Assembly (NCBI GenBank): GCA_020350825.1
Contig: CP070724.1
Coordinates: 1,013,584 to 1,077,583 of the forward strand
DNA from: Thermoplasmatales archaeon
Lineage (GTDB): Archaea; Thermoplasmatota; E2; DHVEG-1
Length of the DNA: 64,000 nt
Direction: 5' to 3'
Below are positions 1 to 64,000 of this stretch, piece by piece. Within the stretch, counting starts at the first letter, position 1. Every line of letters begins with the position of its first letter. The notes under the pieces are model-generated. The model made no database searches. It was given only the letters and a program-made list of their open reading frames with translations, and was not told the origin of the DNA. The translations under genes and the position numbers were made by a program.

Positions 1-492
1 CCAGAATCCTGCTTGCCAACCCCACCATGCAACTGCAAAGGCAGAAATAAGCCATGCCACAGAATTACCCACCTGATATGAACAACCAAGTATTGTTGAA
101 GAGCGATCTCTTTCCTTATCTTTCTGAATCAAAGCATTTGCTCTAACCACCGAAGACCAACCCATTGATTGGAAAAACCCATCAAATGTTTCTAACATAA
201 GTAACATTACAAAATAACTGCCAACAAATCCCATAAACAGATTTGCAATTCCAGAAAGAAGTAGTCCCATAGTTATGTAGACATATGGGTTAAATCTTTC
301 AGAGATTTGTCCATGCAAAAACTGTCCAATTGCATAAGCAAACATGAATCCCAGCGATACAAGGCCAAAATCATACAGATTAAGGTTCTCGAATGTTATC
401 AACAATGCAGGAATTACAATGCTTAAGTTAACTTTTCCAAAGTAGTATATTGCATATGTACTCCACAAATTCCAAAACTGTTTATTTACCAT
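1..492 (-). CDS. MFS-type transporter, N-terminal part (gene runs off the window start)
   Basis: Absent from the ORF track because it is open at the window edge. Own translation from ATG (complement of 492-490): MVNKQFWNLWSTYAIYYFGKVNLSIVIPALL...GFMFAYAIGQFLHGQISERFNP... Hydrophobic helices and a G-x3-G-x4-R loop resemble MFS organophosphate/sugar-phosphate antiporters. Confidence 0.55.
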   Translation of the reverse strand, partial: MVNKQFWNLWSTYAIYYFGKVNLSIVIPALLITFENLNLYDFGLVSLGFMFAYAIGQFLHGQISERFNPYVYITMGLLLSGIANLFMGFVGSYFVMLLMLETFDGFFQSMGWSSVVRANALIQKDKERDRSSTILGCSYQVGNSVAWLISAFAVAWWGWQAGFW

Positions 493-668
493 TATTTCCT
501 GCTCCATTTAATTTTTCAAATGACATCGATTTTTGTTCCGATGATAAACTAGCAAGTACGTACGTACATATAAACTTTGCTCTTTACAAAATAATTTAAA
601 ATGGGACAACTATCACGACTTTAATACTTAAGGAATTATCTATTAAAATAGAATTCATCATATTGTCC

Positions 669-1205
669 TTATATTTTATTCATAAATTTTGCCAGAAATA
701 TAGCAGTTATTGTCCTACCATCGGTAACAGTACCTTCAATAATTTTCTCAATTAATAATTCTGGTTTCAGCAATTCAATGTCTATGATTTCATATCTCTC
801 TCTACCTGTTTCTCCTTCTTTCAAATCTTTCACAATAAATACATGATAGAGTTGATCAGAATATTCAGTTGATGGATTGTAACTTAATAATTTTTCAATT
901 TTACCAGCCATGAACCCTGTCTCCTCTCTTAATTCTCGTATTGCGCATTCTTCAGGGGTTTCATCAGGTTTCATATGACCTGCAGGTAATTCAAGAGACA
1001 TGGATTTAATAGGATATCTGTATTGTTTAATCATTATAATTTTATCTGAAAAGACAGGCAATACTACTACAACGGGCACCTTTTCAATTCGATAATAATC
1101 TAATTTTAACCCATTTGGTAACTCGACTACATCTTCAAAAACCTTAAAAAGCGGAAAATCCGCTTTCTTTTTGGAGACTAATATTTTCCAAGACATAATT
1201 ACCAT
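669..1205 (-). CDS. NUDIX hydrolase (ADP-ribose/nucleotide-sugar pyrophosphatase-like)
   Basis: Nudix box GHMKPDETPEECAIRELREETGF (G-x5-E-x7-REUxEExGU). Confidence 0.85.
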   Translation of the reverse strand: MVIMSWKILVSKKKADFPLFKVFEDVVELPNGLKLDYYRIEKVPVVVVLPVFSDKIIMIKQYRYPIKSMSLELPAGHMKPDETPEECAIRELREETGFMAGKIEKLLSYNPSTEYSDQLYHVFIVKDLKEGETGRERYEIIDIELLKPELLIEKIIEGTVTDGRTITAIFLAKFMNKI

Positions 1206-1245
1206 CTAAGCAAATCCGATAATACTGTTTATAGAACTATTTTTA

Positions 1246-2769
1246 CTACTTTCCCCTTACTTCTTCCTTAATATATCTAAACATCTTTTTTACGTTGAGA
1301 ACATCGAGGAAGAAGTGAAGATCTTCCTTTGTGAATTCCCGCAACAAATATAGAATACCAATATATATACCAAGACCAAAAAGCGCAAAACTTAGCAGAT
1401 GATACCACCTTGTAATAAATGCAATCGCGTTTAAATTATAAAGAATAAAATAAAGTATAGCTACCATAATCCCCCCCGCTCCAGCATGCAGTAGAATCCT
1501 TGGATTTCCTTTTATCTTAGTCGACTTCCATGCTATTGCTCTACTATACATTAATCCAACACCGTAAGCAACAACAGTGGCAATAGCAGCTCCTCTTGCC
1601 CCCATACCAGCGAGATTCAAACCGAACATCTGTATATCCTTTGGGATTAAAACGATATTTAAAACCACATTAAAACAAACCATAATCAATACCCGATTTC
1701 TAGCAAGCTTAGGTCGATTCATCCCTAAAAACTGGCTTTGATATGGTTTTTCCAAAGCAGCAAGTAATATAAAAAAAGGTAGAATCTGCAAAATTGAAAC
1801 AGCAGGCATCCAACCAGATAAAAGTATCTTTGTTGCAGGTTCCGCAAGAACTACCATACCAAACACCATGGGGAAAACAACCATACTTAGATACCGCTCA
1901 GATTTTAATGTCAGCTTACGAATTCCTGCAATATTGTTGTTGGCATGCAGCATAGAAAATGTAGGAAAAAGTAACATTCCTATGGCCAGAGTAAACATAT
2001 TAATAAACTTAGTAAGCCTAAAAGCGGCAAAATAATATCCAACATCTGCAGAAGACCAAAACAACTGGATTAATATCTTATCGATATTAGTCATAATATC
2101 ACTACAAACAGCAACAATAATTAAAGGAAAAGCAAATACGGAGTAATCCTTGAAGTAATCCCTGGATGGTTTCTTTATAGGACATCTGCGGAAAAAATAT
2201 AGCGATGACAGGAAATAGGCTATTTCCCCAGCAACATATGCAAAAGCAAGAGCTATTGCTCCAAATCCTGCGATTGCTACATAAATGATTACCGCGATTC
2301 GGACAAGTGTTTCCAATAAAAGAGTGGTCTGGACCTTAGCTATCTCTTTTTTCGCTTTAAAATTAGTTACAAAAGACTGAGCAAATAGCCTTATAGCCCA
2401 ATAACCCATCATGATATACATTGCAAGTTCATGTGTAGAGGTCTCAAAACCCCGTCCCATTACAACTTTCCAGAAAAAAATAGCACCAATCAACACAGAT
2501 GTCATCAATCCAGCAAGCCCAATTTTAATAGTTAAAAAAGTGCCGATGCATGTACCAAGATCTTTCCCTTCAGACACACGCTTTATATGTGCATTGTCAT
2601 ATCCTAACTTTCCAAATATTGCAAACAATGTTACAAAACCCAGAGCAAAAGCTACTATTCCATACTCCTCTGGGCTCATATATCGTGTGATGAAAAACAA
2701 CGCAACATAGCCAAGAGCTCCGTTGAGAATATTTGTGGCTACGATTAATGCTGATTTCCTAGCAATCAT
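1246..2769 (-). CDS. Polysaccharide/oligosaccharide flippase (MOP/Wzx-like)
   Basis: 507 aa, about 14 predicted TM helices. Layout is typical of polysaccharide biosynthesis (Wzx/MATE-like) exporters, and the gene lies in a glycan-gene context. Confidence 0.7.
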   Translation of the reverse strand: MIARKSALIVATNILNGALGYVALFFITRYMSPEEYGIVAFALGFVTLFAIFGKLGYDNAHIKRVSEGKDLGTCIGTFLTIKIGLAGLMTSVLIGAIFFWKVVMGRGFETSTHELAMYIMMGYWAIRLFAQSFVTNFKAKKEIAKVQTTLLLETLVRIAVIIYVAIAGFGAIALAFAYVAGEIAYFLSSLYFFRRCPIKKPSRDYFKDYSVFAFPLIIVAVCSDIMTNIDKILIQLFWSSADVGYYFAAFRLTKFINMFTLAIGMLLFPTFSMLHANNNIAGIRKLTLKSERYLSMVVFPMVFGMVVLAEPATKILLSGWMPAVSILQILPFFILLAALEKPYQSQFLGMNRPKLARNRVLIMVCFNVVLNIVLIPKDIQMFGLNLAGMGARGAAIATVVAYGVGLMYSRAIAWKSTKIKGNPRILLHAGAGGIMVAILYFILYNLNAIAFITRWYHLLSFALFGLGIYIGILYLLREFTKEDLHFFLDVLNVKKMFRYIKEEVRGK

Positions 2770-2825
2770 CGCTAGTGAATTCTTTCTTTATTTTAAATAG
2801 ATATGGAAAAAAATTATTACACATT

Positions 2826-4031
2826 TTATAGTATTTTTGCATTTGGTTTAATTTCCCCTACTGTTGCGGCCCCAAGGCCAATAAAAACACCATTCCCAAT
2901 CATAGATCCAACATTTATCATTGAATTTATACTAGTCTGAACATTATCCCCCATAAATGTCCCAAGTTTTCTTCTCTTTGTTTCAACTTTTTTTCCATTC
3001 AAAATAACATCAATATTTTTCTTGTCAAGCCGGAGATTAGCAATCTTTGTCCCTGCCCCCAAATTGCAGTTATATCCAATGACAGAATCCCCGATATAAT
3101 TCTGATGAGGAATTTTACTATTGCCCATTACTATCGAATTTTTAACTTCACATGCATTACCGACATGACAGCCATCACCGATAGACGTATAAGGTCTTAT
3201 GTAACAATTTGGACCGATTTTACAATTACTACCAATAATTACTGGTCCCTCTATATAGCTACCAGCCAATATGTTACTGTTTTTACCAACGATAACGTTT
3301 CCCTTAATAGTAACATTTTCTTCTATCAATGCATCTATCTTACCGTCTATTTTTTTCAATATCTCTTCATTTGCATCAAACAAATGCCAAGGATAGACAA
3401 CATCTCTCCATTCTTTCAAAAAGATACCTTCTACATCATCTTCATTTAACATCATGTTTATTGAATCTGTAATCTCATATTCTCCTCTAGGAGACTTATC
3501 TGTTTTTTTTATAAAATCAAAGATTTTTTTATGAAAATGATAGATGCCAGCATTTATTACATTAGAAAATGGCTCTTCTATTTTTTCATAGATATTAACA
3601 ACTTTTTCTTCTTTGGTTTCTACGAGACCATACTCTTGAGCGTTTTCTACCTCTACCAACCCCATACTCAACTCTTTTTTTAAGATATTTTCCATATCCT
3701 GCTTTCCAAAAATTGTATCCCCACATAAAACGATAAAATTATCTACAAATTTCTCAACCATTCCAATGGCATGTGCAGTTCCATGAGCTTTCCCCTGATT
3801 TACATATTCTATATAAACGTTCCATTTTTCACCGTTACCAAAAAAATTCCTTACCATCTCGCTTTTATAACTAACAACAAAAATAAACTCCTTAAAACCT
3901 GCATCTATAGCGTTCAATAGATTCCATTCTAAGATAGGTTTATTGGCAATTGGAAGCATCACCTTTGGTCTAGTAAATGTGAGTGGATGCATCCTTTTTC
4001 CTTCACCAGCTGCCAGAACAACACATTTCAT
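2826..4031 (-). CDS. Bifunctional sugar-1-phosphate nucleotidyltransferase/acetyltransferase (archaeal GlmU-like)
   Basis: N-terminal LAAGEGKRMHPLTFTRPKVMLPI nucleotidyltransferase motif. The C-terminal half consists of left-handed beta-helix hexapeptide repeats (IGDGCHVGNACEVKNSIVMGNSKI...). Confidence 0.8.
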   Translation of the reverse strand: MKCVVLAAGEGKRMHPLTFTRPKVMLPIANKPILEWNLLNAIDAGFKEFIFVVSYKSEMVRNFFGNGEKWNVYIEYVNQGKAHGTAHAIGMVEKFVDNFIVLCGDTIFGKQDMENILKKELSMGLVEVENAQEYGLVETKEEKVVNIYEKIEEPFSNVINAGIYHFHKKIFDFIKKTDKSPRGEYEITDSINMMLNEDDVEGIFLKEWRDVVYPWHLFDANEEILKKIDGKIDALIEENVTIKGNVIVGKNSNILAGSYIEGPVIIGSNCKIGPNCYIRPYTSIGDGCHVGNACEVKNSIVMGNSKIPHQNYIGDSVIGYNCNLGAGTKIANLRLDKKNIDVILNGKKVETKRRKLGTFMGDNVQTSINSMINVGSMIGNGVFIGLGAATVGEIKPNAKIL

Positions 4032-4045
4032 TTTTTAATACACCT

Positions 4046-5860
4046 TCATTCAACAGTAACCGATTTTGCAAGGTTACGAGGTTTATCAATTGGACATCCT
4101 CTCAGATTTGCAACATGATATGCAAGAAGTTGAAGAATTACTGTAATAGAGAAACAAGAAAGTAATCTTGAATTTGATGGAAAACGTAAAACAAAATCCG
4201 CATGTTTATCTATCTCGGTATCATTATCATCTGCAATAGCAATTACCTTGGGACCTCTTGCCTTTACTTCTCCTATATTAGCTATTATTTTATCATAAGT
4301 AGCGTCCTTAGTGGTTATTGCTATAACCGGGGTATTTTCTGTAAGAAGTGCAAATGGACCATGTTTTAACTCACCTGCTGCAAATCCCTCTGCATGGACA
4401 TAAGAAATCTCTTTAAGTTTCAATGCCCCCTCCAAGGATAGAGGATAATTGATACCTCTCCCAATGAAAAAAACAGAGTTTGCATCCTTAATATAATTCG
4501 CGATATTTTTTATTCCATCACTTCTTTCCAATATCTCCCTAATCTGTCTTGGGAGCTCCTTTAAATTTAGTATATATTTGTATAATTCATCTGAGCCCAG
4601 TTTATTTTTCAATACCGCAATCTTTAATGCAATCAAAAATAGAACAATTATCTGAGAAGTAAAAGTTTTTGTTGCAGCAACACCGATCTCCGGGCCCGAT
4701 TGCATAAGTATGTAACCATCTGCAACTCTAGTTGCAGTACTTCCAATAACGTTCGTAATAACAAGTGTTCTGCAATCTGAGTTCTTTGCTTCTTTCAAAG
4801 CAGCTAGTGTATCCGCTGTTTCACCAGATTGGGTAACTGCTATAACTAGTGATGCCTTGTTTCTAGTTCCGAAGTAGCGGTACTCAGATGACAAATCAAC
4901 AAATACAGGGATATCGGTTAACTTTTCTATCAGATACTTGCCCAATAAGCCAGCATAAAAGGATGTTCCACAAGCAACAATATTGATAGAATCGAGATTC
5001 CTATCGAGTAATTTTCCTACATTCTCAGGAAAATCTATGGACTGTTCTATTCCTGACACCCTTCCTCTCAAGGTTTGATGTATAGTATCTGGCTGGTCAT
5101 AAATCTCTTTTAGCATAAAATGAGGAAATCCTGATTTCTCAGCATCCTTGAAGTCCCAATCTATTAATTCTTCTTTCTTACTAACCTCAATTTTATTTAC
5201 ATCAAAAACTTTTGTTGAGTTTTTAGTGATTACACATAACTCTCCATCATCAAGATAAATCACTCTGTTTGTATACTTTAAAAAAGCGGGGATATCTGAT
5301 GCAAGGAAGTTTTCATTGTCTCCCACTCCGATAACTAATGGGCTTTCTTTACGTGCACCAACGATTTTTCCAGGTTCATCTTCACATACGACTACAATAG
5401 CATATGAGCCCTGTATTTTTTTAAGAGCCGAAAAAATCGCCTCTTCAAGATTGCCTTTGTATTCTTCGTCAATTAGATGTACGATGACCTCTGTATCTGT
5501 TTGAGAAGAGAAGTTGTGTCCCTTCTTCTCTAAATCATCCCTTAGTTTTTTGAAGTTCTCAATTATTCCATTATGCACGAGAGCTATCTTTTTATTACAG
5601 CTTAACTGCGGGTGGGCATTTTCTTTGCTTACTTTACCATGGGTTGCCCATCGAGTATGACCAACACCAAAGGTTCCTTTAACCACAGTTATTTCTTTTT
5701 CTAAATTCGGAATCTCTCCTACTTCTTTAAACACCTGTAACTGATTGTCTATTACTCCTATACCTGCCGAATCGTATCCTCTGTAATCAAGTCTTTTCAA
5801 ACTCTCGATTAGTACATTTTTTGCTTCCCTGAATCCAGTATAGCCAATTATACCGCACAA
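4046..5860 (-). CDS. glmS: Glutamine--fructose-6-phosphate aminotransferase
   Basis: Starts MCGIIGY (Ntn Cys), contains two SIS domains, and ends in the canonical ...KPRNLAKSVTVE. Confidence 0.95.
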   Translation of the reverse strand: MCGIIGYTGFREAKNVLIESLKRLDYRGYDSAGIGVIDNQLQVFKEVGEIPNLEKEITVVKGTFGVGHTRWATHGKVSKENAHPQLSCNKKIALVHNGIIENFKKLRDDLEKKGHNFSSQTDTEVIVHLIDEEYKGNLEEAIFSALKKIQGSYAIVVVCEDEPGKIVGARKESPLVIGVGDNENFLASDIPAFLKYTNRVIYLDDGELCVITKNSTKVFDVNKIEVSKKEELIDWDFKDAEKSGFPHFMLKEIYDQPDTIHQTLRGRVSGIEQSIDFPENVGKLLDRNLDSINIVACGTSFYAGLLGKYLIEKLTDIPVFVDLSSEYRYFGTRNKASLVIAVTQSGETADTLAALKEAKNSDCRTLVITNVIGSTATRVADGYILMQSGPEIGVAATKTFTSQIIVLFLIALKIAVLKNKLGSDELYKYILNLKELPRQIREILERSDGIKNIANYIKDANSVFFIGRGINYPLSLEGALKLKEISYVHAEGFAAGELKHGPFALLTENTPVIAITTKDATYDKIIANIGEVKARGPKVIAIADDNDTEIDKHADFVLRFPSNSRLLSCFSITVILQLLAYHVANLRGCPIDKPRNLAKSVTVE

Positions 5861-5861
5861 T

Positions 5862-7046
5862 TTACATCACTTTGCTCCCACTTGACACATTCTTCATTAT
5901 CCGCTTCATAGGACTAATTTCACATCTTCTTCCTATTATTATGCCAGGTTCTACAATAACACTGCTTCCTAAGGTACAATTTTCTCCAATCATTGTCCCT
6001 ATATTTTCTAATTTTTTAAATTCCCCTTCAATTTCTATAGTAGCCTTTCCAGGCATGCTGGAGAAATTATATGCCATTATGCTTCCGCGGGCAATAACTG
6101 AATGTGAGATAAAAGAATTTGAACCTATATGTACATCGTTCATTAATACGCTGTTTCTTATTTCACTAAACGGTTGAACAACAGAGTTGTTACCGATGGT
6201 CGTAGAAGGAAAGATACATGCATTAGGTCCTATCTCGCAACCCTCTCCTATGACAACAGGTCCAACAATATAACAACCAGAGGAGATAGTAGTATTCTTA
6301 CCCACCGAGATTGCACCTTTCATTGTCACTCCTTTTTCAATAATTCCACTAACAGATGCTGATGTACTGTGAATCATAGCCTCATTTACATGGATGAGAT
6401 CCCATGGATATACTATATCCATCCATGAGTCTGCAATTATTGTACTGATGTTTTCACCCTTTTCAACAATCGATTGAATAACAGAAGAAAGTGCATAAAC
6501 ACCTTGAGATGTTAACTCCTCTACATCGTCAAAAACTGAACTAGGAAGTTTATATATGCCTGTTGATATGAATTTACCCAATTCTCCTTTAGGTTTTTCG
6601 ACTATCTCTTTAAGAATGCTCTTTTTTACAAAAACGACACCATATTTTGATGGATGAGTATGTTCCTTTATCAGTAAGGAATGTTTTGATTTATCTTTTA
6701 TTAACTTTGAAATACTACTTTGATCTATTATGTTATCACCAGAAAGAACAATGAAAGGTTCATTTATGTATTTCTTAGCCTGCAATAATGCATGGGCAGT
6801 TCCAAGCTGTTTATTCTGTACAACATATGTTATATCAATATCTTCGTAGTTTTTAAAATATTCCATTATGACTTCTTTTTTGTATCCAACAACATTTATA
6901 ATCTCATTTATTCCGCTGTTTTTAACAGCATCAAACACGTATTCAAGTACAGGCTTATTTGCGACGGGTAGCATCACCTTTGGCATTGTTTCAGTAAATG
7001 GCCGCAATCTTTTCCCTTCACCCGCAGCTAAAATTACAGCTTTCAT
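5862..7046 (-). CDS. Second GlmU-like sugar-1-phosphate nucleotidyltransferase/acetyltransferase paralog
   Basis: MKAVILAAGEGKRLRPFTETMPKVMLPV plus C-terminal hexapeptide repeats. The ORF is open to 7055, but the likely start is the MKAV Met at 7046. Only 1 nt separates it from glmS. Confidence 0.8.
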   Translation of the reverse strand: MKAVILAAGEGKRLRPFTETMPKVMLPVANKPVLEYVFDAVKNSGINEIINVVGYKKEVIMEYFKNYEDIDITYVVQNKQLGTAHALLQAKKYINEPFIVLSGDNIIDQSSISKLIKDKSKHSLLIKEHTHPSKYGVVFVKKSILKEIVEKPKGELGKFISTGIYKLPSSVFDDVEELTSQGVYALSSVIQSIVEKGENISTIIADSWMDIVYPWDLIHVNEAMIHSTSASVSGIIEKGVTMKGAISVGKNTTISSGCYIVGPVVIGEGCEIGPNACIFPSTTIGNNSVVQPFSEIRNSVLMNDVHIGSNSFISHSVIARGSIMAYNFSSMPGKATIEIEGEFKKLENIGTMIGENCTLGSSVIVEPGIIIGRRCEISPMKRIMKNVSSGSKVM

Positions 7047-7241
7047 TAAAATCACCTTTCAAGTGTAAGCTTTATTCACATATTTTACATTTTCTCATTT
7101 ACTCTATGTTTCTTCAGCACTGGAACATGTTTGTAAAAAATTAGAGAAAACAATTGAGTTTGACCAACGAAAATTTGGCCTTAAAGTGACTTCAGAGTCA
7201 GACTGTGGGGTCAAGTATAAAAATTATTGATTTTTGTTAAG

Positions 7242-9131
7242 TTACTTTAATCCTAATATTTGTCTTAGAATTGGTAAAATCCATGGATGATTTTGTAAAA
7301 ACTGCAAGAACCACCAGTTCTGTGATAGCTGGTTCATTGGCATACTTATCTCAAGATAGCCCCAGTCGCTTTCCTCACCAAGGATATCCTTGGCTTTGGC
7401 TTTAATTTCATATGTTCCTTTTTCATCCCAAGTATGGCTAATAGTCGCTACCACACCAGAGTCATATGGTCCAATCCATCCAGAGTTGCTCTCGTCATCC
7501 CAGTCAACAAAATAATATAATTCAGAACCTTCAGGATCATTTGAAACAATAGAATAAACATAACTTTCACCAGGTTTCCCAAATGCATTGCCCGTTATCA
7601 ACGGAGGCATAGGGGGGAGATTAGGAATGTTACTTCCATGAATTTCAAGACATGGACCAAGAGAGTAGCTATATTCCTTAGTACGGAAAAATGCCTGCGG
7701 AATATCATACCATCCCCAGTAGTTATCATCAGTCACTTTCCAACCACAATTAACTTGAAGATCATCTATGAAATCTTGAACATCCTCAGTAACATCCCAT
7801 TCCACCCACATACCTGTAGATGAAGGAACAGAAGAACCTGCACTCGGTTGGGAAGCATAAGAAGGCTGTGAATTCCATGTTACAGTCTCCTCATACCAAT
7901 TGTTTGTTATTCGATAAAGATTCAAAGCATTACCAGATGGATTATTTGCATACCACATATAATAGTAGAGTTTCAATATTACTAAAGAAATTGTTGCATT
8001 CGTTGGAATTGAAGAAACATCAAATTTGATTAAAACATCAATCTCATAGAAACTACCATCTCCCCCGTATTTGTTTTGAACAATCATATAATCATAATCA
8101 CCACGAGGAAGATCTGGACCAGCAGGTTGATCAATAAAGGTATCATCCGTTGGACATAATGTCAATTTCTGAGGGTATTCAGTTGTGAATTCCCATAACG
8201 GTCCAGATGTCGAAACATTTTGGGTGTCCCAAGCGACTATCTTCCAGTAATATGTTGTCCCATACTCTAGTATTCCAGGATTGTATACCGTATCTGATTG
8301 ATTGCTTACAACCTTTGAAGGAGAAGTAGTAAGTCCAAAATACACGTCATATGTTAGAGGGTCACTATTTGGATCATCACAATCCCAGTTTAGAATGGTA
8401 TCGATGTTAACAAGAATTGCACCATCTTCTGGGTCTGGATCACCTGGCTCAAATGGTGGAAGGTTAGGAAGATTATCCCCTTGGATTTCAAGATATGGTC
8501 TAAAATTGTAACCAAATTCCTTGGTACGGAAAAATGCCTGCGGAATATCATACCATCCCCAGTAATTATCATCTACTATCTTCCAGCCATAAAAATCCTC
8601 CTGTCCACTGATAATATTTTGTACTTCATTTGTTACATCCCATTCCATCCATATACCGGTAGATGATGGAACAGGAGAATTCGCACACGGTTGAGAAGCA
8701 TAAGAGGGTTGGTTATACCACGTTGCTGTTTCTTCATCCCAGCTGCTTATTATCCGATAAAGATTCAAAGGCCTACCTGCAGGGTTATTAGCAAACCAGA
8801 AATAATAATACAGATAAAATCTAGCTGATGAAATAATCGTATTATTAGGAAAAGCAGATATATCAAATTTAACTAAAGCATCGATTTCCCAACCAGGAGT
8901 TGCCCCATATGCGTTTTCAACAATCATATAATCGTAATCACCACGAGGAAGATTTGGTCCAGCAGGTTGATCAATAAAGGTATCATCAATAGTAGTTAAC
9001 GTAATAATATCACTATTTAATTTTTCATTTTTCTTTACATAATCATCTACACTTGATACAACACTTGCTCCAAAAAACAATATTATTATTCCAACTGTTA
9101 CACTTCTCTTTAATATATAATTCTTTTTCAT
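7242..9131 (-). CDS. Secreted protein: signal peptide, two DNRLRE-like beta-sandwich units, Fn3-like domain, PKD-like module and a divergent conserved C-terminal tail
   Basis: Signal-like N-terminus MKKNYILKRSVTVGIIILFFGASVVSSV. Duplicated ...DDTFIDQPAGPxLPRGDYDYMIV...LNLYRI..W.EETxTWxxQPSYASQP. C-terminus ...ESDWGYLEISMPMNQLSQNWWFLQFLQNHPWILPILRQILGLK. Confidence 0.8.
   Translation of the reverse strand: MKKNYILKRSVTVGIIILFFGASVVSSVDDYVKKNEKLNSDIITLTTIDDTFIDQPAGPNLPRGDYDYMIVENAYGATPGWEIDALVKFDISAFPNNTIISSARFYLYYYFWFANNPAGRPLNLYRIISSWDEETATWYNQPSYASQPCANSPVPSSTGIWMEWDVTNEVQNIISGQEDFYGWKIVDDNYWGWYDIPQAFFRTKEFGYNFRPYLEIQGDNLPNLPPFEPGDPDPEDGAILVNIDTILNWDCDDPNSDPLTYDVYFGLTTSPSKVVSNQSDTVYNPGILEYGTTYYWKIVAWDTQNVSTSGPLWEFTTEYPQKLTLCPTDDTFIDQPAGPDLPRGDYDYMIVQNKYGGDGSFYEIDVLIKFDVSSIPTNATISLVILKLYYYMWYANNPSGNALNLYRITNNWYEETVTWNSQPSYASQPSAGSSVPSSTGMWVEWDVTEDVQDFIDDLQVNCGWKVTDDNYWGWYDIPQAFFRTKEYSYSLGPCLEIHGSNIPNLPPMPPLITGNAFGKPGESYVYSIVSNDPEGSELYYFVDWDDESNSGWIGPYDSGVVATISHTWDEKGTYEIKAKAKDILGEESDWGYLEISMPMNQLSQNWWFLQFLQNHPWILPILRQILGLK
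7630..9000 (-). repeat. Internal tandem duplication (period about 840-843 bp) inside CDS 7242..9131
   Basis: Near-identical stretches recur: gtacggaaaaatgcctgcggaatatcataccatccccagta at 7681 and 8524, and ccacgaggaagatYtggWccagcaggttgatcaataaaggtatcatc at 8101 and 8941. Confidence 0.85.
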
Positions 9132-9363
9132 TTTTCCCCCTCTGCAATTCTAACTCATGTCAAGTATTTAATTTTTTCCCCTGATTTGACGATAAAATAA
9201 GGAATTATTACTTTTTATCACAAATTATTCCGGCTGAAACAAATTAAATTGACCTTAACTAATTAATCAGTTTATAATAAAAAAGATTGTAAGAGTTTCT
9301 TATAGAAAATGATTGAATAGAAGATTATTATTTCTCTTAGCAATTTTACACTTTCTTTTACTT

Positions 9364-9948
9364 TTATGTTCTTCTCTGCCTGTATAGTTTTTTATCTATG
9401 GCATCCACCATCTTTTCTAAGTTGATATCAGCAAGACCGAGAAAATCATATATTTTCTTTAAATTGATTGAGGGTTTGGATATGATGTTGTTGTAGTTGA
9501 CTATTAAAACTTCTATGTCTTCTCTTTCTCTTATATAGTTTTTTATCATGCTGTTCAATTTAACAAAGCTTTCTCTTGTTTCTTCCCGATTCGTATCATA
9601 AATGTTTGCCATTTTTTCCATCGAATCTAATATTTCTTCTATGTTTCTTTCTGAATAGATGATCTTATAGTCTCCTAGGGGAAGATATTTCAGACCATAG
9701 GATGTTATCTTTATGAATTTCCCTTTATACTTATTTAGTGGGAATGTTCCATCCATAAGTTTATTTATTATTTTTCCTCCCTCAAGCTCATAATAGCCCT
9801 TTGGGTTATTCTGGTCAGGAAGTCGTGAATTGCCAAAGGCGACAGGTGCTCCACCAGCAAGCAATATCTGCATCAACATGGACGTTCCAGACCGTTCTAA
9901 ACCAGATACAATATAGTTTATTTTTTCATCTAATTTCATAAGACTCAT
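9364..9948 (-). CDS. PAPS-dependent sulfotransferase family protein
   Basis: 5'-phosphosulfate-binding loop SGLERSGTSMLMQIL near the N-terminus, small (194 aa) Stf0-like size, 1 nt downstream of cysC. Confidence 0.65.
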   Translation of the reverse strand: MSLMKLDEKINYIVSGLERSGTSMLMQILLAGGAPVAFGNSRLPDQNNPKGYYELEGGKIINKLMDGTFPLNKYKGKFIKITSYGLKYLPLGDYKIIYSERNIEEILDSMEKMANIYDTNREETRESFVKLNSMIKNYIREREDIEVLIVNYNNIISKPSINLKKIYDFLGLADINLEKMVDAIDKKLYRQRRT

Positions 9949-9949
9949 A

Positions 9950-10573
9950 CTATGCTTTCAAATATCCTAATTCCATTAGTTTTTTCAAAACCTTTTCTGT
10001 ACTTTCTTCAACGGTTTCTTTATCTGTGTCAACAACAAGTTCAGGTTTTTCCGGTTCTTCATAAGGGGCATTTATACCCGTAAAATCTTTGATTACACCG
10101 GCTCTGGCTTTTTTATAAAGACCTTTAGTATCTCTATTTTCACAGGTTTTGATGGAGGCTTTTGCATATATTTCAATGAATCTATCTTCTCCAACTAGTT
10201 CTCTACAAAAATTTCGAAATTTTCTGTAAGGAGAAATAAAAGCAGTTATAGTAATAATCCCTGCATCTGCGAAAAGATTTGCTACTTCAGATATTCTGCG
10301 GATATTTTCATTTCTGTCTTCTGGAGAAAATCCAAGGTCTTTATTTAATCCATGGCGAACATTGTCTCCATCAAGGACATATGAAATGTGCTCCATTGAA
10401 TGCAATTTGTGGGCTACTTCGTTGGCAATTGTAGATTTACCACTTCCAGATAGACCTGTGAACCATAACACTACTCCTTTTTGTTTTAAAAGTGATTCTC
10501 TTTTTTCTCTTTTTACTCTATGAATATGCCATGTAACATTTGTAGCTTTTTGTTCTTTCATATTTCTGATCAC
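9950..10573 (-). CDS. cysC: Adenylylsulfate (APS) kinase
   Basis: P-loop [30 protein letters not shown] and FISPY motifs. Confidence 0.92.
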
Positions 10574-10583
10574 ATCCTTTTTC

Positions 10584-11561
10584 TTATTTTTTAGTTAAAA
10601 ACTCCATTATTTCCTCTACAAAAGAATCAGTTTTATCTTTGGGTACTATTGCCCCAAGAACTTCTTTTTTCCCTCCACATTTAAAGCCAAGATCTTTTCC
10701 TCGTTTTATCATGGGTTCTGCATTTTTATTGCTTCTTACATAGACTTGATCCATATCTCCAAAAAAACCCGTGTTGATGACTAGTGTATTTTTTCCACTC
10801 TCCCAAGCGACCTTTCGAGTGATTGTCGAAATGATATTGTATGGGGTGTTTATTTTCTTTAGAATAGTTCCGTTGATTTCGTCTGATACTTGGTTCAGTT
10901 GTTTTGTTATCTCATCGTTTAGTTTTGTGAGATTTTTATTCCATTGATTATTTTCTAGTATTTCATTAGCCGAGGTATATGTTAGTAGATGATGTGGTGC
11001 TTTTTCCACTGCTTTTTTGTCACCTATTTTATAGTTGGAATCCAGTAGATAAACAATCTTTAGCATATCGTCAAAAGTTAGGTTGTTTTTATTACAAAAA
11101 TTATTTATTGTTGTATATATCAGTTGGTTATCCTTTATTTTCTGTTCATGATCTCCAACTATGCCAAGTAAAGCAAACAGATTTACAGGGTTATCAAGAT
11201 ACCGGTTTATAATCCAGCTAGCAGAGGGATATTCGTTAGGGTTTTTCCCTTTTATTACTGGATTATGATGGAAAATTTTTTTTATCTCCCGTCCTAAATG
11301 ATGATCAAATATCAATACCTTGGCTTTTTTTACTAATTTGAGAATGTTGTCTTCTGGAAGAGACATATCGGCAACTATGACAAAATCATATTTTGAGTAG
11401 TCTTTGAGTTCTTTTTCAGTGAGAAAATAATTACCCAGCTCTGGTGTTTTGTTAATTACGTTCTTATCAGAAAGGTGTTCCAACAAAAGTCGTATAGAAC
11501 AGATACCATCAGTATCCCAGTGATGTATCAATAGACCTTTTCCCTGTAGATCTGCCAGCAT
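10584..11561 (-). CDS. DHH-family phosphoesterase (candidate pAp phosphatase, NrnA-like)
   Basis: DHH motifs [17 protein letters not shown] and IFDHH. The pAp-phosphatase role is inferred only from its position between sat and cysC. Confidence 0.6.
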
Positions 11562-11568
11562 AGAACTT

Positions 11569-12711
11569 TTACTCCACGAATGGTTTATCGAATTTCAAAA
11601 TCGTTTCTGATACTTCTTTGCGCATCATGTCCTCAGAAGGTATTTCTCCATTTCGTAGGAGTTCTCTTATTTTTTTACCGCTGAAATTGATATGATATTT
11701 TTGATCATGTGGACAGATTTTATCGTTTACAACACTGCCGCATTTTGTGCATCTGGAGAACGATCTAAAGAAAACTGGTACTATTCCTAGATCAGGGAAT
11801 TCTGAGAATATATCGTGAGCGTCATATGGTCCATAGTAGTTACCAACACCAGCGTGATCTCTCCCTACAATGAAATGTGTGCAACCGTAGTTTTTACGCA
11901 TAATAGCATGATGAATTGCCTCCCTAGGACCTGCGTACTTCATAGCGGTACGAAGAATAGACATCACCGCTCGCTCTTTGAGATAATAATTTTTTATTAA
12001 CGTTTCATAAGAGGATAGGATTACTTCATCTCTGAAGTCACCTGATTTTTTCTTTCCTATGATAGGGTTGATAAATATTCCGTCTACAAAGGTTAGTGCG
12101 GTTTTTTGGACATATTCATGGCCAATATGTGGTGGATTACGTGTTTGAAATGCAACAACTTCTTTCCATCCTTTTTCTTTGAATAAAATGCGTGTTTCTT
12201 TTGGTGAAAGGTTATATTCGTCGAATTTTCTGGTTTTGCTGTCTAGAAGTGTGATTTTTCCACCAAGTAGGAGTTGTTTCATATTATATACGTTAGCCAC
12301 ACCAGGATGCGCCGTATCTTGAGTGCCGTATACTGTTTGTGCCAATGTTTTTTTATCATAAGTGAAAATTTCGTCAATATCTAATAATGCAATAACACCG
12401 TTTTCTTTGTTTGTGAGTAATATTCTGTCTCCCTCTTTTATTTCGTTTATATCTTGTTTATTGAAATCTAACAAGATAGGGATTGTCCAAGGGGTATCAT
12501 CCATTAATCTTTTTTCGTGCAATACGTTTTCAAGATCGTTGTTGTGTAGAAATCCTTCTAGTGGTGAAAAAACTCCTTTTGAAATGTTTATGATATCTTC
12601 TGAAAGGTTTGTATTTATTTCTAATTTGGGTAGTTTTGTTGTCTCTGATAACTCTTTTTTGACAGTTCTGCTTATTAGTTTTCCACCGTGCGGTTTTGGC
12701 ATATTTTTCAC
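11569..12711 (-). CDS. sat: Sulfate adenylyltransferase (ATP sulfurylase)
   Basis: QTRNPPHIGHEY and VGRDHAGVG motifs. The N-terminus MPKPHGGKL suggests the real start may be the Met at 12702. Confidence 0.92.
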   Translation of the reverse strand: MKNMPKPHGGKLISRTVKKELSETTKLPKLEINTNLSEDIINISKGVFSPLEGFLHNNDLENVLHEKRLMDDTPWTIPILLDFNKQDINEIKEGDRILLTNKENGVIALLDIDEIFTYDKKTLAQTVYGTQDTAHPGVANVYNMKQLLLGGKITLLDSKTRKFDEYNLSPKETRILFKEKGWKEVVAFQTRNPPHIGHEYVQKTALTFVDGIFINPIIGKKKSGDFRDEVILSSYETLIKNYYLKERAVMSILRTAMKYAGPREAIHHAIMRKNYGCTHFIVGRDHAGVGNYYGPYDAHDIFSEFPDLGIVPVFFRSFSRCTKCGSVVNDKICPHDQKYHINFSGKKIRELLRNGEIPSEDMMRKEVSETILKFDKPFVE

Positions 12712-12712
12712 C

Positions 12713-12955
12713 TCAATCTAGATATCCTAGTGCTCTTAATCTTTCTTTAACTTTTTCTTCATCTTCTTTGCTAAAAACTTCTTCACTTTCTTCTTCCATT
12801 CCTGATATAACTTCTCTGAGTACATAGGTGACATATGAAGAGAGTGAGGTAAATCCTGTTCCTTCTATTCTTTTTTTAATTTTTTCTGCAAGTGGTGTTG
12901 GTATTGATATGGTTGTATATTTTTTTTCATCTTTTCCTTCTACCATGTGCTTCAC
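12713..12955 (-). CDS. Ribbon-helix-helix (CopG-like) DNA-binding protein
   Basis: TTISIPTPLAEKIKKRIEGTGFTSLSSYVTYVLREV fits the beta-strand/helix/helix pattern. It is the first gene of the sulfation operon, 1 nt from sat. Confidence 0.6.
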   Translation of the reverse strand: MKHMVEGKDEKKYTTISIPTPLAEKIKKRIEGTGFTSLSSYVTYVLREVISGMEEESEEVFSKEDEEKVKERLRALGYLD

Positions 12956-13055
12956 CTTATTAAATATAATTATATATCATTATATTTAGTTATATGTAAT
13001 TACAAAAACTATATAAATTTTATGGAGATGGTGGAAAAAATATCAATGAATTACT

Positions 13056-13490
13056 TTATCCAATTACTTGCACTACTTGGTTATTTACTACAAGAAATTC
13101 CACCAATTCACCAGTTTTCGCCAGATCCTTAAGAAGATCGTAACTCAAAATATGCTCATATCTTGATAAAACCCGACTTCCACTTGGTGCCCAACTACCA
13201 ATTTCTACATGATGCGAATCAAAATTTTTTACGCTCCCTAATATAGTAAATGATTCCGTTATTAATCTAAATGAACAAGAGGTACACTCGATAACTGTCT
13301 TATATGGGATATAAAGAGTTTCTCTGTCATATATCGGTTCTATTTGTACCATTGTTAAAGATCCTTGACATTGCGGACAAGTCATGGCTTCTCCTTTATT
13401 TTTACTCCAAATATCTTCTAAAACCTTCAGATTTTTCTTGAAACTCATCTCCCGAAACTCCATTCCATATATTATGCACGCTTCTAGCAT
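13056..13490 (-). CDS. Hypothetical protein with a CPQC...CTSC zinc-ribbon
   Basis: ORF with two CxxC pairs. I recognise no family. Confidence 0.45.
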   Translation of the reverse strand: MLEACIIYGMEFREMSFKKNLKVLEDIWSKNKGEAMTCPQCQGSLTMVQIEPIYDRETLYIPYKTVIECTSCSFRLITESFTILGSVKNFDSHHVEIGSWAPSGSRVLSRYEHILSYDLLKDLAKTGELVEFLVVNNQVVQVIG

Positions 13491-13581
13491 ATATAGTTTT
13501 GGTAAAAATTAACTAAATGTAAAATAAATAGACTTATTAAATTAATAAAAGATAATAGATTTGAAAATTAAGGAATGGTTT

Positions 13582-14370
13582 ATGAAAATTATAACATTTC
13601 TTTCTGATTTTGGCACAAAAGATGGATATGTCTCTCAGATGAAAGGAGTTGCATTAGAAATTACCGATGCAAGACTGGTTGATATTACACATGATATTGC
13701 ACCCCACAATATCCGTGAGGGAGCATTTACTCTTAGAAGTACCGCTCCATATTTCCCTACTGGAACAGTTCATGTAGCAGTAGTAGACCCTGGTGTAGGT
13801 ACTGAAAGGCGGGGTTTATTGATAACTACAAGTAAACATATATTGATTGGTCCGGATAATGGCCTTCTAATGCCTACAGCTCATTTACTGGGTGATTTTA
13901 TTGTATATGAAATTTCGAACGAAAAATACATGCTCAATCCAATATCTGCAACATTTCACGGAAGAGATATTTTCACTCCTGTTGCAGCACATATAACAAA
14001 TGACGTACCATTTGAAAAAATTGGCAACCGAATTGATGATTTTGTAGATTTGGATTTTGGACAAGGTGAAATTAGAGAGAATGGCGCCACTGGAAAGGTG
14101 ATTTATATTGATAGATTTGGAAACATTATAACTAATATAACCAGAGATGTACTGTCAAATAGTTTAACTTACAATAAAAACATCATGGTATTTATTGGTA
14201 AAAAGCGTATAGAATTGCCTTTTGTTAAATCCTATGGTTTTGTTAAAAAAAGTGAAATGCTTGCCACCATTGGGAGTAGCAATTTCCTTGAAATCGGCAT
14301 AAATCAAGGTAATGCAGCAAAGAAATTATCTATAAAAGAAGAGGATAAACTAGAAATATTGTTTACTTAG
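13582..14370 (+). CDS. SAM hydroxide adenosyltransferase / SAM hydrolase (DUF62 family)
   Basis: ITFLSDFGTKDGYVSQMKGV...DITHDIAPHNIREGAF is the hallmark N-terminus of the family. The ORF is open from 13561, but the likely start is MKIITF at 13582. Confidence 0.8.
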   Translation: MKIITFLSDFGTKDGYVSQMKGVALEITDARLVDITHDIAPHNIREGAFTLRSTAPYFPTGTVHVAVVDPGVGTERRGLLITTSKHILIGPDNGLLMPTAHLLGDFIVYEISNEKYMLNPISATFHGRDIFTPVAAHITNDVPFEKIGNRIDDFVDLDFGQGEIRENGATGKVIYIDRFGNIITNITRDVLSNSLTYNKNIMVFIGKKRIELPFVKSYGFVKKSEMLATIGSSNFLEIGINQGNAAKKLSIKEEDKLEILFT

Positions 14371-14918
14371 AATTCTTTCCTTATCGACCTGTCAGTTGTA
14401 GTGTATTTGTTCCCTCCGATATAGTATAATGGTTGGATTTTGTTTGTTATTAATAGGTCATTTTTAAATGTATTTTCATCTGCTTGCACTGCTACAACCT
14501 CCCCAATAAACAACGTATGGTCCCCGACTGTTAAGTTTTGTATCATCCTGCATTCTAAATGAGCATAGCATTCTTTAATGAGGGGTACTTTTACCTTTTT
14601 AGCGGGAGATAGAGTTAGCCTAGTTTTATCGATTTTATCTGTTGATCTACCAGAATGTGTTCCACAGAAATGTGCTTTTTCTACCATATTGTAATAAACA
14701 AAATTGACAACAAACTCTTTGCTTTTTTTTATAAAATCGTGAGAATATCTGCCTGGAGCTAAAGAAATGCCATACAATGGAGGTTTTTTTGAGATGGTTG
14801 TATGCCATGCTATTGTTATGATATTTGTCTTGCCATGTTCATCATTACATGTTACTAAAACCGTTTGCATTGGAAATGAGTATTGGTAGAATTTTTCTAT
14901 GCTTCCATCAACTTTCAT
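14367..14918 (-). CDS. Flavin reductase-like (FMN-binding split-barrel) protein
   Basis: VTCNDEHGKTNIITIAWHT...PPLYGISLAPGRYSHDFIKKSKEFVVNF pattern. Confidence 0.7.
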   Translation of the reverse strand: MKVDGSIEKFYQYSFPMQTVLVTCNDEHGKTNIITIAWHTTISKKPPLYGISLAPGRYSHDFIKKSKEFVVNFVYYNMVEKAHFCGTHSGRSTDKIDKTRLTLSPAKKVKVPLIKECYAHLECRMIQNLTVGDHTLFIGEVVAVQADENTFKNDLLITNKIQPLYYIGGNKYTTTDRSIRKEF

Positions 14919-14948
14919 ATTACCTTCCTCTAAAACGTTTAGGACATT

Positions 14949-15170
14949 TTAAAATTTTATGATACTGTCCAATAGCCCATGTGCATAATTTATGCATCCA
15001 AAGGCAGTGAAATAATCTTTTTTTTCTAAATAATATTTTGTGTCTTCATAATATTGGCTTGCTAGTTCAATTATTTTGCTCTGCTTTTCGTCTATACTTC
15101 CTTGTTGCATCTTTTGAAGATTTTCTTCGAACATAACTATATCTTTTTCTATTCTCGTTTTATCGTTCAT
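14949..15170 (-). CDS. DUF357-like small archaeal protein
   Basis: 73 aa with [29 protein letters not shown]. Family recalled from memory. Confidence 0.5.
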
Positions 15171-15229
15171 AATATCTTAATTTAAAGACATAATATATGG
15201 AAATAAACTTTTTGTTATTTTTTGAATTT

Positions 15230-15279
15230 TTATCGTTTGTTATCCGATAAAATGTTTTGTCGCTTTTCAAACGACAAAA
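15230..15279. promoter_or_regulatory. Two adjacent inverted repeats with identical 9-nt spacers (candidate operator)
   Basis: TTATCG-N9-CGATAA (15230-15250) and TTTTGTCG-N9-CGACAAAA (15255-15279), about 70-120 nt upstream of the wHTH gene at 15348. Confidence 0.4.
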
Positions 15280-15347
15280 TGGAAAACTATTTATACTTAT
15301 AAAACAACAAAATTTATTAAAATAAAAAAATAAATTGGTGCAAATTA

Positions 15348-15746
15348 ATGAGTAAAACTGGGTTACGTGTAGACAAAAGTACAGAGAAAGCAGTGCATGA
15401 AATATTGAAATCTAGAGCTGAGTCGAGAATTTATATATATTTACTCAGAAAAAACGGGGCAGTAAGTGAAAATATCATAAAAGGTACCAAACTTCACCCA
15501 AGTACAGTTAGAGAATTACTTTCCAAAATGTATGATCAGAAATTAATTTATCGGGAAAAACTAAAAAATGACAGCATAGGAAAAAATCCTTACCTCTATA
15601 GAGCTGCTTCTCCAATTAAACTTTTGCAAAAATACGCTAATGATATGGAATGTAGGTTAAACAAACTTGCAAAATTATCTAAGAAAAAAAATGGAATTAC
15701 TAAATACGTTAAGATAAAAATTTATGAGCGAGTAGACAAGACATGA
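15348..15746 (+). CDS. Winged-helix transcriptional regulator (TrmB/ArsR-like)
   Basis: ESRIYIYLLRKNGAVSENIIKGTKLHPSTVRELLSKMYDQKLIYRE fits an HTH-plus-wing pattern. Its stop overlaps the start of the exporter gene (ATGA). Confidence 0.6.
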   Translation: MSKTGLRVDKSTEKAVHEILKSRAESRIYIYLLRKNGAVSENIIKGTKLHPSTVRELLSKMYDQKLIYREKLKNDSIGKNPYLYRAASPIKLLQKYANDMECRLNKLAKLSKKKNGITKYVKIKIYERVDKT

Positions 15747-17980
15747 ACTCAAAAACGATTGCAAAAATATTGGTAAAAAGACCAAAAGCGGTCATATTAG
15801 TCTTTACTGTAATTACTGTAATTATAGGTTTACAGATTCAAAATGTGTATATGGTTTCAGAACTTTCAGGATATTTACCCCGAGATCATCCATCGATACA
15901 GCTATGGGAGGAAATAGATAAAGAGTTTCAGATTGCATCAACTATTGTTATTTATGTTGAAGCTGATGATATACGAGATCCATATGTTTTAAAAGAGATG
16001 GATCGTGTTAGCGGGAAGGTAAATAAATATGATCTCGACAGAGGAGAAAAGGACGGTATTGTTTCGGTAACAAGTATTGCTTCTCTCATAAAAGATGAAA
16101 ATGCAAAGCCTTATGCTATCGGGGGACTGGGAGGTACAGGAAAATTCGAAATTCCAGAAGATAGAAACCTCATTTCTCGATATGTAGCAAGAGAGTTAAT
16201 ACAGGCAACTGAAGGAGTCCTTTTTATTAATACATATAAAATTGCGATTATTATTTTGCAATTATCAAATGAGGCCGATTACAATATAATTTTGGATGAT
16301 GTTCAAGCTGCAATAGAGAAAGAAGTACGCTATTCAGATATGATGATAACTGGACTTGTCGCAATGCAGCAAGCAATTCAAAAAGAGAGTATGGAAAACA
16401 TAAGAATTATTTTCCCAATCGCGCTAATATTTATTTCCATTGTTATATTTTTCTTTAATCGAACACTTAAAGGTGTAATTATTATTTTATTACCTTTGGG
16501 TTATGCACTCGCCTTAACATTTGGGTTATTTGGCATAATAATGCCTGAATTGACGCTTTTGTCTATTGCTATCGTTGCCCTACTTGTTGGTTTGGGCGTT
16601 GATTATTCAATTCATCTTCTCAATAGATTTTCCGAAGAACAAACGTTAGATGACAAAATCGAGGCTGTTGAAAAAACATTAAAGTTTACTGGTAAGGCGG
16701 TTTTTCTTTCTACTATAACGACAACGATTGGTTTTGGTTCATTGATGGTATCAAGTATGCCGCCGGTAGTAACCTTTGGTCTTGGATGCGTTATTGGCAT
16801 TATTTTTTGTTTTATTTCTGCTACAATTCTCGTTCCTTGTTTAGCGATGGTATTAAAGTTTAAAAAGAATGGTCGTGCTCATAATTGGAAAGCTGTTGCA
16901 AATATTATAATTAGTAATAAAAAACGATTTGCTTTGATTTCATGCTTTTTTGCTGTCATATCTCTAATAGTTCTCCCTGGTATTAGAACTGATGTTAACT
17001 ACTTTGAGATGGCTCCAAAGGGCTTGCCAGAAATTGATAAATATTTCGAGTATTCAGAAAATTTTGGTGGTGGGACTAGTTATAACATGTTGTTAATTGA
17101 GACAGATAGTCAAGGTCTAACTTATCCTGAAACTATAGAAGCTATTTATACTATGGAAGAAGAAATAAGAGCTTTAGGTGCTACCGTCGTTTCAATCGCA
17201 GATGGACTAAAAGAGGTCAGTGATATTTTAGAGAGAAGTATAATACTTGAAAAAATTGCTGAGTTTGCAAGTGTTGAGGAAATTATTTTTGATAGAATTG
17301 CCAGAGAAGGATTAGTTAATGATGATTATTCAAAGACTGTCATCATTATTACTTTTAAAGTGGGAATGGGTGTTGAAAAGCTAAAATCATTGGTACACGA
17401 AATTAATAATATAGTATCGAAAACAGTCTTACCCTTCAACGGCCAGATTTCAAAATTGACAGGTCAAGACGCATTAAATGTGGAGATTAATGGTATACTT
17501 TCAGACCAACAAATACGTTCTATGATTACTGCATTGTTGCTCGTGTTAGCAGTGCTTATTTTAATATTTAGTTCGTCACTTTGGGGATTTTTAACGTTGG
17601 TCCCTGTCATATTTGTTCTTGTCTGGGAACCCGGATTTTTGGTAGCGCTTGATATTCCACTATCTATTATTACTATTTCTATTGCTTCTATTATGATAGG
17701 TATAGGTATTGATTACGGTATACATCTAACTCAAAGAGTTCGAGAAGAGATGGAAAGAGGTAAGTCTAAAATAGAGGCGACAAGGGAGTCTATCGAAAAA
17801 ACTGGTTTATCACTTATTGAAGCAGCTTTTACCACGATTGCAGGTATAAGTTCAGTTTATTTTGTTGATATTCTTGTAATACAACAGTTTGGAACAGTTA
17901 TTATAGTTATGACTATTTCTTCCCTTGTAGCCGCAGTGTTAATTTTGCCGATGTTTTATAATTTGAGATTTGTGAAGTAA
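15743..17980 (+). CDS. RND-superfamily exporter, HAE3/MMPL-like
   Basis: 745 aa. Two 6-TM bundles each follow a large extracytoplasmic loop. Duplicated GLGVDYSIHLLNRF / GIGIDYGIHLTQRV motifs. Confidence 0.8.
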   Translation: MNSKTIAKILVKRPKAVILVFTVITVIIGLQIQNVYMVSELSGYLPRDHPSIQLWEEIDKEFQIASTIVIYVEADDIRDPYVLKEMDRVSGKVNKYDLDRGEKDGIVSVTSIASLIKDENAKPYAIGGLGGTGKFEIPEDRNLISRYVARELIQATEGVLFINTYKIAIIILQLSNEADYNIILDDVQAAIEKEVRYSDMMITGLVAMQQAIQKESMENIRIIFPIALIFISIVIFFFNRTLKGVIIILLPLGYALALTFGLFGIIMPELTLLSIAIVALLVGLGVDYSIHLLNRFSEEQTLDDKIEAVEKTLKFTGKAVFLSTITTTIGFGSLMVSSMPPVVTFGLGCVIGIIFCFISATILVPCLAMVLKFKKNGRAHNWKAVANIIISNKKRFALISCFFAVISLIVLPGIRTDVNYFEMAPKGLPEIDKYFEYSENFGGGTSYNMLLIETDSQGLTYPETIEAIYTMEEEIRALGATVVSIADGLKEVSDILERSIILEKIAEFASVEEIIFDRIAREGLVNDDYSKTVIIITFKVGMGVEKLKSLVHEINNIVSKTVLPFNGQISKLTGQDALNVEINGILSDQQIRSMITALLLVLAVLILIFSSSLWGFLTLVPVIFVLVWEPGFLVALDIPLSIITISIASIMIGIGIDYGIHLTQRVREEMERGKSKIEATRESIEKTGLSLIEAAFTTIAGISSVYFVDILVIQQFGTVIIVMTISSLVAAVLILPMFYNLRFVK

Positions 17981-18103
17981 AATAAATTTACAAGTCGAAA
18001 ATGGATATAGTTTTCTATGACAGAAACACAATTTTTCTAATTGATGTTAGGATGATTATCACTCAAATAAAGTTTTTAATAATAATTTATTTACTAGTAG
18101 GAT

Positions 18104-18331
18104 ATGGCAATACAATTTTGTCTTACCCTTGCAGTAAGTATCATAATTTTTCTAATTACAGCAATAGAATATAGATATAGTATTGTTCTATTTGGTAAAA
18201 TATTTGGTAAATTTCTTATGAGAAAAATTAAACGTGAAGAAAATCCTGATACCTTTAATTTGGTAATTAGAATGCAAATCCTTTTTGGTATCTTATTACT
18301 GTTGCTATCAATTTATATTTTTTACCTGTAA
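18104..18331 (+). CDS. Small membrane protein (2 TM), hypothetical
   Basis: ORF with two hydrophobic segments. No family recognised. Confidence 0.3.
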   Translation: MAIQFCLTLAVSIIIFLITAIEYRYSIVLFGKIFGKFLMRKIKREENPDTFNLVIRMQILFGILLLLLSIYIFYL

Positions 18332-18436
18332 AATTAAATTCAAATCTCGTTTGTCTTGATGGATGAAATGTCAATTGAAAAATTATTTGTGGGAAAATTT
18401 TGAAAAGGAACAAAGGTTTACATCCTTCGATTCGTA

Positions 18437-19108
18437 ATGAATGGCCGGAAAACATACTATTCATTCCATGATATACCCTTTGGTAGCACGGGGAGTTATA
18501 ATAATGTGAGTTTAGAACCTGGAATGAGATTTAGCCAGGTAGAGATAGTTCACATTTTGATTGCTATGGTCGTGCTTACAGTTTCGTTTTCTTTTGCGTT
18601 TGCTCCATATCCTCCTTTGTCTAATCTGAGTACTGTCGTTGGGAATTTACCTCTTTCTTTTCTTGCTATAGCCACCGCCTTTTTTTGTCATGAAATTGCT
18701 CATAAATACATGGGGCAAAAGTATGGGTATTGGTCAGAATTCCGGATGTTCCCACAAGGTCTTTTATTCGCTTTATTTCTTGGAGTTTCTGTGGGAATTG
18801 TCTTTGCTGCTCCAGGGGCTGTGCAGATATTTGGAAGGCCAACTAGGGAGGAAAGTGGAAAAATGGCAGCTGCAGGCCCAACTACAAACCTTATGATTTC
18901 ATTTATATTTTTCCTTCTAATGTTATCTTCTAATGGTTACATAAGATATCTTTCTTTCTTTATTGCCTATATCAATGCGTTTCTAGCTTTTTTTAACTTG
19001 CTTCCTTTTGGTCCTTTAGATGGGATGAAAATCTTCAGGTGGAAAAAGGAAGTATGGGGCCTACTAATTGTCATAAGTATAGGGATTTTTATTACCCTAA
19101 TGGTATAA
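18437..19108 (+). CDS. Site-2 protease family (M50) intramembrane metalloprotease
   Basis: HEIAHKYMG (HExxH) in a TM helix and NLLPFGPLDG motif. The real start is possibly the Met at 18524 (MRFSQVE). Confidence 0.8.
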   Translation: MNGRKTYYSFHDIPFGSTGSYNNVSLEPGMRFSQVEIVHILIAMVVLTVSFSFAFAPYPPLSNLSTVVGNLPLSFLAIATAFFCHEIAHKYMGQKYGYWSEFRMFPQGLLFALFLGVSVGIVFAAPGAVQIFGRPTREESGKMAAAGPTTNLMISFIFFLLMLSSNGYIRYLSFFIAYINAFLAFFNLLPFGPLDGMKIFRWKKEVWGLLIVISIGIFITLMV

Positions 19109-19470
19109 CATTCAAACATCTAAAGAAAAATATCTTTGATATTTTGATTCTTCACTAAAATTAATACTTTCACCAGCCTCTTTTTTACTTATATAAACCA
19201 AAAAAGATATGCTAGATCTAATAAGATATGAGATATGGGGGACATGCCAGCATCCCATTCTCTCCGCTGACATCTCTGACAATTAAAAAGGGAAGAAATA
19301 TGATATTTGATGACAACCAAAAGTGGAAGTTGGAGTATCTAACTAAAGAAGAGTTGGAGCTTCTAGAAATAATAAAATATTGATTTGTTAGGTCGGTGTA
19401 TTTTAATAATAATATTTTATTTTGTCATTACACTCCCTGGTTCATATAATTTAAAATTTGTCAAATAATG

Positions 19471-19731
19471 TTATTTCTCATTAAGAGATATTAGAGACTT
19501 AAGAAATAGTACATCAAATACGATATTTCCAACTAGAATTATAATCGCCAAAAAAAGTTCACCATCATATGTTGAAATACCCTTAGAAAAGCCTCTATAA
19601 AACCAATCTCTTATCAAAAAAATAGATACAACAATTGGTAAGAATATAAGCAAAGGGGCAAATATTAATTCTAGTCTCATTAATCTTGTATTGTTAGGTT
19701 CTTTATCAAGGTTTGATTTTTTATTTGACAT
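19471..19731 (-). CDS. Small membrane protein, hypothetical
   Basis: 86 aa, two hydrophobic helices. Confidence 0.4.
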   Translation of the reverse strand: MSNKKSNLDKEPNNTRLMRLELIFAPLLIFLPIVVSIFLIRDWFYRGFSKGISTYDGELFLAIIILVGNIVFDVLFLKSLISLNEK

Positions 19732-19743
19732 GTTATCACAGTG

Positions 19744-20400
19744 TTAGATAGGTAGAATTATCTCCGCTGGCATAATATCAAGCCCAGTTACTTTCAATCC
19801 TTGCCAAAGTATAAAAATTAAAATTGCTGGGAGTATTTGAATCATAAAATCGTCATCGATTAACCAGAATTTCTTAGCTTCGCCAATTATCGCTCCAGTT
19901 CCACCTATTATTGAAACTAAAAGTACTATCCATATGTCGGCTTTAAACCATGTTATTAAGAAGAAAAAAACGGAGATAAAAAAACCAATTACATATGCTT
20001 TTTTTATTCCTGAATGATGTCGTATCTCCCCTATTATTGGATCAGAGAAACAAGCACAAAGAATGCAAGGTATCGCTATTTGTTGGGGGAAGAAAAGAAG
20101 TAAAATAAGTGCTGCTATACCAAAATATAGGTATCCTGCAGGTCTTTTTTTTTCATAACTTCTAAGTCTAAAAAAATGTTTACGATCTATTCGTTCTTTT
20201 AATCTAAAATATTCTAAGATTAAGGCAAAAACTACGATTACAATTGGAATGTATAATTTTAATGTATTGATCCATTGCTCGTTTGGCAATGAATAGTAGA
20301 TTAAAAAAGAAGCTGCAAACGTGTGAAAAACCCGTCTAAAAAAGTGAGCCTCAAATTGCTGATTTACTGCTTTTTTTTTACCCATTTTAGGTTTTTCCAT
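19744..20400 (-). CDS. Polytopic membrane protein, weakly polyprenol/dolichol-kinase-like
   Basis: 218 aa, about 6 TM. The CFSDPIIGEIR loop resembles the CTP-dependent kinase/cytidylyltransferase motif. The function call is weak. Confidence 0.4.
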   Translation of the reverse strand: MEKPKMGKKKAVNQQFEAHFFRRVFHTFAASFLIYYSLPNEQWINTLKLYIPIVIVVFALILEYFRLKERIDRKHFFRLRSYEKKRPAGYLYFGIAALILLLFFPQQIAIPCILCACFSDPIIGEIRHHSGIKKAYVIGFFISVFFFLITWFKADIWIVLLVSIIGGTGAIIGEAKKFWLIDDDFMIQILPAILIFILWQGLKVTGLDIMPAEIILPI

Positions 20401-20476
20401 ATTCTGTATTATAGATTATAAATTTGTTTTTAAAAGTATTTAGCTAAAATGAATTTTTACGCTGGTAAGTATACGA

Positions 20477-21151
20477 TTATTGAAGGCATCGTTCTTCTAA
20501 TGTTATGATCCCTTGTTTGCTTCCAACAATTACTTCATCTACTAAATCTATAAACAAACCGTTTTCTATAACTCCAGGTATCGAATTGATTTCTTTCTCA
20601 AGAGATTCAGGTTCATTGATTTTTCCAAAATCACAATCTAATATGTAGTTTGAGTTATCAGTAATATATACTTCATCCATAATTGTTCTTAACTCTGCTT
20701 TACAACCAAGTTCTTCAAGGTTTTTTTTGGTAGCATTCCAGCCGAATTTTGTAACCTCAACAGGTACGGGAAATCCAACTCCCAATTTTTTAACAACTTT
20801 TGTTTCATCTACAACTATTATCTCCTTTTTCGAGTGATATGCAATTATTTTCTCTCGAGTTAAGGCTCCACCCCCACCCTTAATTAAATTTAGAAATGAG
20901 TCAACTTCGTCAGCTCCATCTATGGTTAAATCAATTTCCGTATATTCGTTTAGATCCACCAGAGGAATATTCAATTTTATCGCTAGTTTTTTTGTTCTTA
21001 AGGATGTCGGAATTCCTTCTATTTTTAATCCTGCATTAATCCGTTCTCCCAATTTTTTTATTGCATATTTTACTGTTGATCCTGTTCCTAATCCAATAAC
21101 CATTCCATTATCCACATGTTCAACTGCTTTTTCCGCTGCCATCTTTTTCAT
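20477..21151 (-). CDS. rpiA: Ribose-5-phosphate isomerase A
   Basis: GLGTGSTVKYAI, DGADEVD and KGGGGALTREKI motifs. The ORF is open to 21202, but the likely start is MKKMAAEKA at 21151. Confidence 0.9.
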   Translation of the reverse strand: MKKMAAEKAVEHVDNGMVIGLGTGSTVKYAIKKLGERINAGLKIEGIPTSLRTKKLAIKLNIPLVDLNEYTEIDLTIDGADEVDSFLNLIKGGGGALTREKIIAYHSKKEIIVVDETKVVKKLGVGFPVPVEVTKFGWNATKKNLEELGCKAELRTIMDEVYITDNSNYILDCDFGKINEPESLEKEINSIPGVIENGLFIDLVDEVIVGSKQGIITLEERCLQ

Positions 21152-21240
21152 ATCTTCTTGTTCCAATAGTTCACCAAATGTGTAATAAAAAAACGTATAC
21201 AAAAACTTATACTTATTATTCTTATTATGAGCAAGAGAAG

Positions 21241-21891
21241 ATGTTAGGCGAATGTGAAGAGCACGGTTATTATCGTGGAGAATCCTGTCCAGTTTGTGGT
21301 GAAAAAGGAAAATTCCTAATGAATGATAGAGAACTTAATTCACTAGGGCGCATTGTTGCAGGAGTGCTTCGTCATTTTCCAGAAAAACTTGGAGTAATGA
21401 TTGATGGCCATGGATGGGTAGACATTTCTGAATTTGTTGAAGCTATAGGAATTAGCAGGTCAGGATTTCATTGGCTCCGTAATCATCATATTGAGGCCAT
21501 TGCACTAACCGATCCCAAAGGAAGATATCAGATAGATGGAGGAATGGTACGTGCAACTTACGGTCATACCATTGAAGTCAATCTCGATGATTTGCCTCTA
21601 GCAGATATTGATGAATTTTTCTACCCTGTTACAGAAGAAGAAATTGACATAATATTAGAAGGCGGGTTAAACCCTATAGATAGGAAAAATGTACATCTTA
21701 GTGGAAGTATTGAAAAAGCACTTGAGGCGGGAAAGGTGAGAACAGAAGAACCACTTATTTTAAAGATAGATGGTGCAAAAGCAAAAAAAGACGGAGTAAA
21801 AATATATCGTGCTGGTAAAGATGTCTATATTACTGATAGGATTGATGCCAAGTATATATCTAAAATCGACGAATCAGAGATAAATCAATAA
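21241..21891 (+). CDS. kptA: RNA 2'-phosphotransferase (Tpt1/KptA) with N-terminal zinc knuckle
   Basis: LGRIVAGVLRHFPEKLGVMIDGHGWVDISEF and NVHLSGS motifs. N-terminal CEEH...CPVC. The ORF is open from 21178, but the likely start is MLGECEEH at 21241. Confidence 0.8.
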   Translation: MLGECEEHGYYRGESCPVCGEKGKFLMNDRELNSLGRIVAGVLRHFPEKLGVMIDGHGWVDISEFVEAIGISRSGFHWLRNHHIEAIALTDPKGRYQIDGGMVRATYGHTIEVNLDDLPLADIDEFFYPVTEEEIDIILEGGLNPIDRKNVHLSGSIEKALEAGKVRTEEPLILKIDGAKAKKDGVKIYRAGKDVYITDRIDAKYISKIDESEINQ

Positions 21892-21941
21892 GAAGAAAAG
21901 CATTAATAGACATCGTTTAATTCAGGCATCTCTCTTGTTTT

Positions 21942-22015
21942 GGGCTTGTAGCTCAGCTAGGTGGAGCAATCGGCTCTTAACCGATCGGTCGAGGGTTCGA
22001 ATCCCTCCAAGCCCG
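21942..22015 (+). tRNA. tRNA-Lys (anticodon CUU)
   Basis: Hand-folded cloverleaf: acceptor GGGCTTG/CAAGCCC, D stem GCTC/GAGC, anticodon stem ATCGG/CCGAT with loop CTCTTAA, T stem GAGGG/CCCTC with loop TTCGAAT. 74 nt, CCA not encoded. Confidence 0.9.
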
Positions 22016-22198
22016 TTTTACCATATATAGGCATGTAATAGTATATCATCAGGTTACATTTTTCTTTATTATCTTCTACAGCATAAAATAAATCAGATGT
22101 AAGATCTATACCAAAATGATTATTAACATTATTTTTCTTGTTCAATTAAATAAAACCTCCAAAAATGTTAATATGTATTAGATTATGTTGGAAAACAT

Positions 22199-22405
22199 AT
22201 GTCCTCAGAAAATATCTACACTGAATCAGATAGAATAGGAAATTCGGCTCTTATATTTTCTTTATCTTTTTTGATATTTTTAATAGCATTGATGTTGACA
22301 ATAAATGATTCTTTTTGGATAGGATTAATTGCATTTATCTATAGCTCTTTACTGTCTGTAGGTTATTACATAAGGTCAACTTTAAAAAGTGTCATTCCTA
22401 AGTAA
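22199..22405 (+). CDS. Small membrane protein, hypothetical
   Basis: 68 aa, two hydrophobic helices. Confidence 0.3.
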   Translation: MSSENIYTESDRIGNSALIFSLSFLIFLIALMLTINDSFWIGLIAFIYSSLLSVGYYIRSTLKSVIPK

Positions 22406-22446
22406 TATGGTATAGTTATTTGGTTAATAAAATCACTTTTTAACTC

Positions 22447-22989
22447 TTATTCAGAGATAAAAAACTCTTTGAGTTTTTCCAGATTTGGATTATCAATGCC
22501 ACAATTTTGAATGGGGAACAGTACTTCCAATGTTAACATTTCAGCAATATACTCTCCAAACATTTTGTTTAGGTTATTAGTTAATATTACCAATTCTTTA
22601 ACACCCTTTGTAGAAGCACATAATGCTAAGTCGTAATCGCCATGGACTAATAAGTTAAAATCAATCTCAATTCCCATCTTTGCTAATTCCCGTTTTGCCA
22701 CTCCTTTGATAGGTATTTGTAATTTTTCTGGAGAAATGGGCTTATTTGTTCGTTTAAGAAGGATAATATACTTTTTCAAACCTACCCTTTCCTCATCAAA
22801 GACAGCACTATATCCCCAGATTGTTTTGTCTTTTTCTAATCTTTTTTTGATTCTCCATACTTTTTGTCTGGTAAATCCACATTTTTTTGCAATATTTTCA
22901 ATGTTATCTCCAGAGCTTGTCTGAAGTACTTTTAGGAGCATCTTTTCATCTTCATTGATTTGTTTTTTACTGCTTTTCGGCATATTCAT
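22447..22989 (-). CDS. Lrp/AsnC-type transcriptional regulator
   Basis: N-terminal HTH (NIENIAKKCGFTRQKVWRIKKRLEKDKTIWGY) followed by a RAM-like ligand domain. Confidence 0.65.
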   Translation of the reverse strand: MNMPKSSKKQINEDEKMLLKVLQTSSGDNIENIAKKCGFTRQKVWRIKKRLEKDKTIWGYSAVFDEERVGLKKYIILLKRTNKPISPEKLQIPIKGVAKRELAKMGIEIDFNLLVHGDYDLALCASTKGVKELVILTNNLNKMFGEYIAEMLTLEVLFPIQNCGIDNPNLEKLKEFFISE

Positions 22990-23462
22990 TCACCCATTTC
23001 TCCTTAGCGTATTTCCTTATTGTTTTTAAATGTTATCATATTTGATACCTATGTAACATGATTTTAAAGAAAACTGCGAATAGAGTAGATAGCATCTATT
23101 ACAAATGTTCTATTTAAGGATAACATTTATATATTCCTCCTAAATATATATTAATTATAATGGGGGAATAATATTTTTGGGAACCTTTCCTTTTCCGACC
23201 TCCTCCTTTCCCTCATTTTTTACTGCTATTGAGGCAGTTTTTAAATGTATTTATTAATGTATATATACATATACACTATTTTAAAATTTTCTAAACATAA
23301 TGATGGACATAAAATTAAAAAGAAAGGGAATGTCTAAGAGAACCTAGTTGTACTGTTTTTATAAATAATTTTCAACAAAGTTTTTTAATATAATTCCTAA
23401 CTCCGATACTGTTCATGCTTTGATAATATCAGGGTAGATCTATATCCACACTAATAAAAAAT

Positions 23463-23483
23463 GTTGTTATATCCCATAACAAC
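23463..23483. promoter_or_regulatory. Perfect 8-bp inverted repeat GTTGTTAT-N5-ATAACAAC upstream of the C25 peptidase gene
   Basis: Read directly in the sequence, about 65 nt upstream of ATG 23548. The same TGTTAT/ATAACA half-site recurs at 23028-23037 and 23119-28. Confidence 0.4.
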
Positions 23484-23547
23484 CCAACAATATTTATAAG
23501 GATACTTTTTTATACTATAAATCATTTATTTTTATGGGGATAAAAAA

Positions 23548-26052
23548 ATGAAAAAATCCATAACAATCTTTGTAGCTATAATTATGGTCCTTGGAGGACT
23601 TGGAGCAACTGCCATCAATGTTGATAACACCGAAAATGCGTATACAAAAACCGTCATAAAAACAATAGAGATTGACTTTTCAAAACCAAGCTTTACAGAT
23701 ATCGATAAGAATTACATTAGATTATATCTTGAAGAAGGGGAAACTTACTTGATGAATCCTGGTCAACCAATGATTCCAAAAGTGGTTAAAACATTCGAGC
23801 TTCCCTTTGGAGTAACCAACATAAAGATTAATGCAGAACCATCAGGTATACAAGAACTTAAAATTTCAAAAGAAATAGAACCTGCACCAGCACCACTACC
23901 ACTGACCCCAAGACCAGATTCCATAATTCGATCCAAAAAGGATCAAACAGTGTATAATAGCAATGATATATACCCACATGAGTGGTATGGCTCTCATGTT
24001 GGTTGCGGATTGAATACCGAAGGTGAGCACGTTACTCATCTAACAGTAAATATTTTCCCACTAAGATATAGACCTGAATCAGGGAAAATAATTGTTGCTG
24101 AGAAGGTTAATATAAAAATAACCTATGAAGACCCAGAATTAAATATTTTCCCGCAGACGAGCACCTATGATCTCGTAATTATTACTCCATCAAAATTTTC
24201 AAGTGAACTTGAAAGACTAGTTGAACATAAAAACACATTTGAGATGGAAACCGTTATAAAAACAACAGAAGAGATATATGATAATCCAAACTATAATGGT
24301 AGAGATAAACCTGAGCAAATTAAATATTTCATAAAGGATGCAATAGAAACATGGGGAGTTCAATATGTACTTCTTTTCGGTGGTTTAAAATCTATAATTT
24401 ATGCGAAAGCTAAAGATGATCAAAACCATGGTGCAAAAGGTTGGCATGTCCCCGTAAGATATTCTAATTTTCAGTATGATGGTGATCCAAATTATAACTT
24501 CACTAGCGGTGAACCGAACTACATCAGTGATCTCTACTATGCAGACATCTACAAAGAAGGAGGCGAGTTCGATGATTGGGATTCCAATGGAAACGATATA
24601 TTTGCTGAATGGTCAGGTGAGGTAAGAGACGAGCTTGATCTATATCCTGACGTAGCATTTGGAAGACTCGCTGTAAGGAATAAAAGAGAAGTAAGAGATG
24701 TAATTACAAAAATCATCGACTATGAAAAACTTCCAGCTGACCCAACTTGGTTCAAAAGAATGATCTCGATATCTGGAGATGGATTCCTAGACCAAGAAGA
24801 TTGGGGTATAGAATGGGACACCAATGGTCTAGTAGATGGAGAATATATCATTTGTGCACAAAGCAAAAATCCAGAGGGTGAAAAAGGCCCAGTAGATGAA
24901 ATACATATAACACTGGATAAAACAGTTGAAACTAACATAACTTTTAACCATGATGACCACCTCAAAGAAGAAATACAAGGTTATCTTTATCCAGCACCCC
25001 CTATAGCAGAAATCATGACAATATCAAACGGTAACACCCTTGGGAACACAGACTACACCTACACACCACATGGAGGACAAGCTTACTGCAACGACCTATA
25101 CTGGTATGCAAATATCTCCTATGTAGATGAAGTTCTGACAATTCGTGGGAAATCATATGATCCAAAACCATATGGTAATATAACCCACATTAAAGTGTGG
25201 ATTAATAACAGCAATGAAGAAACGATATTTACAGAATTGAGGAATGATACAGAAACCTACTATGAGGGTGAATGGATTGTCGGAGAAAAATCCCTACTTG
25301 GCAGAGGAGGAGCCCTTGTCTATATTCCTGATGATTTTGAATCAAACAGTGTGTTTACTTCAAATGGTAAATGGTTTGATCAATCTGATGTAATCGAGGA
25401 GTTTAGCAAAGGATATGGTCTTGCTTTTTTCTCAGGACATGGAAGTCCTGGATGGTGGGGAGATCATTACCCTGGGATACCTGGTAACAGACGATATGGC
25501 TCAGTAGCTGGACTTGTGGTTACTCAGTTATCATCCTACTTCCCATTTTTACATTTCCCACTTTTCCCAATGAAGGAATTAACAAATACCAATAAGCTTC
25601 CAGTTGTTAGTGTTGGCGGTTGCCATAACAGTATGTTTAGTGTGTCGTTGATTACTGCAATTTTGGACCGATGGCTTCCTTTATACATGCATACTTATGG
25701 CACACCGGTTCCTGAATGTTGGGGTTGGTTTATGGTAAAGCTTCCAAAAACTGGTGCTATTGCAACAATGGGCAATACTGGATATGGATGGGGATCAGAA
25801 GGTGATGTGTGCACAGTTGGTACTGGTGATGGATGGATAAACACCGAGTTCTTCAGACAATATGGCGAAGAAGATCAGACGATTTTAGGTATGGCGTATA
25901 TTCAGGCAATAACCAGTTATGTATCCCATCATAAGACATTTGAAATTGAGTATTGGCGTCATGACTATGGATGGGATGGAATTGATGAGAAGACTGTAGA
26001 GCAATGGCAACTATTAGGTGATCCAAGTCTCCAAATAGGTGGATACTCCTAA
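23548..26052 (+). CDS. Secreted gingipain-like cysteine peptidase (MEROPS C25 / clan CD)
   Basis: Signal peptide. Propeptide-like N-domain (MNPGQPMIPKVVKTFELP). YDLVIITPSKF...GRDKPEQIKYFIKDAIETWGVQYVLLFGG. Catalytic His FFSGHGSPGWWGDH and Cys VVSVGGCHNSMF. Confidence 0.8.
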   Translation: MKKSITIFVAIIMVLGGLGATAINVDNTENAYTKTVIKTIEIDFSKPSFTDIDKNYIRLYLEEGETYLMNPGQPMIPKVVKTFELPFGVTNIKINAEPSGIQELKISKEIEPAPAPLPLTPRPDSIIRSKKDQTVYNSNDIYPHEWYGSHVGCGLNTEGEHVTHLTVNIFPLRYRPESGKIIVAEKVNIKITYEDPELNIFPQTSTYDLVIITPSKFSSELERLVEHKNTFEMETVIKTTEEIYDNPNYNGRDKPEQIKYFIKDAIETWGVQYVLLFGGLKSIIYAKAKDDQNHGAKGWHVPVRYSNFQYDGDPNYNFTSGEPNYISDLYYADIYKEGGEFDDWDSNGNDIFAEWSGEVRDELDLYPDVAFGRLAVRNKREVRDVITKIIDYEKLPADPTWFKRMISISGDGFLDQEDWGIEWDTNGLVDGEYIICAQSKNPEGEKGPVDEIHITLDKTVETNITFNHDDHLKEEIQGYLYPAPPIAEIMTISNGNTLGNTDYTYTPHGGQAYCNDLYWYANISYVDEVLTIRGKSYDPKPYGNITHIKVWINNSNEETIFTELRNDTETYYEGEWIVGEKSLLGRGGALVYIPDDFESNSVFTSNGKWFDQSDVIEEFSKGYGLAFFSGHGSPGWWGDHYPGIPGNRRYGSVAGLVVTQLSSYFPFLHFPLFPMKELTNTNKLPVVSVGGCHNSMFSVSLITAILDRWLPLYMHTYGTPVPECWGWFMVKLPKTGAIATMGNTGYGWGSEGDVCTVGTGDGWINTEFFRQYGEEDQTILGMAYIQAITSYVSHHKTFEIEYWRHDYGWDGIDEKTVEQWQLLGDPSLQIGGYS

Positions 26053-26253
26053 AGTCATTTGTCTTATTTAGCGATATTCCAGTCCCGGACGTCTTGCCAA
26101 AAAATAAATGATTCTAAAGAAAAGAGTGAAGAAAAATATCCAATATTACTATAACCTATATCTTTTTGAATGGGCTTTATGTTTTGTTGTCAGATATGTT
26201 TTAAAACCAAACGATGATTTAGATACTGAATATATTACTTATGAAGTTAATTG

Positions 26254-26586
26254 ATGGTGGGAAATATTAAAAAGAAATGCCCAGAATGCGGATCAAAGGC
26301 TGTACGATTATACCAGAACAGAACAGTAGATAGAAAAAGAAAATGGATTCCAACGGCTTGGAATTGTACTAAGTGCAATTATGTGTATGCGGTAGCTTCT
26401 GACACACTCATGTACTCAATGGGAGGCGAAGAGTATATAGAATCTTTCAATGGCAAATGCCCGAAATGTGATCTTAAAATAACGAAATTATACCGGCATA
26501 AAAATCCTGTGTATGGAAAACAAGAATGGATATCTGCTGGTTGGTACTGCACTAGATGTAAATATGTTTGGATGAATAAAAAATAA
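26254..26586 (+). CDS. Tandem double zinc-ribbon protein, hypothetical
   Basis: Two homologous halves: KKCPECGSKAVRLYQNR...KWIPTAWNCTKCNYVY and GKCPKCDLKITKLYRHK...QEWISAGWYCTRCKYVW. Confidence 0.55.
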   Translation: MVGNIKKKCPECGSKAVRLYQNRTVDRKRKWIPTAWNCTKCNYVYAVASDTLMYSMGGEEYIESFNGKCPKCDLKITKLYRHKNPVYGKQEWISAGWYCTRCKYVWMNKK

Positions 26587-26727
26587 TGTTGGATAGAAAC
26601 TACATATTTTGAAAAGACTATTTTATATTTATAGATGATTTATAAAAAATCATCTTATTATCCAATCCTAAACTATTAAATATAACTATCTATTTTAGGG
26701 CACCTTATACAATTAGAGGCATAATTA

Positions 26728-26826
26728 ATGAAAAGAAGTTCAAGAGTCTGGAAGAAAAGGGGTAAAATGCGGTGGAAATGGCGGAAAAAACGAATGAGGC
26801 GCGATAAGAGAAGTAGAAAAAAGTAA
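26728..26826 (+). CDS. rpl41e: Ribosomal protein L41e
   Basis: Absent from the ORF track (32 aa). Own translation is MKRSSRVWKKRGKMRWKWRKKRMRRDKRSRKK, the extremely basic L41e pattern. Confidence 0.8.
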   Translation: MKRSSRVWKKRGKMRWKWRKKRMRRDKRSRKK

Positions 26827-26830
26827 GTAT

Positions 26831-26969
26831 GGGAGCATGGTGTAACCCGGCATCATTGTGGGCTCCAGTTAGGAATGATTACAAGAGGGTCATCTGATCT
26901 ATGATGAATAACTGGAGCGATGACCTAAGAAGAGACCCGCCGATCTGGGTTCAAATCCCAGTGCTCCCA
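26831..26969 (+). tRNA. tRNA-Trp (anticodon CCA) with a 66-nt intron at the canonical 37/38 position
   Basis: Exon 1 is 26831-26868: acceptor GGGAGCA, D arm GTGT-AACCCGGCA-TCAT, anticodon stem GTGGG, loop CTCCAG. Exon 2 is 26935-26969: A-CCCGC, T arm CTGGG-TTCAAAT-CCCAG, TGCTCCC-A. TTAGG (26869-73) pairs with CCTAA (26924-28), giving a bulge-helix-bulge-like fold. Confidence 0.85.
26869..26934 (+). ncRNA. tRNA-Trp intron with box C/D guide-RNA architecture
   Basis: Order of elements: C-like AUGAUUA (26875-81); 12-nt guide; D' CUGA (26894-97); 3-nt spacer; C' AUGAUGA (26901-07); 12-nt guide; D-like AUGA (26920-23). The second guide AACTGGAGC is complementary to GCTCCAGTT (26862-70). Confidence 0.7.
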
Positions 26970-27000
26970 TTCAATCATATAAAATTGGAAGAGGATTGAA

Positions 27001-27195
27001 ATGAATATGAAGGATGTTAATGAATGGACGATATTATCATTACTCGCTATAATAGCAGGTATAATATTTTATGTATATTGGGGTATAACTTATGGTGTTT
27101 GGGCAGATGTAGGCATCTATTCTATAACTATAGTTTTGGTTTTAGTTGGATTTTTTGGAATATTATTGTCATTTCATCCAGAGAAGGAGGAATAA
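27001..27195 (+). CDS. Small membrane protein (2 TM), hypothetical
   Basis: WTILSLLAIIAGIIFYVYWG...IYSITIVLVLVGFFGILLSF. Preferred over the overlapping frame 27024..27209. Confidence 0.45.
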   Translation: MNMKDVNEWTILSLLAIIAGIIFYVYWGITYGVWADVGIYSITIVLVLVGFFGILLSFHPEKEE

Positions 27196-27267
27196 AACCT
27201 TCTTTTTAGCATATTTTGGTTTAAGACGTCACAACATTTATATATGGTTGATAGTAATTGATGCCTG

Positions 27268-27471
27268 ATGGAACAGGATAATTTTTTCAAGAAACATTCT
27301 GGGGAATGGCTTTTGCTTTTTAATGACGAAATTGTAGATCACAGTGTTAATTTAGAAGATTTATTAAAAGAGGCAGATGAAAAATATCCTGCCGAAAAGT
27401 TTCCAGATGATAATATAAAGATATCAAAAGTATTACAAGGAACACCAAGAAATATCTTACGGGATAGATAA
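27268..27471 (+). CDS. Small DUF5678-like protein
   Basis: 67 aa, KHSGEWLLLFNDEIVDHSVNLEDLLKEA pattern (family recalled from memory). Its stop directly abuts the next ATG. Confidence 0.45.
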   Translation: MEQDNFFKKHSGEWLLLFNDEIVDHSVNLEDLLKEADEKYPAEKFPDDNIKISKVLQGTPRNILRDR

Positions 27472-27870
27472 ATGTCTGAATTACAATTTATATTTGAATA
27501 CAGGGATTTCCCCCTAATTCCTATAAAGTTTTGTACATCGGGGAGGGAAACTCCAGTTATTGATGCATTGTTAGATTCAGGTGGAGATTTTATTGTTGTC
27601 CCCCATGCAATAGCCAAATATTTGAAATTGAATTTACAAAAAGCAGGCAATGTTGATACTGCAGGGGGAGAAACAACCCTGTATAAGTCATTTGTTAATA
27701 TGATAATAAATGATAAAGATAAGAAATTTACTTATGAAGATCTAGAAATTCATGTTTCTGATCGAAACGACATTCCTGTTCTTCTTGGTAGAAAACCAAT
27801 TTTTGAAGATAATGAAATCATATTTAAAAAGTATGAAAATAAACTTATTTTAAATCCAATAGAAAAATAA
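27472..27870 (+). CDS. Retropepsin-like aspartic peptidase (clan AA)
   Basis: ALLDSGGDFIVVP (D-S/T-G active-site motif), 132 aa single-lobe size, C-terminal ILLGR-like VLLGRKPIF. Confidence 0.6.
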   Translation: MSELQFIFEYRDFPLIPIKFCTSGRETPVIDALLDSGGDFIVVPHAIAKYLKLNLQKAGNVDTAGGETTLYKSFVNMIINDKDKKFTYEDLEIHVSDRNDIPVLLGRKPIFEDNEIIFKKYENKLILNPIEK

Positions 27871-27979
27871 TAAAAATGTTGCAGTTTTTTTTGAAAAAAT
27901 TGTTATTTGTATGCTTTTTATGGAGGAAATTAGGAGAAGGTTTAAATCATAGATTGTTTATTCAGTTATGAGGTAGAAT

Positions 27980-28165
27980 ATGGCATACACATATGAAGGT
28001 TGGACATTATATAAGAGAGATGTTACCTTAAAAGGTGGAAGGAGACAGACTATCTATTTCTTTAGCAAGAGAACACCAAAAAGCGGCTCACCATGTGACA
28101 AGCCCAATAATATGGTAGTTGGTGTAAACAAGAGAACGGGCCTTCCATACTTAAAAAAGAAATAA
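27980..28165 (+). CDS. Small basic conserved hypothetical protein
   Basis: 61 aa, ...LKGGRRQTIYFFSKRTPKSGSPCDKP...RTGLPYLKKK. Resembles a small family recurrent in methanogen genomes (from memory). Confidence 0.45.
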   Translation: MAYTYEGWTLYKRDVTLKGGRRQTIYFFSKRTPKSGSPCDKPNNMVVGVNKRTGLPYLKKK

Positions 28166-28474
28166 AATTAATCATCTCTTTTTCTTTTTTCTTTTTTTTA
28201 ATTTCAAATAGATGTATTGATTTGTTAGGGTGAGGTAGATAAAGGAAAATGAACGTTTTTCTCGTTTAAAAGTAAAAGTAATAGAAAAAATGAACTGGTT
28301 GAATTCCTACATGAGGGAACTGCGAAAAATCGTATTGATATATATTGTACCTTACTTGCTTCTTAAACGCTTATTATGGTATATTAATGACGTTTGATAA
28401 CCTTATCTTGATATTGATTAACATATAACTTTATATATATGACGTATATTAGTTTATATAGGGAGGTATGAAGA

Positions 28475-28897
28475 ATGGAAAATAGAATGTTGAAAAAAAG
28501 TCTGGTTATAGGTGTTATCTTTGCTGTGATACTAGTGTCTATACCTACTATAACTGCAGATACGGAGATTTTTAATAATTCTTTTGTCTTGATTGCAGGT
28601 AAGAGCAATTCTACTAATTGCCTGAGTTTATGGTGGAGAATCGGGTTATTTATCCCTGTTCTAAAAAGGCATTTTTTTGTAGTAGCAAACGGAGAAGAAG
28701 GAGAATCACTCAATGTCTTGATATTTAGTTTAAACAATGGACTTGCTACTTATTATGACTACGAAGACATTAGAATTGAGTTAACACGTGCTCGTGGTGT
28801 GTTTTACTGGGGAGGAAAATCCCTTCTGATTGATCATAGTGAACCACCGCCAGTGCTCGTATTATGTAGGACCGAAAGAGCATATGTAACCACTTAA
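28475..28897 (+). CDS. Secreted hypothetical protein
   Basis: Signal-like MENRMLKKSLVIGVIFAVILVSIPTITA. No family recognised. Confidence 0.45.
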   Translation: MENRMLKKSLVIGVIFAVILVSIPTITADTEIFNNSFVLIAGKSNSTNCLSLWWRIGLFIPVLKRHFFVVANGEEGESLNVLIFSLNNGLATYYDYEDIRIELTRARGVFYWGGKSLLIDHSEPPPVLVLCRTERAYVTT

Positions 28898-28929
28898 AAT
28901 AAATAATGAGCATAGGAGTATTATAGAAA

Positions 28930-29241
28930 ATGAATAAATGTCTCTTGATAATAGGAACGATCTCTCTTCTTATCTTTGGTGGATTGAGTGGGTGTATACA
29001 AAAATCTATAATTGAAGGAACAGGAGCAATAAGGTATATAGACTTAGAAGGTGGATTCTATGGAATTATTTCAGACACCAGCTTCTTTGGATTTAATTCC
29101 TTTGATCCAATAAATTTACCATTAGAGTTTCAGGAAGATGGTTTACGAGTGAAGTTCAAAGCGAGGATATTATGGAATCAGGTCAGTATTCATATGTGGG
29201 GATTAATAGTAAAAATTATTGAAATTGAACAATTAGATTAG
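28930..29241 (+). CDS. Small lipoprotein-like hypothetical protein
   Basis: Signal plus lipobox-like LSGC. IRYIDLEGGFYGI...NLPLEFQEDGLRV motif. Confidence 0.45.
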   Translation: MNKCLLIIGTISLLIFGGLSGCIQKSIIEGTGAIRYIDLEGGFYGIISDTSFFGFNSFDPINLPLEFQEDGLRVKFKARILWNQVSIHMWGLIVKIIEIEQLD

Positions 29242-29248
29242 AGATATA

Positions 29249-29356
29249 ATGTGGGAAAATCGTACATAAAGGAAAAACTTAACAGTTGCAGTTATCATCT
29301 TATTCCTAGGTATAACCTTTACATCATCTATCAATGCTAATATTGTAAAAAAATAA
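29249..29356 (+). pseudogene. Remnant of a secreted-protein N-terminus (signal peptide only, in-frame stop)
   Basis: Own translation is MWENRT*RKNLTVAVIILFLGITFTSSINANIVKK*. It parallels the N-terminus of ORF 28475 (MENRMLKKSLVIGVIFAVILVSIPTITA). Confidence 0.35.
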
Positions 29357-29479
29357 GCTCAAATACAATGAAATCAGAACCTATAATCATTGTTTTTAAA
29401 TATATAAGATGATAATAATTAATAAAGAGGTTGAATTTATATATTAAATACTGCATATAACATATTTAGTGGTAAATAT

Positions 29480-30580
29480 ATGAAGAAAGCTGTTACAATT
29501 TTCATTTTATTACTATTTCTTATACCTATAAATACATTGAGTGCTGAAAAGTTAGATAATGTTATAGAACAATGTGAACTACCACCTTATTTCAGTTGGC
29601 AGGATATCAATGGTACTGACTATACCACACCTATTAAAGATCAATCACCAGCTCCTACATGCGAGGCCTACGCCATGTGTGCCTCACTTGAAACAATAAT
29701 GCAATACCAAATGGGGGAAGTATATGAACCAGATCTTTCAGAAACACACCTTTATTTCTATGCAGGTGGGACATATGAAGCAGGATATGTAAACCTAATA
29801 GATGCAGCAAATTACCTCATAGAATATGGCGTCCCTGACGAAGGATGCTACCCTGATCCACATAGAGCATTTGATTACCCTTTTGAAAGTCTACCTGGAT
29901 GGGAAAATAGAACAGTAAAAATAACTGAATGGGGATGGGTTGACCACGACGTAGAGGCAATAAAAGAAGCATTAATCAAATATGGCCCACTCATCATATG
30001 CTTCTATGTTTACAATGATTTTTACTATTACCTAGGAGGCGTTTATAGACATCGATGGGGAGAACGCGTTGGAGGACACGTAGTAACTATCGTTGGATAT
30101 GATGATTGCAATAAATGCTGGATTGTAAAAAACAGCTGGGGAACAAAATGGGGTAGAAAAGGATGGTTTAGATTAGCATACGATGCAGACATATTTGCAG
30201 AATGGTATGGAGACGGTACGGGGGTAATGTACCTCGATGGCATATATGGAAACTTGAAACCTGATGTTCCGAAAGTAAAGGTTGAAAAACCGACATTCTA
30301 CCATACATATATATTTAATATTGGTTTTACTACGATTTATAGAAAACTACAGATTCAAGTAGCAGCGGCAAGAGTATTTGGAAATCTAAATGTAAAAGTA
30401 AATGCTGAAAACACCAACACTGTTAAATTCTACGTCGATGATGTATTGCATCATATCGATAATGAAGCACCATTTACATGGAATATGCAAGCTTCACGTG
30501 GAATCCACACTTTAGAAATAAGAGCCTCCAACGACAACAATACATCATTAGGCATAATTGATTTTTATTTATTTCCCTAA
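29480..30580 (+). CDS. Secreted papain-family cysteine peptidase (C1A-like) with C-terminal Ig-like extension
   Basis: Signal peptide. Catalytic Cys region DQSPAPTCEAYAMCASLE, His GGHVVTIVGYDD, and WIVKNSWGTKWGRKGWF. Confidence 0.8.
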   Translation: MKKAVTIFILLLFLIPINTLSAEKLDNVIEQCELPPYFSWQDINGTDYTTPIKDQSPAPTCEAYAMCASLETIMQYQMGEVYEPDLSETHLYFYAGGTYEAGYVNLIDAANYLIEYGVPDEGCYPDPHRAFDYPFESLPGWENRTVKITEWGWVDHDVEAIKEALIKYGPLIICFYVYNDFYYYLGGVYRHRWGERVGGHVVTIVGYDDCNKCWIVKNSWGTKWGRKGWFRLAYDADIFAEWYGDGTGVMYLDGIYGNLKPDVPKVKVEKPTFYHTYIFNIGFTTIYRKLQIQVAAARVFGNLNVKVNAENTNTVKFYVDDVLHHIDNEAPFTWNMQASRGIHTLEIRASNDNNTSLGIIDFYLFP

Positions 30581-30796
30581 ATATCGTTTTTATAGGAAAA
30601 GAAATCTAACTAAATATGAGATTGTATATTTGGTAAATTATTAGTCGAATTCGAAGGCTATGGTAGAGTATTGATGTTGTACTAATCAAATTGGTTATTG
30701 GAGTGTTTCCTCGCTTTAAAGATATAATATCGTAGCTATTACTTCAATACGATTATTTTATATATTTTAAAACTAATATTAAATAGTACGAGTTCG

Positions 30797-32836
30797 ATGA
30801 CATCTAGAGAAAACTTTCAATCATTTATCCCTGCGGAAAGTACTATACCTGAATTAACACTGAAAGCAGTGTTAGTTGGAGCATTGCTCGCAATTGTTTT
30901 AGGATCAGCAAATGCCTATTTTGGACTTTACGCTGGTATGACAGTATCCGCTGCTATTCCTGGTGCCGTCATGGCCTTTGCTTTACTTAGACCATTTAAG
31001 GGAACAATTCTTGAAGTAAACATTGGGATGATGGGAGCAGCAGCGGGCACTGCGCTTGCAGCAGGTGTTATCTTTACGATTCCTGCAATGTTACTTCTTG
31101 AAGCATGGACAGAAATTCACTATTTAGAAACAACAATTGTTGCAGCACTAGGAGGGATTCTTGGTGTGTTATGGATGGTATCACTCAGGCGTGCTTTGAT
31201 TATCAAAACAGATCTGCCATTTCCAGAAGGAGTCGCAGTTGCTGCAGTATTAACATCAACAGTAGGTGATAGTGATACAAAGAAAAAAGGAAATCCTGGA
31301 GTGAGTGGTATCTGGTTATTTATAGGGGCTGTGCTTGGAGCATTATTAAAATTTGGACAAGTTGGACTAAGAGCAATTGAGGGAAAACTGCATGGTGTTA
31401 TCAATATCGGAAGATTCAATATTGGCGGAGGAGATAATGATGGATTGTTTTATGGCGGTGTTGCAACCTCCCCAGCGCTTCTTGGAGTAGGTTGGATTAT
31501 TGGACCAAGAATAGCATCTTTTGTTTTTGTTGGAGGGTTGCTTGGCTGGGTGATAATTGCACCACTTATTACTCTTGCAATTGGTATTCCAACACCAATA
31601 ACTTCAGGAGAAATTACGGATGCCATGGCTATGGCAGGTGGAAACTTCGAAACCGGTAAGTACATCTGGGGTTTTTATAAAATCTGGGAAGATTACATCC
31701 GATATATTGGCGTAGGTGCCATGGTTGTTGGTGGATTATGGACGATATTCAAACTTAGACATAATCTTGCTGATGGAATTAGGGAGGCAGTTACTGGCAT
31801 AAAAAGTGGTCAAGTGCAGGCAAAAAAACGAACAGATCAAGATTTAAATTTCAAATATGTGTTTTTAATGATTGGAGTACTAACAATACCTGTGTTTTTA
31901 CTATACGTATGGATTTCAAATGAATGGTTAGTTTCAGGGGTCATGGCTGTGTTTGCTATTCTTTTTGCATTTATTGCAAGTGCGATTGCTGGATACATGG
32001 CAGGATTGGTCGGCTCATCAAATAACCCAACCTCAGGAGTTACTGTTTCAGTGTTACTTTTAACCTGTTTGATTCTCCTTGGATTTGGTGTATCTGGAAG
32101 TGTTGGTGCATATGGTATTGCACTTCTTATTGCTGCTGTTATAGCTTGTTGTGCAGCTATTTCAGGAGATGTGTTACAATCCATGACAGCTGGACAAATG
32201 ATAGGGGCAACCCCCTCCAAACAACAGTTTGCTGAATTAATTGGTATTGTTGCTGCAGCACCCGTTCTTGCATTGGTAGTATCCGCACTCCATCAAGCAT
32301 ATACAATTGGAAGTACGAATTTACCTGCTCCTCAAGCATTTCTTATGAGTGGGGTTGTTCGTGGTGTGCTTGGTGGTGAAATGGTCTGGCCGTTTGTGCT
32401 TGCTGGAATGGTGCTTGCATTTGTTCTGGTCCTCATCGATGTACCCGTACTTCCGGTAGCTATTGGTATATATCTGCCGTTTACCCTTGCGGCTCCTATT
32501 TTTTGTGGAGGAGTAATTCGTTTTATCACCGATAAAAAAATTAAGAAACATTATGGATCTGATGAAGGAGAACAAGCAAGTGAATGGGAACTTGCTATTA
32601 AACAAACAGAAGTGAAACCAAAAGAACGCATTATTCGAACAGGTCTTTTATTCACAGCAGGTCTTATTGCTGGAGAGGCATTAACTGGAGTAATTGTTGC
32701 ATTTATTATTATCGCAGGAATAAACATTGTAATGTTTGAATTCTCCCCTGCTCTTCCAGGACTCTTATTATGGTTGTTTGTTGCCCTTCTTATATTTTAT
32801 ATTCCTTTAAGAGAATTATATGGTAAAGGCAAATAA
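30797..32836 (+). CDS. OPT-family oligopeptide transporter
   Basis: 679 aa, about 16 TM, Gly/Ala-rich helices. The N-terminal region ELTLKAVLVGALLAIVLGSANAYFGLYAGMTVSA is typical of the OPT family. Confidence 0.75.
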   Translation: MTSRENFQSFIPAESTIPELTLKAVLVGALLAIVLGSANAYFGLYAGMTVSAAIPGAVMAFALLRPFKGTILEVNIGMMGAAAGTALAAGVIFTIPAMLLLEAWTEIHYLETTIVAALGGILGVLWMVSLRRALIIKTDLPFPEGVAVAAVLTSTVGDSDTKKKGNPGVSGIWLFIGAVLGALLKFGQVGLRAIEGKLHGVINIGRFNIGGGDNDGLFYGGVATSPALLGVGWIIGPRIASFVFVGGLLGWVIIAPLITLAIGIPTPITSGEITDAMAMAGGNFETGKYIWGFYKIWEDYIRYIGVGAMVVGGLWTIFKLRHNLADGIREAVTGIKSGQVQAKKRTDQDLNFKYVFLMIGVLTIPVFLLYVWISNEWLVSGVMAVFAILFAFIASAIAGYMAGLVGSSNNPTSGVTVSVLLLTCLILLGFGVSGSVGAYGIALLIAAVIACCAAISGDVLQSMTAGQMIGATPSKQQFAELIGIVAAAPVLALVVSALHQAYTIGSTNLPAPQAFLMSGVVRGVLGGEMVWPFVLAGMVLAFVLVLIDVPVLPVAIGIYLPFTLAAPIFCGGVIRFITDKKIKKHYGSDEGEQASEWELAIKQTEVKPKERIIRTGLLFTAGLIAGEALTGVIVAFIIIAGINIVMFEFSPALPGLLLWLFVALLIFYIPLRELYGKGK

Positions 32837-32991
32837 AAAAACTCGATTTAGCTTAAGTGTTATTTCGCATATTCATTTTTTTTATATTGATTATTTAAAA
32901 CCTCTGATATTTGATGCAATGTATGGTAATAATTTTTATAGATAATCTTTAAATATAATTTATTGATTAATTACTTAAGGGAGAATAATTT

Positions 32992-35193
32992 ATGGAAAAT
33001 AAAAAGATAAAAAATAACTTTGTATTAGCTATGATTTTAATATTAGTTCTTTCAACAGTATCTTCATTTTCTGTGGGTAAGGTTTTACAGCAAAAAAATT
33101 ATGATAATAATAATTTAATTAATCTTAACAGAGGTGTAACTTTTGTTTCTAAATCATCAGGACTTGAAGTTCCAGCAAAAGAAGGAGGAGATACCGAGTT
33201 GGAGCTTGCCGATATCAACAATGATGGACATTTAGATATTATCTGTGTTGGTGATCATGGTTCTCCATATATTAATAGTAATCAACATGGGATTATGGTA
33301 TGGCTAGGTGATGGAGAGGGTACATGGTCTGTTATTCAAGTTGGAAATTTCGGTTATGGCGGTATTGAAGCAGGGGATCTTAACCTGGATGGCTACCTTG
33401 ATGTAGTCTGGGGGATACATCATGATTATAGTTCCACTCCTGGTTTTGGTGATACTTTAATTGGTGCTGCTTTGGGAGATGGTACTGGCTCGAATTGGAT
33501 TCCCTGGGCAACAGGGCTTGGTACTGGAGGTGAAGATTACGGTATGTTTTCAACTGATCTTGCTGATTTTGATTGTAATGGTCTACTTGATATTATTTCT
33601 CTATCATTTGGTTGTTGCAATGGTTATCACCAGTATGAAAATCATGGAGATGGAACTTGGAGTCATACTTGGGATTTATCAGGGGGGAATGCTAGAAATA
33701 ATCTTGAAACAGGTGACTTCAACGCTGATGGATATCCTGATTTTGCTGGACTTCGTGAGAATACCTATGTTTTCCTTGGAGATGGTTCTTTTGGTTTTAC
33801 TATGAATCAAAATGGTCTTCCAGCAGGATACTATTACGGTATTGATTGTGGAGATATGAATAAAGATGGATGTGATGATTTAGTCATTGGTATTGGGTCT
33901 TCTGGAGTACGTTGTTACAAGTTTGATAAACAAAATGATGAATGGGTTTCAGTATCCAGTGGTCTACCAACCGCTGGAACCTATGAGGTACAATTTGGAG
34001 ATATTGATGGGGATAGTTTTCTTGATATTCTTGCTTATAGTGCTCCCACAGGTTATGCATATCTAGGAGATGGAAATGGGAACTGGATGCTTGATGGTAC
34101 ATTTACTATGTCTAGTCCTGGTTATTATTCTGCACTCACTGTTGATGGTGATTTTGACCATGATGGTCGCGAAGATGTTTTAATACAAGCCGAGCAGGGT
34201 AGTTGGCCCTCATATCAAAATATATTAAAGGCTTATTCTCCATGGCTTGAACCAACGGCACTTACTGCTCAAGTGTCAATCCCTCATGGGGGAGAAACGT
34301 TTAGAAGCGGGTCTATTCGTAATATTCGTTGGCTTTCTGCTGTTCCACCATCACAAGATGATGCTAATGTTGAAATTCAGGTATCTCTAGATGGCGAATC
34401 AGGTCCATGGGATACAATTGCATCTGACATTCCAAATAATGGCTGCTTTCAATGGTTAGTTGATGTAGGTGGATCTGAACATTGTAGGATTAAGATTATT
34501 GTTTCTACATCATCTGGGAATATATCTGCTATATCAGCATCTGATTTTACAATTATAGGTTTTAATGTAGACGCACATGGTCCTTATCAGGGATATATAG
34601 GTGAATCTGTGCAATTTAATGGCTCAGCAGAAAATGGAACACCTCCCTATGATTTTCTTTGGGATTTTGGAGATGGTAATACATCTGTTTTGCAGAACCC
34701 AACTCATATTTATAATGACGCTGGGAATTTTACAGTTACTTTAACTGTTACTGATGATGATGGTATAACTGTTCGTGATTCAACTTGGGCTTTTATTCGA
34801 GGAGATAACAACCCTCCAAGTTCATCAGGAATAACTGGTCCAACTAGTGGCCAAGCAGGTGTAGAATATACCTATTGTGTAATCAATGTTATAGATCCAG
34901 ATGGAGATGATATTTGGGCTAACTTTAGTTGGGGAGATGGTAGTTACAGCGGGTGGATAGGCCCCAACGCTTCTGGAGAGGACATATGTGCATCGCATGC
35001 TTGGGAAAGAGGAAATTATAAAATTAAGGTAAAACTCAAGGATGAATGGGGATTGGAAAGCGATTGGTCAGATCCATTCCCAATCACGATGCCTAAAAAC
35101 AAACTCCAAATTTTTAACTTTTCAATGCTTAGTTGGCTATTTGAACGATTTCCAAATCCATTCCCGATACTACGACATATGCTAAGATTATAA
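32992..35193 (+). CDS. Secreted FG-GAP/VCBS beta-propeller protein with PKD domain and conserved C-terminal cassette
   Basis: Signal peptide. Repeated DINNDGHLDI / DLNLDGYLDV / DFNADGYPDF / DIDGDSFLDI motifs. Classical PKD (WDFGDGNTS...HIYNDAGNFTVTLTVTDDDG). C-terminus ...MPKNKLQIFNFSMLSWLFERFPNPFPILRHMLRL. Confidence 0.85.
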   Translation: MENKKIKNNFVLAMILILVLSTVSSFSVGKVLQQKNYDNNNLINLNRGVTFVSKSSGLEVPAKEGGDTELELADINNDGHLDIICVGDHGSPYINSNQHGIMVWLGDGEGTWSVIQVGNFGYGGIEAGDLNLDGYLDVVWGIHHDYSSTPGFGDTLIGAALGDGTGSNWIPWATGLGTGGEDYGMFSTDLADFDCNGLLDIISLSFGCCNGYHQYENHGDGTWSHTWDLSGGNARNNLETGDFNADGYPDFAGLRENTYVFLGDGSFGFTMNQNGLPAGYYYGIDCGDMNKDGCDDLVIGIGSSGVRCYKFDKQNDEWVSVSSGLPTAGTYEVQFGDIDGDSFLDILAYSAPTGYAYLGDGNGNWMLDGTFTMSSPGYYSALTVDGDFDHDGREDVLIQAEQGSWPSYQNILKAYSPWLEPTALTAQVSIPHGGETFRSGSIRNIRWLSAVPPSQDDANVEIQVSLDGESGPWDTIASDIPNNGCFQWLVDVGGSEHCRIKIIVSTSSGNISAISASDFTIIGFNVDAHGPYQGYIGESVQFNGSAENGTPPYDFLWDFGDGNTSVLQNPTHIYNDAGNFTVTLTVTDDDGITVRDSTWAFIRGDNNPPSSSGITGPTSGQAGVEYTYCVINVIDPDGDDIWANFSWGDGSYSGWIGPNASGEDICASHAWERGNYKIKVKLKDEWGLESDWSDPFPITMPKNKLQIFNFSMLSWLFERFPNPFPILRHMLRL

Positions 35194-35318
35194 AACAAAA
35201 CCTAATCTTCTTTTCTTTTTGTTACAGATGTTGCATTTATTTTTTACAAAAGATTTAAATCAGGCTATAATATTTAGATTTAGAATACCAGGTTTTTTAA
35301 GGGAGGTAAAAAAAAGAT

Positions 35319-36368
35319 ATGGAAAAAAGTCCAATGGAAATGGATTATTATGAACTTGATACTCTATTAGATTCATTTTTGAAAGCCGAAGATCTACCTA
35401 GTTCTGTAGAATATAGTAGTGATGCGATTAATTATCATAGGTATAGTAAATATAGGATCGTAATTAAGGCATTGTTTAGAATTATTGAAGCAGATTTGTT
35501 TTATAGAACATATATAAAAAGAAAAATTAGCTCTTTTAAAAAAGCAGGAATTTTTAAATCTTTTAGGTTGTACTTCTATATTCTCAAGATTGGATTTGCT
35601 GATTTTATAACACACTACTTTTTAACAAAAAACCCGATATTAGTTGATATACGTGGTAAATTTGATGATAAACTCCTTGCTAACTATGTGATAGCGGCGA
35701 TGTTGTATGATGCATCTTGTGATGACGTTTCGTGTAGAAAATATCTAAGAGAATTTAATGATTTTATTATGTTTAATAAAGCTATTAAATCAAGTGACGA
35801 ATATTTGACTTTATTCAAAGAATCGATAGATTATATAAAATCTGCTGTTGGTAAAAAGAGATTTGATAAGTTTATGAATTATATAAAGATAGAACACATC
35901 AGTCAACTAATGAGTATATATCAACTATCTGATAAATTGGTATCAAGAGACAATTTATTCAAAGTTACTTTAGCAAAAGGTGGGATAACTGGTTTGGCTG
36001 GTATGTATATGATACTTCCAGATCTGAATAAAAAGGAAAGAAAAGCTATTTACGAGTTTGCAGGCGTTTGTCAAATATTTGAAGATATTTATGACATTTA
36101 TGAAGATTTGGAAAATGGAATTCAAACGCTGCCAAATCAAAAATTAATAAATCTTCAAAATTTGAAACAACTCTATTTTGGAACAATAAATAACTTAATC
36201 AAGAAATGTAATCTTAATCCAAATCGTCCCAATGTAACTCTAGATATAGCCTGCTGGCTTGCTGAGCTTCTACCTGGAAGGAGATATAACAGGTTCATAG
36301 AAAGAAAATTTTCACAGATTCAAAAAAAAGAGAGTTATAGCCATGTGGAGATGAAAATAGTCCACTAA
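35319..36368 (+). CDS. Cytoplasmic all-alpha protein, distantly squalene/phytoene-synthase-like (weak)
   Basis: Three motifs lie in the order and spacing of SQS/PSY enzymes: MLYDASCDDVS (Asp-rich 1), GGITGLAGMYM, and CQIFEDIYDIYEDLENGIQTLP (compare QxxNxxRDxxED...GRxYxP). No exact signature match. Confidence 0.3.
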   Translation: MEKSPMEMDYYELDTLLDSFLKAEDLPSSVEYSSDAINYHRYSKYRIVIKALFRIIEADLFYRTYIKRKISSFKKAGIFKSFRLYFYILKIGFADFITHYFLTKNPILVDIRGKFDDKLLANYVIAAMLYDASCDDVSCRKYLREFNDFIMFNKAIKSSDEYLTLFKESIDYIKSAVGKKRFDKFMNYIKIEHISQLMSIYQLSDKLVSRDNLFKVTLAKGGITGLAGMYMILPDLNKKERKAIYEFAGVCQIFEDIYDIYEDLENGIQTLPNQKLINLQNLKQLYFGTINNLIKKCNLNPNRPNVTLDIACWLAELLPGRRYNRFIERKFSQIQKKESYSHVEMKIVH

Positions 36369-36423
36369 CACTGGGTTTGTTATATCTATTTGATGCTTTT
36401 ATTTAATACCAAACATTTAAATT
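36364..36423 (+). repeat. Duplicated junction/promoter segment, copy 1
   Basis: actaacactgggtttgttatatctatttgatgcttttatttaataccaaacatttaaat is homologous to 37751-37812. Confidence 0.75.
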
Positions 36424-36466
36424 TGCTTATCTAATTATAATTATTACAGTTATTTAATATCTGGGG

Positions 36467-37651
36467 ATGATTATGGAACGTAATAACCTCATCAAGAAAA
36501 CCTTAACAGTTGTTGTAATCCTTATATTCATTAGTGTGAGTGTTTTTCCATCAACTGGAACTTTGTTGTTAGATAAATTACCTTGGGTTACTCCTAGAGA
36601 TTATATAACCTATGTCGATGATGATCGCTTTGTAAACAGATTATTTCTCAAAGAACAAATTGATATTTTGCACCCTAAGGCATATAATTTCCATCGTAGT
36701 AATAAACTTAATGGTTTGGTTTTTTCTCCCGAAGATATTGAACTCAAAGATGATGCATTCCAGGGTTCAAATACATTCCATTTTGTAGAATGGTGGTATT
36801 TTGATGCGATGTTAAATGAGGGGTACAGCCTCCATGTGAGTATACATGTTATAGGTGTTATGGAACGGTATTTTGTTGTAGTGTATCTAGATATATACAA
36901 AAATGGGGTTCCAGAAGTTAAAGAGAAGAAAATATATTTCATGGATGAGCTCAATATTTCTACTGATGTTCCATTGATAGCAATAGATGGGAAACAAGTT
37001 ATGAAAGGGTTTATAGATCAAGCCACAGGGAAATGGATATATAATGTTTCTTTAGAGATCGGTGAGTCATTAGTTGATTTACAATTTATTGGTTGTGTGA
37101 AAGGCTGGAAAGGTAGAATTTCTATTGGAGGGTGGGCGGTGATACTACCTAAAGCAGAAGTAAGTGGTAAAATAAGAGTAAATGGTATGGATGTAAATGT
37201 TGTTGGAATTGGGTATCATGATCATAATTGGGAGATTACATTAAAAGCGTATATGAACTTTGGTTGGTATTGGGGAAGAATTATTTCTAACAACCTGACA
37301 ATAACATGGTTTTTGATAATGAACACAAGAATAAGCGGTCAACTATTACTTGTTATTAATAAGGGGAAAGAATATTATATTAATATTGAACCAGATAACA
37401 TTCATTTTAAACCTGGAGATTTTGATATAAAAAATGGAAGATTTATACCTCACAATTTTGTTATAATGGCAGATGCTCAAAATGTTTCTCTTCTCGCCGT
37501 TCTAACTTCTATTGGAACAGACCATGGTACTAGTAGTTTAATAAGGCATTATTGTCGTTATCACGTTAAAAGCCAAGGATCAATAACAGTTGATTCACAA
37601 GTGGAAACTATCAATGGGATACAAATTGCAGAATCCATGCGATTCAGATGA
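36467..37651 (+). CDS. CrtC/AttH-like (carotenoid 1,2-hydratase-type lipocalin domain) protein with N-terminal signal/anchor
   Basis: FHFVEWWYFDAML motif, GYHDHNWE, WYWGRI. Paralog of 37849..38931. Confidence 0.5.
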   Translation: MIMERNNLIKKTLTVVVILIFISVSVFPSTGTLLLDKLPWVTPRDYITYVDDDRFVNRLFLKEQIDILHPKAYNFHRSNKLNGLVFSPEDIELKDDAFQGSNTFHFVEWWYFDAMLNEGYSLHVSIHVIGVMERYFVVVYLDIYKNGVPEVKEKKIYFMDELNISTDVPLIAIDGKQVMKGFIDQATGKWIYNVSLEIGESLVDLQFIGCVKGWKGRISIGGWAVILPKAEVSGKIRVNGMDVNVVGIGYHDHNWEITLKAYMNFGWYWGRIISNNLTITWFLIMNTRISGQLLLVINKGKEYYINIEPDNIHFKPGDFDIKNGRFIPHNFVIMADAQNVSLLAVLTSIGTDHGTSSLIRHYCRYHVKSQGSITVDSQVETINGIQIAESMRFR

Positions 37652-37750
37652 ATCCATTGGCATGGGGCGAATAAATGTACATAAGGCTATAAAAAATGCA
37701 AAAGCTAGTTTTAATTCTATAGAGAGTAATTATTGCAAATGAAATCAGCC

Positions 37751-37812
37751 TACTAACTCTGGGTTTGTTCTAGATGCCTCTGTTTTTATTTTATACCAAA
37801 CATTTAAATTAA
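37751..37812 (+). repeat. Duplicated junction/promoter segment, copy 2
   Basis: tactaactctgggtttgttctagatgcctctgtttttattttataccaaacatttaaat. The upstream 30 nt (agagagtaattattgcaaatgaaatcagcctactaa) mirror the 3' end of ORF 35319..36368. Confidence 0.75.
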
Positions 37813-37848
37813 ATTGAGTAATTACTATAAATATCTAGAGAGAAAAAA

Positions 37849-38931
37849 ATGAATAAGAAAATATTAGGCTTATTTAGTTGTATACTGCTGATCACTATTA
37901 ATGTTTTACCAGTAGCAGGGGCATTTGAAATAAATAGGGAACATGGAATAAGTTTTCCAGGTAAACCAACTTTTATCCCTCGTTCTACTTATGAACCGGA
38001 AGGAATTGATTTCAAAGATGCTGCATTTCATAGCTCATATGGTCGTTATCACGGGGAATGGTGGTATTTTGAGGGAATTTTCGATAACGGATATAGTATT
38101 GTGATTGATGTTATTGTCTGCTCAAAGGGTAGTCGTGGTATCTGCAAACTTAAGCTTAATATATATAACCACACCAATTTGGAAGTTTATTTGAAGAAAA
38201 TTATTTCCCTTAAGGAGTTTGAGGCATCTGAGGAATTCCCTTTCGTAAAAGTGTCTGGAAAACAGATTATAAAATTAGACAGAGAGAAATTTAATAATAC
38301 AGGAGAATGGGTTTATAATGTTTCATTAGAAATTGATAATCAAGAGGTTAATTTACAGGTCACAGGTACAACAAAAGGTTGGAAAGGGAAGCTCCTTAGA
38401 GGTTGGTATGGCCCTGTATTGCCCATGGCCGATATAGAAGGAACACTTATATTGAATGGAGATCAGATAAATGTGAGTGGATTGGGCTATCATGAACATG
38501 CCTGGAATATTTCATTTCCAATATGGGAATGGGGCTGGTATTGGGGTAAAATTGTAAGTGATTCATTTAGCCTGTTTTGGGCAAAAACGATGAAAACTCG
38601 CAGGACGGAACAACAACGATTTGCGATTTTAAGCCAGAATCAGTTAGGTTATATAAACATAAATCCAGAGAACATTAAGTTTAAGGCTACTGAATATATT
38701 TTTGATAATAGGAGAATAATTCCTACAAAATTCATATTAAACATTTCCGATTCAGAAAGTTCTATCTACATCAATGCTACAATGGAAACAATAAACACTC
38801 ATCATATTGGATTCGTGATAACCCGTTACTGGAGATACCATGTAAAAGTAAATGGCGAAATAACCTATGGCTCCTCCAGTGAGATGATAGAAGATGAAAT
38901 TCAGTTAATGGAGTTAAGAAGATTTCGATAG
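37849..38931 (+). CDS. CrtC/AttH-like protein, tandem paralog
   Basis: HGEWWYFEGIF, GYHEHAWN, WYWGKI. Collinear with 36467..37651. Confidence 0.5.
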   Translation: MNKKILGLFSCILLITINVLPVAGAFEINREHGISFPGKPTFIPRSTYEPEGIDFKDAAFHSSYGRYHGEWWYFEGIFDNGYSIVIDVIVCSKGSRGICKLKLNIYNHTNLEVYLKKIISLKEFEASEEFPFVKVSGKQIIKLDREKFNNTGEWVYNVSLEIDNQEVNLQVTGTTKGWKGKLLRGWYGPVLPMADIEGTLILNGDQINVSGLGYHEHAWNISFPIWEWGWYWGKIVSDSFSLFWAKTMKTRRTEQQRFAILSQNQLGYININPENIKFKATEYIFDNRRIIPTKFILNISDSESSIYINATMETINTHHIGFVITRYWRYHVKVNGEITYGSSSEMIEDEIQLMELRRFR

Positions 38932-38938
38932 AGGTTTT

Positions 38939-38990
38939 GCAACTCGGTTCTGTTGCAATTGGGTTGTTAACTTTTGTTTGGTATAATAGA
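38939..38990 (+). repeat. Degenerate third copy of the junction segment
   Basis: gcaactcggttctgttgcaattgggttgttaacttttgtttggtat resembles the (c)taac.ctgggtttgtt start of copies 1 and 2. Confidence 0.35.
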
Positions 38991-39156
38991 TTCTTCTGGG
39001 CTAAAAACTAAAATGGTAGTAATTGTTGTAAAAAGTGTTTCTCCTGTTATTTTAGACTTTAGATGTAAAAACGACTAAGGGTGCAAAGCCGTTCCCCATA
39101 TAGATTAATCAGGAGTAATGTCTATATCAATAAACATTAGCAGGATAAGTGTGTCA

Positions 39157-39825
39157 TTAAGCGTTTCTTAATGCAATACGTTTTGGTACTCCTATTCCGG
39201 GTATACTTAGCTTATTTTCAATTTTATCTATTATAGCTGTTAATAAAACGGTTAATACTAAATAGATAATGGCAATAATGACAAATATCTCAATATATTT
39301 GTAAGTCTTCGCTGCGATAAAAAATCCTTCAGCTGTCAATTCTTCTACTGTAATTAAATATGCAATTGAAGTGTATTTTAAAAGGTAAATTAGTTCATTT
39401 GACCAGGCAGGTATCGAGATTCGTAATGCTTGAGGAAGGAGTATATTTTTTATGGATTGCAAACTGTTCATTCCAAGGGTCCTCGCAGCAACCATCTGAC
39501 CAGATGGAATAGATTGGATAGATCCTCTGAGATATTCAGCTTGATATGCTCCACTATTTAGCGACAAACCTATAAGAGCTGCCTGTAAAGGAGTTAAAGA
39601 TATTCCTACTGAAGGAAGACCAAAATAAAGAAGAAATAATTGAACCAAGAGTGGAGTTCCGCGAATAATTTCAATGTATCCAATACAAAAACTAGCAACA
39701 ATTCTATTTCCATAGACTCTACCAAGGGCCAATGTGATTCCAATAATAAGACCAATTATTATTGATATGAAAGTAAGAAGAAGTGTAATGTTTAAGCCAT
39801 CAAGAAGATTTGGTAATGAATCCAT
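39157..39825 (-). CDS. Polar amino-acid ABC transporter permease
   Basis: HisM/GlnP-type: IIRGTPLLVQLFLLYFGL and EAARTLGM-like (VAARTLGMNSLQ) EAA loop. Confidence 0.85.
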   Translation of the reverse strand: MDSLPNLLDGLNITLLLTFISIIIGLIIGITLALGRVYGNRIVASFCIGYIEIIRGTPLLVQLFLLYFGLPSVGISLTPLQAALIGLSLNSGAYQAEYLRGSIQSIPSGQMVAARTLGMNSLQSIKNILLPQALRISIPAWSNELIYLLKYTSIAYLITVEELTAEGFFIAAKTYKYIEIFVIIAIIYLVLTVLLTAIIDKIENKLSIPGIGVPKRIALRNA

Positions 39826-39861
39826 TAAAAATTCAAAAAATTCAGACGTTATTTTTCCCCC

Positions 39862-40605
39862 TTATTCTTCTCCATATAACGTGGCAATCTTCCCTAAAAA
39901 TTCTTTGGTTCTTGCTTTTTTTGGATTACGAAACATTTGTTTTGGCGGACCACTTTCTACAATTATCCCATTCTCCATAAAGATGATCTCATCTGCAACA
40001 TTTCTAGCAAATCCCATCTCGTGAGTAACCACTAACATACTAACCTTTCCTGCAAGTCCTTTCATAACTTCAAGTACCTCTCCAATAAGTTCTGGATCTA
40101 GAGCCGAAGTAGGTTCATCAAATAATATTATGACAGGGTCCATTGCTAAAGCTCTTGCAATTCCCACACGTTGTTTCTGCCCTCCCGATAGTTGAGCAGG
40201 ATATTGATTTGCCTGTTCTACCAAACCCACTCTTCCCAGCTCTTTTAAAGCTCGTTTTTTTGCGTCCTCTTTTTTTATCCCTCGTACCTTCTCCAACCCA
40301 ATACTTATATTTCTAATTGCAGTTAGATGATTAAAAAGATTAAAATCCTGGAAAACAAATCCGATTTTTTGACGTATTCTATTTATGTTCTTAGATAAAT
40401 GGGAGATCTCTTCACCTTCGAGAAAAACTTCCCCCTTATCCGGAGGATCTAATTGATTGATACACCGAAGAAGTGTACTTTTTCCAGTTCCACTTGTTCC
40501 AATAATTACTTTTGTCTTACCTTTATCCATATTAAAAGATATTCCTTTTAAGACCTCGAGTTGACCAAATGACTTATGAATATCTTTTACTTCGAGCATA
40601 TGCAT
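39862..40605 (-). CDS. Polar amino-acid ABC transporter ATP-binding protein
   Basis: Walker A GTSGTGKST, signature LSGGQKQRV, Walker B ILFDEPTSALD. Confidence 0.92.
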   Translation of the reverse strand: MHMLEVKDIHKSFGQLEVLKGISFNMDKGKTKVIIGTSGTGKSTLLRCINQLDPPDKGEVFLEGEEISHLSKNINRIRQKIGFVFQDFNLFNHLTAIRNISIGLEKVRGIKKEDAKKRALKELGRVGLVEQANQYPAQLSGGQKQRVGIARALAMDPVIILFDEPTSALDPELIGEVLEVMKGLAGKVSMLVVTHEMGFARNVADEIIFMENGIIVESGPPKQMFRNPKKARTKEFLGKIATLYGEE

Positions 40606-40625
40606 ATTTTTACCTTCTTAATTTC

Positions 40626-41300
40626 TTATTTAACAGTTCCAATCTCAGTACCTGATATTTTGTATTTTTTTTCAAGATAGCTTAAACCTTTATTGATGGA
40701 AATAACTATTATTAAGTAAATTAGAGCAATAAGCAATAATATAGGAAGAACTAATTCGTAGTTCAACGAATAAATATATCCTCCTTGTCTCATCAACTCG
40801 ATAACACCGATGCTAAAAGCAATAGAAGTATCTTTGAGAACAATTGTCAGTTCATTAGACCATCCAGGAATAGAAAGCCTCAAGACTTGAGGAATAATAA
40901 TATATCGCAAGGCTTTTAGTTTTGACATCCCTATTGATAATGCTGATATCATTTGTCCATCAGGTATTGAATTTATTGCACTGCGATAAATCTGAGCTTG
41001 ATACGCAGCGCTTCTCAATCCTAGTCCTAGGACTGCTGATGAGAATGGGTCGAGGTTAAGGCCAATTTGAGAAAGTCCAAAGTATATTATAAAGAGCATC
41101 ACAAGAAGTGGGATCCCTCTAAAAACTTTCTCATAAATAATAATACAATAGACAAGAGGCCATTTCCCATAAGAACGACCCATTGCCAATCCTATTCCAA
41201 ACACAGACCCAAGTATCAGGCTTAATAAAGTTAGACTGATTGTTATTACCAAACCATCCATCAGCTGAGGTAGAGAATCTGTCAAAATCTCTAATGCCAA
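40626..41300 (-). CDS. Polar amino-acid ABC transporter permease (second subunit)
   Basis: VFRGIPLLVMLFIIYFGL and ISALSIGMSKLKALRYIILPQ. Confidence 0.85.
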   Translation of the reverse strand: MALEILTDSLPQLMDGLVITISLTLLSLILGSVFGIGLAMGRSYGKWPLVYCIIIYEKVFRGIPLLVMLFIIYFGLSQIGLNLDPFSSAVLGLGLRSAAYQAQIYRSAINSIPDGQMISALSIGMSKLKALRYIIIPQVLRLSIPGWSNELTIVLKDTSIAFSIGVIELMRQGGYIYSLNYELVLPILLLIALIYLIIVISINKGLSYLEKKYKISGTEIGTVK

Positions 41301-41322
41301 TGGATCACTTTAGTCAATTTGT

Positions 41323-42099
41323 TTATTCAAAGTATTTTTTAATTAGATTTGTCCATTCTTCAGTTCCTATTAGTTTAGTAAGTCCTTGATTTAATTCCGC
41401 AAGTAAATCACTATTTCCTTTTTTTACTGCAAGTCCATACTCCTCATCCGAGTCAATTGTATATGCAATTTCCGCATCGACATCCTCTGCAAATGCTTCT
41501 GCAACCGGTTTATCGATAACTATTGCATCTAAATTTTTATTTGTTAAATCTAAAAGAGCTAATGTATAGAGCGTGTATCGTTTGAGCTGATCTTCCTGCA
41601 TAGTCGCATTAGTTATATTAATTAAGGTTTCATATACCCAGTCCGCTCCTGTAGTTCCTGTTTGAGCACCAACTGTAAGATTAGCAAGTACTTCAAGATG
41701 ATTAGTCTCATTAATTGTATAGTTTGATTCAGTCAACACTAATACTGATAGGTCAGCTTCATAATATGGAATTGTGAAATCTACCTCTCTTTCTGGATCT
41801 ATTGACATCCCAGCAGCTATAACATCTATTTTATCAGAGTTCAACGCACCTATTAAACCTTCAAAAGCTATGTCTTGAACTTCCACTGTATAATTCAGGT
41901 CCTCAAGAATCATTGTTACCATTTCAATATCAAATCCTACAATGGTTCCATCTTCCACATATTCAAACGGTGGAAAATCAGCCGATGTACCAACTATTAT
42001 TTTATTTTCAATTTCTTCTACACATCCTGATAACGAAATACCAAGTCCTACTACTGCTATTATCACTAACATCGAAAATATTTTCTTTTGTTTGTTCAT
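41323..42099 (-). CDS. Amino-acid ABC substrate-binding lipoprotein
   Basis: Signal plus LSGC lipobox, then the type-3 SBP pattern IIVGTSADFPPFEY...GFDIEM...DVIAAGMSI. Confidence 0.85.
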   Translation of the reverse strand: MNKQKKIFSMLVIIAVVGLGISLSGCVEEIENKIIVGTSADFPPFEYVEDGTIVGFDIEMVTMILEDLNYTVEVQDIAFEGLIGALNSDKIDVIAAGMSIDPEREVDFTIPYYEADLSVLVLTESNYTINETNHLEVLANLTVGAQTGTTGADWVYETLINITNATMQEDQLKRYTLYTLALLDLTNKNLDAIVIDKPVAEAFAEDVDAEIAYTIDSDEEYGLAVKKGNSDLLAELNQGLTKLIGTEEWTNLIKKYFE

Positions 42100-42251
42100 A
42101 TTACGCCTCCTCCATTTTTGGAAAGATATGGTTCACCTATTATTTAAATTTTCTAGTTTTTTCTACATGAGATTAAAATTCACGTTTTATTTATTGGAGT
42201 AATTCCTAACAAAATGATTATAACTATGATTAGAGGCTATATCTAGAAATA

Positions 42252-44141
42252 CTATCCTCCAACTTTAAGGCTTGGATCTCCGAATAACTGCCATTGCTGT
42301 ACCATTTTGGGATCCATTTCATCGCGGCTGCATAGAAACGTATGTAGGTAATCCTTTATCGCTCCGCTATGTAAATCTCCGAGAATGTCTACTTTTTCTT
42401 GGTTATATAGTTGGAAGAATCTTAGCTCAAGCCATCCATCTAGTACTTCAAGATAGTCGTTTATATTATTTTGATCTGCATCGCTCATGGCATGTGTCCC
42501 CAGTCCTGTGTTGGCTATGGTTGCTATTGCTCCTCCTCCTTTTTTACTGGTTAATTTCCATGCCCAACAGCTAGCCGGTGCAAGTTTTATTTTCCCTCTT
42601 TTAAGACTATTACCTATTGACAAGTCAAACTTTCCGTTGAAACATCCTCCTACTACTGTTATCGGGAGTTTGTTTTTATTCCTCAGAAAATTCATATACA
42701 TTGTGTGGTAGAAGGTGATTAATCCTAATCTGCTGAGTGATGGCCCCCATCCGGTGGCATCAGGTGGGTAATGTATTCCCCAACTAGTTGCTGAGCCGTG
42801 TCCACAGAAATATGCAAATCCTGCTCCTTTGTTTATGGCTTTGTTTATATTTCTAACTAATAATTTATTTCCCTCAGTGGCATATAATTTTATAGGGGTA
42901 AAACCTGACATTATTTCTGATGCTTCTTCCATTATTAGTACGCCTTCACTTATCTGACCCGGGTCTTTCCAGTGGTCACCTGATACAAGTATCATTTTTT
43001 TGAACCAATCATCATCGGCCTTTTTTTTCTCGTAGTCAATTATTTTATCTACTACGATTCTTACTTCACGTTTATTTCTACATGGTAGACGACCAAGGTA
43101 GACGTCTGGGTATAGGTCCATTTTGTCTATTTCTTTTGATCCGTCCCATTCTGCAAAAATATTGTTGTCGTTGGTATCCCAGCAGGAGAAATTCCCTTCA
43201 CTGTCATAAATATCTGCGAAGTATAGATCGCAGATGAACTTTGGTTCTGGTACTTCTTGTTTACCTTCTGAAATTAGGACATGGCTATATCTAGTTGGCA
43301 GGTTCCATTTTGTTGTTTGACCTTTAATACCACCTACTAATAGAACATATTCGATTCCCCAGTTTTCGATTGATTCTTTGATATAGTATTTCATCTTTTC
43401 TTGTGTATCTCTACCATTTGTGTCTTGGATTTCATTTAATGTTACAAGTTTGGTTTTAATACCCATATTTTCTTTATGGTTTACAAGTCGTTGTAAAGGC
43501 CTTTTAAAATTTGAAACAGTGATGATTAATAGATCATATTCATCTTTATTTTCTAATAATGGGTAGTCAGGTTGTTCAAAGGTAATTGTAACCTTAGCTT
43601 GTTCAATAAAATCTATTTCATAATCTGTTGGTCTGTATGTTATAGGGTTAACTCTAACTGTTAGGAATGTTTTTTGTGTGCCGTTAGATAAACCTCCACC
43701 AGTGTGGTAAGATATAAAATTAGGTGGAAACCTTGTATCTTCGTCATAAATATTTGGGTCTTCACCTGTAGCGGTGGAACATGAGCCAACTGAGATTTTT
43801 TTCGTAAGAGTTATTGCTTCAGGTTCTGAGTATTCATAGATAACATCTAATATTTTTGTTCTAAAAGGGAACTCATATGTTGTGGTTTTTACAGGTATTG
43901 CAGGCCATCCATCGTGCATATCGTAAAAATCTGCTTCATCTACATAAACACAGGTATATTCTTCAAAATCAGAAAAGGTAGGATAAGAAAATGTGTATCT
44001 TTGTATTATTTTTTCACCTTGAATATTTAAATATTGACCTATGTTGTCTTCGGTATCCTTATCTTTATCTTCGTAAATTATAAAGACTGCTGCGCATGCA
44101 ATTAATACAAAAGCCACAACTATTGCAAGGACATTTTTCAT
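42252..44141 (-). CDS. Secreted gingipain-like cysteine peptidase (C25 / clan CD), shorter paralog
   Basis: YDLLIITVSNF...GRDTQEKMKYYIKESIENWGIEYVLLVGG. His YFCGHGSATSWGIHY, Cys ITVVGGCFNGKF. C-terminus QWQLFGDPSLKVGG parallels QWQLLGDPSLQIGG of 23548..26052. Confidence 0.8.
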   Translation of the reverse strand: MKNVLAIVVAFVLIACAAVFIIYEDKDKDTEDNIGQYLNIQGEKIIQRYTFSYPTFSDFEEYTCVYVDEADFYDMHDGWPAIPVKTTTYEFPFRTKILDVIYEYSEPEAITLTKKISVGSCSTATGEDPNIYDEDTRFPPNFISYHTGGGLSNGTQKTFLTVRVNPITYRPTDYEIDFIEQAKVTITFEQPDYPLLENKDEYDLLIITVSNFKRPLQRLVNHKENMGIKTKLVTLNEIQDTNGRDTQEKMKYYIKESIENWGIEYVLLVGGIKGQTTKWNLPTRYSHVLISEGKQEVPEPKFICDLYFADIYDSEGNFSCWDTNDNNIFAEWDGSKEIDKMDLYPDVYLGRLPCRNKREVRIVVDKIIDYEKKKADDDWFKKMILVSGDHWKDPGQISEGVLIMEEASEIMSGFTPIKLYATEGNKLLVRNINKAINKGAGFAYFCGHGSATSWGIHYPPDATGWGPSLSRLGLITFYHTMYMNFLRNKNKLPITVVGGCFNGKFDLSIGNSLKRGKIKLAPASCWAWKLTSKKGGGAIATIANTGLGTHAMSDADQNNINDYLEVLDGWLELRFFQLYNQEKVDILGDLHSGAIKDYLHTFLCSRDEMDPKMVQQWQLFGDPSLKVGG

Positions 44142-44299
44142 ATGTTTTCACATTTTGTCTTTAAATATATTCAAAGGTATTTATATACGCATTGTTATTT
44201 AACATATAAAAACTTTTATAAATATTTTCTATTGGACACAATATTTTTTTTGCTAGTTAGGTTTTAATATTAAAATTGTTTATTCTTTGTTGTTAGATA

Positions 44300-44692
44300 A
44301 TGTCAAAAAAGTATATTAAGAAAGATTGGAAGAAAGTTTTAACAAATGAAGAATATCAAATCCTTAGAAAAAAAGATACAGAGCTTGCTTTTTCTGGTAA
44401 ATACCTTAATTACAAAAAGGATGGGATGTATGTTTGTGCTGGTTGTGGTAATCCTTTGTTTTCTTCTGAAACCAAGTTTGATTCTGGTAGTGGTTGGCCT
44501 AGTTTTTGGGATGTTATTTCAAAAGAGAGTGTTGAATTAAAATCTGATGATAGCTTTGGAATGAAACGTGTTGAGGTTGTTTGCAGTCGTTGTGGTGGTC
44601 ACTTGGGTCATGTTTTCGATGATGGTCCACGTCCCACTAGGAAGCGTTTTTGTATTAATTCTTTAGGTCTTAATTTTAAAGAAAAGAAATAA
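44300..44692 (+). CDS. msrB: Methionine-R-sulfoxide reductase
   Basis: CAGCGNPLF, GWPSF, CSRCGGHLGHVFDDGP. Confidence 0.92.
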   Translation: MSKKYIKKDWKKVLTNEEYQILRKKDTELAFSGKYLNYKKDGMYVCAGCGNPLFSSETKFDSGSGWPSFWDVISKESVELKSDDSFGMKRVEVVCSRCGGHLGHVFDDGPRPTRKRFCINSLGLNFKEKK

Positions 44693-44695
44693 AAA

Positions 44696-45160
44696 TTATA
44701 TTCTACAGTTTGTTTGATCCTGTTTTTTTAGGTATTTTTGATGGTATTCTTCTGCGGGATAGAATTTTTTTGTCGGTGTTATTTCTGTCTGGATTTTTAA
44801 ACCAAGGTCTTTTTCTTTTTGTTTTTTTGATTGTTCAGCTATCTGTTTTTGTTCTTGGTTATGATAAAAAATTGCAGATCTGTATTGTGTTCCTATATCT
44901 GGTCCCTGTCTATTTTTTTGTGTTGGATCGTGTATCATCCAGAATGTTTCAAGCAATCGTTTATATGTTGTTATTTTTGGATTGTATATTATTTGTATTG
45001 ACTCTGCATGTCCTGTTTTACCTGTACATACTTGTTCATATGTTGGATTTTTTATATTTCCCCCCGTGTATCCTACCGTTGTTTTTTCAACGCCTTCTGT
45101 TCTTTCAAATTCTGCTTCTACTCCCCAGAAACATCCTGCTGCAAAGGTTGCTTTTTCCAT
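44696..45160 (-). CDS. msrA: Methionine-S-sulfoxide reductase
   Basis: ATFAAGCFWGVE, GYTGG, HAESIQI, DPT...NRQG.D.GTQYRS. Confidence 0.92.
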   Translation of the reverse strand: MEKATFAAGCFWGVEAEFERTEGVEKTTVGYTGGNIKNPTYEQVCTGKTGHAESIQIIYNPKITTYKRLLETFWMIHDPTQKNRQGPDIGTQYRSAIFYHNQEQKQIAEQSKKQKEKDLGLKIQTEITPTKKFYPAEEYHQKYLKKQDQTNCRI

Positions 45161-45219
45161 AATTAGTACTAATTATGAAGTAATGATATTAATAGATAAT
45201 GGAGCAATAACTAGCAGAT

Positions 45220-46410
45220 TTAAGACCTTTTTATGTGCTCTTTAAGTTTAATAAAATGCAATATCAATAGTGCAGGACCAAAAATCCATGCAGAATAGAG
45301 AAATGTACGGGTAAAACCAAGTGCAGCAACCATAGATCCTGTGATCATTCCACCGCCATTTAAACCAATGTTTGCTATACCTGTGAAAATTCCATATTGA
45401 GTAGCACCGATTCTTGGATTTGTTACATCCATAAATAGTGCACAAGACACTGTTGAATGTGCACCCATCATAAATCCAATTATTCCATAAATTATTGATA
45501 AATTTAACCAGTTATTTGTGAAAATAAGGGTTGCAGTAAAAATTATGTTTAATCCAATGAAAATATAAAGTGTTAATTTCCTTCCAATTTTATCTGTGAT
45601 AATCCCACCCGCTACCGAACCAACGGCTAGAAATATTGGAAGAATCATTGATATAAGACCTATTTGAACATCACTAATTCCAAGATTGTCCCTCATATAT
45701 ATTGGCATTATAAACGACAACATTCCCTCATTCATGAATACAATTGGCGAAAAAATTGCTATTAACTGAGTTGTCTTTTTCTTAAACTCTTTTATTACTA
45801 GGGATGCTATTTTTTGTCTTGACTTGTACTTTATTGTTTCTTTTACAAGAAAAGGGAAGATAAGAATTATCAAAATTATAAAACCATTTGTGAAATAGGC
45901 ATAACCATAACCAAAATTTGAGCCTATGAAGGGGAATATGGCTGCCCCGATAGCCCAGGCAGAGTATTGACCTGCAAACATTGAACCATTTATTTTTCCA
46001 CGGTCTTTATCTGTTGAAACATCAATTGCCCAGGCATCTGTTGAAACATCTATGAAACCGATACCTATATGGCCTAGAAATATCAAAAGAGTAAATGGTA
46101 TTAAAGAAGCACCAGGGTCAACCATGGAGACTATAAACATGGAAGAAACGGTTAGTAGTCCTCCAAGTATGATAAAAGTTTTTCTTCCAAACCTGTTAAA
46201 TCGGTCAACTATTGGACCCCAAATAAATTTTAGTATCCAGGGTATATTAACAATACCAACAATAAGGGTGGTGAGTGGAATAGGAACTGCTTTTTCTCGG
46301 AGATAAAGTGATGTAACTACTGTTGTTATTGCAATCATTAATCCTTCTGAGAAGTAGAGATTCCCAAATAAGGAGTATTTAAGAAAACTGTGTTTGTTGA
46401 TATCAATCAT
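45220..46410 (-). CDS. MFS transporter
   Basis: 396 aa, 12 TM. WGPIVDRFNRFGRKTF loop (MFS D-R-x-G-R-K motif). Confidence 0.8.
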   Translation of the reverse strand: MIDINKHSFLKYSLFGNLYFSEGLMIAITTVVTSLYLREKAVPIPLTTLIVGIVNIPWILKFIWGPIVDRFNRFGRKTFIILGGLLTVSSMFIVSMVDPGASLIPFTLLIFLGHIGIGFIDVSTDAWAIDVSTDKDRGKINGSMFAGQYSAWAIGAAIFPFIGSNFGYGYAYFTNGFIILIILIFPFLVKETIKYKSRQKIASLVIKEFKKKTTQLIAIFSPIVFMNEGMLSFIMPIYMRDNLGISDVQIGLISMILPIFLAVGSVAGGIITDKIGRKLTLYIFIGLNIIFTATLIFTNNWLNLSIIYGIIGFMMGAHSTVSCALFMDVTNPRIGATQYGIFTGIANIGLNGGGMITGSMVAALGFTRTFLYSAWIFGPALLILHFIKLKEHIKRS

Positions 46411-46509
46411 AGTATTTTAATTGTTAAAAAAGATTTAAATGTTACTATAAAAATATCAAATGCATAGCAAAATCAAAATATTTGGATTTGATTAATACCC
46501 CCAGTAAAC

Positions 46510-47391
46510 ATGCAAGAACAACTTATTAAAAAAGCTGATAGATTTGCAGGTTACACAACAATCATATTGATAATCCTTGGAATAATTCAAATTATTTTTG
46601 GAGAGTTTTTTACAAAAAGTATTGCGCTTACAGCTAATGGTATTGATTGTATTGGTGATGGCTTTGTTTCTGCTGTTGTTTGGATTGGTTTAATGTTTTT
46701 TAAAAAACCTGCTAATAAACGTTTTAATTATGGTTATTATAAAATGGAGAATCTTGCTTCAGGCATAGCAGCTGTTATTATGATTGGTCTTGCAATTTAC
46801 ATTGCCTTTAGATCCTATGATCAGCTGATAAATCCTCATGCTGTTGAAACACCAATTATTGGGGCGATTATCGCTTTTATAGCAGCAGTTATTGCACTTG
46901 CTCTTGGATTTTATAAGTATTTTAAAAACAAAAAATCAAAGATGAGCTCAGTAAGACTCGAAGCATTTAACACAATTAAAGATGGTACTGCTTCAGGGCT
47001 TACAGTTGTTGCTTTGATTCTAACTTCTCAAGGAATATTTATCGCAGATGGGATTGCAGGTCTAATAATCGCAGGTATTATTGTATCAATTGGTTTTGCA
47101 TCAATAAAAGAAAGTAGCTATATGCTTATTGATGCATGTGATGGTGAATGCATTGATAGAAGCTTAAGTATTAAACAAATAGCAGAGGACCATAAAGAAG
47201 TAAAATATGCTCATATTGTAAGATTAAGAAAATCAGGCCCAATTTTTCAAGGTGAAATGGAAATAGAAGTTTCTGAAGATATGACAATTAAAGAATTCAA
47301 TAAAATTAAAAAAGATATACAAAAACGAATTAAAGAGATATTCCCTGAAATAGAAAGGCTTACGATAACTGCTATAACAAAAAAAATATAA
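46510..47391 (+). CDS. Cation diffusion facilitator (CDF) family metal exporter
   Basis: Six TM plus a C-terminal cytoplasmic domain. ALTANGIDCIGDGFVS with spacing typical of CDF. Confidence 0.75.
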   Translation: MQEQLIKKADRFAGYTTIILIILGIIQIIFGEFFTKSIALTANGIDCIGDGFVSAVVWIGLMFFKKPANKRFNYGYYKMENLASGIAAVIMIGLAIYIAFRSYDQLINPHAVETPIIGAIIAFIAAVIALALGFYKYFKNKKSKMSSVRLEAFNTIKDGTASGLTVVALILTSQGIFIADGIAGLIIAGIIVSIGFASIKESSYMLIDACDGECIDRSLSIKQIAEDHKEVKYAHIVRLRKSGPIFQGEMEIEVSEDMTIKEFNKIKKDIQKRIKEIFPEIERLTITAITKKI

Positions 47392-47457
47392 AATCATGGA
47401 AGAAATATCCACCAAATTTTTTAATCATGAGGTTATGATAAGATAATGTATCAAACC

Positions 47458-49098
47458 CTAGTAATTTTTCTTCTTTTTCATTAATAGAACAATTAAGACA
47501 GCTATTAACATTACAATTATTTCAAAACCTGGTGTAGAATCATCTTCTTTTACCTCATCTTCGTTATCAGATTTTGTTTCAACCTCGGTTTGATCACCTT
47601 CTTCAGGTTCTTTTTCTTCTTCCTCAGGTTCCTCTTCAATAATTTCTAAACCAATATAATTGACAATTTCCTCGTAACTTAAAGTTTCCATTATCATATT
47701 TTGCTTATCTATTGTTAGATAAAGCTTCATTGTTTTTGATTCCCATAACTCAGGAGAAAAAAAGTAATTGATTGTGTGATTACCTAAAAGACTAAGTGCT
47801 TGTTCTTCTGTAACATTTTCCTTAAAAATAATTATGACTTCTTCGCTGTTTTGTTTCTTTTCGTCATCTAGCCCACCAAAAGCATATAATTTATGGTTAT
47901 TACCACCTACATATATAGTTCCGTCAGCCCCAATTGCTGGAGAACTTGAAAAGGAAGATGCCTTAAGCCTCCATTTTTCAGTTCCATCTGGACTTAGTGC
48001 ATAGAAATTTCCACTACCTGCCCCAAAATATATTGTCCCGTCAGATCCTATTGCAGCAGAGGTACTAATTGCTTCTAACGAAGGAGGTGTTTCAAAATGC
48101 CATATTTCTTCACCTTCCGGTGTGAGTGCATAGAATGTTGCATCCCATGACCCTACATATATTGTTCCATCTGCACCAATTGCAGGTATTGCACTTACTC
48201 CATCATTTGTTTGATAGCGCCAAATTACATTTCCATTTGCAGGGTTAAGTGCATGAACGTATCCTTTTTTTGAACCGATATAGATTGTCCCATCAGATCC
48301 TACAGATGGGGAAGACTCTTGCCAAAGATTTGTTTTGAATTTCCATTTTATAGCTCCATTTGTTGGATTAAAAGCAAATGTATAACTGAGTTCACCTTGG
48401 CCTGCTCCACCAGCTGCATAAACTGTTCCATCATGTCCAACTGCAGGAGATGCAGGCATTCCTGATGATCCGCTATTAAACTTCCATTTTAAGCTTCCAT
48501 CTGGATTAATTGCATATAATATTCCTTCATACTGAATATTTGTAGTTTCTCCTGGGGGGTACTGTTGAGAACCCACATATATTGTTCCATCAGGGCCAAT
48601 TACAGGTGAGGACCATACGTCTACATATACATGTACAGGATAGCGCCATTTTTCAATCCCATCTGAGTTAAGCGCATACAAATAATTTGAAAACGAGGTA
48701 AAGTAAATAGTACCATCACTTGCAATTGCTGGTGAGGAAAGTATTGCTTTTTCAGTTTCATAACCTTGCATATCTATAATTGGAAAGGGTTCACCTGCAT
48801 TAAACTTCCATTTAAGTGTTCCATTTGGATTTATTGCGTAGAATTTGTTTTTATGATCACCAAAGTAAATTGTTCCATTTTCACCAATTGCAGGAGAGGT
48901 TTCAATTGGACCATCTGATTCAAAAGTCCATAAAATGGTTCCGTCTACATGGCTAGTATTATATGGGCTTAAACCACCATGTTGTGCACTGCCATGAATC
49001 ATTGGCCATGGGGATTCAGCTAACTGAGCATTAACACAATTTAAGCTTAAAATTGAAACTGTGATAAAAACAAGTATCATTATGATTATTTTTTTCAT
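47458..49098 (-). CDS. Secreted PQQ-like beta-propeller repeat protein with PGF-CTERM anchor signal
   Basis: Repeated GTIYxGS...LYAxNPxGxxKWxF blades, then an acidic linker. C-terminus TPGFEIIVMLIAVLIVLLMKKKKNY (PGF, then a TM helix, then a basic tail). Confidence 0.8.
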   Translation of the reverse strand: MKKIIIMILVFITVSILSLNCVNAQLAESPWPMIHGSAQHGGLSPYNTSHVDGTILWTFESDGPIETSPAIGENGTIYFGDHKNKFYAINPNGTLKWKFNAGEPFPIIDMQGYETEKAILSSPAIASDGTIYFTSFSNYLYALNSDGIEKWRYPVHVYVDVWSSPVIGPDGTIYVGSQQYPPGETTNIQYEGILYAINPDGSLKWKFNSGSSGMPASPAVGHDGTVYAAGGAGQGELSYTFAFNPTNGAIKWKFKTNLWQESSPSVGSDGTIYIGSKKGYVHALNPANGNVIWRYQTNDGVSAIPAIGADGTIYVGSWDATFYALTPEGEEIWHFETPPSLEAISTSAAIGSDGTIYFGAGSGNFYALSPDGTEKWRLKASSFSSSPAIGADGTIYVGGNNHKLYAFGGLDDEKKQNSEEVIIIFKENVTEEQALSLLGNHTINYFFSPELWESKTMKLYLTIDKQNMIMETLSYEEIVNYIGLEIIEEEPEEEEKEPEEGDQTEVETKSDNEDEVKEDDSTPGFEIIVMLIAVLIVLLMKKKKNY

Positions 49099-49273
49099 AT
49101 CCCATCGCCTTTAATACTTACAAACAAAAATCGTTTAATAAAATTATGGAGCAATTCAAAAAGTATTTCGAGGTTTAGAACAGAAATCCTATCATATAGT
49201 CTAAATTAACTTTAATAAATAAAACATGTTTTTAAAGAAATAGCTGTTATGAATTTTAATTAGGGGGAGTAAA

Positions 49274-50926
49274 ATGAATGGCTATTCCATTTTAATTGGA
49301 GGAAAAGCTGGAGATGGAATAAATCAAGCTGGCTTACTCATTGCCCGTATCTTCAATCAACTTGGTTATCGTATCTATATGTATTATGACTATCCTTCTC
49401 TAATCAGAGGAGGACATAATTTTTCTATAGTAAGAGCAACAAAAAACAAAGTAGGTACTCATCAAAACCAAATCGATTTTCTTCTTGCTTTAAACCAAGA
49501 TACTATTGACCTGCATAAACATCGGTTAAAAAAAACCTCAAATGTAATCTATGATTCTGATGGTGTAAAATCAGAAGGAATAGGTATTCCTTTGAAAACG
49601 GTAATACAGGACGAAAAGGCGCCTGTAATATCGCGAAATTCATGTCTTATTGGAGGTTTCTGTAAAGCTGCAGGCATTAAGTATAACATTTTAGAGCAAG
49701 TCTTTAAGAAACATATCTCTAGAGATATAGAACTCAATCTGAGAGTTGCCCATCGTGGATACAAAGAAGTCAAGGAGTTAGCTAAAATAAGGATCCTGTC
49801 TAAACGCCCTCTACCTTTGTTAACTGGAAATGAGGCCATTGGATTAGGTCTTATTAAAGGTGGTTTGAGCACATACATTGCTTATCCAATGACTCCTTCT
49901 TCAGGTCTCTTACATTTTCTAGCCAGGATTGCTAAAGATTTTTCTTTAAAGGTTATCCACCCTGAAAACGAGATAGCCGTAATGTTGATGGCTTTAGGTT
50001 CTTCATATGGTGGAGAAAAAACAGCGGTTGGCACCTCTGGGGGAGGATTTTGTTTGATGACTGAGGGTTTAAGTCTTGCGGGTATGTCAGAAGTACCTAT
50101 AGTTGTTATGGTTTCACAAAGGCCTGGACCGAGCACGGGTGTTCCTACATATACCGCCCAAAGTGACTTACACTTTGTATTAAATGCTGGACAGGGAGAA
50201 TTTACTCGATTTATGGTTTCTCCAGGGAACGCAGAGGAAGCATATTATTGGTCAACAGTTGCTATAAATATCTCTTGGAGGTATCAAATTCCATCTATCA
50301 TTCTGGTTGATAAAACTTTGAGTGAAGGAGTGTTTAGTTTTGATAAAGAGGCAGTTAAAAATTTGAAAGAAGAAAAACCTATATTATGGGATAAGAAACA
50401 ACCTTACAAAAGATATCTAGATACAAAGACTGGGATCTCACCTTTAAGTTTTATACCTAATAAAGATGCGGTGATTAAAGTAAATAGTTACACCCATGAT
50501 GAATATGGAATAACTACTGAAGAACCGCAGATGATTTCCCTGATGCAGGATAAACGTCTGCGTAAAGAACAATATCTTATACAAGATTTGGAAAAATATG
50601 AAACAGTAAATTTTTTTGGAGATAAGGGCTCCTCAGTTGCATTATTATGTTGGGGATCTACTAAAGGAGCCTGTGTTGAAATATCAGAAAAGTTTGGTTT
50701 AAGAGTTGTCCAACCTATCGTTCTTTCACCATTTCCAGTGAAACAATTTCGAGAGAGGCTTAAAGGAGTTAAAAAACTAATCTCAGTCGAAAATAACAGC
50801 ACTGGTCAGCTTGTGCGTCTCATTAATCAGCATGGATTTAATGTGGATGAAAAGATATTGAAATACGATGGAAGACCCTTTTCTCTGGAAGAACTAGAAT
50901 CAGATTTAAAAAAGGTGATAAAATGA
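49274..50926 (+). CDS. 2-oxoacid:ferredoxin oxidoreductase, fused gamma-alpha subunit
   Basis: N-terminal gamma-domain ILIGGKAGDGINQAGLLIARIF...RGGHNFS, followed by alpha-domain LLTGNEAIGLGLIKGG...AYPMTPSS. Confidence 0.85.
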   Translation: MNGYSILIGGKAGDGINQAGLLIARIFNQLGYRIYMYYDYPSLIRGGHNFSIVRATKNKVGTHQNQIDFLLALNQDTIDLHKHRLKKTSNVIYDSDGVKSEGIGIPLKTVIQDEKAPVISRNSCLIGGFCKAAGIKYNILEQVFKKHISRDIELNLRVAHRGYKEVKELAKIRILSKRPLPLLTGNEAIGLGLIKGGLSTYIAYPMTPSSGLLHFLARIAKDFSLKVIHPENEIAVMLMALGSSYGGEKTAVGTSGGGFCLMTEGLSLAGMSEVPIVVMVSQRPGPSTGVPTYTAQSDLHFVLNAGQGEFTRFMVSPGNAEEAYYWSTVAINISWRYQIPSIILVDKTLSEGVFSFDKEAVKNLKEEKPILWDKKQPYKRYLDTKTGISPLSFIPNKDAVIKVNSYTHDEYGITTEEPQMISLMQDKRLRKEQYLIQDLEKYETVNFFGDKGSSVALLCWGSTKGACVEISEKFGLRVVQPIVLSPFPVKQFRERLKGVKKLISVENNSTGQLVRLINQHGFNVDEKILKYDGRPFSLEELESDLKKVIK

Positions 50927-51774
50927 ACCAGAAACAATTAGCTACTTCTGCCAAGAATACATGGTGCCCAGGTTGCGGTAATTTTGCTATTTTAAATACT
51001 ATAAAAAAAGTGCTTACTGTGATAAACGAAGAAGGTTTTCCTTTAGATAAAATAGTTATGGTTTCAGGAATTGGTTGTCATGCCAAAATCGTTGATTACA
51101 TCGATGTAAATAGTTACTATGCTATCCATGGGAGAGTAACACCAGTAGCTGAAGGAATAAAACTAGCTAATCCTGATTTGAAAGTGATTGGTTTCGCAGG
51201 AGATGGCGATGCATATGGTGAAGGATTGGAACACATAGTTTTTGCAGCAAAAAGAAATATTGATATTACAATGATAGTCCACAATAATCGCGTGTATGGA
51301 CTCACTACAGGGCAATATACTCCCACATCTCCTTTAGGTTTTAAAGGGCGTTCAACTCCTTCAGGTACAGCAGAGCTACCGCTGAATCCTCTTGAATTGA
51401 TGTTGGCAAGCGGTGCCACATTTATTGCTAGGGCATATTCTAATAGAATGGATCTTCTAAAAAGAACATTTAAGGAAGCCATTCTGCACAAGGGATTTTC
51501 TTTGATTGATGTACTTCAGCCATGTGTAACGTTTTTTAATACATATGAATACTATAACAAACATGTTTATGAGCTAACATCTCATGATAGCCAAATTTTC
51601 GATCAGGCTTTGAAGAAGATATCGGAATGGGACTACAATTCTGAAGCGCCTATCGCCCTTGGAACATTTTATAAAATAGAAAAACCAGTATTTGAAGAAC
51701 AAATTTTAAAACAAAAAACAAAGGTATTAGATAGAAACTTAAAAATAAAGGAAACTCTGGCTAATTATATTTAA
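50923..51774 (+). CDS. 2-oxoacid:ferredoxin oxidoreductase, beta (TPP-binding) subunit
   Basis: WCPGCGNFAIL and GDGDAYGEGLEH motifs. Overlaps the alpha gene by 4 nt. Confidence 0.88.
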   Translation: MNQKQLATSAKNTWCPGCGNFAILNTIKKVLTVINEEGFPLDKIVMVSGIGCHAKIVDYIDVNSYYAIHGRVTPVAEGIKLANPDLKVIGFAGDGDAYGEGLEHIVFAAKRNIDITMIVHNNRVYGLTTGQYTPTSPLGFKGRSTPSGTAELPLNPLELMLASGATFIARAYSNRMDLLKRTFKEAILHKGFSLIDVLQPCVTFFNTYEYYNKHVYELTSHDSQIFDQALKKISEWDYNSEAPIALGTFYKIEKPVFEEQILKQKTKVLDRNLKIKETLANYI

Positions 51775-51824
51775 ATATGGTATGAATAGTTGAATGCATT
51801 AAATGAATAATTTGAGGTATTTTC

Positions 51825-52426
51825 TTGATTGAAGAAGATGAAGAATGGGAGGATATTTACCGAAAATATCCGTTAGAAGAAATTCCGTGGCATTCGGATG
51901 AGCCAGATAAAAATCTTATAGAAGTGTTGAGAAAGAAAAATATTAAGATTGGGTATGCGTTAGATGTTTGCAGTGGCGCAGGTACAAATAGTGTATTTTT
52001 AGCAGAAAAAGGGTTTGATGTAACTGGTATTGATATATCAGAAACTGCTATGATCATTGGACGACAACGTGCAGAAAAGGCAGGGATTTCAGAGAAGTGT
52101 AAATTTTTTTCAGGAGATATATTTAAACGCAACTATCAAAAAACAAATTCGATTTCATCTTTGACAGAGGATGTTATCATCATATATCAAAAAAAGATAA
52201 GCCAAAATTCGTAAAAATTATAAGTCAATCTCTAAAAAAGAGGGGTAAATATTTTTTTATTTGCTTCAGTGACAAGAATCCACCATGGGAAAAGAATGTA
52301 TCAAAAGAAGAAATTAAAGAGAATTTCTTAAAATATTTTGATATTGGAAAAATAAGAGATTATCCTACTATTGAAAAAACCGGGAGAAAATTACATTTCT
52401 ATGTTACCTTGATGACAAAGAAATAA
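51825..52426 (+). pseudogene. Class I SAM-dependent methyltransferase interrupted by a frameshift in an A6 run
   Basis: Frame 1 gives ALDVCSGAGTNSVFLAEKGFDVTGIDISE...FFSGDIF. After the A-run at 52138-52143 the homologous continuation KFDFIFDRGCYHHISKKDKPKFV...HFYVTLMTKK* lies in the -1 frame and ends at 52426. Confidence 0.7.
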
Positions 52427-52456
52427 ATTAGGCTATTTTTGGTTCGATTGCCTTTT

Positions 52457-53113
52457 TTAATCTAAAACTTCATTGATTTTATTTAGAATTTTTACTGCCC
52501 TATCTTTAGCCTCTACATAAGAGTAGTTTTCATTTCCGCTAAAATTTTCTACTTGATCCATAAAATTCAATATTTCTCTTTTGCTGCTAGTCAAATGCCT
52601 TTTTTTTGCATCTATATTTAATGGTTTTTCTCCTTGGAGTTTCTGTCCGCCTTCACTACCCCCTTCAGGAAAATACCAGTCTTTAAACCATGTGAATCCA
52701 AGATTGAATAATTTGTAGCCTAGTCGTGTTATCGGCGGTGGAATACCATAGTTAAGGCCAAAAGCTGTTTCTTTATCACTATAGTACGCAACATAAATGG
52801 TCTCTCCTGGCCCGAGTGAATTAGAGAATAAATTCAATAAGTAATCCTCAATTTTTGAATTAAAATACTCGATTTTATTTCCCAACATTATATTATTGTT
52901 TATATTGGAAAATTCAACCCAAGGACGGTAATAAGGTTTAAGACCGTAATACACCGTTGTATCAAGAAGTTCTTCTTCCTTATCATCTTTCTTCAGGGAG
53001 ACATGTAATCTAACTTCATTTCTGAGTCTACCATGTTTTACATTTTTAGCATGGACTATGGACCTATTAACTCTGAGACCTTTCGCTAATTTTTCAACAG
53101 TCTTTTTAAGCAT
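52457..53113 (-). CDS. Conserved hypothetical protein
   Basis: 218-aa ORF with no confidently recognised family (possibly a DUF-type archaeal family). Confidence 0.45.
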   Translation of the reverse strand: MLKKTVEKLAKGLRVNRSIVHAKNVKHGRLRNEVRLHVSLKKDDKEEELLDTTVYYGLKPYYRPWVEFSNINNNIMLGNKIEYFNSKIEDYLLNLFSNSLGPGETIYVAYYSDKETAFGLNYGIPPPITRLGYKLFNLGFTWFKDWYFPEGGSEGGQKLQGEKPLNIDAKKRHLTSSKREILNFMDQVENFSGNENYSYVEAKDRAVKILNKINEVLD

Positions 53114-53231
53114 AGTCTCTAGTTATATATGGTCTTGTCCTTAAAATCATTTTAGGGTCAAAAAACAGAAAAAGAAAAATTCTTAAATATGCAGTAATTT
53201 ATTTTTAAAAAATGATGGAGGTGATAAAAAT

Positions 53232-53399
53232 ATGACATTGACATTAGACTGTAAAGATATTGGGACTAATTGCCCCTACGTAGCACATGGTGAAACTGAA
53301 GAGGAATTGATGGTAGATGCTATAGAGCACAGCAAAGAAGTCCTAGATTATACGGATGAACAAATGAATACCAAGAAGAGTGGAGGTAAATTAGAATGA
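53232..53399 (+). CDS. DUF1059-like small metal-binding protein
   Basis: Absent from the ORF track (55 aa). Own translation: MTLTLDCKDIGTNCPYVAHGETEEELMVDAIEHSKEVLDYTDEQ... ATGA overlap with the next gene. Confidence 0.55.
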   Translation: MTLTLDCKDIGTNCPYVAHGETEEELMVDAIEHSKEVLDYTDEQMNTKKSGGKLE

Positions 53400-53824
53400 G
53401 TGTAGAAGAAAACCTAAATATTATTGAAATTGTAGACAAAGCGTTCAACGAAAGAGATTGGGATATTTTTAATCGATGTCATACTGAGTCAATCATCTGT
53501 TATACCCCCCGAACTCCAGAGCCTGACAAAGGAATAGATGCTCATCGTGAATCAGTAAAAGGTTTAATCAGTACATTTCCTGACTTCCATTTGAAAAGAG
53601 AACGTAGTTTTGGCCAGGACGACTGGACCTGTGCCATTTACAAAATTACAGGGACTCATAAAAGTCCTCTTCAGGGATCGGGTGGTAAAACAATCCCCCC
53701 AACCAATAAGCCAATTCGAATTGACCTTGCTATTGCGCTCAGGTTTGAAGGTGGCAAAATCGCGGAAGAACACATATACTATGACCGTCTTGCTATGTTG
53801 GCTCAGCTAGGTCTCGCCCCGTAA
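53396..53824 (+). CDS. SnoaL-like / ester-cyclase (NTF2-fold) protein
   Basis: NLNIIEIVDKAFNERDWDIFNRCHTES... and C-terminal KIAEEHIYYDRLAMLAQLG, typical of ester cyclases. Confidence 0.6.
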   Translation: MSVEENLNIIEIVDKAFNERDWDIFNRCHTESIICYTPRTPEPDKGIDAHRESVKGLISTFPDFHLKRERSFGQDDWTCAIYKITGTHKSPLQGSGGKTIPPTNKPIRIDLAIALRFEGGKIAEEHIYYDRLAMLAQLGLAP

Positions 53825-53980
53825 TATGTTGACAAATTTAGGTAACATCATCAACTTAAAATCAACCGCATTTATATTATTGTAAAAACTAAAATAATGC
53901 ATAAACCAGATAATTTTTATTTTTTAATATTTTTCATGAGTTTATAACTTTTCAAGGACGAAAAGATTGTTAGTAATTGC

Positions 53981-54040
53981 TATTTTTAAATTGTTTTTAA
54001 ACTATTTTTAATTCGTTTTTAAGATATGATTAAATATTTC
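53981..54040 (+). promoter_or_regulatory. Phased T5A2-3 repeat promoter, copy A (4 units plus TATA-like box)
   Basis: tatttttaaa ttgtttttaaa ctatttttaat tcgtttttaag atatgatTAAATATTt. T5 tracts start at 53983, 53994, 54005 and 54016, exactly 11 bp apart. GGAGGT RBS at 54071, ATG at 54084. Confidence 0.6.
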
Positions 54041-54083
54041 GAAGAAATGGAGAATATAATAAGATAATAATGGAGGTAGAAAT

Positions 54084-54461
54084 ATGTTAGTAAATGCTCA
54101 ATTAGTAGCCACAGTTCCTGTGGTAGATTTGGAACGTGCGAGAAGATTTTATGAGGAAAAACTCGACTTAAATCTTTGTGAAATTAATGAACAAGGAATT
54201 GTGTTCGAAGCAGGAGATGAAACACAGCTCTATCTTTACAAAAGAGATCAAACCAAAGCGGATCATACAGTAGCATCATTTTTAGTTGAAGATATCGAAA
54301 CAGAAGTTAAAAGACTCAAAGAGAAGGGTGTCGTTTTCGAAGAATATGATTCTCCTCAAATTAAAACTATAAACAGTATCGCGACTACAGGAGAATATAA
54401 ATCGGCTTGGTTTAAAGATACCGAAGGTAATATTCTTGCTGTAACTAAAAAGATCTCATAG
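54084..54461 (+). CDS. VOC (glyoxalase/bleomycin-resistance) family protein
   Basis: 125 aa with the paired beta-alpha-beta-beta-beta pattern: VPVVDLERARRFYEEKLDL ... AWFKDTEGNILAV. Confidence 0.7.
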   Translation: MLVNAQLVATVPVVDLERARRFYEEKLDLNLCEINEQGIVFEAGDETQLYLYKRDQTKADHTVASFLVEDIETEVKRLKEKGVVFEEYDSPQIKTINSIATTGEYKSAWFKDTEGNILAVTKKIS

Positions 54462-54671
54462 ACATATTAATTTCTTCTTCTTTTTTTTAATAATTATATT
54501 TTTAAATGGTGACAATGGAGAATTTCTATCATCTAATAATAGTTTAATCAGTTGTTATGATTACCCAAGTTTCAGGAGAAGATTTTGTTATTTGTTAAAA
54601 TATTGGAATTTATTAGGGTATTAGTAAAGTATTTATGAAAAAATGTTATAGAATAGTGATAAAATATTAAA

Positions 54672-57032
54672 ATGAAGGGGGAGCAAATGACCAATAAGAA
54701 AAAACTTGATAGTTCTAAGAATTTAAACGAGACTCGTTCTTATGTTAATCTCGAAAAGATTACAAAGGAGCGTAAGATTGCGGATAAGATATTCAAGCAA
54801 TTCTTTGATAATGGGCCAGAATACAGTTATATCGTTTCAACAGAAGGGCTAATAATCGATGTAAACCGTGCTGCACTCAAAGCGTTAGGCTACAGGAAAG
54901 CAGAGCTCATCGGTAAGCCTCTAAAAACGATTTATGCTCCTGAATCATTATCGAAGATGCAGCAAATTTTTGAAAAGTGGAAAAAGATCGGACATATTAG
55001 GAATAAAGAAATTGTAATTATGACGAAGAAAGGGGGGAGGCGAACAGTTCTTCTCAGTGCCGGTGCAGTGAGAGATAGCAATGGGAAAATTCAGTATTCT
55101 GTATCAATCCAAAGGGATATTACTGAACGTAAGAAGATAGGAAGAGAAAAAGAAAAGTTATTGCATGACTTAGGTGAACGTGTAAAAGAACTTAATTATC
55201 TTTACGGTCTTTCAAAACTTGTTGAGCGATCTAATATCACATTGGAGGAAATATATCAAGGGGCTGTTGATTTAATCCCACCTTCTTGGCAGTATCCAGA
55301 TATTACATGTGCAAGAATAATTATTGATAATAAAGAATTTAAAACACTAAACTGTATGGAGAGTAAGTTCAAACAGTTTGCTGATATTAGAGCCTATGGA
55401 AAGATAGTTGGCGTTATCGAGGTCTACTACCTGGAAAAAAGGCCTATTATTGATGAAGGGCCATTCTTAAAAGAGGAGAGGAAGCTATTAGACGCTATTG
55501 CTGAACGTTTGGGACGTATCACCGAACGTAAGAAGGCAGAAATCAGACTAAGGGAAAGTGAACAGAGGTATTCGCTTGCTCAACGAGCAGCTAATATTGG
55601 TAGCTGGGATTGGGATATTCTAACTGATGATCTGATATGGTCTGAGCAGATAGAACCCCTGTTTGGATTTAGTAAGGGTAAATTTGGGGGAACTTACCGA
55701 GCGTTTCTTGATTGTGTTCATCCTGAAGATCTTCAATTTGTGATTGATTCAATTAATGCCTGTGTAAAACATGGCAAGGATTACGCAATAGAACATCGTA
55801 TTGTCTGGCCTGATGGTACTGTGCGTTGGGTTTCAGAAACAGGGGATGTTATCAGAGATGATAAAGGGATGGCGATACGAATGCTTGGAGTTGTGCACGA
55901 CATCACTAAGCGTAAAAAAGCAGAGGATGCTGTTAAAGTTGCATATACAGAACTTGATCAGATATTCAACACCGCAGCAGATGGGATGCGTGTGATTGAT
56001 AAAAACTTCAACATTCTTCGAATCAATGATACATTTGCAAAACTTGTAGGTATAGACAAGGATAAAGCAGTGGGTAAAAAGTGTTACGATGTGTTTCCTG
56101 GTTCTCAATGCCATACTCCCCGTTGTCCGTTGACCCAGATACTTAATGGTAAGGAATATCTTGAATATGAAGTAAAAAAAGAGCGAAGTGATGGCACCAA
56201 AATTGATTGCATTGTATCGATAACTCCCTTTTTGGGGCACGATGGCGAGCTTCTTGGTATTGTAGAGGATTTCAAAGATATCACTGATCGGAAAAAATCT
56301 GAGGTGAAAATTAAAAAATTGAATGAGGATTTAACACGGCAAACAGTTGAGCTCACTGCAATAAATAAGGAATTGGAAGCATTTAGTTATTCTGTTTCCC
56401 ATGATTTACGGGCTCCATTACGTAGCATCGATGGTTTTAGTCAGGCATTGTTAGAAGATTATGAAGATAAGTTAGATGAACAAGGTAAGGACTATCTACG
56501 ACGGGTACGTAAATCAACTCAACGTATGGGGCAACTCATTGACGATATGCTTAAATTGTCACGTTTGACACGTTCCGAGATGCATTACGAGGAAGTCGAT
56601 TTAAGTAAATTAGCACGATCCGTTTCGGAACAACTCCAAAAGACGGAACCATCACGGAATGTAAATTTTATAATTAATGACGGACTAACTACGAAAGGAG
56701 ACAATCATCTTCTTCAGATAGCACTTGAAAACCTTTTTGGTAATGCATGGAAGTTTACAAAAAGACAGTCAAATGCAAAAATCGAAATGGGTAAAACAAT
56801 TGAAAAGGGAAAACAAGCATTCTTTATACGTGACAATGGTGTTGGTTTTAATATGAAATATGCAGATAAACTATTTGTTCCCTTTCAGCGTCTTCATCCT
56901 TCAGATGAATTCCCTGGTACTGGTATTGGACTGGGAATTGTCTCACGTATTATACATAAACATGGAGGTTATATATGGGCTGAAGCAGAAGTGGGAAAAC
57001 ATGCAACATTCTATTTCACATTAGAAAGTTAA
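54672..57032 (+). CDS. Multi-PAS sensor histidine kinase
   Basis: At least three PAS/PAC modules (e.g. WDWDILTDDLIWSEQ...HPEDL...RIVWPDGTVRWV). H-box FSYSVSHDLRAPLRSI. HATPase N/G boxes NLFGNAWKF and GTGIGLGIV. Confidence 0.9.
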   Translation: MKGEQMTNKKKLDSSKNLNETRSYVNLEKITKERKIADKIFKQFFDNGPEYSYIVSTEGLIIDVNRAALKALGYRKAELIGKPLKTIYAPESLSKMQQIFEKWKKIGHIRNKEIVIMTKKGGRRTVLLSAGAVRDSNGKIQYSVSIQRDITERKKIGREKEKLLHDLGERVKELNYLYGLSKLVERSNITLEEIYQGAVDLIPPSWQYPDITCARIIIDNKEFKTLNCMESKFKQFADIRAYGKIVGVIEVYYLEKRPIIDEGPFLKEERKLLDAIAERLGRITERKKAEIRLRESEQRYSLAQRAANIGSWDWDILTDDLIWSEQIEPLFGFSKGKFGGTYRAFLDCVHPEDLQFVIDSINACVKHGKDYAIEHRIVWPDGTVRWVSETGDVIRDDKGMAIRMLGVVHDITKRKKAEDAVKVAYTELDQIFNTAADGMRVIDKNFNILRINDTFAKLVGIDKDKAVGKKCYDVFPGSQCHTPRCPLTQILNGKEYLEYEVKKERSDGTKIDCIVSITPFLGHDGELLGIVEDFKDITDRKKSEVKIKKLNEDLTRQTVELTAINKELEAFSYSVSHDLRAPLRSIDGFSQALLEDYEDKLDEQGKDYLRRVRKSTQRMGQLIDDMLKLSRLTRSEMHYEEVDLSKLARSVSEQLQKTEPSRNVNFIINDGLTTKGDNHLLQIALENLFGNAWKFTKRQSNAKIEMGKTIEKGKQAFFIRDNGVGFNMKYADKLFVPFQRLHPSDEFPGTGIGLGIVSRIIHKHGGYIWAEAEVGKHATFYFTLES

Positions 57033-57100
57033 AAAAAAGGAATTAGATTATGAATATGAAAATCATGTATAAACTGCCGTTATCATAATTTTAGGGGTAG

Positions 57101-58702
57101 ATGGTTATGAAACTTCGTGTGCTAATGGTTGAAGATTCAGAAGACGATGCCCTAATGGTGAGAAGAGAGTTAAAGAAAGGAGGTTTTGATCTTATAGTCG
57201 AACGTGTAGAAACTGATAAAGATATGCGGAAAGCATTACAGAATCAAAAATGGGATGTGATTATATCTGATTATGTTTTGCCAAGTTTTAGTGGATTAGA
57301 TGCTTTGAAGGTTCTTCAAAAAACTGATCTTGATTTACCATTTATAATTGTATCAGGTAAAATTGGGGAGGAAACTGCAGTAGAGATGATGAAAGCTGGT
57401 GCCCATGACTATATTATGAAAAACAATCTTAGTAGACTTAATCCTGCAATAAAACGAGAGCTTGAAGAAGTAAAAGTACGATTAGAGCGACAAAAAATTA
57501 AGGAAGATTTAATAGAGTCATATTCTGAACTTGAAAAGAAGAGTGCGCAGCTGGAAAAAGCTAATATAAAATTAAAGGGAGAAATTATTAAAAGGGAGAA
57601 AGCAGAGAAACAAGCTGTTGAAGTTAAGGAACATCTACAAAATGTTATCAATAGTGCCTCTGAAATTATTATCTCAATCGATAAGAATAATAGAATTACA
57701 ACATGGAATAAAACAGCAGAGCTGATTACTGGATATAAACATAAAGAGGTACTTAACAGATCTATCAATAAATTATCAATGTTTGATAACTCACAAAATG
57801 TAATAGATATTGTCAAAACTGTATATCAAGAGAAAAAATTTGGATATGACGACCTAGTATTGATAACAAAAAATAATGTTAAGAAAATAATCCGCGTCAT
57901 AGGATCGGTTATTAAGGGTAAATATAAACAAGACATAGGGATTCTTTTTGTAGGGACCGATATTACAAAGGATATTGAAATACATGGGAAATTACTCCTG
58001 GGAAATAGCTATTTAATCCCTGATAAAAATAATAAAGTAGCAGTAGATCTTTTTATAGATCTAACAAGATCAGAGCATCAAGGTTTGTTTTTCACTCGTT
58101 CTAACCCTGTAATGATAAAAAGCATCATACCTCCTAAGTTTAAAATTCAAGTTATTCTATTAAGTAAGGAAAAATCAGAAGATTATAAAAATATCTCGGA
58201 TCTTGATTCACTTATACATGAAATCAAAGAGTTCAGTATAAAAAATAACAATGCTGTAATTTTATTAGATGGTATTCACTATTTGTTAACTATTTTTTCG
58301 TTTGAAAAATTTATCGAAGCCTTATATCAAATTAACGATTTGATGGCTAAAAACAAATCAATATTGTTAATGCGATTTGACGCCTCACTTGTAGATAATA
58401 ATAAAATGGCAATAATTGAAAATGAACTTCAATTATTACCTAGCCAAAAATTAGAAGGTCTAATTATAGAAGACTCTGTATATAATATGCTTAAATTTAT
58501 CCATGAACAAAATCAAAATAATGCTTTGGTTTCATTCAAAAAAATCATGGTCAAATTTAAAATTGCATATTCAACAGCTGCAAAAAGACTTCAAATCCTT
58601 GAAATTAAAGGATTGATCTTCACAAAAAGACAAGGAAAACTAAGAACAGTATATATTTCAGAAAAAGGAAAAACATTATTATCTAAACGACAAACAGCCT
58701 AG
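57101..58702 (+). CDS. Response regulator: REC, coiled coil, PAS, DUF835, C-terminal winged helix
   Basis: REC (VLMVEDSEDD...VIISDYVLPSFSGLD...IIVSGKIGEE). PAS (ITTWNKTAELITGYKHKEV). DUF835-like (GNSYLIPD...GLFFTRSNP...VILLDGIHYLL...ILLMRFD). wHTH-like tail (YSTAAKRLQILEIKGLIFTKRQGKLRTVYISEKG). Confidence 0.75.
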   Translation: MVMKLRVLMVEDSEDDALMVRRELKKGGFDLIVERVETDKDMRKALQNQKWDVIISDYVLPSFSGLDALKVLQKTDLDLPFIIVSGKIGEETAVEMMKAGAHDYIMKNNLSRLNPAIKRELEEVKVRLERQKIKEDLIESYSELEKKSAQLEKANIKLKGEIIKREKAEKQAVEVKEHLQNVINSASEIIISIDKNNRITTWNKTAELITGYKHKEVLNRSINKLSMFDNSQNVIDIVKTVYQEKKFGYDDLVLITKNNVKKIIRVIGSVIKGKYKQDIGILFVGTDITKDIEIHGKLLLGNSYLIPDKNNKVAVDLFIDLTRSEHQGLFFTRSNPVMIKSIIPPKFKIQVILLSKEKSEDYKNISDLDSLIHEIKEFSIKNNNAVILLDGIHYLLTIFSFEKFIEALYQINDLMAKNKSILLMRFDASLVDNNKMAIIENELQLLPSQKLEGLIIEDSVYNMLKFIHEQNQNNALVSFKKIMVKFKIAYSTAAKRLQILEIKGLIFTKRQGKLRTVYISEKGKTLLSKRQTA

Positions 58703-58723
58703 ATTCATTTTCCCCGATTAAAA

Positions 58724-58770
58724 TCGTTTTTAAGTTGTTTTTAATTTGTTTTTAAGTCATGATTTTATAT
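58724..58770 (+). promoter_or_regulatory. Phased T5A2 repeat promoter, copy B (3 units plus TATA box)
   Basis: tcgtttttaag ttgtttttaat ttgtttttaag tcatgaTTTTATAT. T5 tracts at 58727, 58738 and 58749. GGAGGT at 58806, ATG at 58819. Confidence 0.6.
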
Positions 58771-58818
58771 GTCGTAGTAATAGTAAAAATTAAAAAAAAT
58801 ATATTGGAGGTAAAAATT

Positions 58819-60066
58819 ATGAAAAATAATTTAGTTATAAAGGCTGTTATTTGCGGAATTGTAATAATAATTAGTAGTGCAAGTTTTATATCAACGGTCA
58901 TATCAGACGAAACCAGGATAACATCCTTTGTATCCTCAATGAAAGCTACTTGGATAGTTGATGACGAGGGCGATGGAGACTTTACTACTATTCAAGATGC
59001 AATAAATAATTCTCAATCTGGGGATACCATTGAAGTTTACAGTGGAACATATGTTGAACATGTGAATATTAGTAAAACCATTACACTCCTTGGGAAAGAC
59101 GTAGAACTTGGAAGTGGAAGTGACACAGGCATTCCAATCATCGACGGAAGTAATACTGACGATATAGTTAATATAACAGCCAATGGAGTGACAGTTAATA
59201 AGTTTAAAATTAGAAATGGTGGAATCGATGGCGCAGCAATTAAATTACGATCAAGTGCTAACAGTTACATATATAGCAATATACTCATAGACAGCGATGA
59301 TGGAGTAAGACTTAGAGAATCTAGTGATAACAACTACGTCTACCAGAACACGATAATTAACAATGACGACGGTATCGATATTAGAGATTCAAACAACAAC
59401 CATATCTATGAAAACAACATTGAGAACAACGATGATGGAATCGATATAAGAGATTCAAGCACAAACAATCATATATTTCATAACAACTTTATGAACAATA
59501 ATGACAATGCGTTCGATGAAGCAACCAATATGTGGGATGACGGATATCCATCTGGTGGAAATTACTGGGATGATTATACTGGATCTGATGGTGATGGTGA
59601 TGGCATTGGAGATACCCCATATAATATCCCTGGTGGTAGTAACCAAGACAACTATCCACTAATGAATCCATGGCAAGATGATAACAATCCTCCAAGTATA
59701 CCAGATATCAACGGAACTATTAATGGAAAAGTTGGGACAGAGTATGAATACACCTTCGTGTCGACGGATCCTGATGGCGATGATGTCTTTTATTGTATTA
59801 TATGGGGTGATGAAACACCTGAAGTATGTATTGGACCATTTAATTCAGGTGATACGGCAACTGCTAAACATATATGGTCAGAAGAGGGAATGTATACTGT
59901 CTCGGTTAGAGCAAAGGATATCCATGATGCTGAGGGTGACTGGGGCACGCTTGAGGTAACCATGCCTAAGAATAAAGCATTCAATTTCAACTTTAATCTG
60001 ATGGGTTGGTTGTTTGAACGGTTTCCAAATGCATTCCCAATACTACGATACATGCTAGAGCTATAA
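58819..60066 (+). CDS. Secreted right-handed parallel beta-helix (PbH1/NosD-like) protein with conserved C-terminal cassette
   Basis: Signal MKNNLVIKAVICGIVIIISSASF. WIVDDEGDGDFTTIQDAINNSQSGDTIEVYSGTY followed by NNDDGIDIRDS repeats. C-terminus ...MPKNKAFNFNFNLMGWLFERFPNAFPILRYMLEL. The track start at 58759 lies inside promoter copy B, so 58819 is preferred. Confidence 0.85.
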   Translation: MKNNLVIKAVICGIVIIISSASFISTVISDETRITSFVSSMKATWIVDDEGDGDFTTIQDAINNSQSGDTIEVYSGTYVEHVNISKTITLLGKDVELGSGSDTGIPIIDGSNTDDIVNITANGVTVNKFKIRNGGIDGAAIKLRSSANSYIYSNILIDSDDGVRLRESSDNNYVYQNTIINNDDGIDIRDSNNNHIYENNIENNDDGIDIRDSSTNNHIFHNNFMNNNDNAFDEATNMWDDGYPSGGNYWDDYTGSDGDGDGIGDTPYNIPGGSNQDNYPLMNPWQDDNNPPSIPDINGTINGKVGTEYEYTFVSTDPDGDDVFYCIIWGDETPEVCIGPFNSGDTATAKHIWSEEGMYTVSVRAKDIHDAEGDWGTLEVTMPKNKAFNFNFNLMGWLFERFPNAFPILRYMLEL

Positions 60067-60196
60067 AAACTAACTAAACCAACCTCCAACAATATTTGGT
60101 TTTGTTACAGATGTTGCAATAAATATAAAAGAAAAGATATTTAAATAAAAAAATTATATCAAACACAGGAGAATGAAATTTATTAGAGGGAAAAAT

Positions 60197-63139
60197 ATGA
60201 AAAATATTAGAATTGGAATTGTAGTGTGTATGCTGTTGATAACATCTTTTTCAATTTCGACTACAGCTATAGTAAATATAAAGGAATCATACAGTAGTAT
60301 TAATTTAAGCTCACATGTGAGTGAAATATTACTAACTGATTGGTATTTACAAACATCTTGGGATACCAGTGGCCTGTTTGGATTTTATTTTTCAAGTAAT
60401 GATGTAGGATGGGCAGTAGGAGTAGGAACCATACTTCATACTTCTGATGGTGGAAATATTTGGTTTGAGCAGGATTATCCCGCGGCTAGTAATTTATATA
60501 GCGTATTTTTCATAAACAATTACATAGGTTGGACTTCTGGTTCTAATGGCGTTATTTTACATACTACAGATGGTGGAAATACATGGGTGGAACAAGACCA
60601 TAGCTTTACTAATGGAGGTTATTTCTTTAGTGGCCTATATTTCTTAGATGCCAATAATGGTTGGGCTGTTGGTGGTAAACCGTATACTTATAACTCTCCT
60701 AATAAACGTGTAATATTGCATACAACTGATGGTGGAGATACCTGGGTAACAAATCTATATGAATCATATACCAGTCGTCTTTTAGCAGTCTATTTTACTG
60801 ATACCAATAATGGTTGGGCAGTAGGTGAGTATGATCAATATAGTGGTCATGTTTTACATACTAGTAATGGTGGAGCTACGTGGGTGGTTCAGGATCCTGG
60901 AGTAACATCACATTTAACTGATGTTCATTTTACAGATTCAAATAATGGCTGGATAATTGGAGGTTTCGGACTTTTACTACATACAACTAATGGTGGAGAT
61001 ACTTGGACATCTGAAGACCCTGGAACTTCCGATAGTTTATCTGGTATTCATTTCATTGATGGTCAAAATGGATGGATCGCAGGTGGCAACAATAATGATG
61101 CTACCATAATGCATACCAATGATGGCGGTGGTACTTGGACTGCTGATAATCCTGGAACAACTAATTTTTTGTATGATATTTTTTTAACTGATTCTACTCA
61201 TGGTTGGGCTGGCGGTATTCATGGTGACATTGTCTCTACAATACAAACAAGTAATACTCCTCCTGATCAGCCGTTTGATCCGATTCCATCTGATGGAGAG
61301 ACAAATGTTAATCTTGACCCTACATTGTCTGTTAAAGTTACAGATCCAAATTCAGATACGTTGACTGTAAGTTTCTATGATGCTTCAGATAATAGTTTAA
61401 TCGGCACAGATAACAATGTAGTAAGTGGAGATAGAGCATATATCATATGGAATGATCTTGAGTCTTCAACTACTTATAATTGGTACGTAGTTGCAGATGA
61501 TGGTGAAGATTCCACTCAATCACCTACATGGAGTTTTACAACAACTGGTGCAAACCAACCTCCTAATGAACCAACAAATCCCATGCCTCCAAATGGTGCA
61601 ACAGATGTCGAATTAAATCCGACGTTATGTGTCAAATTAACTGATCCTAATATTGACTCTATGACTGGACGTTTTTATGATGCAAGTGATAATAGCTTAA
61701 TTGGAATTGATTATGGGGTTCCTAGCGGTGATATGGCATATGTCACATGGTCCGGTCTTTCTCCTGAAACAACATATAGCTGGTACTCTAAAGCTGATGA
61801 TGGTGAGTATATAACCCAGTCTAATACCTGGTCATTTACCACATGTTGTGCAAACCAGCCTCCTAATTCACCAATATTTCCTATACCTTCAGATGGTGCT
61901 ACTGGAGTTGGTCTTAATCCTCCCCTTTCGGTTGAAGTAAATGATCCTGATGCTGATTCCATGACTGTACGTTTTTATGATGCAAGTGATAATAGCTTAA
62001 TTGGAATGGACGATGGAGTTACAAGTGGTAATAGAGCTATTGTTATTTGGCCTAATCTTTCACCTTCCGTGACCTATAGTTGGTATGCAGTTGCAGATGA
62101 TGGTGAATATACTAATCAGTCTGATATCTGGGAATTTACAACTGATTCAGTAAATAATGCTCCGCTAGCACCAACAAATCCATTACCTTCAGATGGTGCT
62201 ACTGGAGTTGGTCTGAATCCTACCCTTTCGGTTGAAGTAAATGATCCTGATGCGGACTCTATGACTGTTCGTTTCTATGATGCAAGCGATGATAGCTTAA
62301 TTGGAATGGACGATGATGTTATTAGTGGTGGAAGAGCTTATACTCCTTGGAATGGTCTGTCACCTTCTACCTCATATGATTGGTATGCAGTTGCAGATGA
62401 TGGTGAATATACTACTCAGTCTGATACCTGGTCATTTACTACTGGTGCAGAAAATAATGCTCCTTTAGAACCAACAAATCCTATACCTTTAAATGATGCC
62501 ACTGGAGTTGATCTTAATTCTACTCTTTCGGTTGAAGTAAACGATCCTGATGCTGATTCCATGACTGTTCGTTTCTATGATGCAAGGGATGACAGCTTAA
62601 TTGGAACTGACTTTAATGTTCCTAGTGGAAGCAGAGCTTATATGGGATGGTTTAACCTTGAACCATTGAGCATGTACAGTTGGTATGCAGTTGCAGATGA
62701 TGGAGAGTATACTACTCAGTCTGATACTTGGAGTTTTGTAACCATTCAGGATCCTGATAATAACCCGCCGAGTACACCAACTATATTAGGTCCAGAACGT
62801 GGAAAACCTGGTATAGAATATACCTATACATTCAATTCAGTAGATCCAGATGGGGATGACATAGTATATTGTATACAATGGGGTGATGATACCGAAATAT
62901 GTCTTGGCCCTTATCCATCTGGGGAAGATGTAGTCGCGACTCATATTTATGAAGAAAAAGGAGGGTATACTATCAGAGCAAAAGCGGAAGACTCAAATGA
63001 GGCAGAAAGCGACTGGGGAACACTCAAAATCGAAATGCCAAAAAATAAAGCATTTAAATTCAACTTTCCTCTCCTTAATTGGCTATTTGAACGATTTCCA
63101 AACACCTTCCCATTACTCAGGTACCTTCTAGGACTATAA
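60197..63139 (+). CDS. Secreted BNR/Ycf48-like beta-propeller protein with five Fn3-like repeats and conserved C-terminal cassette
   Basis: Six HT(S/T/N)(D/N)GGxTW blades, five 100-aa repeats, and C-terminus ...MPKNKAFKFNFPLLNWLFERFPNTFPLLRYLLGL. The ORF is open from 60173, but the Met at 60197 gives a normal signal peptide (MKNIRIGIVVCMLLITSFSISTTA) and RBS spacing. Confidence 0.85.
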   Translation: MKNIRIGIVVCMLLITSFSISTTAIVNIKESYSSINLSSHVSEILLTDWYLQTSWDTSGLFGFYFSSNDVGWAVGVGTILHTSDGGNIWFEQDYPAASNLYSVFFINNYIGWTSGSNGVILHTTDGGNTWVEQDHSFTNGGYFFSGLYFLDANNGWAVGGKPYTYNSPNKRVILHTTDGGDTWVTNLYESYTSRLLAVYFTDTNNGWAVGEYDQYSGHVLHTSNGGATWVVQDPGVTSHLTDVHFTDSNNGWIIGGFGLLLHTTNGGDTWTSEDPGTSDSLSGIHFIDGQNGWIAGGNNNDATIMHTNDGGGTWTADNPGTTNFLYDIFLTDSTHGWAGGIHGDIVSTIQTSNTPPDQPFDPIPSDGETNVNLDPTLSVKVTDPNSDTLTVSFYDASDNSLIGTDNNVVSGDRAYIIWNDLESSTTYNWYVVADDGEDSTQSPTWSFTTTGANQPPNEPTNPMPPNGATDVELNPTLCVKLTDPNIDSMTGRFYDASDNSLIGIDYGVPSGDMAYVTWSGLSPETTYSWYSKADDGEYITQSNTWSFTTCCANQPPNSPIFPIPSDGATGVGLNPPLSVEVNDPDADSMTVRFYDASDNSLIGMDDGVTSGNRAIVIWPNLSPSVTYSWYAVADDGEYTNQSDIWEFTTDSVNNAPLAPTNPLPSDGATGVGLNPTLSVEVNDPDADSMTVRFYDASDDSLIGMDDDVISGGRAYTPWNGLSPSTSYDWYAVADDGEYTTQSDTWSFTTGAENNAPLEPTNPIPLNDATGVDLNSTLSVEVNDPDADSMTVRFYDARDDSLIGTDFNVPSGSRAYMGWFNLEPLSMYSWYAVADDGEYTTQSDTWSFVTIQDPDNNPPSTPTILGPERGKPGIEYTYTFNSVDPDGDDIVYCIQWGDDTEICLGPYPSGEDVVATHIYEEKGGYTIRAKAEDSNEAESDWGTLKIEMPKNKAFKFNFPLLNWLFERFPNTFPLLRYLLGL
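61253..62752 (+). repeat. Five in-frame tandem repeats, exact 300-bp period, inside CDS 60197..63139
   Basis: tgcaagtgataatagcttaattggaat... recurs at 61681, 61981, 62281 and 62581, with a diverged copy at 61381. Copies 3-5 are the most similar to each other. Confidence 0.9.
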
Positions 63140-63205
63140 AACCAGACTAAAATAACCTCCATCTTTTTCTTTTAAATAATTATCATGATTTACACTGAAA
63201 TTAAA

Positions 63206-63241
63206 ACATTTTTAATTTGTTTTTTAGTCATACTTTTATAT
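63206..63241 (+). promoter_or_regulatory. Phased repeat promoter, copy C (2 units plus TATA box), with no intact gene downstream
   Basis: acatttttaat ttgttttttag tcatacTTTTATAT. Downstream GGAGGA (63275) is followed by ATC instead of ATG, then a stop. Confidence 0.5.
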
Positions 63242-63466
63242 TGTAGAGCTATTGGTGAAGATGTTTTGAACGGTTGGAGGATATAAAATCAAAAACTAAA
63301 ACAGGGAAAACGGAATCTTTGTATTCCAAGATGAAGAAAAGTTTTTTTACAATAACTCTCCCCTCCTCCAAACCCCAAAGTTCTAGATTATAAAATATTC
63401 AAATCTAGATATAATAAAATCTGTTTCAAAAAACTTGGCTTTTAAACTTATTTTAACGATTCGCAA

Positions 63467-63513
63467 TTGTTTTTTACTCATTTTTAAATCATTTTTAAGT
63501 CATATATTTATTT
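63467..63513 (+). promoter_or_regulatory. Phased repeat promoter, copy D (3 units plus TATA-like box)
   Basis: ttgttttttac tcatttttaaa tcatttttaag tcatataTTTATTT. T tracts at 63470, 63481 and 63492. ATG at 63573. Confidence 0.6.
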
Positions 63514-63572
63514 GACGAATGTATTTAAGATACGAAAACGATTTTGAAACCATACCGAAAAGGATAGAAAAA

Positions 63573-64000
63573 ATGAAGAAAAAAATTATTTTGTTGGTGG
63601 AAGATGATCCTAATGATATAGATCTAACAAAACGTGCATTTAAAAAAAGCAAAATTACAGAAGATATTAAGATTATTGTTGCCCACGATGGATTTGAGGC
63701 ATTGAATTATCTTAATGGAAATAGTAGAAATAAAGATCGAATTACAAATTTTATTCCTAAAATAATTCTGCTTGATTTGAATCTACCAAAAATGACCGGT
63801 CTTGAATTATTAAAGCATATCCGAGCTAATAAAAAATCAGAATTGATACCTGTAGTTATACTTTCATCGTCAAAAGAGGAACAGGATATTGTAAATGCTT
63901 ACAAATTAGGAGCTAACAGTTATATTCGTAAACCAGTAGATTTTAAGAAATTTAGTAGTGTAGCGCAACAATTAGGATCATATTGGGTAGGATTAAACGA
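63573..64000 (+). CDS. CheY-like response regulator receiver protein (3' end beyond window)
   Basis: Absent from the ORF track (open at the edge). Own translation: MKKKIILLVEDDPNDIDLTKRAFKK...IILLDLNLPKMTGLELLKHIRA...IPVVILSSSKEEQDIVNAYKLGANSYIRKPVDF. Confidence 0.85.
   Translation, partial: MKKKIILLVEDDPNDIDLTKRAFKKSKITEDIKIIVAHDGFEALNYLNGNSRNKDRITNFIPKIILLDLNLPKMTGLELLKHIRANKKSELIPVVILSSSKEEQDIVNAYKLGANSYIRKPVDFKKFSSVAQQLGSYWVGLN

Follow-up and report, generated by a model that had tools for sequence, protein, structure and literature searches.

What, if anything, reads the short, regularly spaced T-tracts that precede several genes in this archaeal locus? The window, by which we mean the whole 64-kb stretch of DNA analysed here, comes from a Thermoplasmatota archaeon, has a GC content of 30-38% and encodes DUF1122 and DUF835 proteins. 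A first-pass annotation had described one promoter family in four copies, A to D, and had offered two explanations for it, intrinsically bent DNA or an array of sites for a single protein, with the neighbouring REC-PAS-DUF835 response regulator as the candidate binder. Taken together, the promoter layout, the distribution of the arrays across genomes and a structural model of the regulator argue for the second explanation, and they make it possible to say what such a protein might do at these promoters.

Phased T-tracts distinguish four promoters of the window

All four copies are present with the 4, 3, 2 and 3 units originally counted, every one of them on the + strand. The units are head-to-tail direct repeats with the consensus tYRTTTTTWAn, and their T-runs advance by exactly 11 bp at every step of A-D, as had been claimed; the only adjustment concerns array A, which begins at 53980 rather than 53981 when kept in the unit frame (Table 1).

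The repeats are far from what the composition of the window would produce. The spaced pattern TTTTTAN5TTTTTA matches it six times against 0.25 expected, with six of six matches falling within A, B or D. Using an 11-nt unit matrix on both strands (128 kb of strand), we found arrays of at least two phased units at A-D only, and Markov shuffles gave a mean of 0.5 arrays of at least two units and none with three or more. As the matrix was built from the same 12 units of A-D, this result speaks to the absence of further arrays in the window: the roughly 50 other upstream regions scanned with it contain none. Tandem Repeats Finder independently called a period of 11 at A, B and D. Single RTTTTTAAR boxes, by comparison, occur in the window at chance level (21 versus 17.3 expected), which agrees with the first-pass view that lone boxes are found elsewhere and are unphased; the box that it cited at 29385 lies at 29392. 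The signal is the phasing, not the box.

Table 1. Positions of the arrays, their promoter tails and the neighbouring features in the window.
Feature	Position	Strand	Details
Array A	53980..54023	+	4 units, CTATTTTTAAA TTGTTTTTAAA CTATTTTTAAT TCGTTTTTAAG; T-runs start at 53983, 53994, 54005, 54016; summed matrix score 49.2 bits; Tandem Repeats Finder
Tail of A	54024..54037	+	ATATGA, then TATA box TTAAATAT (54030-54037); BRE position holds non-consensus sequence
Predicted target of A	54084..54461	+	125-aa glyoxalase/VOC-fold protein (PF00903, E=3.6e-7); GGAGG at 54072, ATG at 54084
Histidine kinase	54672..57032	+	multiple PAS, HisKA, HATPase_c
Response regulator, candidate binder	57101..58702	+	533 aa; database start 57107
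Array B	58724..58756	+	3 units, TCGTTTTTAAG TTGTTTTTAAT TTGTTTTTAAG; T-runs start at 58727, 58738, 58749; 22 nt past regulator stop; unit matrix, Tandem Repeats Finder
Tail of B	58757..58770	+	TCATGA, then TATA box TTTTATAT (58763-58770)
Predicted target of B	58819..60066	+	secreted NosD-like beta-helix/PKD protein; GGAGG at 58806, ATG at 58819
Array C	63206..63227	+	2 units, ACATTTTTAAT TTGTTTTTTAG; T-runs start at 63209, 63220; unit matrix
Tail of C	63228..63241	+	TCATAC, then TATA box TTTTATAT (63234-63241)
Putative small non-coding transcript driven by C	63264..63385	+	GGUUGGAGGA (63272-81) pairs with UCCUCCAAACC (63356-66)
Array D	63467..63499	+	3 units, TTGTTTTTTAC TCATTTTTAAA TCATTTTTAAG; T-runs start at 63470, 63481, 63492; unit matrix, Tandem Repeats Finder
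Tail of D	63500..63513	+	TCATATA, then TATA-like TTTATTT (63507-63513)
Predicted target of D	63573..64000	+	stand-alone REC (CheY-like) protein; runs off window; AAGGA at 63560, ATG at 63573

The arrays adjoin the TATA box in a fixed register

What follows the repeats is shared as well. The last units all end in AG (TTTTTAAG in A, B and D; TTTTTTAG in C) and lead into ATAT or TCAT (NYAT), then 2-3 nt and a TATA-like box; the last unit ends 7 nt before the box in each of A-D. An RBS-like motif and an ATG follow at A, B and D; site C has a GGAGG at 63276, ATC where the ATG is expected, and a stop three codons on. This layout of tail, box, RBS and ATG or ATC had been read correctly at the outset, and the claim that the four copies form one promoter family is supported. 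Because the window comes from a Thermoplasmatota archaeon, the TATA-like box can be taken as a real TATA box, and in archaeal promoters of this kind the arrays occupy the upstream-activator position adjoining the BRE.

The ordinary promoters of the window look different, one example being ccaaacaTTTAAAT, which has an A-rich BRE; the array promoters have a poor BRE. Among 57 non-identical arrays from the protein-anchored loci of relatives described below, the consensus TnATnnTTTTAT stands directly after the last unit in a fixed register, and in all cases examined, in the window and in relatives, the arrays are co-oriented with the downstream gene. They thus have the form of archaeal UAS promoters, in which an oriented site lies in a fixed register immediately 5' of the BRE/TATA. 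These features support the view that the arrays are a conserved, oriented and sequence-specific cis-element as opposed to generic AT-rich DNA, and we consider it very probable that they are dedicated cis-regulatory arrays.

Array-bearing loci share one regulator gene

We scanned one genome per species, 185,579 species in all, with the DNA-only pattern TTTTTWAN4TTTTTWAGNYATN3TWWAT. At least 118 stretches matched, most of them from scattered AT-rich bacteria and at least 15 from Thermoplasmata-type or related archaeal loci. Within an 8-kb chunk, at least 8 of the 15 Thermoplasmata-type loci hold the orthologous cluster of kinase, REC-PAS-DUF835 and CheY-like genes (the eight cluster-bearing loci: L010, with adjacent chunk L054, L044, L045, L055, L068, L082 and L110). 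The DNA pattern alone therefore recovered the orthologous kinase/regulator/CheY-like locus from at least seven other species. Beyond the first match in each chunk, the matches listed contain 16 extra arrays in 98 kb of Thermoplasmata-type chunks and 5 in 722 kb of bacterial chunks.

Loci picked by similarity to the regulator protein gave a concordant picture, with 44 arrays in 341 kb where shuffled sequence gave 1. A 'REC-only' control set yielded 4 arrays, all in L165 and L172; as these two are fragments of regulator loci, the true controls hold 0 arrays in ~360 kb, in loci that are more GC-rich than most of the orthologous ones, and a GC-matched class and the bacterial loci were compared for this reason too. 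In the class of 40-50% GC, the regulator loci contain 14 arrays in 117 kb and the controls 0 in 163 kb. Overall, arrays are enriched 15-20 times around one regulator gene in species of 30-48% GC. This gene is their one constant neighbour, and the tie between arrays and the REC-PAS-DUF835 gene, proposed from the window alone, is tight across species.

The design of the units is equally constant. Strong units stand 11 bp apart in 50 cases across species, compared with 4 cases of 10 bp and 2 of 12 bp; another 28 cases lie at 22 bp, and promoters carry 2-5 units per array. When arrays were called from T4 runs alone, the positions around the runs still agreed, with Y at -2 in 35 of 40 arrays, R at -1 in 38, T at +4 in 31 and A at +6 in 30. 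Since dozens of uncultured archaeal relatives carry arrays of this design beside this one regulator gene, the array is most likely the binding site of that regulator.

Four diverged regulators, whose winged helices are 48-53% identical and whose loci have 51-60% GC, lie in loci without such arrays. Two of these four loci show TTCTTTAATCG-like 11-bp repeats, in a set of loci too few and too short for covariation.

The regulator ends in a predicted winged helix

The window regulator has the REC-(PAS)n-DUF835 architecture, laid out as REC (residues 1-106), a coiled coil (107-185), PAS (189-295), DUF835/iKaiC (300-445), a linker and a winged helix (459-532). Pfam recognizes REC (PF00072, E=4.7e-18), PAS and DUF835 (PF05763, E=1.3e-16), and the phospho-acceptor pocket of the REC domain (D12, D57 and K107) is invariant in 44 orthologues. 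Its homologues number in the hundreds, with 42-67% identity, and are labelled Thermoplasmata, Thermoplasmatota or Methanomassiliicoccales.

By sequence, the C-terminal domain is hard to place. Its best Pfam match, HTH_45 (E=1.6e-4, 22 bits), falls below the 25.5-bit cut-off, Pfam gave no match of the regulator to Trans_reg_C even at E<=10, and phmmer against PDB sequences returned matches with E>=0.016. Conservation in the protein is highest over its last 80 residues: in orthologues with array-bearing loci, the winged helix is 66-83% identical compared with 54-67% for the whole protein, and the recognition helix, (A/S)(Y/F)ST(A/V)AKR, is nearly invariant in all of them.

AlphaFold2 modelled the full regulator with a pLDDT of 86, a disordered linker parting DUF835 from the winged helix, and modelled the last 86 residues alone with a pLDDT of 88.8 and a pTM of 0.79. 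In this domain model, DSSP assigns three helices (H11-25, H32-39 and H43-55) and a beta-hairpin wing (E59-64 and E67-72). While Foldseek matches to the full-length model were dominated by REC and PAS, the best PDB matches to the domain model were AF1382, Thermoplasma RbkR-DNA, SlyA, MexR, MepR-DNA, FabT-DNA and AspA, itself a DNA-spreading protein (TM 0.67-0.82); for the MarR-type structures solved with DNA, TM ranges from 0.70 to 0.82. We therefore confidently predict that the regulator ends in a MarR/ArsR-like winged helix missed by Pfam, and the wHTH assigned to this end by the first-pass annotation finds its match in the models.

Array-linked genes resemble a stress regulon

In the window, the genes downstream of A (VOC), B (beta-helix) and D (CheY-like) are the ones initially named, with one change of detail: the ORF listed behind B from the ATG at 58759 is better started at the ATG at 58819, which stands behind the GGAGG. 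The predicted target of array B is the beta-helix gene, to which the BNR/PKD gene behind it may perhaps be added. A homologue of the beta-helix protein in L058 (42-48% identity) is likewise encoded behind a 4-unit array, and the CheY-gene promoter of L123 is nearly identical to D (TCATTTTTTAG tcatatatttattt).

A merely local regulon, as first suggested, does not fit the relatives. Across species, the genes behind arrays encode HSP20 (14 sites), stand-alone REC proteins (8), GAPDH (8), an M50-CBS protease (6) and a DUF2582 winged-helix protein (5). Two sites each precede genes for a glutaredoxin-like protein, a CBS protein and the NosD-like beta-helix protein (window and L058), and single sites were found ahead of Usp, ferritin, a desulfoferrodoxin-type superoxide reductase, dodecin, ChaB, DUF4382 and a P-type ATPase. 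A search of the 64-kb window found none of these classic members. As seen in the 64-kb window and in the relatives, the regulon looks like a conserved stress set, probably related to redox or oxygen, a label that we infer from gene content.

The autoregulation proposed for the window is doubtful there: a T8 run (54482-54489) just past the VOC stop codon speaks against transcripts running on from the VOC gene into those for kinase and regulator, and the kinase gene is preceded by 210 nt of upstream sequence of its own, so that array A may control the VOC gene alone. In relatives, arrays do head kinase/regulator operons. At L044, an array lies directly 5' of the kinase in an operon that holds kinase and regulator, and at L203 an array heads a tight string of genes for an M50 protease, thioredoxin-reductase-like and glutaredoxin proteins, the kinase and the regulator. 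The kinase orthologues adjoin the regulator gene in all relatives examined, and the window kinase is probably cytoplasmic.

A model for regulator binding and its alternatives

On the basis of these sequence comparisons, we propose that the arrays are upstream activating sites bound by the adjacent response regulator and that they govern a conserved stress regulon, a reading to which we assign a probability of about 0.58. For its parts, the REC-PAS-DUF835 regulator, a candidate by association, is on balance the likely binder, and we judge activation somewhat more probable than repression as the direction of control.

In this model, each 11-bp unit, tYR-TTTTT-WA-n, would be one binding site, and 2-5 units would lie head-to-tail on one helix face, the last ending 7 bp before the TATA box in the usual place of the BRE. 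The neighbouring PAS histidine kinase would phosphorylate the regulator, which may then oligomerize via its coiled coil and/or its DUF835 domain, so that winged helices could fill successive units with the last copy set against the BRE/TATA. There, the bound regulator may aid TFB/TBP at promoters that lack a good BRE, with the number of units tuning sensitivity. The 79-residue coiled coil and the RecA/KaiC-like DUF835 are natural oligomerization modules and would suit a protein that fills two to five sites spaced one turn apart. T-tract curvature and narrow minor grooves probably add to recognition. The CheY-like REC protein, an array target in eight cases, could take part in feedback or act as a sink for phosphate, in the manner of FilI/FilR1/FilR2, and the regulon in the window would comprise the VOC-fold protein, the secreted beta-helix protein, a small RNA-like transcript and this CheY-like REC partner.

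A more far-reaching version is tentative and, as a whole, rather unlikely. Here DUF835, as an inactive KaiC/RecA-like domain, would be a phosphorylation-gated polymerization module that lays down one winged helix per turn, so that a short, countable filament of protein on DNA would cover the 2-5 phased units, replace the BRE and recruit TFB. The protein would then represent a new class of archaeal DNA-binding regulator, and its stress regulon would include structured RNAs with GGAG/CCUCC stems or with C-rich, anti-Shine-Dalgarno-like loops.

The arrays could also be genuine regulatory sites that are read by something else: the DUF2582 double winged-helix protein, an unlinked regulator, or an alternative TFB that recognizes AAG-TYAT at the BRE. 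In that case, the REC-PAS-DUF835 protein would either belong to the regulon as one of its co-regulated products or act at an earlier step of the signalling. DUF2582 is encoded in about half of the relatives, its genes lying between the regulator and the CheY gene with arrays of their own at L003, L045/L125, L110, L128, L139 and L140; conservation within the element peaks at TTTTTAAG TYAT, which overlaps the place of the BRE, and sequence profiles match the regulator's winged helix below threshold. However, no homologue of DUF2582 is detectable in the 64-kb window, and the protein is absent from the L001, L010/L082, L044 and L203 loci, which keep their arrays. The constant neighbour of the arrays is the regulator gene, and it is the winged helix of the regulator that is conserved beyond the rest of the protein. 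We consider another binder unlikely, if still a serious contender.

T5-6 tracts repeated every 11 bp are a classic recipe for static curvature through A-tract bending. The phasing of the arrays is strict, and their A/T tracts of at least four bases lie in phase with the helical repeat, as in curved A-tract DNA, so that a generic UP-like promoter element without a dedicated binder, which would stimulate or insulate promoters by physical means, might be envisaged. Such an element would be expected to function independently of flanks, orientation and binder, whereas here the flanking positions are conserved, the orientation and the register to the TATA box are fixed, some 50 other promoters of the window do without the element, and the enrichment centres on a single regulator gene. 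Curvature may contribute, yet flanks, orientation and linkage together mean that it leaves the regulator-linked specificity unexplained. Of the two options first offered, these features favour the site array and disfavour curvature alone, which we regard as improbable.

Finally, although runs of at least five T are known archaeal termination signals and arrays A, B and C are found 22-156 nt past the end of a + strand gene, it is very hard to credit that the T-runs are oligo-T terminators of the co-oriented upstream genes (SnoaL, regulator and BNR protein), repeated for redundancy, since arrays in relatives also stand back to back in divergent intergenic regions, where no co-oriented gene precedes them (L001, 4667- / 4722+; L044, 6807- / 6863+) and termination leaves the 11-bp period, the conserved flanks and the fixed TATA distance unexplained. 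A secondary insulating or termination role of the arrays is possible.

Comparison with known regulatory systems

The logic of regulator binding at the arrays resembles that of PhoB on pho boxes. PhoB/OmpR proteins are likewise two-component regulators with a winged-helix output, and they act on 11-bp direct repeats (seven conserved plus four variable positions) that follow one another head-to-tail along a single face of the helix; their sites abut a weak core-promoter element and stand in for it, and some promoters have more repeats than others. The arrays, too, are tandem repeats that recur every 10-11 bp beside the core promoter. Output domain, architecture and basal machinery differ. The output here is not Trans_reg_C, its fold matching the MarR/ArsR/AF1382 type; the domain order is REC, coiled coil, PAS, DUF835 and winged helix; the repeated unit is a T-tract; and the machinery is archaeal TBP/TFB, not sigma70.

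Among archaeal regulators, Ptr2 and the TrmBL1/SurR-type activators use an oriented site directly 5' of the BRE/TATA at a fixed distance. They are one-component proteins, and their sites are palindromes or paired sites that take up dimers or octamers. The arrays are alike in site position and in the poor BRE, but they consist of 2-5 direct repeats and would receive phospho-relay input. Archaeal stress regulators include Phr for heat shock (hsp20 and an AAA+ gene) and MsvR and SurR for redox, which bind palindromic motifs and act mostly as repressors over the TATA box or the transcription start. Their targets overlap with the genes found here (HSP20 and redox/oxidative-stress genes), whereas the protein families differ and no two-component input operates there.

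DNA-binding response regulators are considered rare in archaea; examples include FilR1 of Methanosaeta, which works with FilI and FilR2, LtrR of Methanococcoides and the haloarchaeal Bat (PMC5847659). FilI/FilR1/FilR2 offers a parallel in that a stand-alone REC protein accompanies the regulator that binds DNA, and Bat, organized as REC-PAS-GAF-BAT-HTH, does so in its C-terminal HTH and its upstream site near the TATA box (PMC5847659). The domain architecture and HTH family seen here differ from those of FilR1, LtrR and Bat. A 2018 census (Galperin et al.) recorded REC-(PAS)n-DUF835 proteins in Methanomicrobia and Thermoplasmata and listed REC-(PAS)-DUF835 as having an 'iKaiC' output and no recognized DNA-binding domain; it describes no phased 11-bp T-tract array, and in the literature searched it alone mentions DUF835 (PMC5847659). 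Our search for work on archaeal upstream repeats with response regulators, or on two-component stress regulation in Thermoplasmatota, returned nothing relevant.

Few archaeal two-component systems have a known output. Here, one family, REC-PAS-DUF835, can be tied to a predicted winged helix that had gone unannotated, and also to a precise, conserved cis-element and a recurring group of stress genes in uncultured Thermoplasmatota. This yields a testable pathway from signal to promoter, and the DNA pattern can be used for reading the regulon from metagenomes. The phasing of 2-5 sites at one turn each beside the TATA box would also make a tidy system for the recruitment of TBP/TFB by archaeal activators.

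A putative structured transcript at site C

Site C had been interpreted as the start of a decayed gene, a view that is probably wrong. No credible ORF lies 3' of C, tblastx and tblastn found no coding remnant there, and the supposed RBS, the GGAGG at 63276, forms the 5' side of a predicted stem whose partner is the UCCUCC at 63356. In the window segment from 53000 to 64000, Rfam gave no match. Identity with the hairpin RNA of relatives was considered and dropped, as its covariance model matches neither C nor the rest of the window.

The site C region is homologous to positions 11660-11782 of L123, the closest relative compared (nhmmer E=0.0026), where the counterpart is equally free of ORFs and lies between the regulator and the CheY promoter. 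Site C is therefore more likely to direct transcription of a small structured RNA than to mark a decayed gene, an assignment that is tentative given two sequences for the stem and a folding z-score of -1.57. The GGAGG arm and its partner correspond to GGAGAA with UUCUCC in L123, and the inner hairpin (GGAAUCUUUGUAUUCC in the window) changes in step, from GGAAU/AUUCC to GGAGU/ACUCC. Between these two sequences, the stem comprises 21 pairs, of which 3 are compensatory.

A conserved hairpin element behind array-type promoters

In one sublineage, related loci outside the window carry a conserved hairpin, about 94 nt long, 3′ of an array-type promoter directly after the CheY-like gene (examples in the table). 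Between GGAGrUUGUAGAGyG and CACUCUACAACAyCUCC it has an A-rich stretch and then a loop rich in C (CCCCUCCCC), and the copy in locus L144 carries a compensatory change, GUAAAG/CUUUAC. Trained on 9 copies, a covariance model recovered 11 further ones, with scores of 40–98 bits on the regulator's strand versus 25–34 bits on the opposite strand. We know of no Rfam-style name for the element, which looks like a small RNA of the regulon with an anti-Shine-Dalgarno-like loop.

Within the window, no ORF was found 3′ of array C (63264–63409). This region holds a foldable stretch that is conserved in the closest relative among the loci compared (L123, 11660–11782); 3′ of this stretch lie the hairpin UCUAGAUU...AAUCUAGA and sequence rich in A and U. 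The GGAGG 'RBS' 3′ of array C is base-paired in the predicted fold. A non-coding transcript of 110–150 nt is a possible candidate product of this region.

Possible degenerate and shifted arrays

The weak array-like stretch near array A (TTTTTT-AATA-TTTTT-CATGAG-TTTATAAC) has two T-runs at 11 bp followed by a TATA-like box. Its score falls short of the unit threshold, and the stretch may be either a fifth, degenerate copy or a chance occurrence. T5 arrays were absent from two GC-rich loci with diverged regulators (L147 and L158; winged helix 48–53% identical). These loci contain units of the TTCTTTAATCG / AGATTTAGTCA / AACTTTAATAT type, at 11-bp spacing and 5′ of a TATA-like box, which may represent a shifted version of the T-tract array element.

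The kinase gene and its cysteine motif

With T-runs behind the VOC gene and a separate TATA-like sequence ahead of the kinase gene, the two are probably separate transcription units. The kinase carries a cysteine motif, and a similar one, CYEAFQKFRTPCDFC, occurs in its orthologue in L044, a relative with an array directly before the kinase gene. The motif is suggestive of redox sensing through a metal, Fe-S or thiol group, which would suit the stress regulon.

Secreted proteins

At their C-termini, four large secreted proteins of the window share a PKD-like module whose end reads MPKNK..FNF..L.WLFERFPN.FP(I/L)LR..L.L. This module may be a lineage-specific signal for sorting or anchoring; an array promoter precedes just one of the four genes. 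In the BNR/PKD protein gene, a 300-bp (100-aa) repeat is present in tandem, in about 3.2 copies with about 80% identity (61638–62731); at the protein level, the module, marked by a recurrent motif 'VRFYDASDNSLIG', occurs six times.

Coordinates of features in the window and in loci from related genomes (L numbers)
Feature	Position	Strand	Remarks
Cysteine motif CYDVFPGSQCHTPRCP	window 56082–56129		kinase residues 471–486, within PAS domain of histidine kinase
T8 run	window 54482–54489		directly 3′ of VOC stop codon, within the stretch 54462–54671 between the VOC and kinase genes
T5 run	window 54499–54503		3′ of VOC stop codon, past T8 run
TATA-like tatttat	window ~54631		5′ of kinase ATG
Weak array-like stretch	window 53914–53950		65 nt 5′ of array A
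Hairpin element	L003 12805–12898
Hairpin element	L068 1816–1909	(-)
Hairpin element	L130 3403–3496
Hairpin element	L141 14239–14328
11-bp-spaced units	L147 1164–1299		GC-rich locus
11-bp-spaced units	L158 898–1212		GC-rich locus
PKD-like C-terminal module	window 59890–60066
PKD-like C-terminal module	window 62960–63139
PKD-like C-terminal module	window 35015–35193
PKD-like C-terminal module	window 7242–7420	(-)

Follow-up and report, generated by a model that had tools for sequence, protein, structure and literature searches.

A conserved 34-residue C-terminal tail on diverse signal-peptide proteins of uncultured Thermoplasmatota, a candidate surface-retention module

To judge from their sequences, a 34-residue tail at the C-terminus is common to hundreds of secreted proteins, otherwise unrelated, that uncultured sediment archaea (Thermoplasmatota / Marine Benthic Group D) encode. 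The tail comprises a flexible hinge of about 10 residues followed by an aromatic, net-positive, amphipathic helix-Pro-helix hairpin, the latter predicted by AF2 with moderate confidence. We tentatively favor, without quite calling it probable, the view that these last ~34 residues would act as an autonomous, uncleaved module that retains proteins on the cell surface non-covalently.

The tail was noticed in a 64,000-nt window, the whole stretch of DNA that was analysed; the host is a Thermoplasmatales archaeon MAG. An initial annotation had described four secreted proteins with unrelated cargo and a common C-terminus, and checking the ORFs of the window confirmed their presence, their endings and the cargo descriptions. 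A six-frame scan finds exactly four tail sites in the window, those of Genes 1-4. All four proteins start with a basic and hydrophobic segment resembling a signal peptide; none shows a TM segment at its C-terminus. Two details needed correction. The ORF of Gene 2 begins at 60173, and the start originally assigned, 60197, is an internal ATG. The MPKNK hinge ascribed to all four proteins reads MPMNQ in the fourth; the general motif is [M]-P-x-[N/S]-x. The genes and their parts are as follows.

58819..60066 (longest ORF starts 58759), plus strand: Gene 1, signal peptide, NosD-like right-handed beta-helix, PKD-like module and tail (UCF13722.1, 415 aa)
59683..59961, plus strand: Gene 1, Pro-rich linker (NNPPS) and cassette-type PKD-like beta-sandwich (AF2 pLDDT 96-98; 53% identity with PDB 4XED)
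59962..60063, plus strand: Gene 1 tail, MPKNK hinge, helix (FNLMGWLFER), FPN turn, helix (AFPILRYMLE) and a final L before the stop
60173..63139, plus strand: Gene 2, signal peptide, BNR/Ycf48-like propeller, five Ig/Fn3-like repeats, PKD-like module and tail
62759..63034, plus strand: Gene 2, linker and cassette-type PKD-like module
63035..63136, plus strand: Gene 2 tail, MPKNKAFKFNFPLLNWLFERFPNTFPLLRYLLGL, then stop
32992..35193, plus strand: Gene 3, signal peptide, FG-GAP/VCBS propeller, classical PKD, cassette-type PKD-like module and tail (UCF13700.1)
34807..35088, plus strand: Gene 3, linker and cassette-type PKD-like module
35089..35190, plus strand: Gene 3 tail, MPKNKLQIFNFSMLSWLFERFPNPFPILRHMLRL, then stop
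7242..9131, minus strand: Gene 4, signal peptide, two DNRLRE/CBM96 units, PKD-like module and tail (UCF13675.1)
7344..7622, minus strand: Gene 4, linker and cassette-type PKD-like module
7245..7343, minus strand: Gene 4 tail, of an 'ENHP/QNHP' subfamily also seen in P0085, L052, L074, L078 and L080, MPMNQLSQNWWFLQFLQNHPWILPILRQILGLK, then stop

A 34-position profile of the tail alone, run exhaustively against 1.84 billion proteins, matched 1,233 protein clusters (formed at 50% identity) at E<=1e-3 and 89 at E<=1e-10. This level of sequence matching is far above chance, and in nearly all of the best 150 matches the tail lies at the C-terminus. Scanning species-representative genomes recovered 278 copies, nearly all in Thermoplasmatota MAGs and many per genome; no fewer than 30 species-level genomes contain the tail, with dozens of proteins in a genome carrying the same near-identical hairpin. 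Its spread thus reaches well beyond four paralogs, whereas restriction to those four was what the initial annotation had named as a ground for rejecting its idea. Among tails in the fetched loci, 90 of 97 have a stop codon no more than three residues from the tail end, and rare internal copies, left by gene fusion, have decayed. Signal peptides had been expected on all tail proteins; a signal-peptide-like N-terminus was found on most, though not all, of the complete hosts (69 of 83). The cargo covers at least 44 Pfam families (among 90 proteins). Together with the profile matches, these counts bear out the idea of a conserved C-terminal module on varied signal-peptide cargo.

The domain that usually precedes the tail is one specific subtype of PKD module. 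The subterminal module is a PKD beta-sandwich in both fold and sequence profile: its best Foldseek match is PDB 4XED (E = 2e-12, TM 0.94 normalised to the target, rmsd 1.1 Å, 53% identity, profile E = 1e-37), its profile also matches the ColH PKD domains, and its matches to Pfam PKD/PKD_4 range from weak to significant. The 4XED structure is the PKD domain of an M14-like peptidase from Thermoplasmatales archaeon SCGC AB-540-F20, and so represents the same cassette-type module from the same broad lineage. Unlike the native, tail-bearing cassette, the crystallised construct ends ...TLEVTMPK; given that it was cut exactly at ...MPK, the tail had been removed and was never studied.

The tail is found after several kinds of domain: the PKD module, a second Ig-like module, the end of a subtilase, a NosD beta-helix and propeller repeats. 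Since it also follows non-PKD domains, the tail alone, and not PKD plus tail, is the invariant unit, a separable module. The initial annotation had taken PKD-like module, hinge and tail together as the invariant cassette; hinge and tail are indeed conserved, but the PKD module can be replaced by other domains. Substrates of tail-specific proteases have a hydrophobic terminal residue. Most tails end likewise, and this, together with the frequent pairing with one PKD subtype, would fit an intramolecular or quality-control role with no part in localisation, in which the tail caps the preceding beta-sandwich, aids its folding or serves as a degradation or maturation tag. We regard such a role as quite improbable, because the PKD module yielded a crystal structure by itself (4XED), no fewer than four other unrelated domain types precede the tail, the linker is predicted to be flexible, and some cassette-type PKD modules lie internally and have no tail.

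The consensus of the tail is F-x-L-L-x-W-L-F-E-R / F-P-N-A / F-P-I-L-R-x-L-L-G-L, preceded by the hinge Pro and x-[N/S]-x. Conservation is position-specific, with P at 98%, F at 98%, P at 96% and R at 94%, while E and R stand at ~80%, and ~73% of tails stop exactly two residues past R-x-L-L. The tail is under purifying selection: pN is 0.235 in its core and 0.363 in the PKD module, so that the core is more conserved than a folded domain even with synonymous sites saturated (pS ~0.7). These values, the spread over species-level genomes and 50%-identity clusters and the decay of non-terminal copies effectively refute a functionless relic of paralog expansion or recent domain shuffling, a reading to which the multi-copy, often tandem arrangement of tail genes would lend itself. 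The conservation and the fixed end-point far exceed what lipid binding alone would need. Position-specific conservation with a fixed end suggests that a protein, be it receptor or enzyme, recognises the tail, and partitioning into the membrane by itself probably does not account for everything. The gene neighbourhoods examined yielded no receptor candidate.

Three further genes of the window provide context, the first of them as a positive control outside the tail module.

47458..49098, minus strand: PQQ-like propeller protein with a true PGF-CTERM (PGF, TM and KKKK)
23548..26052, plus strand: C25 peptidase (propeptide and catalytic domain) with signal peptide, without tail, ending ...GDPSLQIGGYS
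42252..44141, minus strand: C25 peptidase with N-terminal hydrophobic anchor or signal, without tail, ending ...GDPSLKVGG

Aromatic residues make up 21% of the tails, and the mean net charge is +2. Their Kyte-Doolittle 19-residue maximum is only 0.35-0.65, compared to 2.5-3.4 for the PGF-CTERM helix (2.53), a signal peptide and the C25 N-terminal anchor of the same window. Wimley-White interfacial energies of the tails range from -4.3 to -6.5 kcal/mol, and the hydrophobic moment is 0.45-0.53 in both helices. A basic C-terminal cluster (at least two K/R in the last five residues) is present in 0 of 277 tails. The tail as a TM anchor is ruled out: it is too polar, lacks a basic end and contains no detected C-terminal TM segment. 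In AF2 models of PKD plus tail, helices span 104-113 and 117-126 (pLDDT 67-80) after a linker of lower confidence; with a different Ig-like module in front, they span 98-106 and 108-118 and the linker falls below pLDDT 50. The initial annotation had read the tail as aromatic, amphipathic and not a plain TM anchor, which agrees with the low hydropathy, the moments and the AF2 helices, and had proposed modelling the cassette and examining its amphipathicity; doing so yields two predicted amphipathic helices after a flexible linker.

In both helices F and L recur in a heptad-like manner, and the two resemble tandem copies of a single unit. This pattern would suit an assembly element, in which hairpins pair (two forming a four-helix bundle, for example) or bind the PKD modules of neighbours to build multi-enzyme surface complexes or a coat. 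A conserved cargo-less family consisting of signal peptide, PKD and tail only could supply structural subunits, and the near-identical hairpins on dozens of proteins per genome and the tandem arrays of tail genes point the same way. We nevertheless consider assembly unlikely as the role of the tail, given that self-association alone leaves retention on the cell unexplained and that a monomer hairpin of moderate AF2 confidence fits many states.

Among C25 (gingipain-like) peptidases in the fetched loci, 12 of 25 bear the tail, and all seven tail-bearing peptidases checked, as well as P0092, are true C25 enzymes; C25 peptidases are one of the commonest tail cargoes. The initial annotation had suggested that C25-like peptidases process the tail. 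Nothing shows processing, and about half are themselves cargo, although a cargo protein could still play a PorU-like role. A sorting signal proper would have an enzyme or receptor recognise the tail, cleave at or near the P-x-N hinge and join the new C-terminus covalently to lipid, glycan or an envelope polymer, following the logic of PorU and the T9SS CTD or of archaeosortase and PGF-CTERM but without a TM segment. Candidate enzymes of clan CD (C25, C11, C13) are abundant in these genomes, and PorU, a C25-family sortase, removes just such a non-TM C-terminal domain, the T9SS CTD (PMC4560394, PMC8545088). Conservation over ~20 residues with a fixed end suggests recognition by a protein here too; the hinge, with its invariant Pro and N/S at +2, accompanies the tail in non-PKD contexts too, and 80% of tails have an Asn no more than five residues from the Pro. 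In three of the five neighbourhoods examined (L044, L081, L082) a C25 or C11 gene without tail adjoins a cargo-less cassette gene, and two tail-less C25 genes lie in the window.

We hold a processed sorting signal to be possible, if rather doubtful. The tail has no TM helix to hold a precursor at a membrane enzyme, none of the 277 ends is basic, and the hinge offers no universal P1 residue, Lys/Arg occurring in 66% of hinges beside the 80% with Asn; the sortase-type signal first proposed finds no footing in these features. C25 peptidases are frequent cargo themselves, and their genes crowd these loci to such an extent that neighbouring positions may be coincidental. To current knowledge these cells have a single membrane and hence no second translocation step that would need a signal, and whereas processed signals usually conserve 3-5 residues, here the whole hairpin is conserved. 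With a conserved P-x-[N/S] motif ahead of its hydrophobic part, the tail has a layout that loosely resembles that of processed sorting signals, which counts against an uncleaved tail.

Non-covalent retention, our preferred reading, would begin with export by Sec by way of the N-terminal signal peptides. The released proteins would then be kept on the cell by the C-terminal module binding the cell envelope, with the hairpin lying on the outer side of the membrane, at the level of the head groups and interface, as the C-terminal amphipathic helix of PBP5 does, and/or docking onto a conserved envelope component. The Ig-like module, usually the specific PKD subtype, and the flexible hinge would serve as a stalk, keeping cargo such as proteases, propellers, beta-helices and lectin-like domains off the surface. 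If this is correct, the tail would hold its cargo, the signature gingipain-like proteases of these archaea included, on the cell surface without a transmembrane anchor.

The tail appears to be a new, undescribed C-terminal module. The four tails gave zero matches to Pfam/NCBIfam models at E<=10, while the control at 47458..49098 matched PGF_CTERM, Loki-CTERM, Heimdall-CTERM and PF18204; both the judgement that the tail resembles no described sorting signal and the identification of a bona fide PGF-CTERM protein at 47458 were therefore sound. We found no description of the tail in the literature searched, and the NCBI annotation gives tail proteins no sorting-domain name. PGF-CTERM is a second C-terminal system alongside the tail in the same genome; given that lipobox anchoring is also found in the window, the tail would be a separate, third mode.

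PGF-CTERM/archaeosortase A, PEP-CTERM, LPXTG and GlyGly-CTERM resemble the tail in being conserved C-termini on diverse signal-peptide surface proteins, with many copies per genome. In contrast to PGF-CTERM-type tripartite signals, the tail lacks the signature tripeptide, TM and basic cluster, and is conserved over ~20 residues rather than 3-5. It is not PGF-CTERM itself (no TIGR04126 or PF18204 match, TM helix or basic end cluster), nor PEP-CTERM, LPXTG, GlyGly-CTERM or MYXO-CTERM (zero NCBIfam sorting-domain families at E<=10). The T9SS CTD shares a non-TM C-terminal signal, varied cargo with prominent C25 (gingipain-family) members and an Ig-like beta-sandwich at or near the C-terminus; however, the CTD is a terminal ~80-residue beta-sandwich for outer-membrane translocation in Bacteroidota, whereas the archaeal tail is a predicted 2-helix hairpin after the sandwich, and no NCBIfam/Pfam model of the CTD (type A/B) matches. 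Dockerin-cohesin, SLH and CWB systems follow the same logic of one terminal module, conserved over its whole length, on many extracellular enzymes. A dockerin is a ~70-residue Ca-binding duplicated F-hand with no relation to the tail in sequence or fold, and neither the tails nor the whole proteins match Dockerin_1 in Pfam.

The best mechanistic analogue would be the PBP5-type anchor. PBPs have C-terminal anchors that are specific to each family and show little conservation. In PBP5, an 18-residue amphipathic helix at the C-terminus tethers the exported enzyme to the outer face of the cytoplasmic membrane (PMC2909392). Like the PBP5, PBP6 and DacD anchors of E. coli (PMC2909392, PMC1564421), the tail is a short C-terminal amphipathic helical element, as predicted, on proteins with export signal peptides, with neither TM segment nor lipid modification. 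It differs from them in having two helices, an invariant Pro turn and a conserved hinge, in being conserved almost as strongly as a domain, and in being portable across hundreds of unrelated proteins.

Each of the four open reading frames (ORFs) that the initial annotation described as sharing a C-terminal tail is present in the window, with ends exactly as quoted. Pfam and NCBIfam searches assigned their cargo as follows.

Tail-bearing genes of the window (cargo from Pfam and NCBIfam)
58759/58819..60066, plus strand: Gene 1, NosD-type beta-helix cargo
60173..63139, plus strand: Gene 2, BNR/Ycf48-like propeller with five Ig/Fn3-like repeats
32992..35193, plus strand: Gene 3, FG-GAP propeller and classical PKD cargo
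7242..9131, minus strand: Gene 4, two DNRLRE/CBM96 units as cargo

These assignments bear out the claim that the cargo domains are unrelated. A single hydrophobic stretch of the signal-peptide type lies at every N-terminus, as had been proposed for all four proteins. A six-frame scan of the 64-kb window finds the M-P-x-N hinge plus tail at these four sites only. None of the four proteins has a detectable C-terminal transmembrane (TM) segment, and their NCBI names reflect cargo domains only. The five Ig/Fn3-like repeats of Gene 2 (about 95 residues each, consecutive over residues ~355-860) have nearly identical cores (...DPDADSMTVRFYDASDDSLIGMD...), which suggests that they arose by recent duplication within the gene. 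Elsewhere in the window, two adjacent genes, 36467-37651 (+) and 37849-38931 (+), encode secreted paralogs with 37% identity and without a Pfam match; they have an EWWYF motif in common and both terminate in ...RFR.

We defined the parts of the cassette by aligning the four window copies and then 86 relatives. A Pro-rich linker (N-x-P-P) is followed by a PKD-like module of ~90 residues, an invariant Pro, and the tail. Across 277 distinct tails, the hinge reads M(86%)-P(100%)-x-[N 62/S 31]-x and is followed by about eight variable residues; the consensus of the hairpin is L-L-x-W-L-F-E(81)-R(79)-F(88)-P(98)-[N/H]-A-F(98)-P(96)-I-L(90)-R(94)-x-L-L-x-G(72)-[L/Y]. The stop falls exactly two residues past R-x-L-L in ~73% of them, and the two helices resemble a duplicated unit (F-x-L-L-x-x-L-F-E-R and F-P-I-L-R-x-L-L-G-L). 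With the 86-row alignment, AlphaFold2 predicts a confident beta-sandwich for the PKD-like module (pLDDT 96-98) and, after a less confident linker at 95-103, two helices at 104-113 and 117-126 (pLDDT 67-80). For the tail behind a second type of Ig-like sandwich, the prediction shows the same two helices (98-106 and 108-118), here preceded by a linker whose pLDDT is below 50. Confidence in the predicted hairpin is only moderate.

The only solved structure of a cassette-type PKD module is PDB 4XED, the PKD domain of an M14-like peptidase from Thermoplasmatales archaeon SCGC AB-540-F20, which matches the predicted sandwich with 53% identity and an rmsd of 1.1 Å. The crystallised construct stops at ...TLEVTMPK, exactly the module boundary when compared with window positions 59683-60063, so the tail is external to the folded domain and had been cut off by the time the structure was determined.

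The tail is not bound to the PKD module. Among proteins from our profile search (P numbers) and related genomic loci (L numbers), it also follows the second, unrelated Ig-like sandwich (...IDVSLATPKNK), which has no significant match in the PDB, in L002, L006, L036, L066, P0197, P0216, P0226, P0233, P0246 and P0257. It directly follows the end of a subtilase in P0149 and a NosD beta-helix in P0238, and comes after propeller repeats in the fused protein P0121. The P-x-N-K hinge accompanies the tail in all non-PKD contexts found, and cassette-type PKD modules also occur internally without it. Together with the end of the 4XED construct and the predicted flexible linker, these contexts rule out the idea that the tail belongs to the PKD domain itself.

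The cargo is varied: among 90 long proteins with the tail, 44 different Pfam families are represented, including NosD/beta-helix, PQQ, FG-GAP and Kelch propellers, laminin-G, CBM96, arylsulfotransferase, metallophosphoesterase and cadherin-like domains. A conserved family of ~150 residues has no cargo, only a signal peptide, the PKD module and the tail. Scanning 702 kb of related loci with a tail HMM gave 97 tail ORFs, 90 of which end no more than three residues from the stop; 18 loci have two to five such ORFs each, often in tandem. The few internal tails (P0121, P0235, P0158, L078_936 and L058_4636) are gene fusions or read-throughs, arising where tandem genes fused or a stop codon was lost. 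P0121 (693 aa) has two tails, one internal and one terminal, and the internal tail in L078:936-2495 has decayed (FPNALPIFKYFLVV).

Could the tail be a functionless relic of paralogy? Synonymous differences between cassettes are saturated in both regions (median pS 0.72-0.73), while the level of non-synonymous differences (pN) is lower for the tail core than for the PKD module (0.235 against 0.363); three of the window's paralogs give 0.14-0.19 and 0.30-0.41, respectively. Saturated pS with low tail pN excludes a functionless relic and likewise rules out recent gene conversion. It follows that the cassette copies are old and that selection actively maintains the amino-acid sequence of the tail, more tightly than that of a folded domain.

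The possibility that the tail is confined to the four window paralogs is set aside by its distribution. The cassette profile matched 729 proteins in a word-indexed protein database, with strikingly similar C-termini; the named ones come from Thermoplasmata/Thermoplasmatales MAGs. A tail-only profile (34 positions) matched 1,233 proteins at E<=1e-3, 89 of which also pass E<=1e-10, among 1.84 billion representatives, in hosts of 33 to 1,212 residues, and the tail is C-terminal in almost all matches listed. In one-genome-per-species contigs we found 278 stretches that encode a relative; the best 80 of these represent ~30 assemblies, nearly all carrying the MAG labels Thermoplasmatota, Thermoplasmata or Thermoplasmatales. 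The closed chromosome CP070798.1 has at least 11 of the loci and one MAG at least 25. Also among the matches is MAG M9B1D (loci L028 and L048), treated as Thermoprofundales (MBG-D) in PMC6461988. Cassette genes of the usual Thermoplasmatota kind also lie on very short contigs of MAGs labelled Heimdallarchaeota (L043, 3.2 kb), Altiarchaeota (L073, 2.8 kb) and Methanobacteriota (L056, 2.1 kb), and may well be binning contaminants. No relative was found in viral contigs.

Two further kinds of ending occur in these lineages. Divergent, shorter tails (...[LF]xxRFP[IL][LF]xx[IL]Lxx[IL]...) have one F-P unit rather than F-P-x-x-F-P and fall below the strict regex; because of these variants, the count of 1,233 clusters probably underestimates the superfamily. 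A second recurrent ending, ...LI.GFG.T.V.VTAE.PE.SD.R.Q.G.V(F/L)LFFIKV.PGG at the stop, is carried by secreted proteins that otherwise differ. It resembles the final strands of a further conserved C-terminal module and is absent from the 64-kb window.

Loci with divergent or second-type endings
L048:2-418 and 2921-3691, L055:3272-4603, L059:4642-6021, L061:5758-6375: divergent tails
L019:5125-6396, L042:1603-3426, L071:343-2178: further divergent tails
L007:6909-9515, L024:2-1135, L054:350-1936, L066:3-797, L077:3065-4495, L082:3523-5562 (minus strand): LFFIKV.PGG ending

We compared the tail with known sorting signals. Neither the whole proteins nor the isolated tails match a sorting-signal model of NCBIfam release 20 or of Pfam, even at E<=10, while the same searches detect the window's PGF-CTERM protein (47458..49098, minus strand) with PGF_CTERM, Loki-CTERM, Heimdall-CTERM and PF18204. 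The tail thus fits no described model, in line with the initial annotation, which recognised no known signal in it and rightly identified a bona fide PGF-CTERM protein. This control scores best on the Heimdall-CTERM and Loki-CTERM models, though the genome is labelled Thermoplasmatales; evidently these short models cross-match PGF-type tails outside Asgard archaea. Literature searches (motif, Thermoprofundales/PKD, archaeosortase/Thermoplasmat*, AB-540-F20) found no motif or description of such a tail in the papers covered. The window also encodes a substrate-binding protein whose signal peptide is lipobox-like (...LSGC; 41323-42099, minus strand) beside ABC-transporter-like genes (39157-41300, minus strand), so that lipobox, PGF-CTERM and the new tail all occur within 64 kb. 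Their co-occurrence and the lack of a model match suggest that the tail is a further mode beside the archaeal anchoring routes catalogued in PMC12462473.

Hydrophobicity rules out a TM helix or anchor, in line with the original reading. Over 19 residues, the Kyte-Doolittle maximum of the tail is 0.35-0.65, whereas segments from the same window (the PGF-CTERM helix, a signal peptide and a C25 N-terminal anchor) reach 2.5-3.4. The tail is 21% aromatic with a mean net charge of +2, and 0 of 277 tails have a basic cluster at the end. With a favourable Wimley-White interfacial free energy (-4.3 to -6.5 kcal/mol) and moderate hydrophobic moments in both helices (0.45-0.53), the chemistry of the tail fits interfacial binding.

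Gingipain-like (C25) peptidases are a prominent cargo: 12 of 25 members of the C25 cluster from related loci have the tail, all seven tested combine a propeptide, the C25 catalytic domain, PKD and tail, and the C25-to-cassette junction is seen directly in P0092. Both window C25 peptidases lack it. Tail-less C25 or C11 genes adjoin cargo-less cassette genes in three of five neighbourhoods; such peptidase genes are dense there, so this could be chance.

Cargo-less cassette genes beside a tail-less clan-CD peptidase
L044:5896-8538: C25
L081:1652-5931: C11
L082:249-7327: C25

All-against-all clustering of 549 neighbour ORFs from 80 loci, and the neighbourhoods of the cargo-less family, yielded no candidate receptor or enzyme as a conserved partner gene; we found instead further tail genes, C25/C11 peptidases and unrelated genes. 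In a Thermoprofundales metatranscriptome, 'PKD domain-containing' proteins of MEROPS class M09B (collagenase) were very highly transcribed (PMC6461988). In the PDB, the cassette PKD profile also matches PKD domains from collagenase ColH, and some of these 'M09B peptidases' may be cassette proteins assigned by PKD similarity alone.

How might the tail work? Its localisation, binding partner and processing are what we infer here. We tentatively favour non-covalent surface retention and give it somewhat less than an even chance: after Sec export, the protein would stay on the envelope by means of its hinge and hairpin, with a stalk formed by the Ig-like module and the flexible hinge. That F-P-x-x-F-P-I-L-R is near-invariant, the E/R pair conserved and the end-point fixed suggests recognition of the hairpin by a protein partner as well. 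A genuine sorting signal that is cleaved is the main rival, plausible but rather unlikely; the conserved P-x-[N/S] hinge, an Asn no more than five residues from the hinge Pro in 80% of tails and the PorU precedent speak for it, but the tail lacks any TM or basic element and the hinge has no universal P1 residue. Self-assembly of the hairpins is improbable, and an intramolecular role is very improbable, both less likely than retention or cleavage.

Marine Benthic Group D/Thermoprofundales and their Thermoplasmatota relatives count among the most abundant archaea in sediments and are thought to degrade extracellular protein with gingipain-like (C25) and clostripain-like peptidases (PMC6461988). 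The tail marks a large share of the secretome in Thermoplasmatota lineages. With 1,233 clusters, dozens of copies per genome and C25 cargo, it therefore provides a simple HMM or regex marker for surface-retained proteins, a candidate fourth archaeal surface-anchoring mode beside TM segments, lipobox lipoproteins and archaeosortase substrates, and a directly testable peptide, FPNAFPILR, a tryptic fragment common to tails. PGAP, Pfam and NCBIfam lack a model of the tail, so that its description also closes a gap in annotation. A more ambitious proposal, which we consider unlikely, is that the tail is the address label of a new Thermoplasmatota-specific sorting or attachment system without a TM segment, in which a dedicated receptor or clan-CD (C25/C11/C13-type) transpeptidase would read the hairpin and free C-terminus, cut at the P-x-N hinge and attach the cargo to the envelope. 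If true, the whole extracellular degradome, gingipain-like peptidases included, would be organised by this system in an archaeal group that is one of the most abundant in marine sediments.

Conserved C-terminal retention or sorting modules on diverse secreted cargo are known, but the architecture of the tail differs from every described class. Cleaved C-terminal signals have their precedent in PorU, the C25-family sortase of T9SS (PMC4560394, PMC8545088). The nearest working analogue of the tail is PBP5, in which a C-terminal amphipathic helix tethers an exported enzyme to the outer face of the membrane (PMC2909392).
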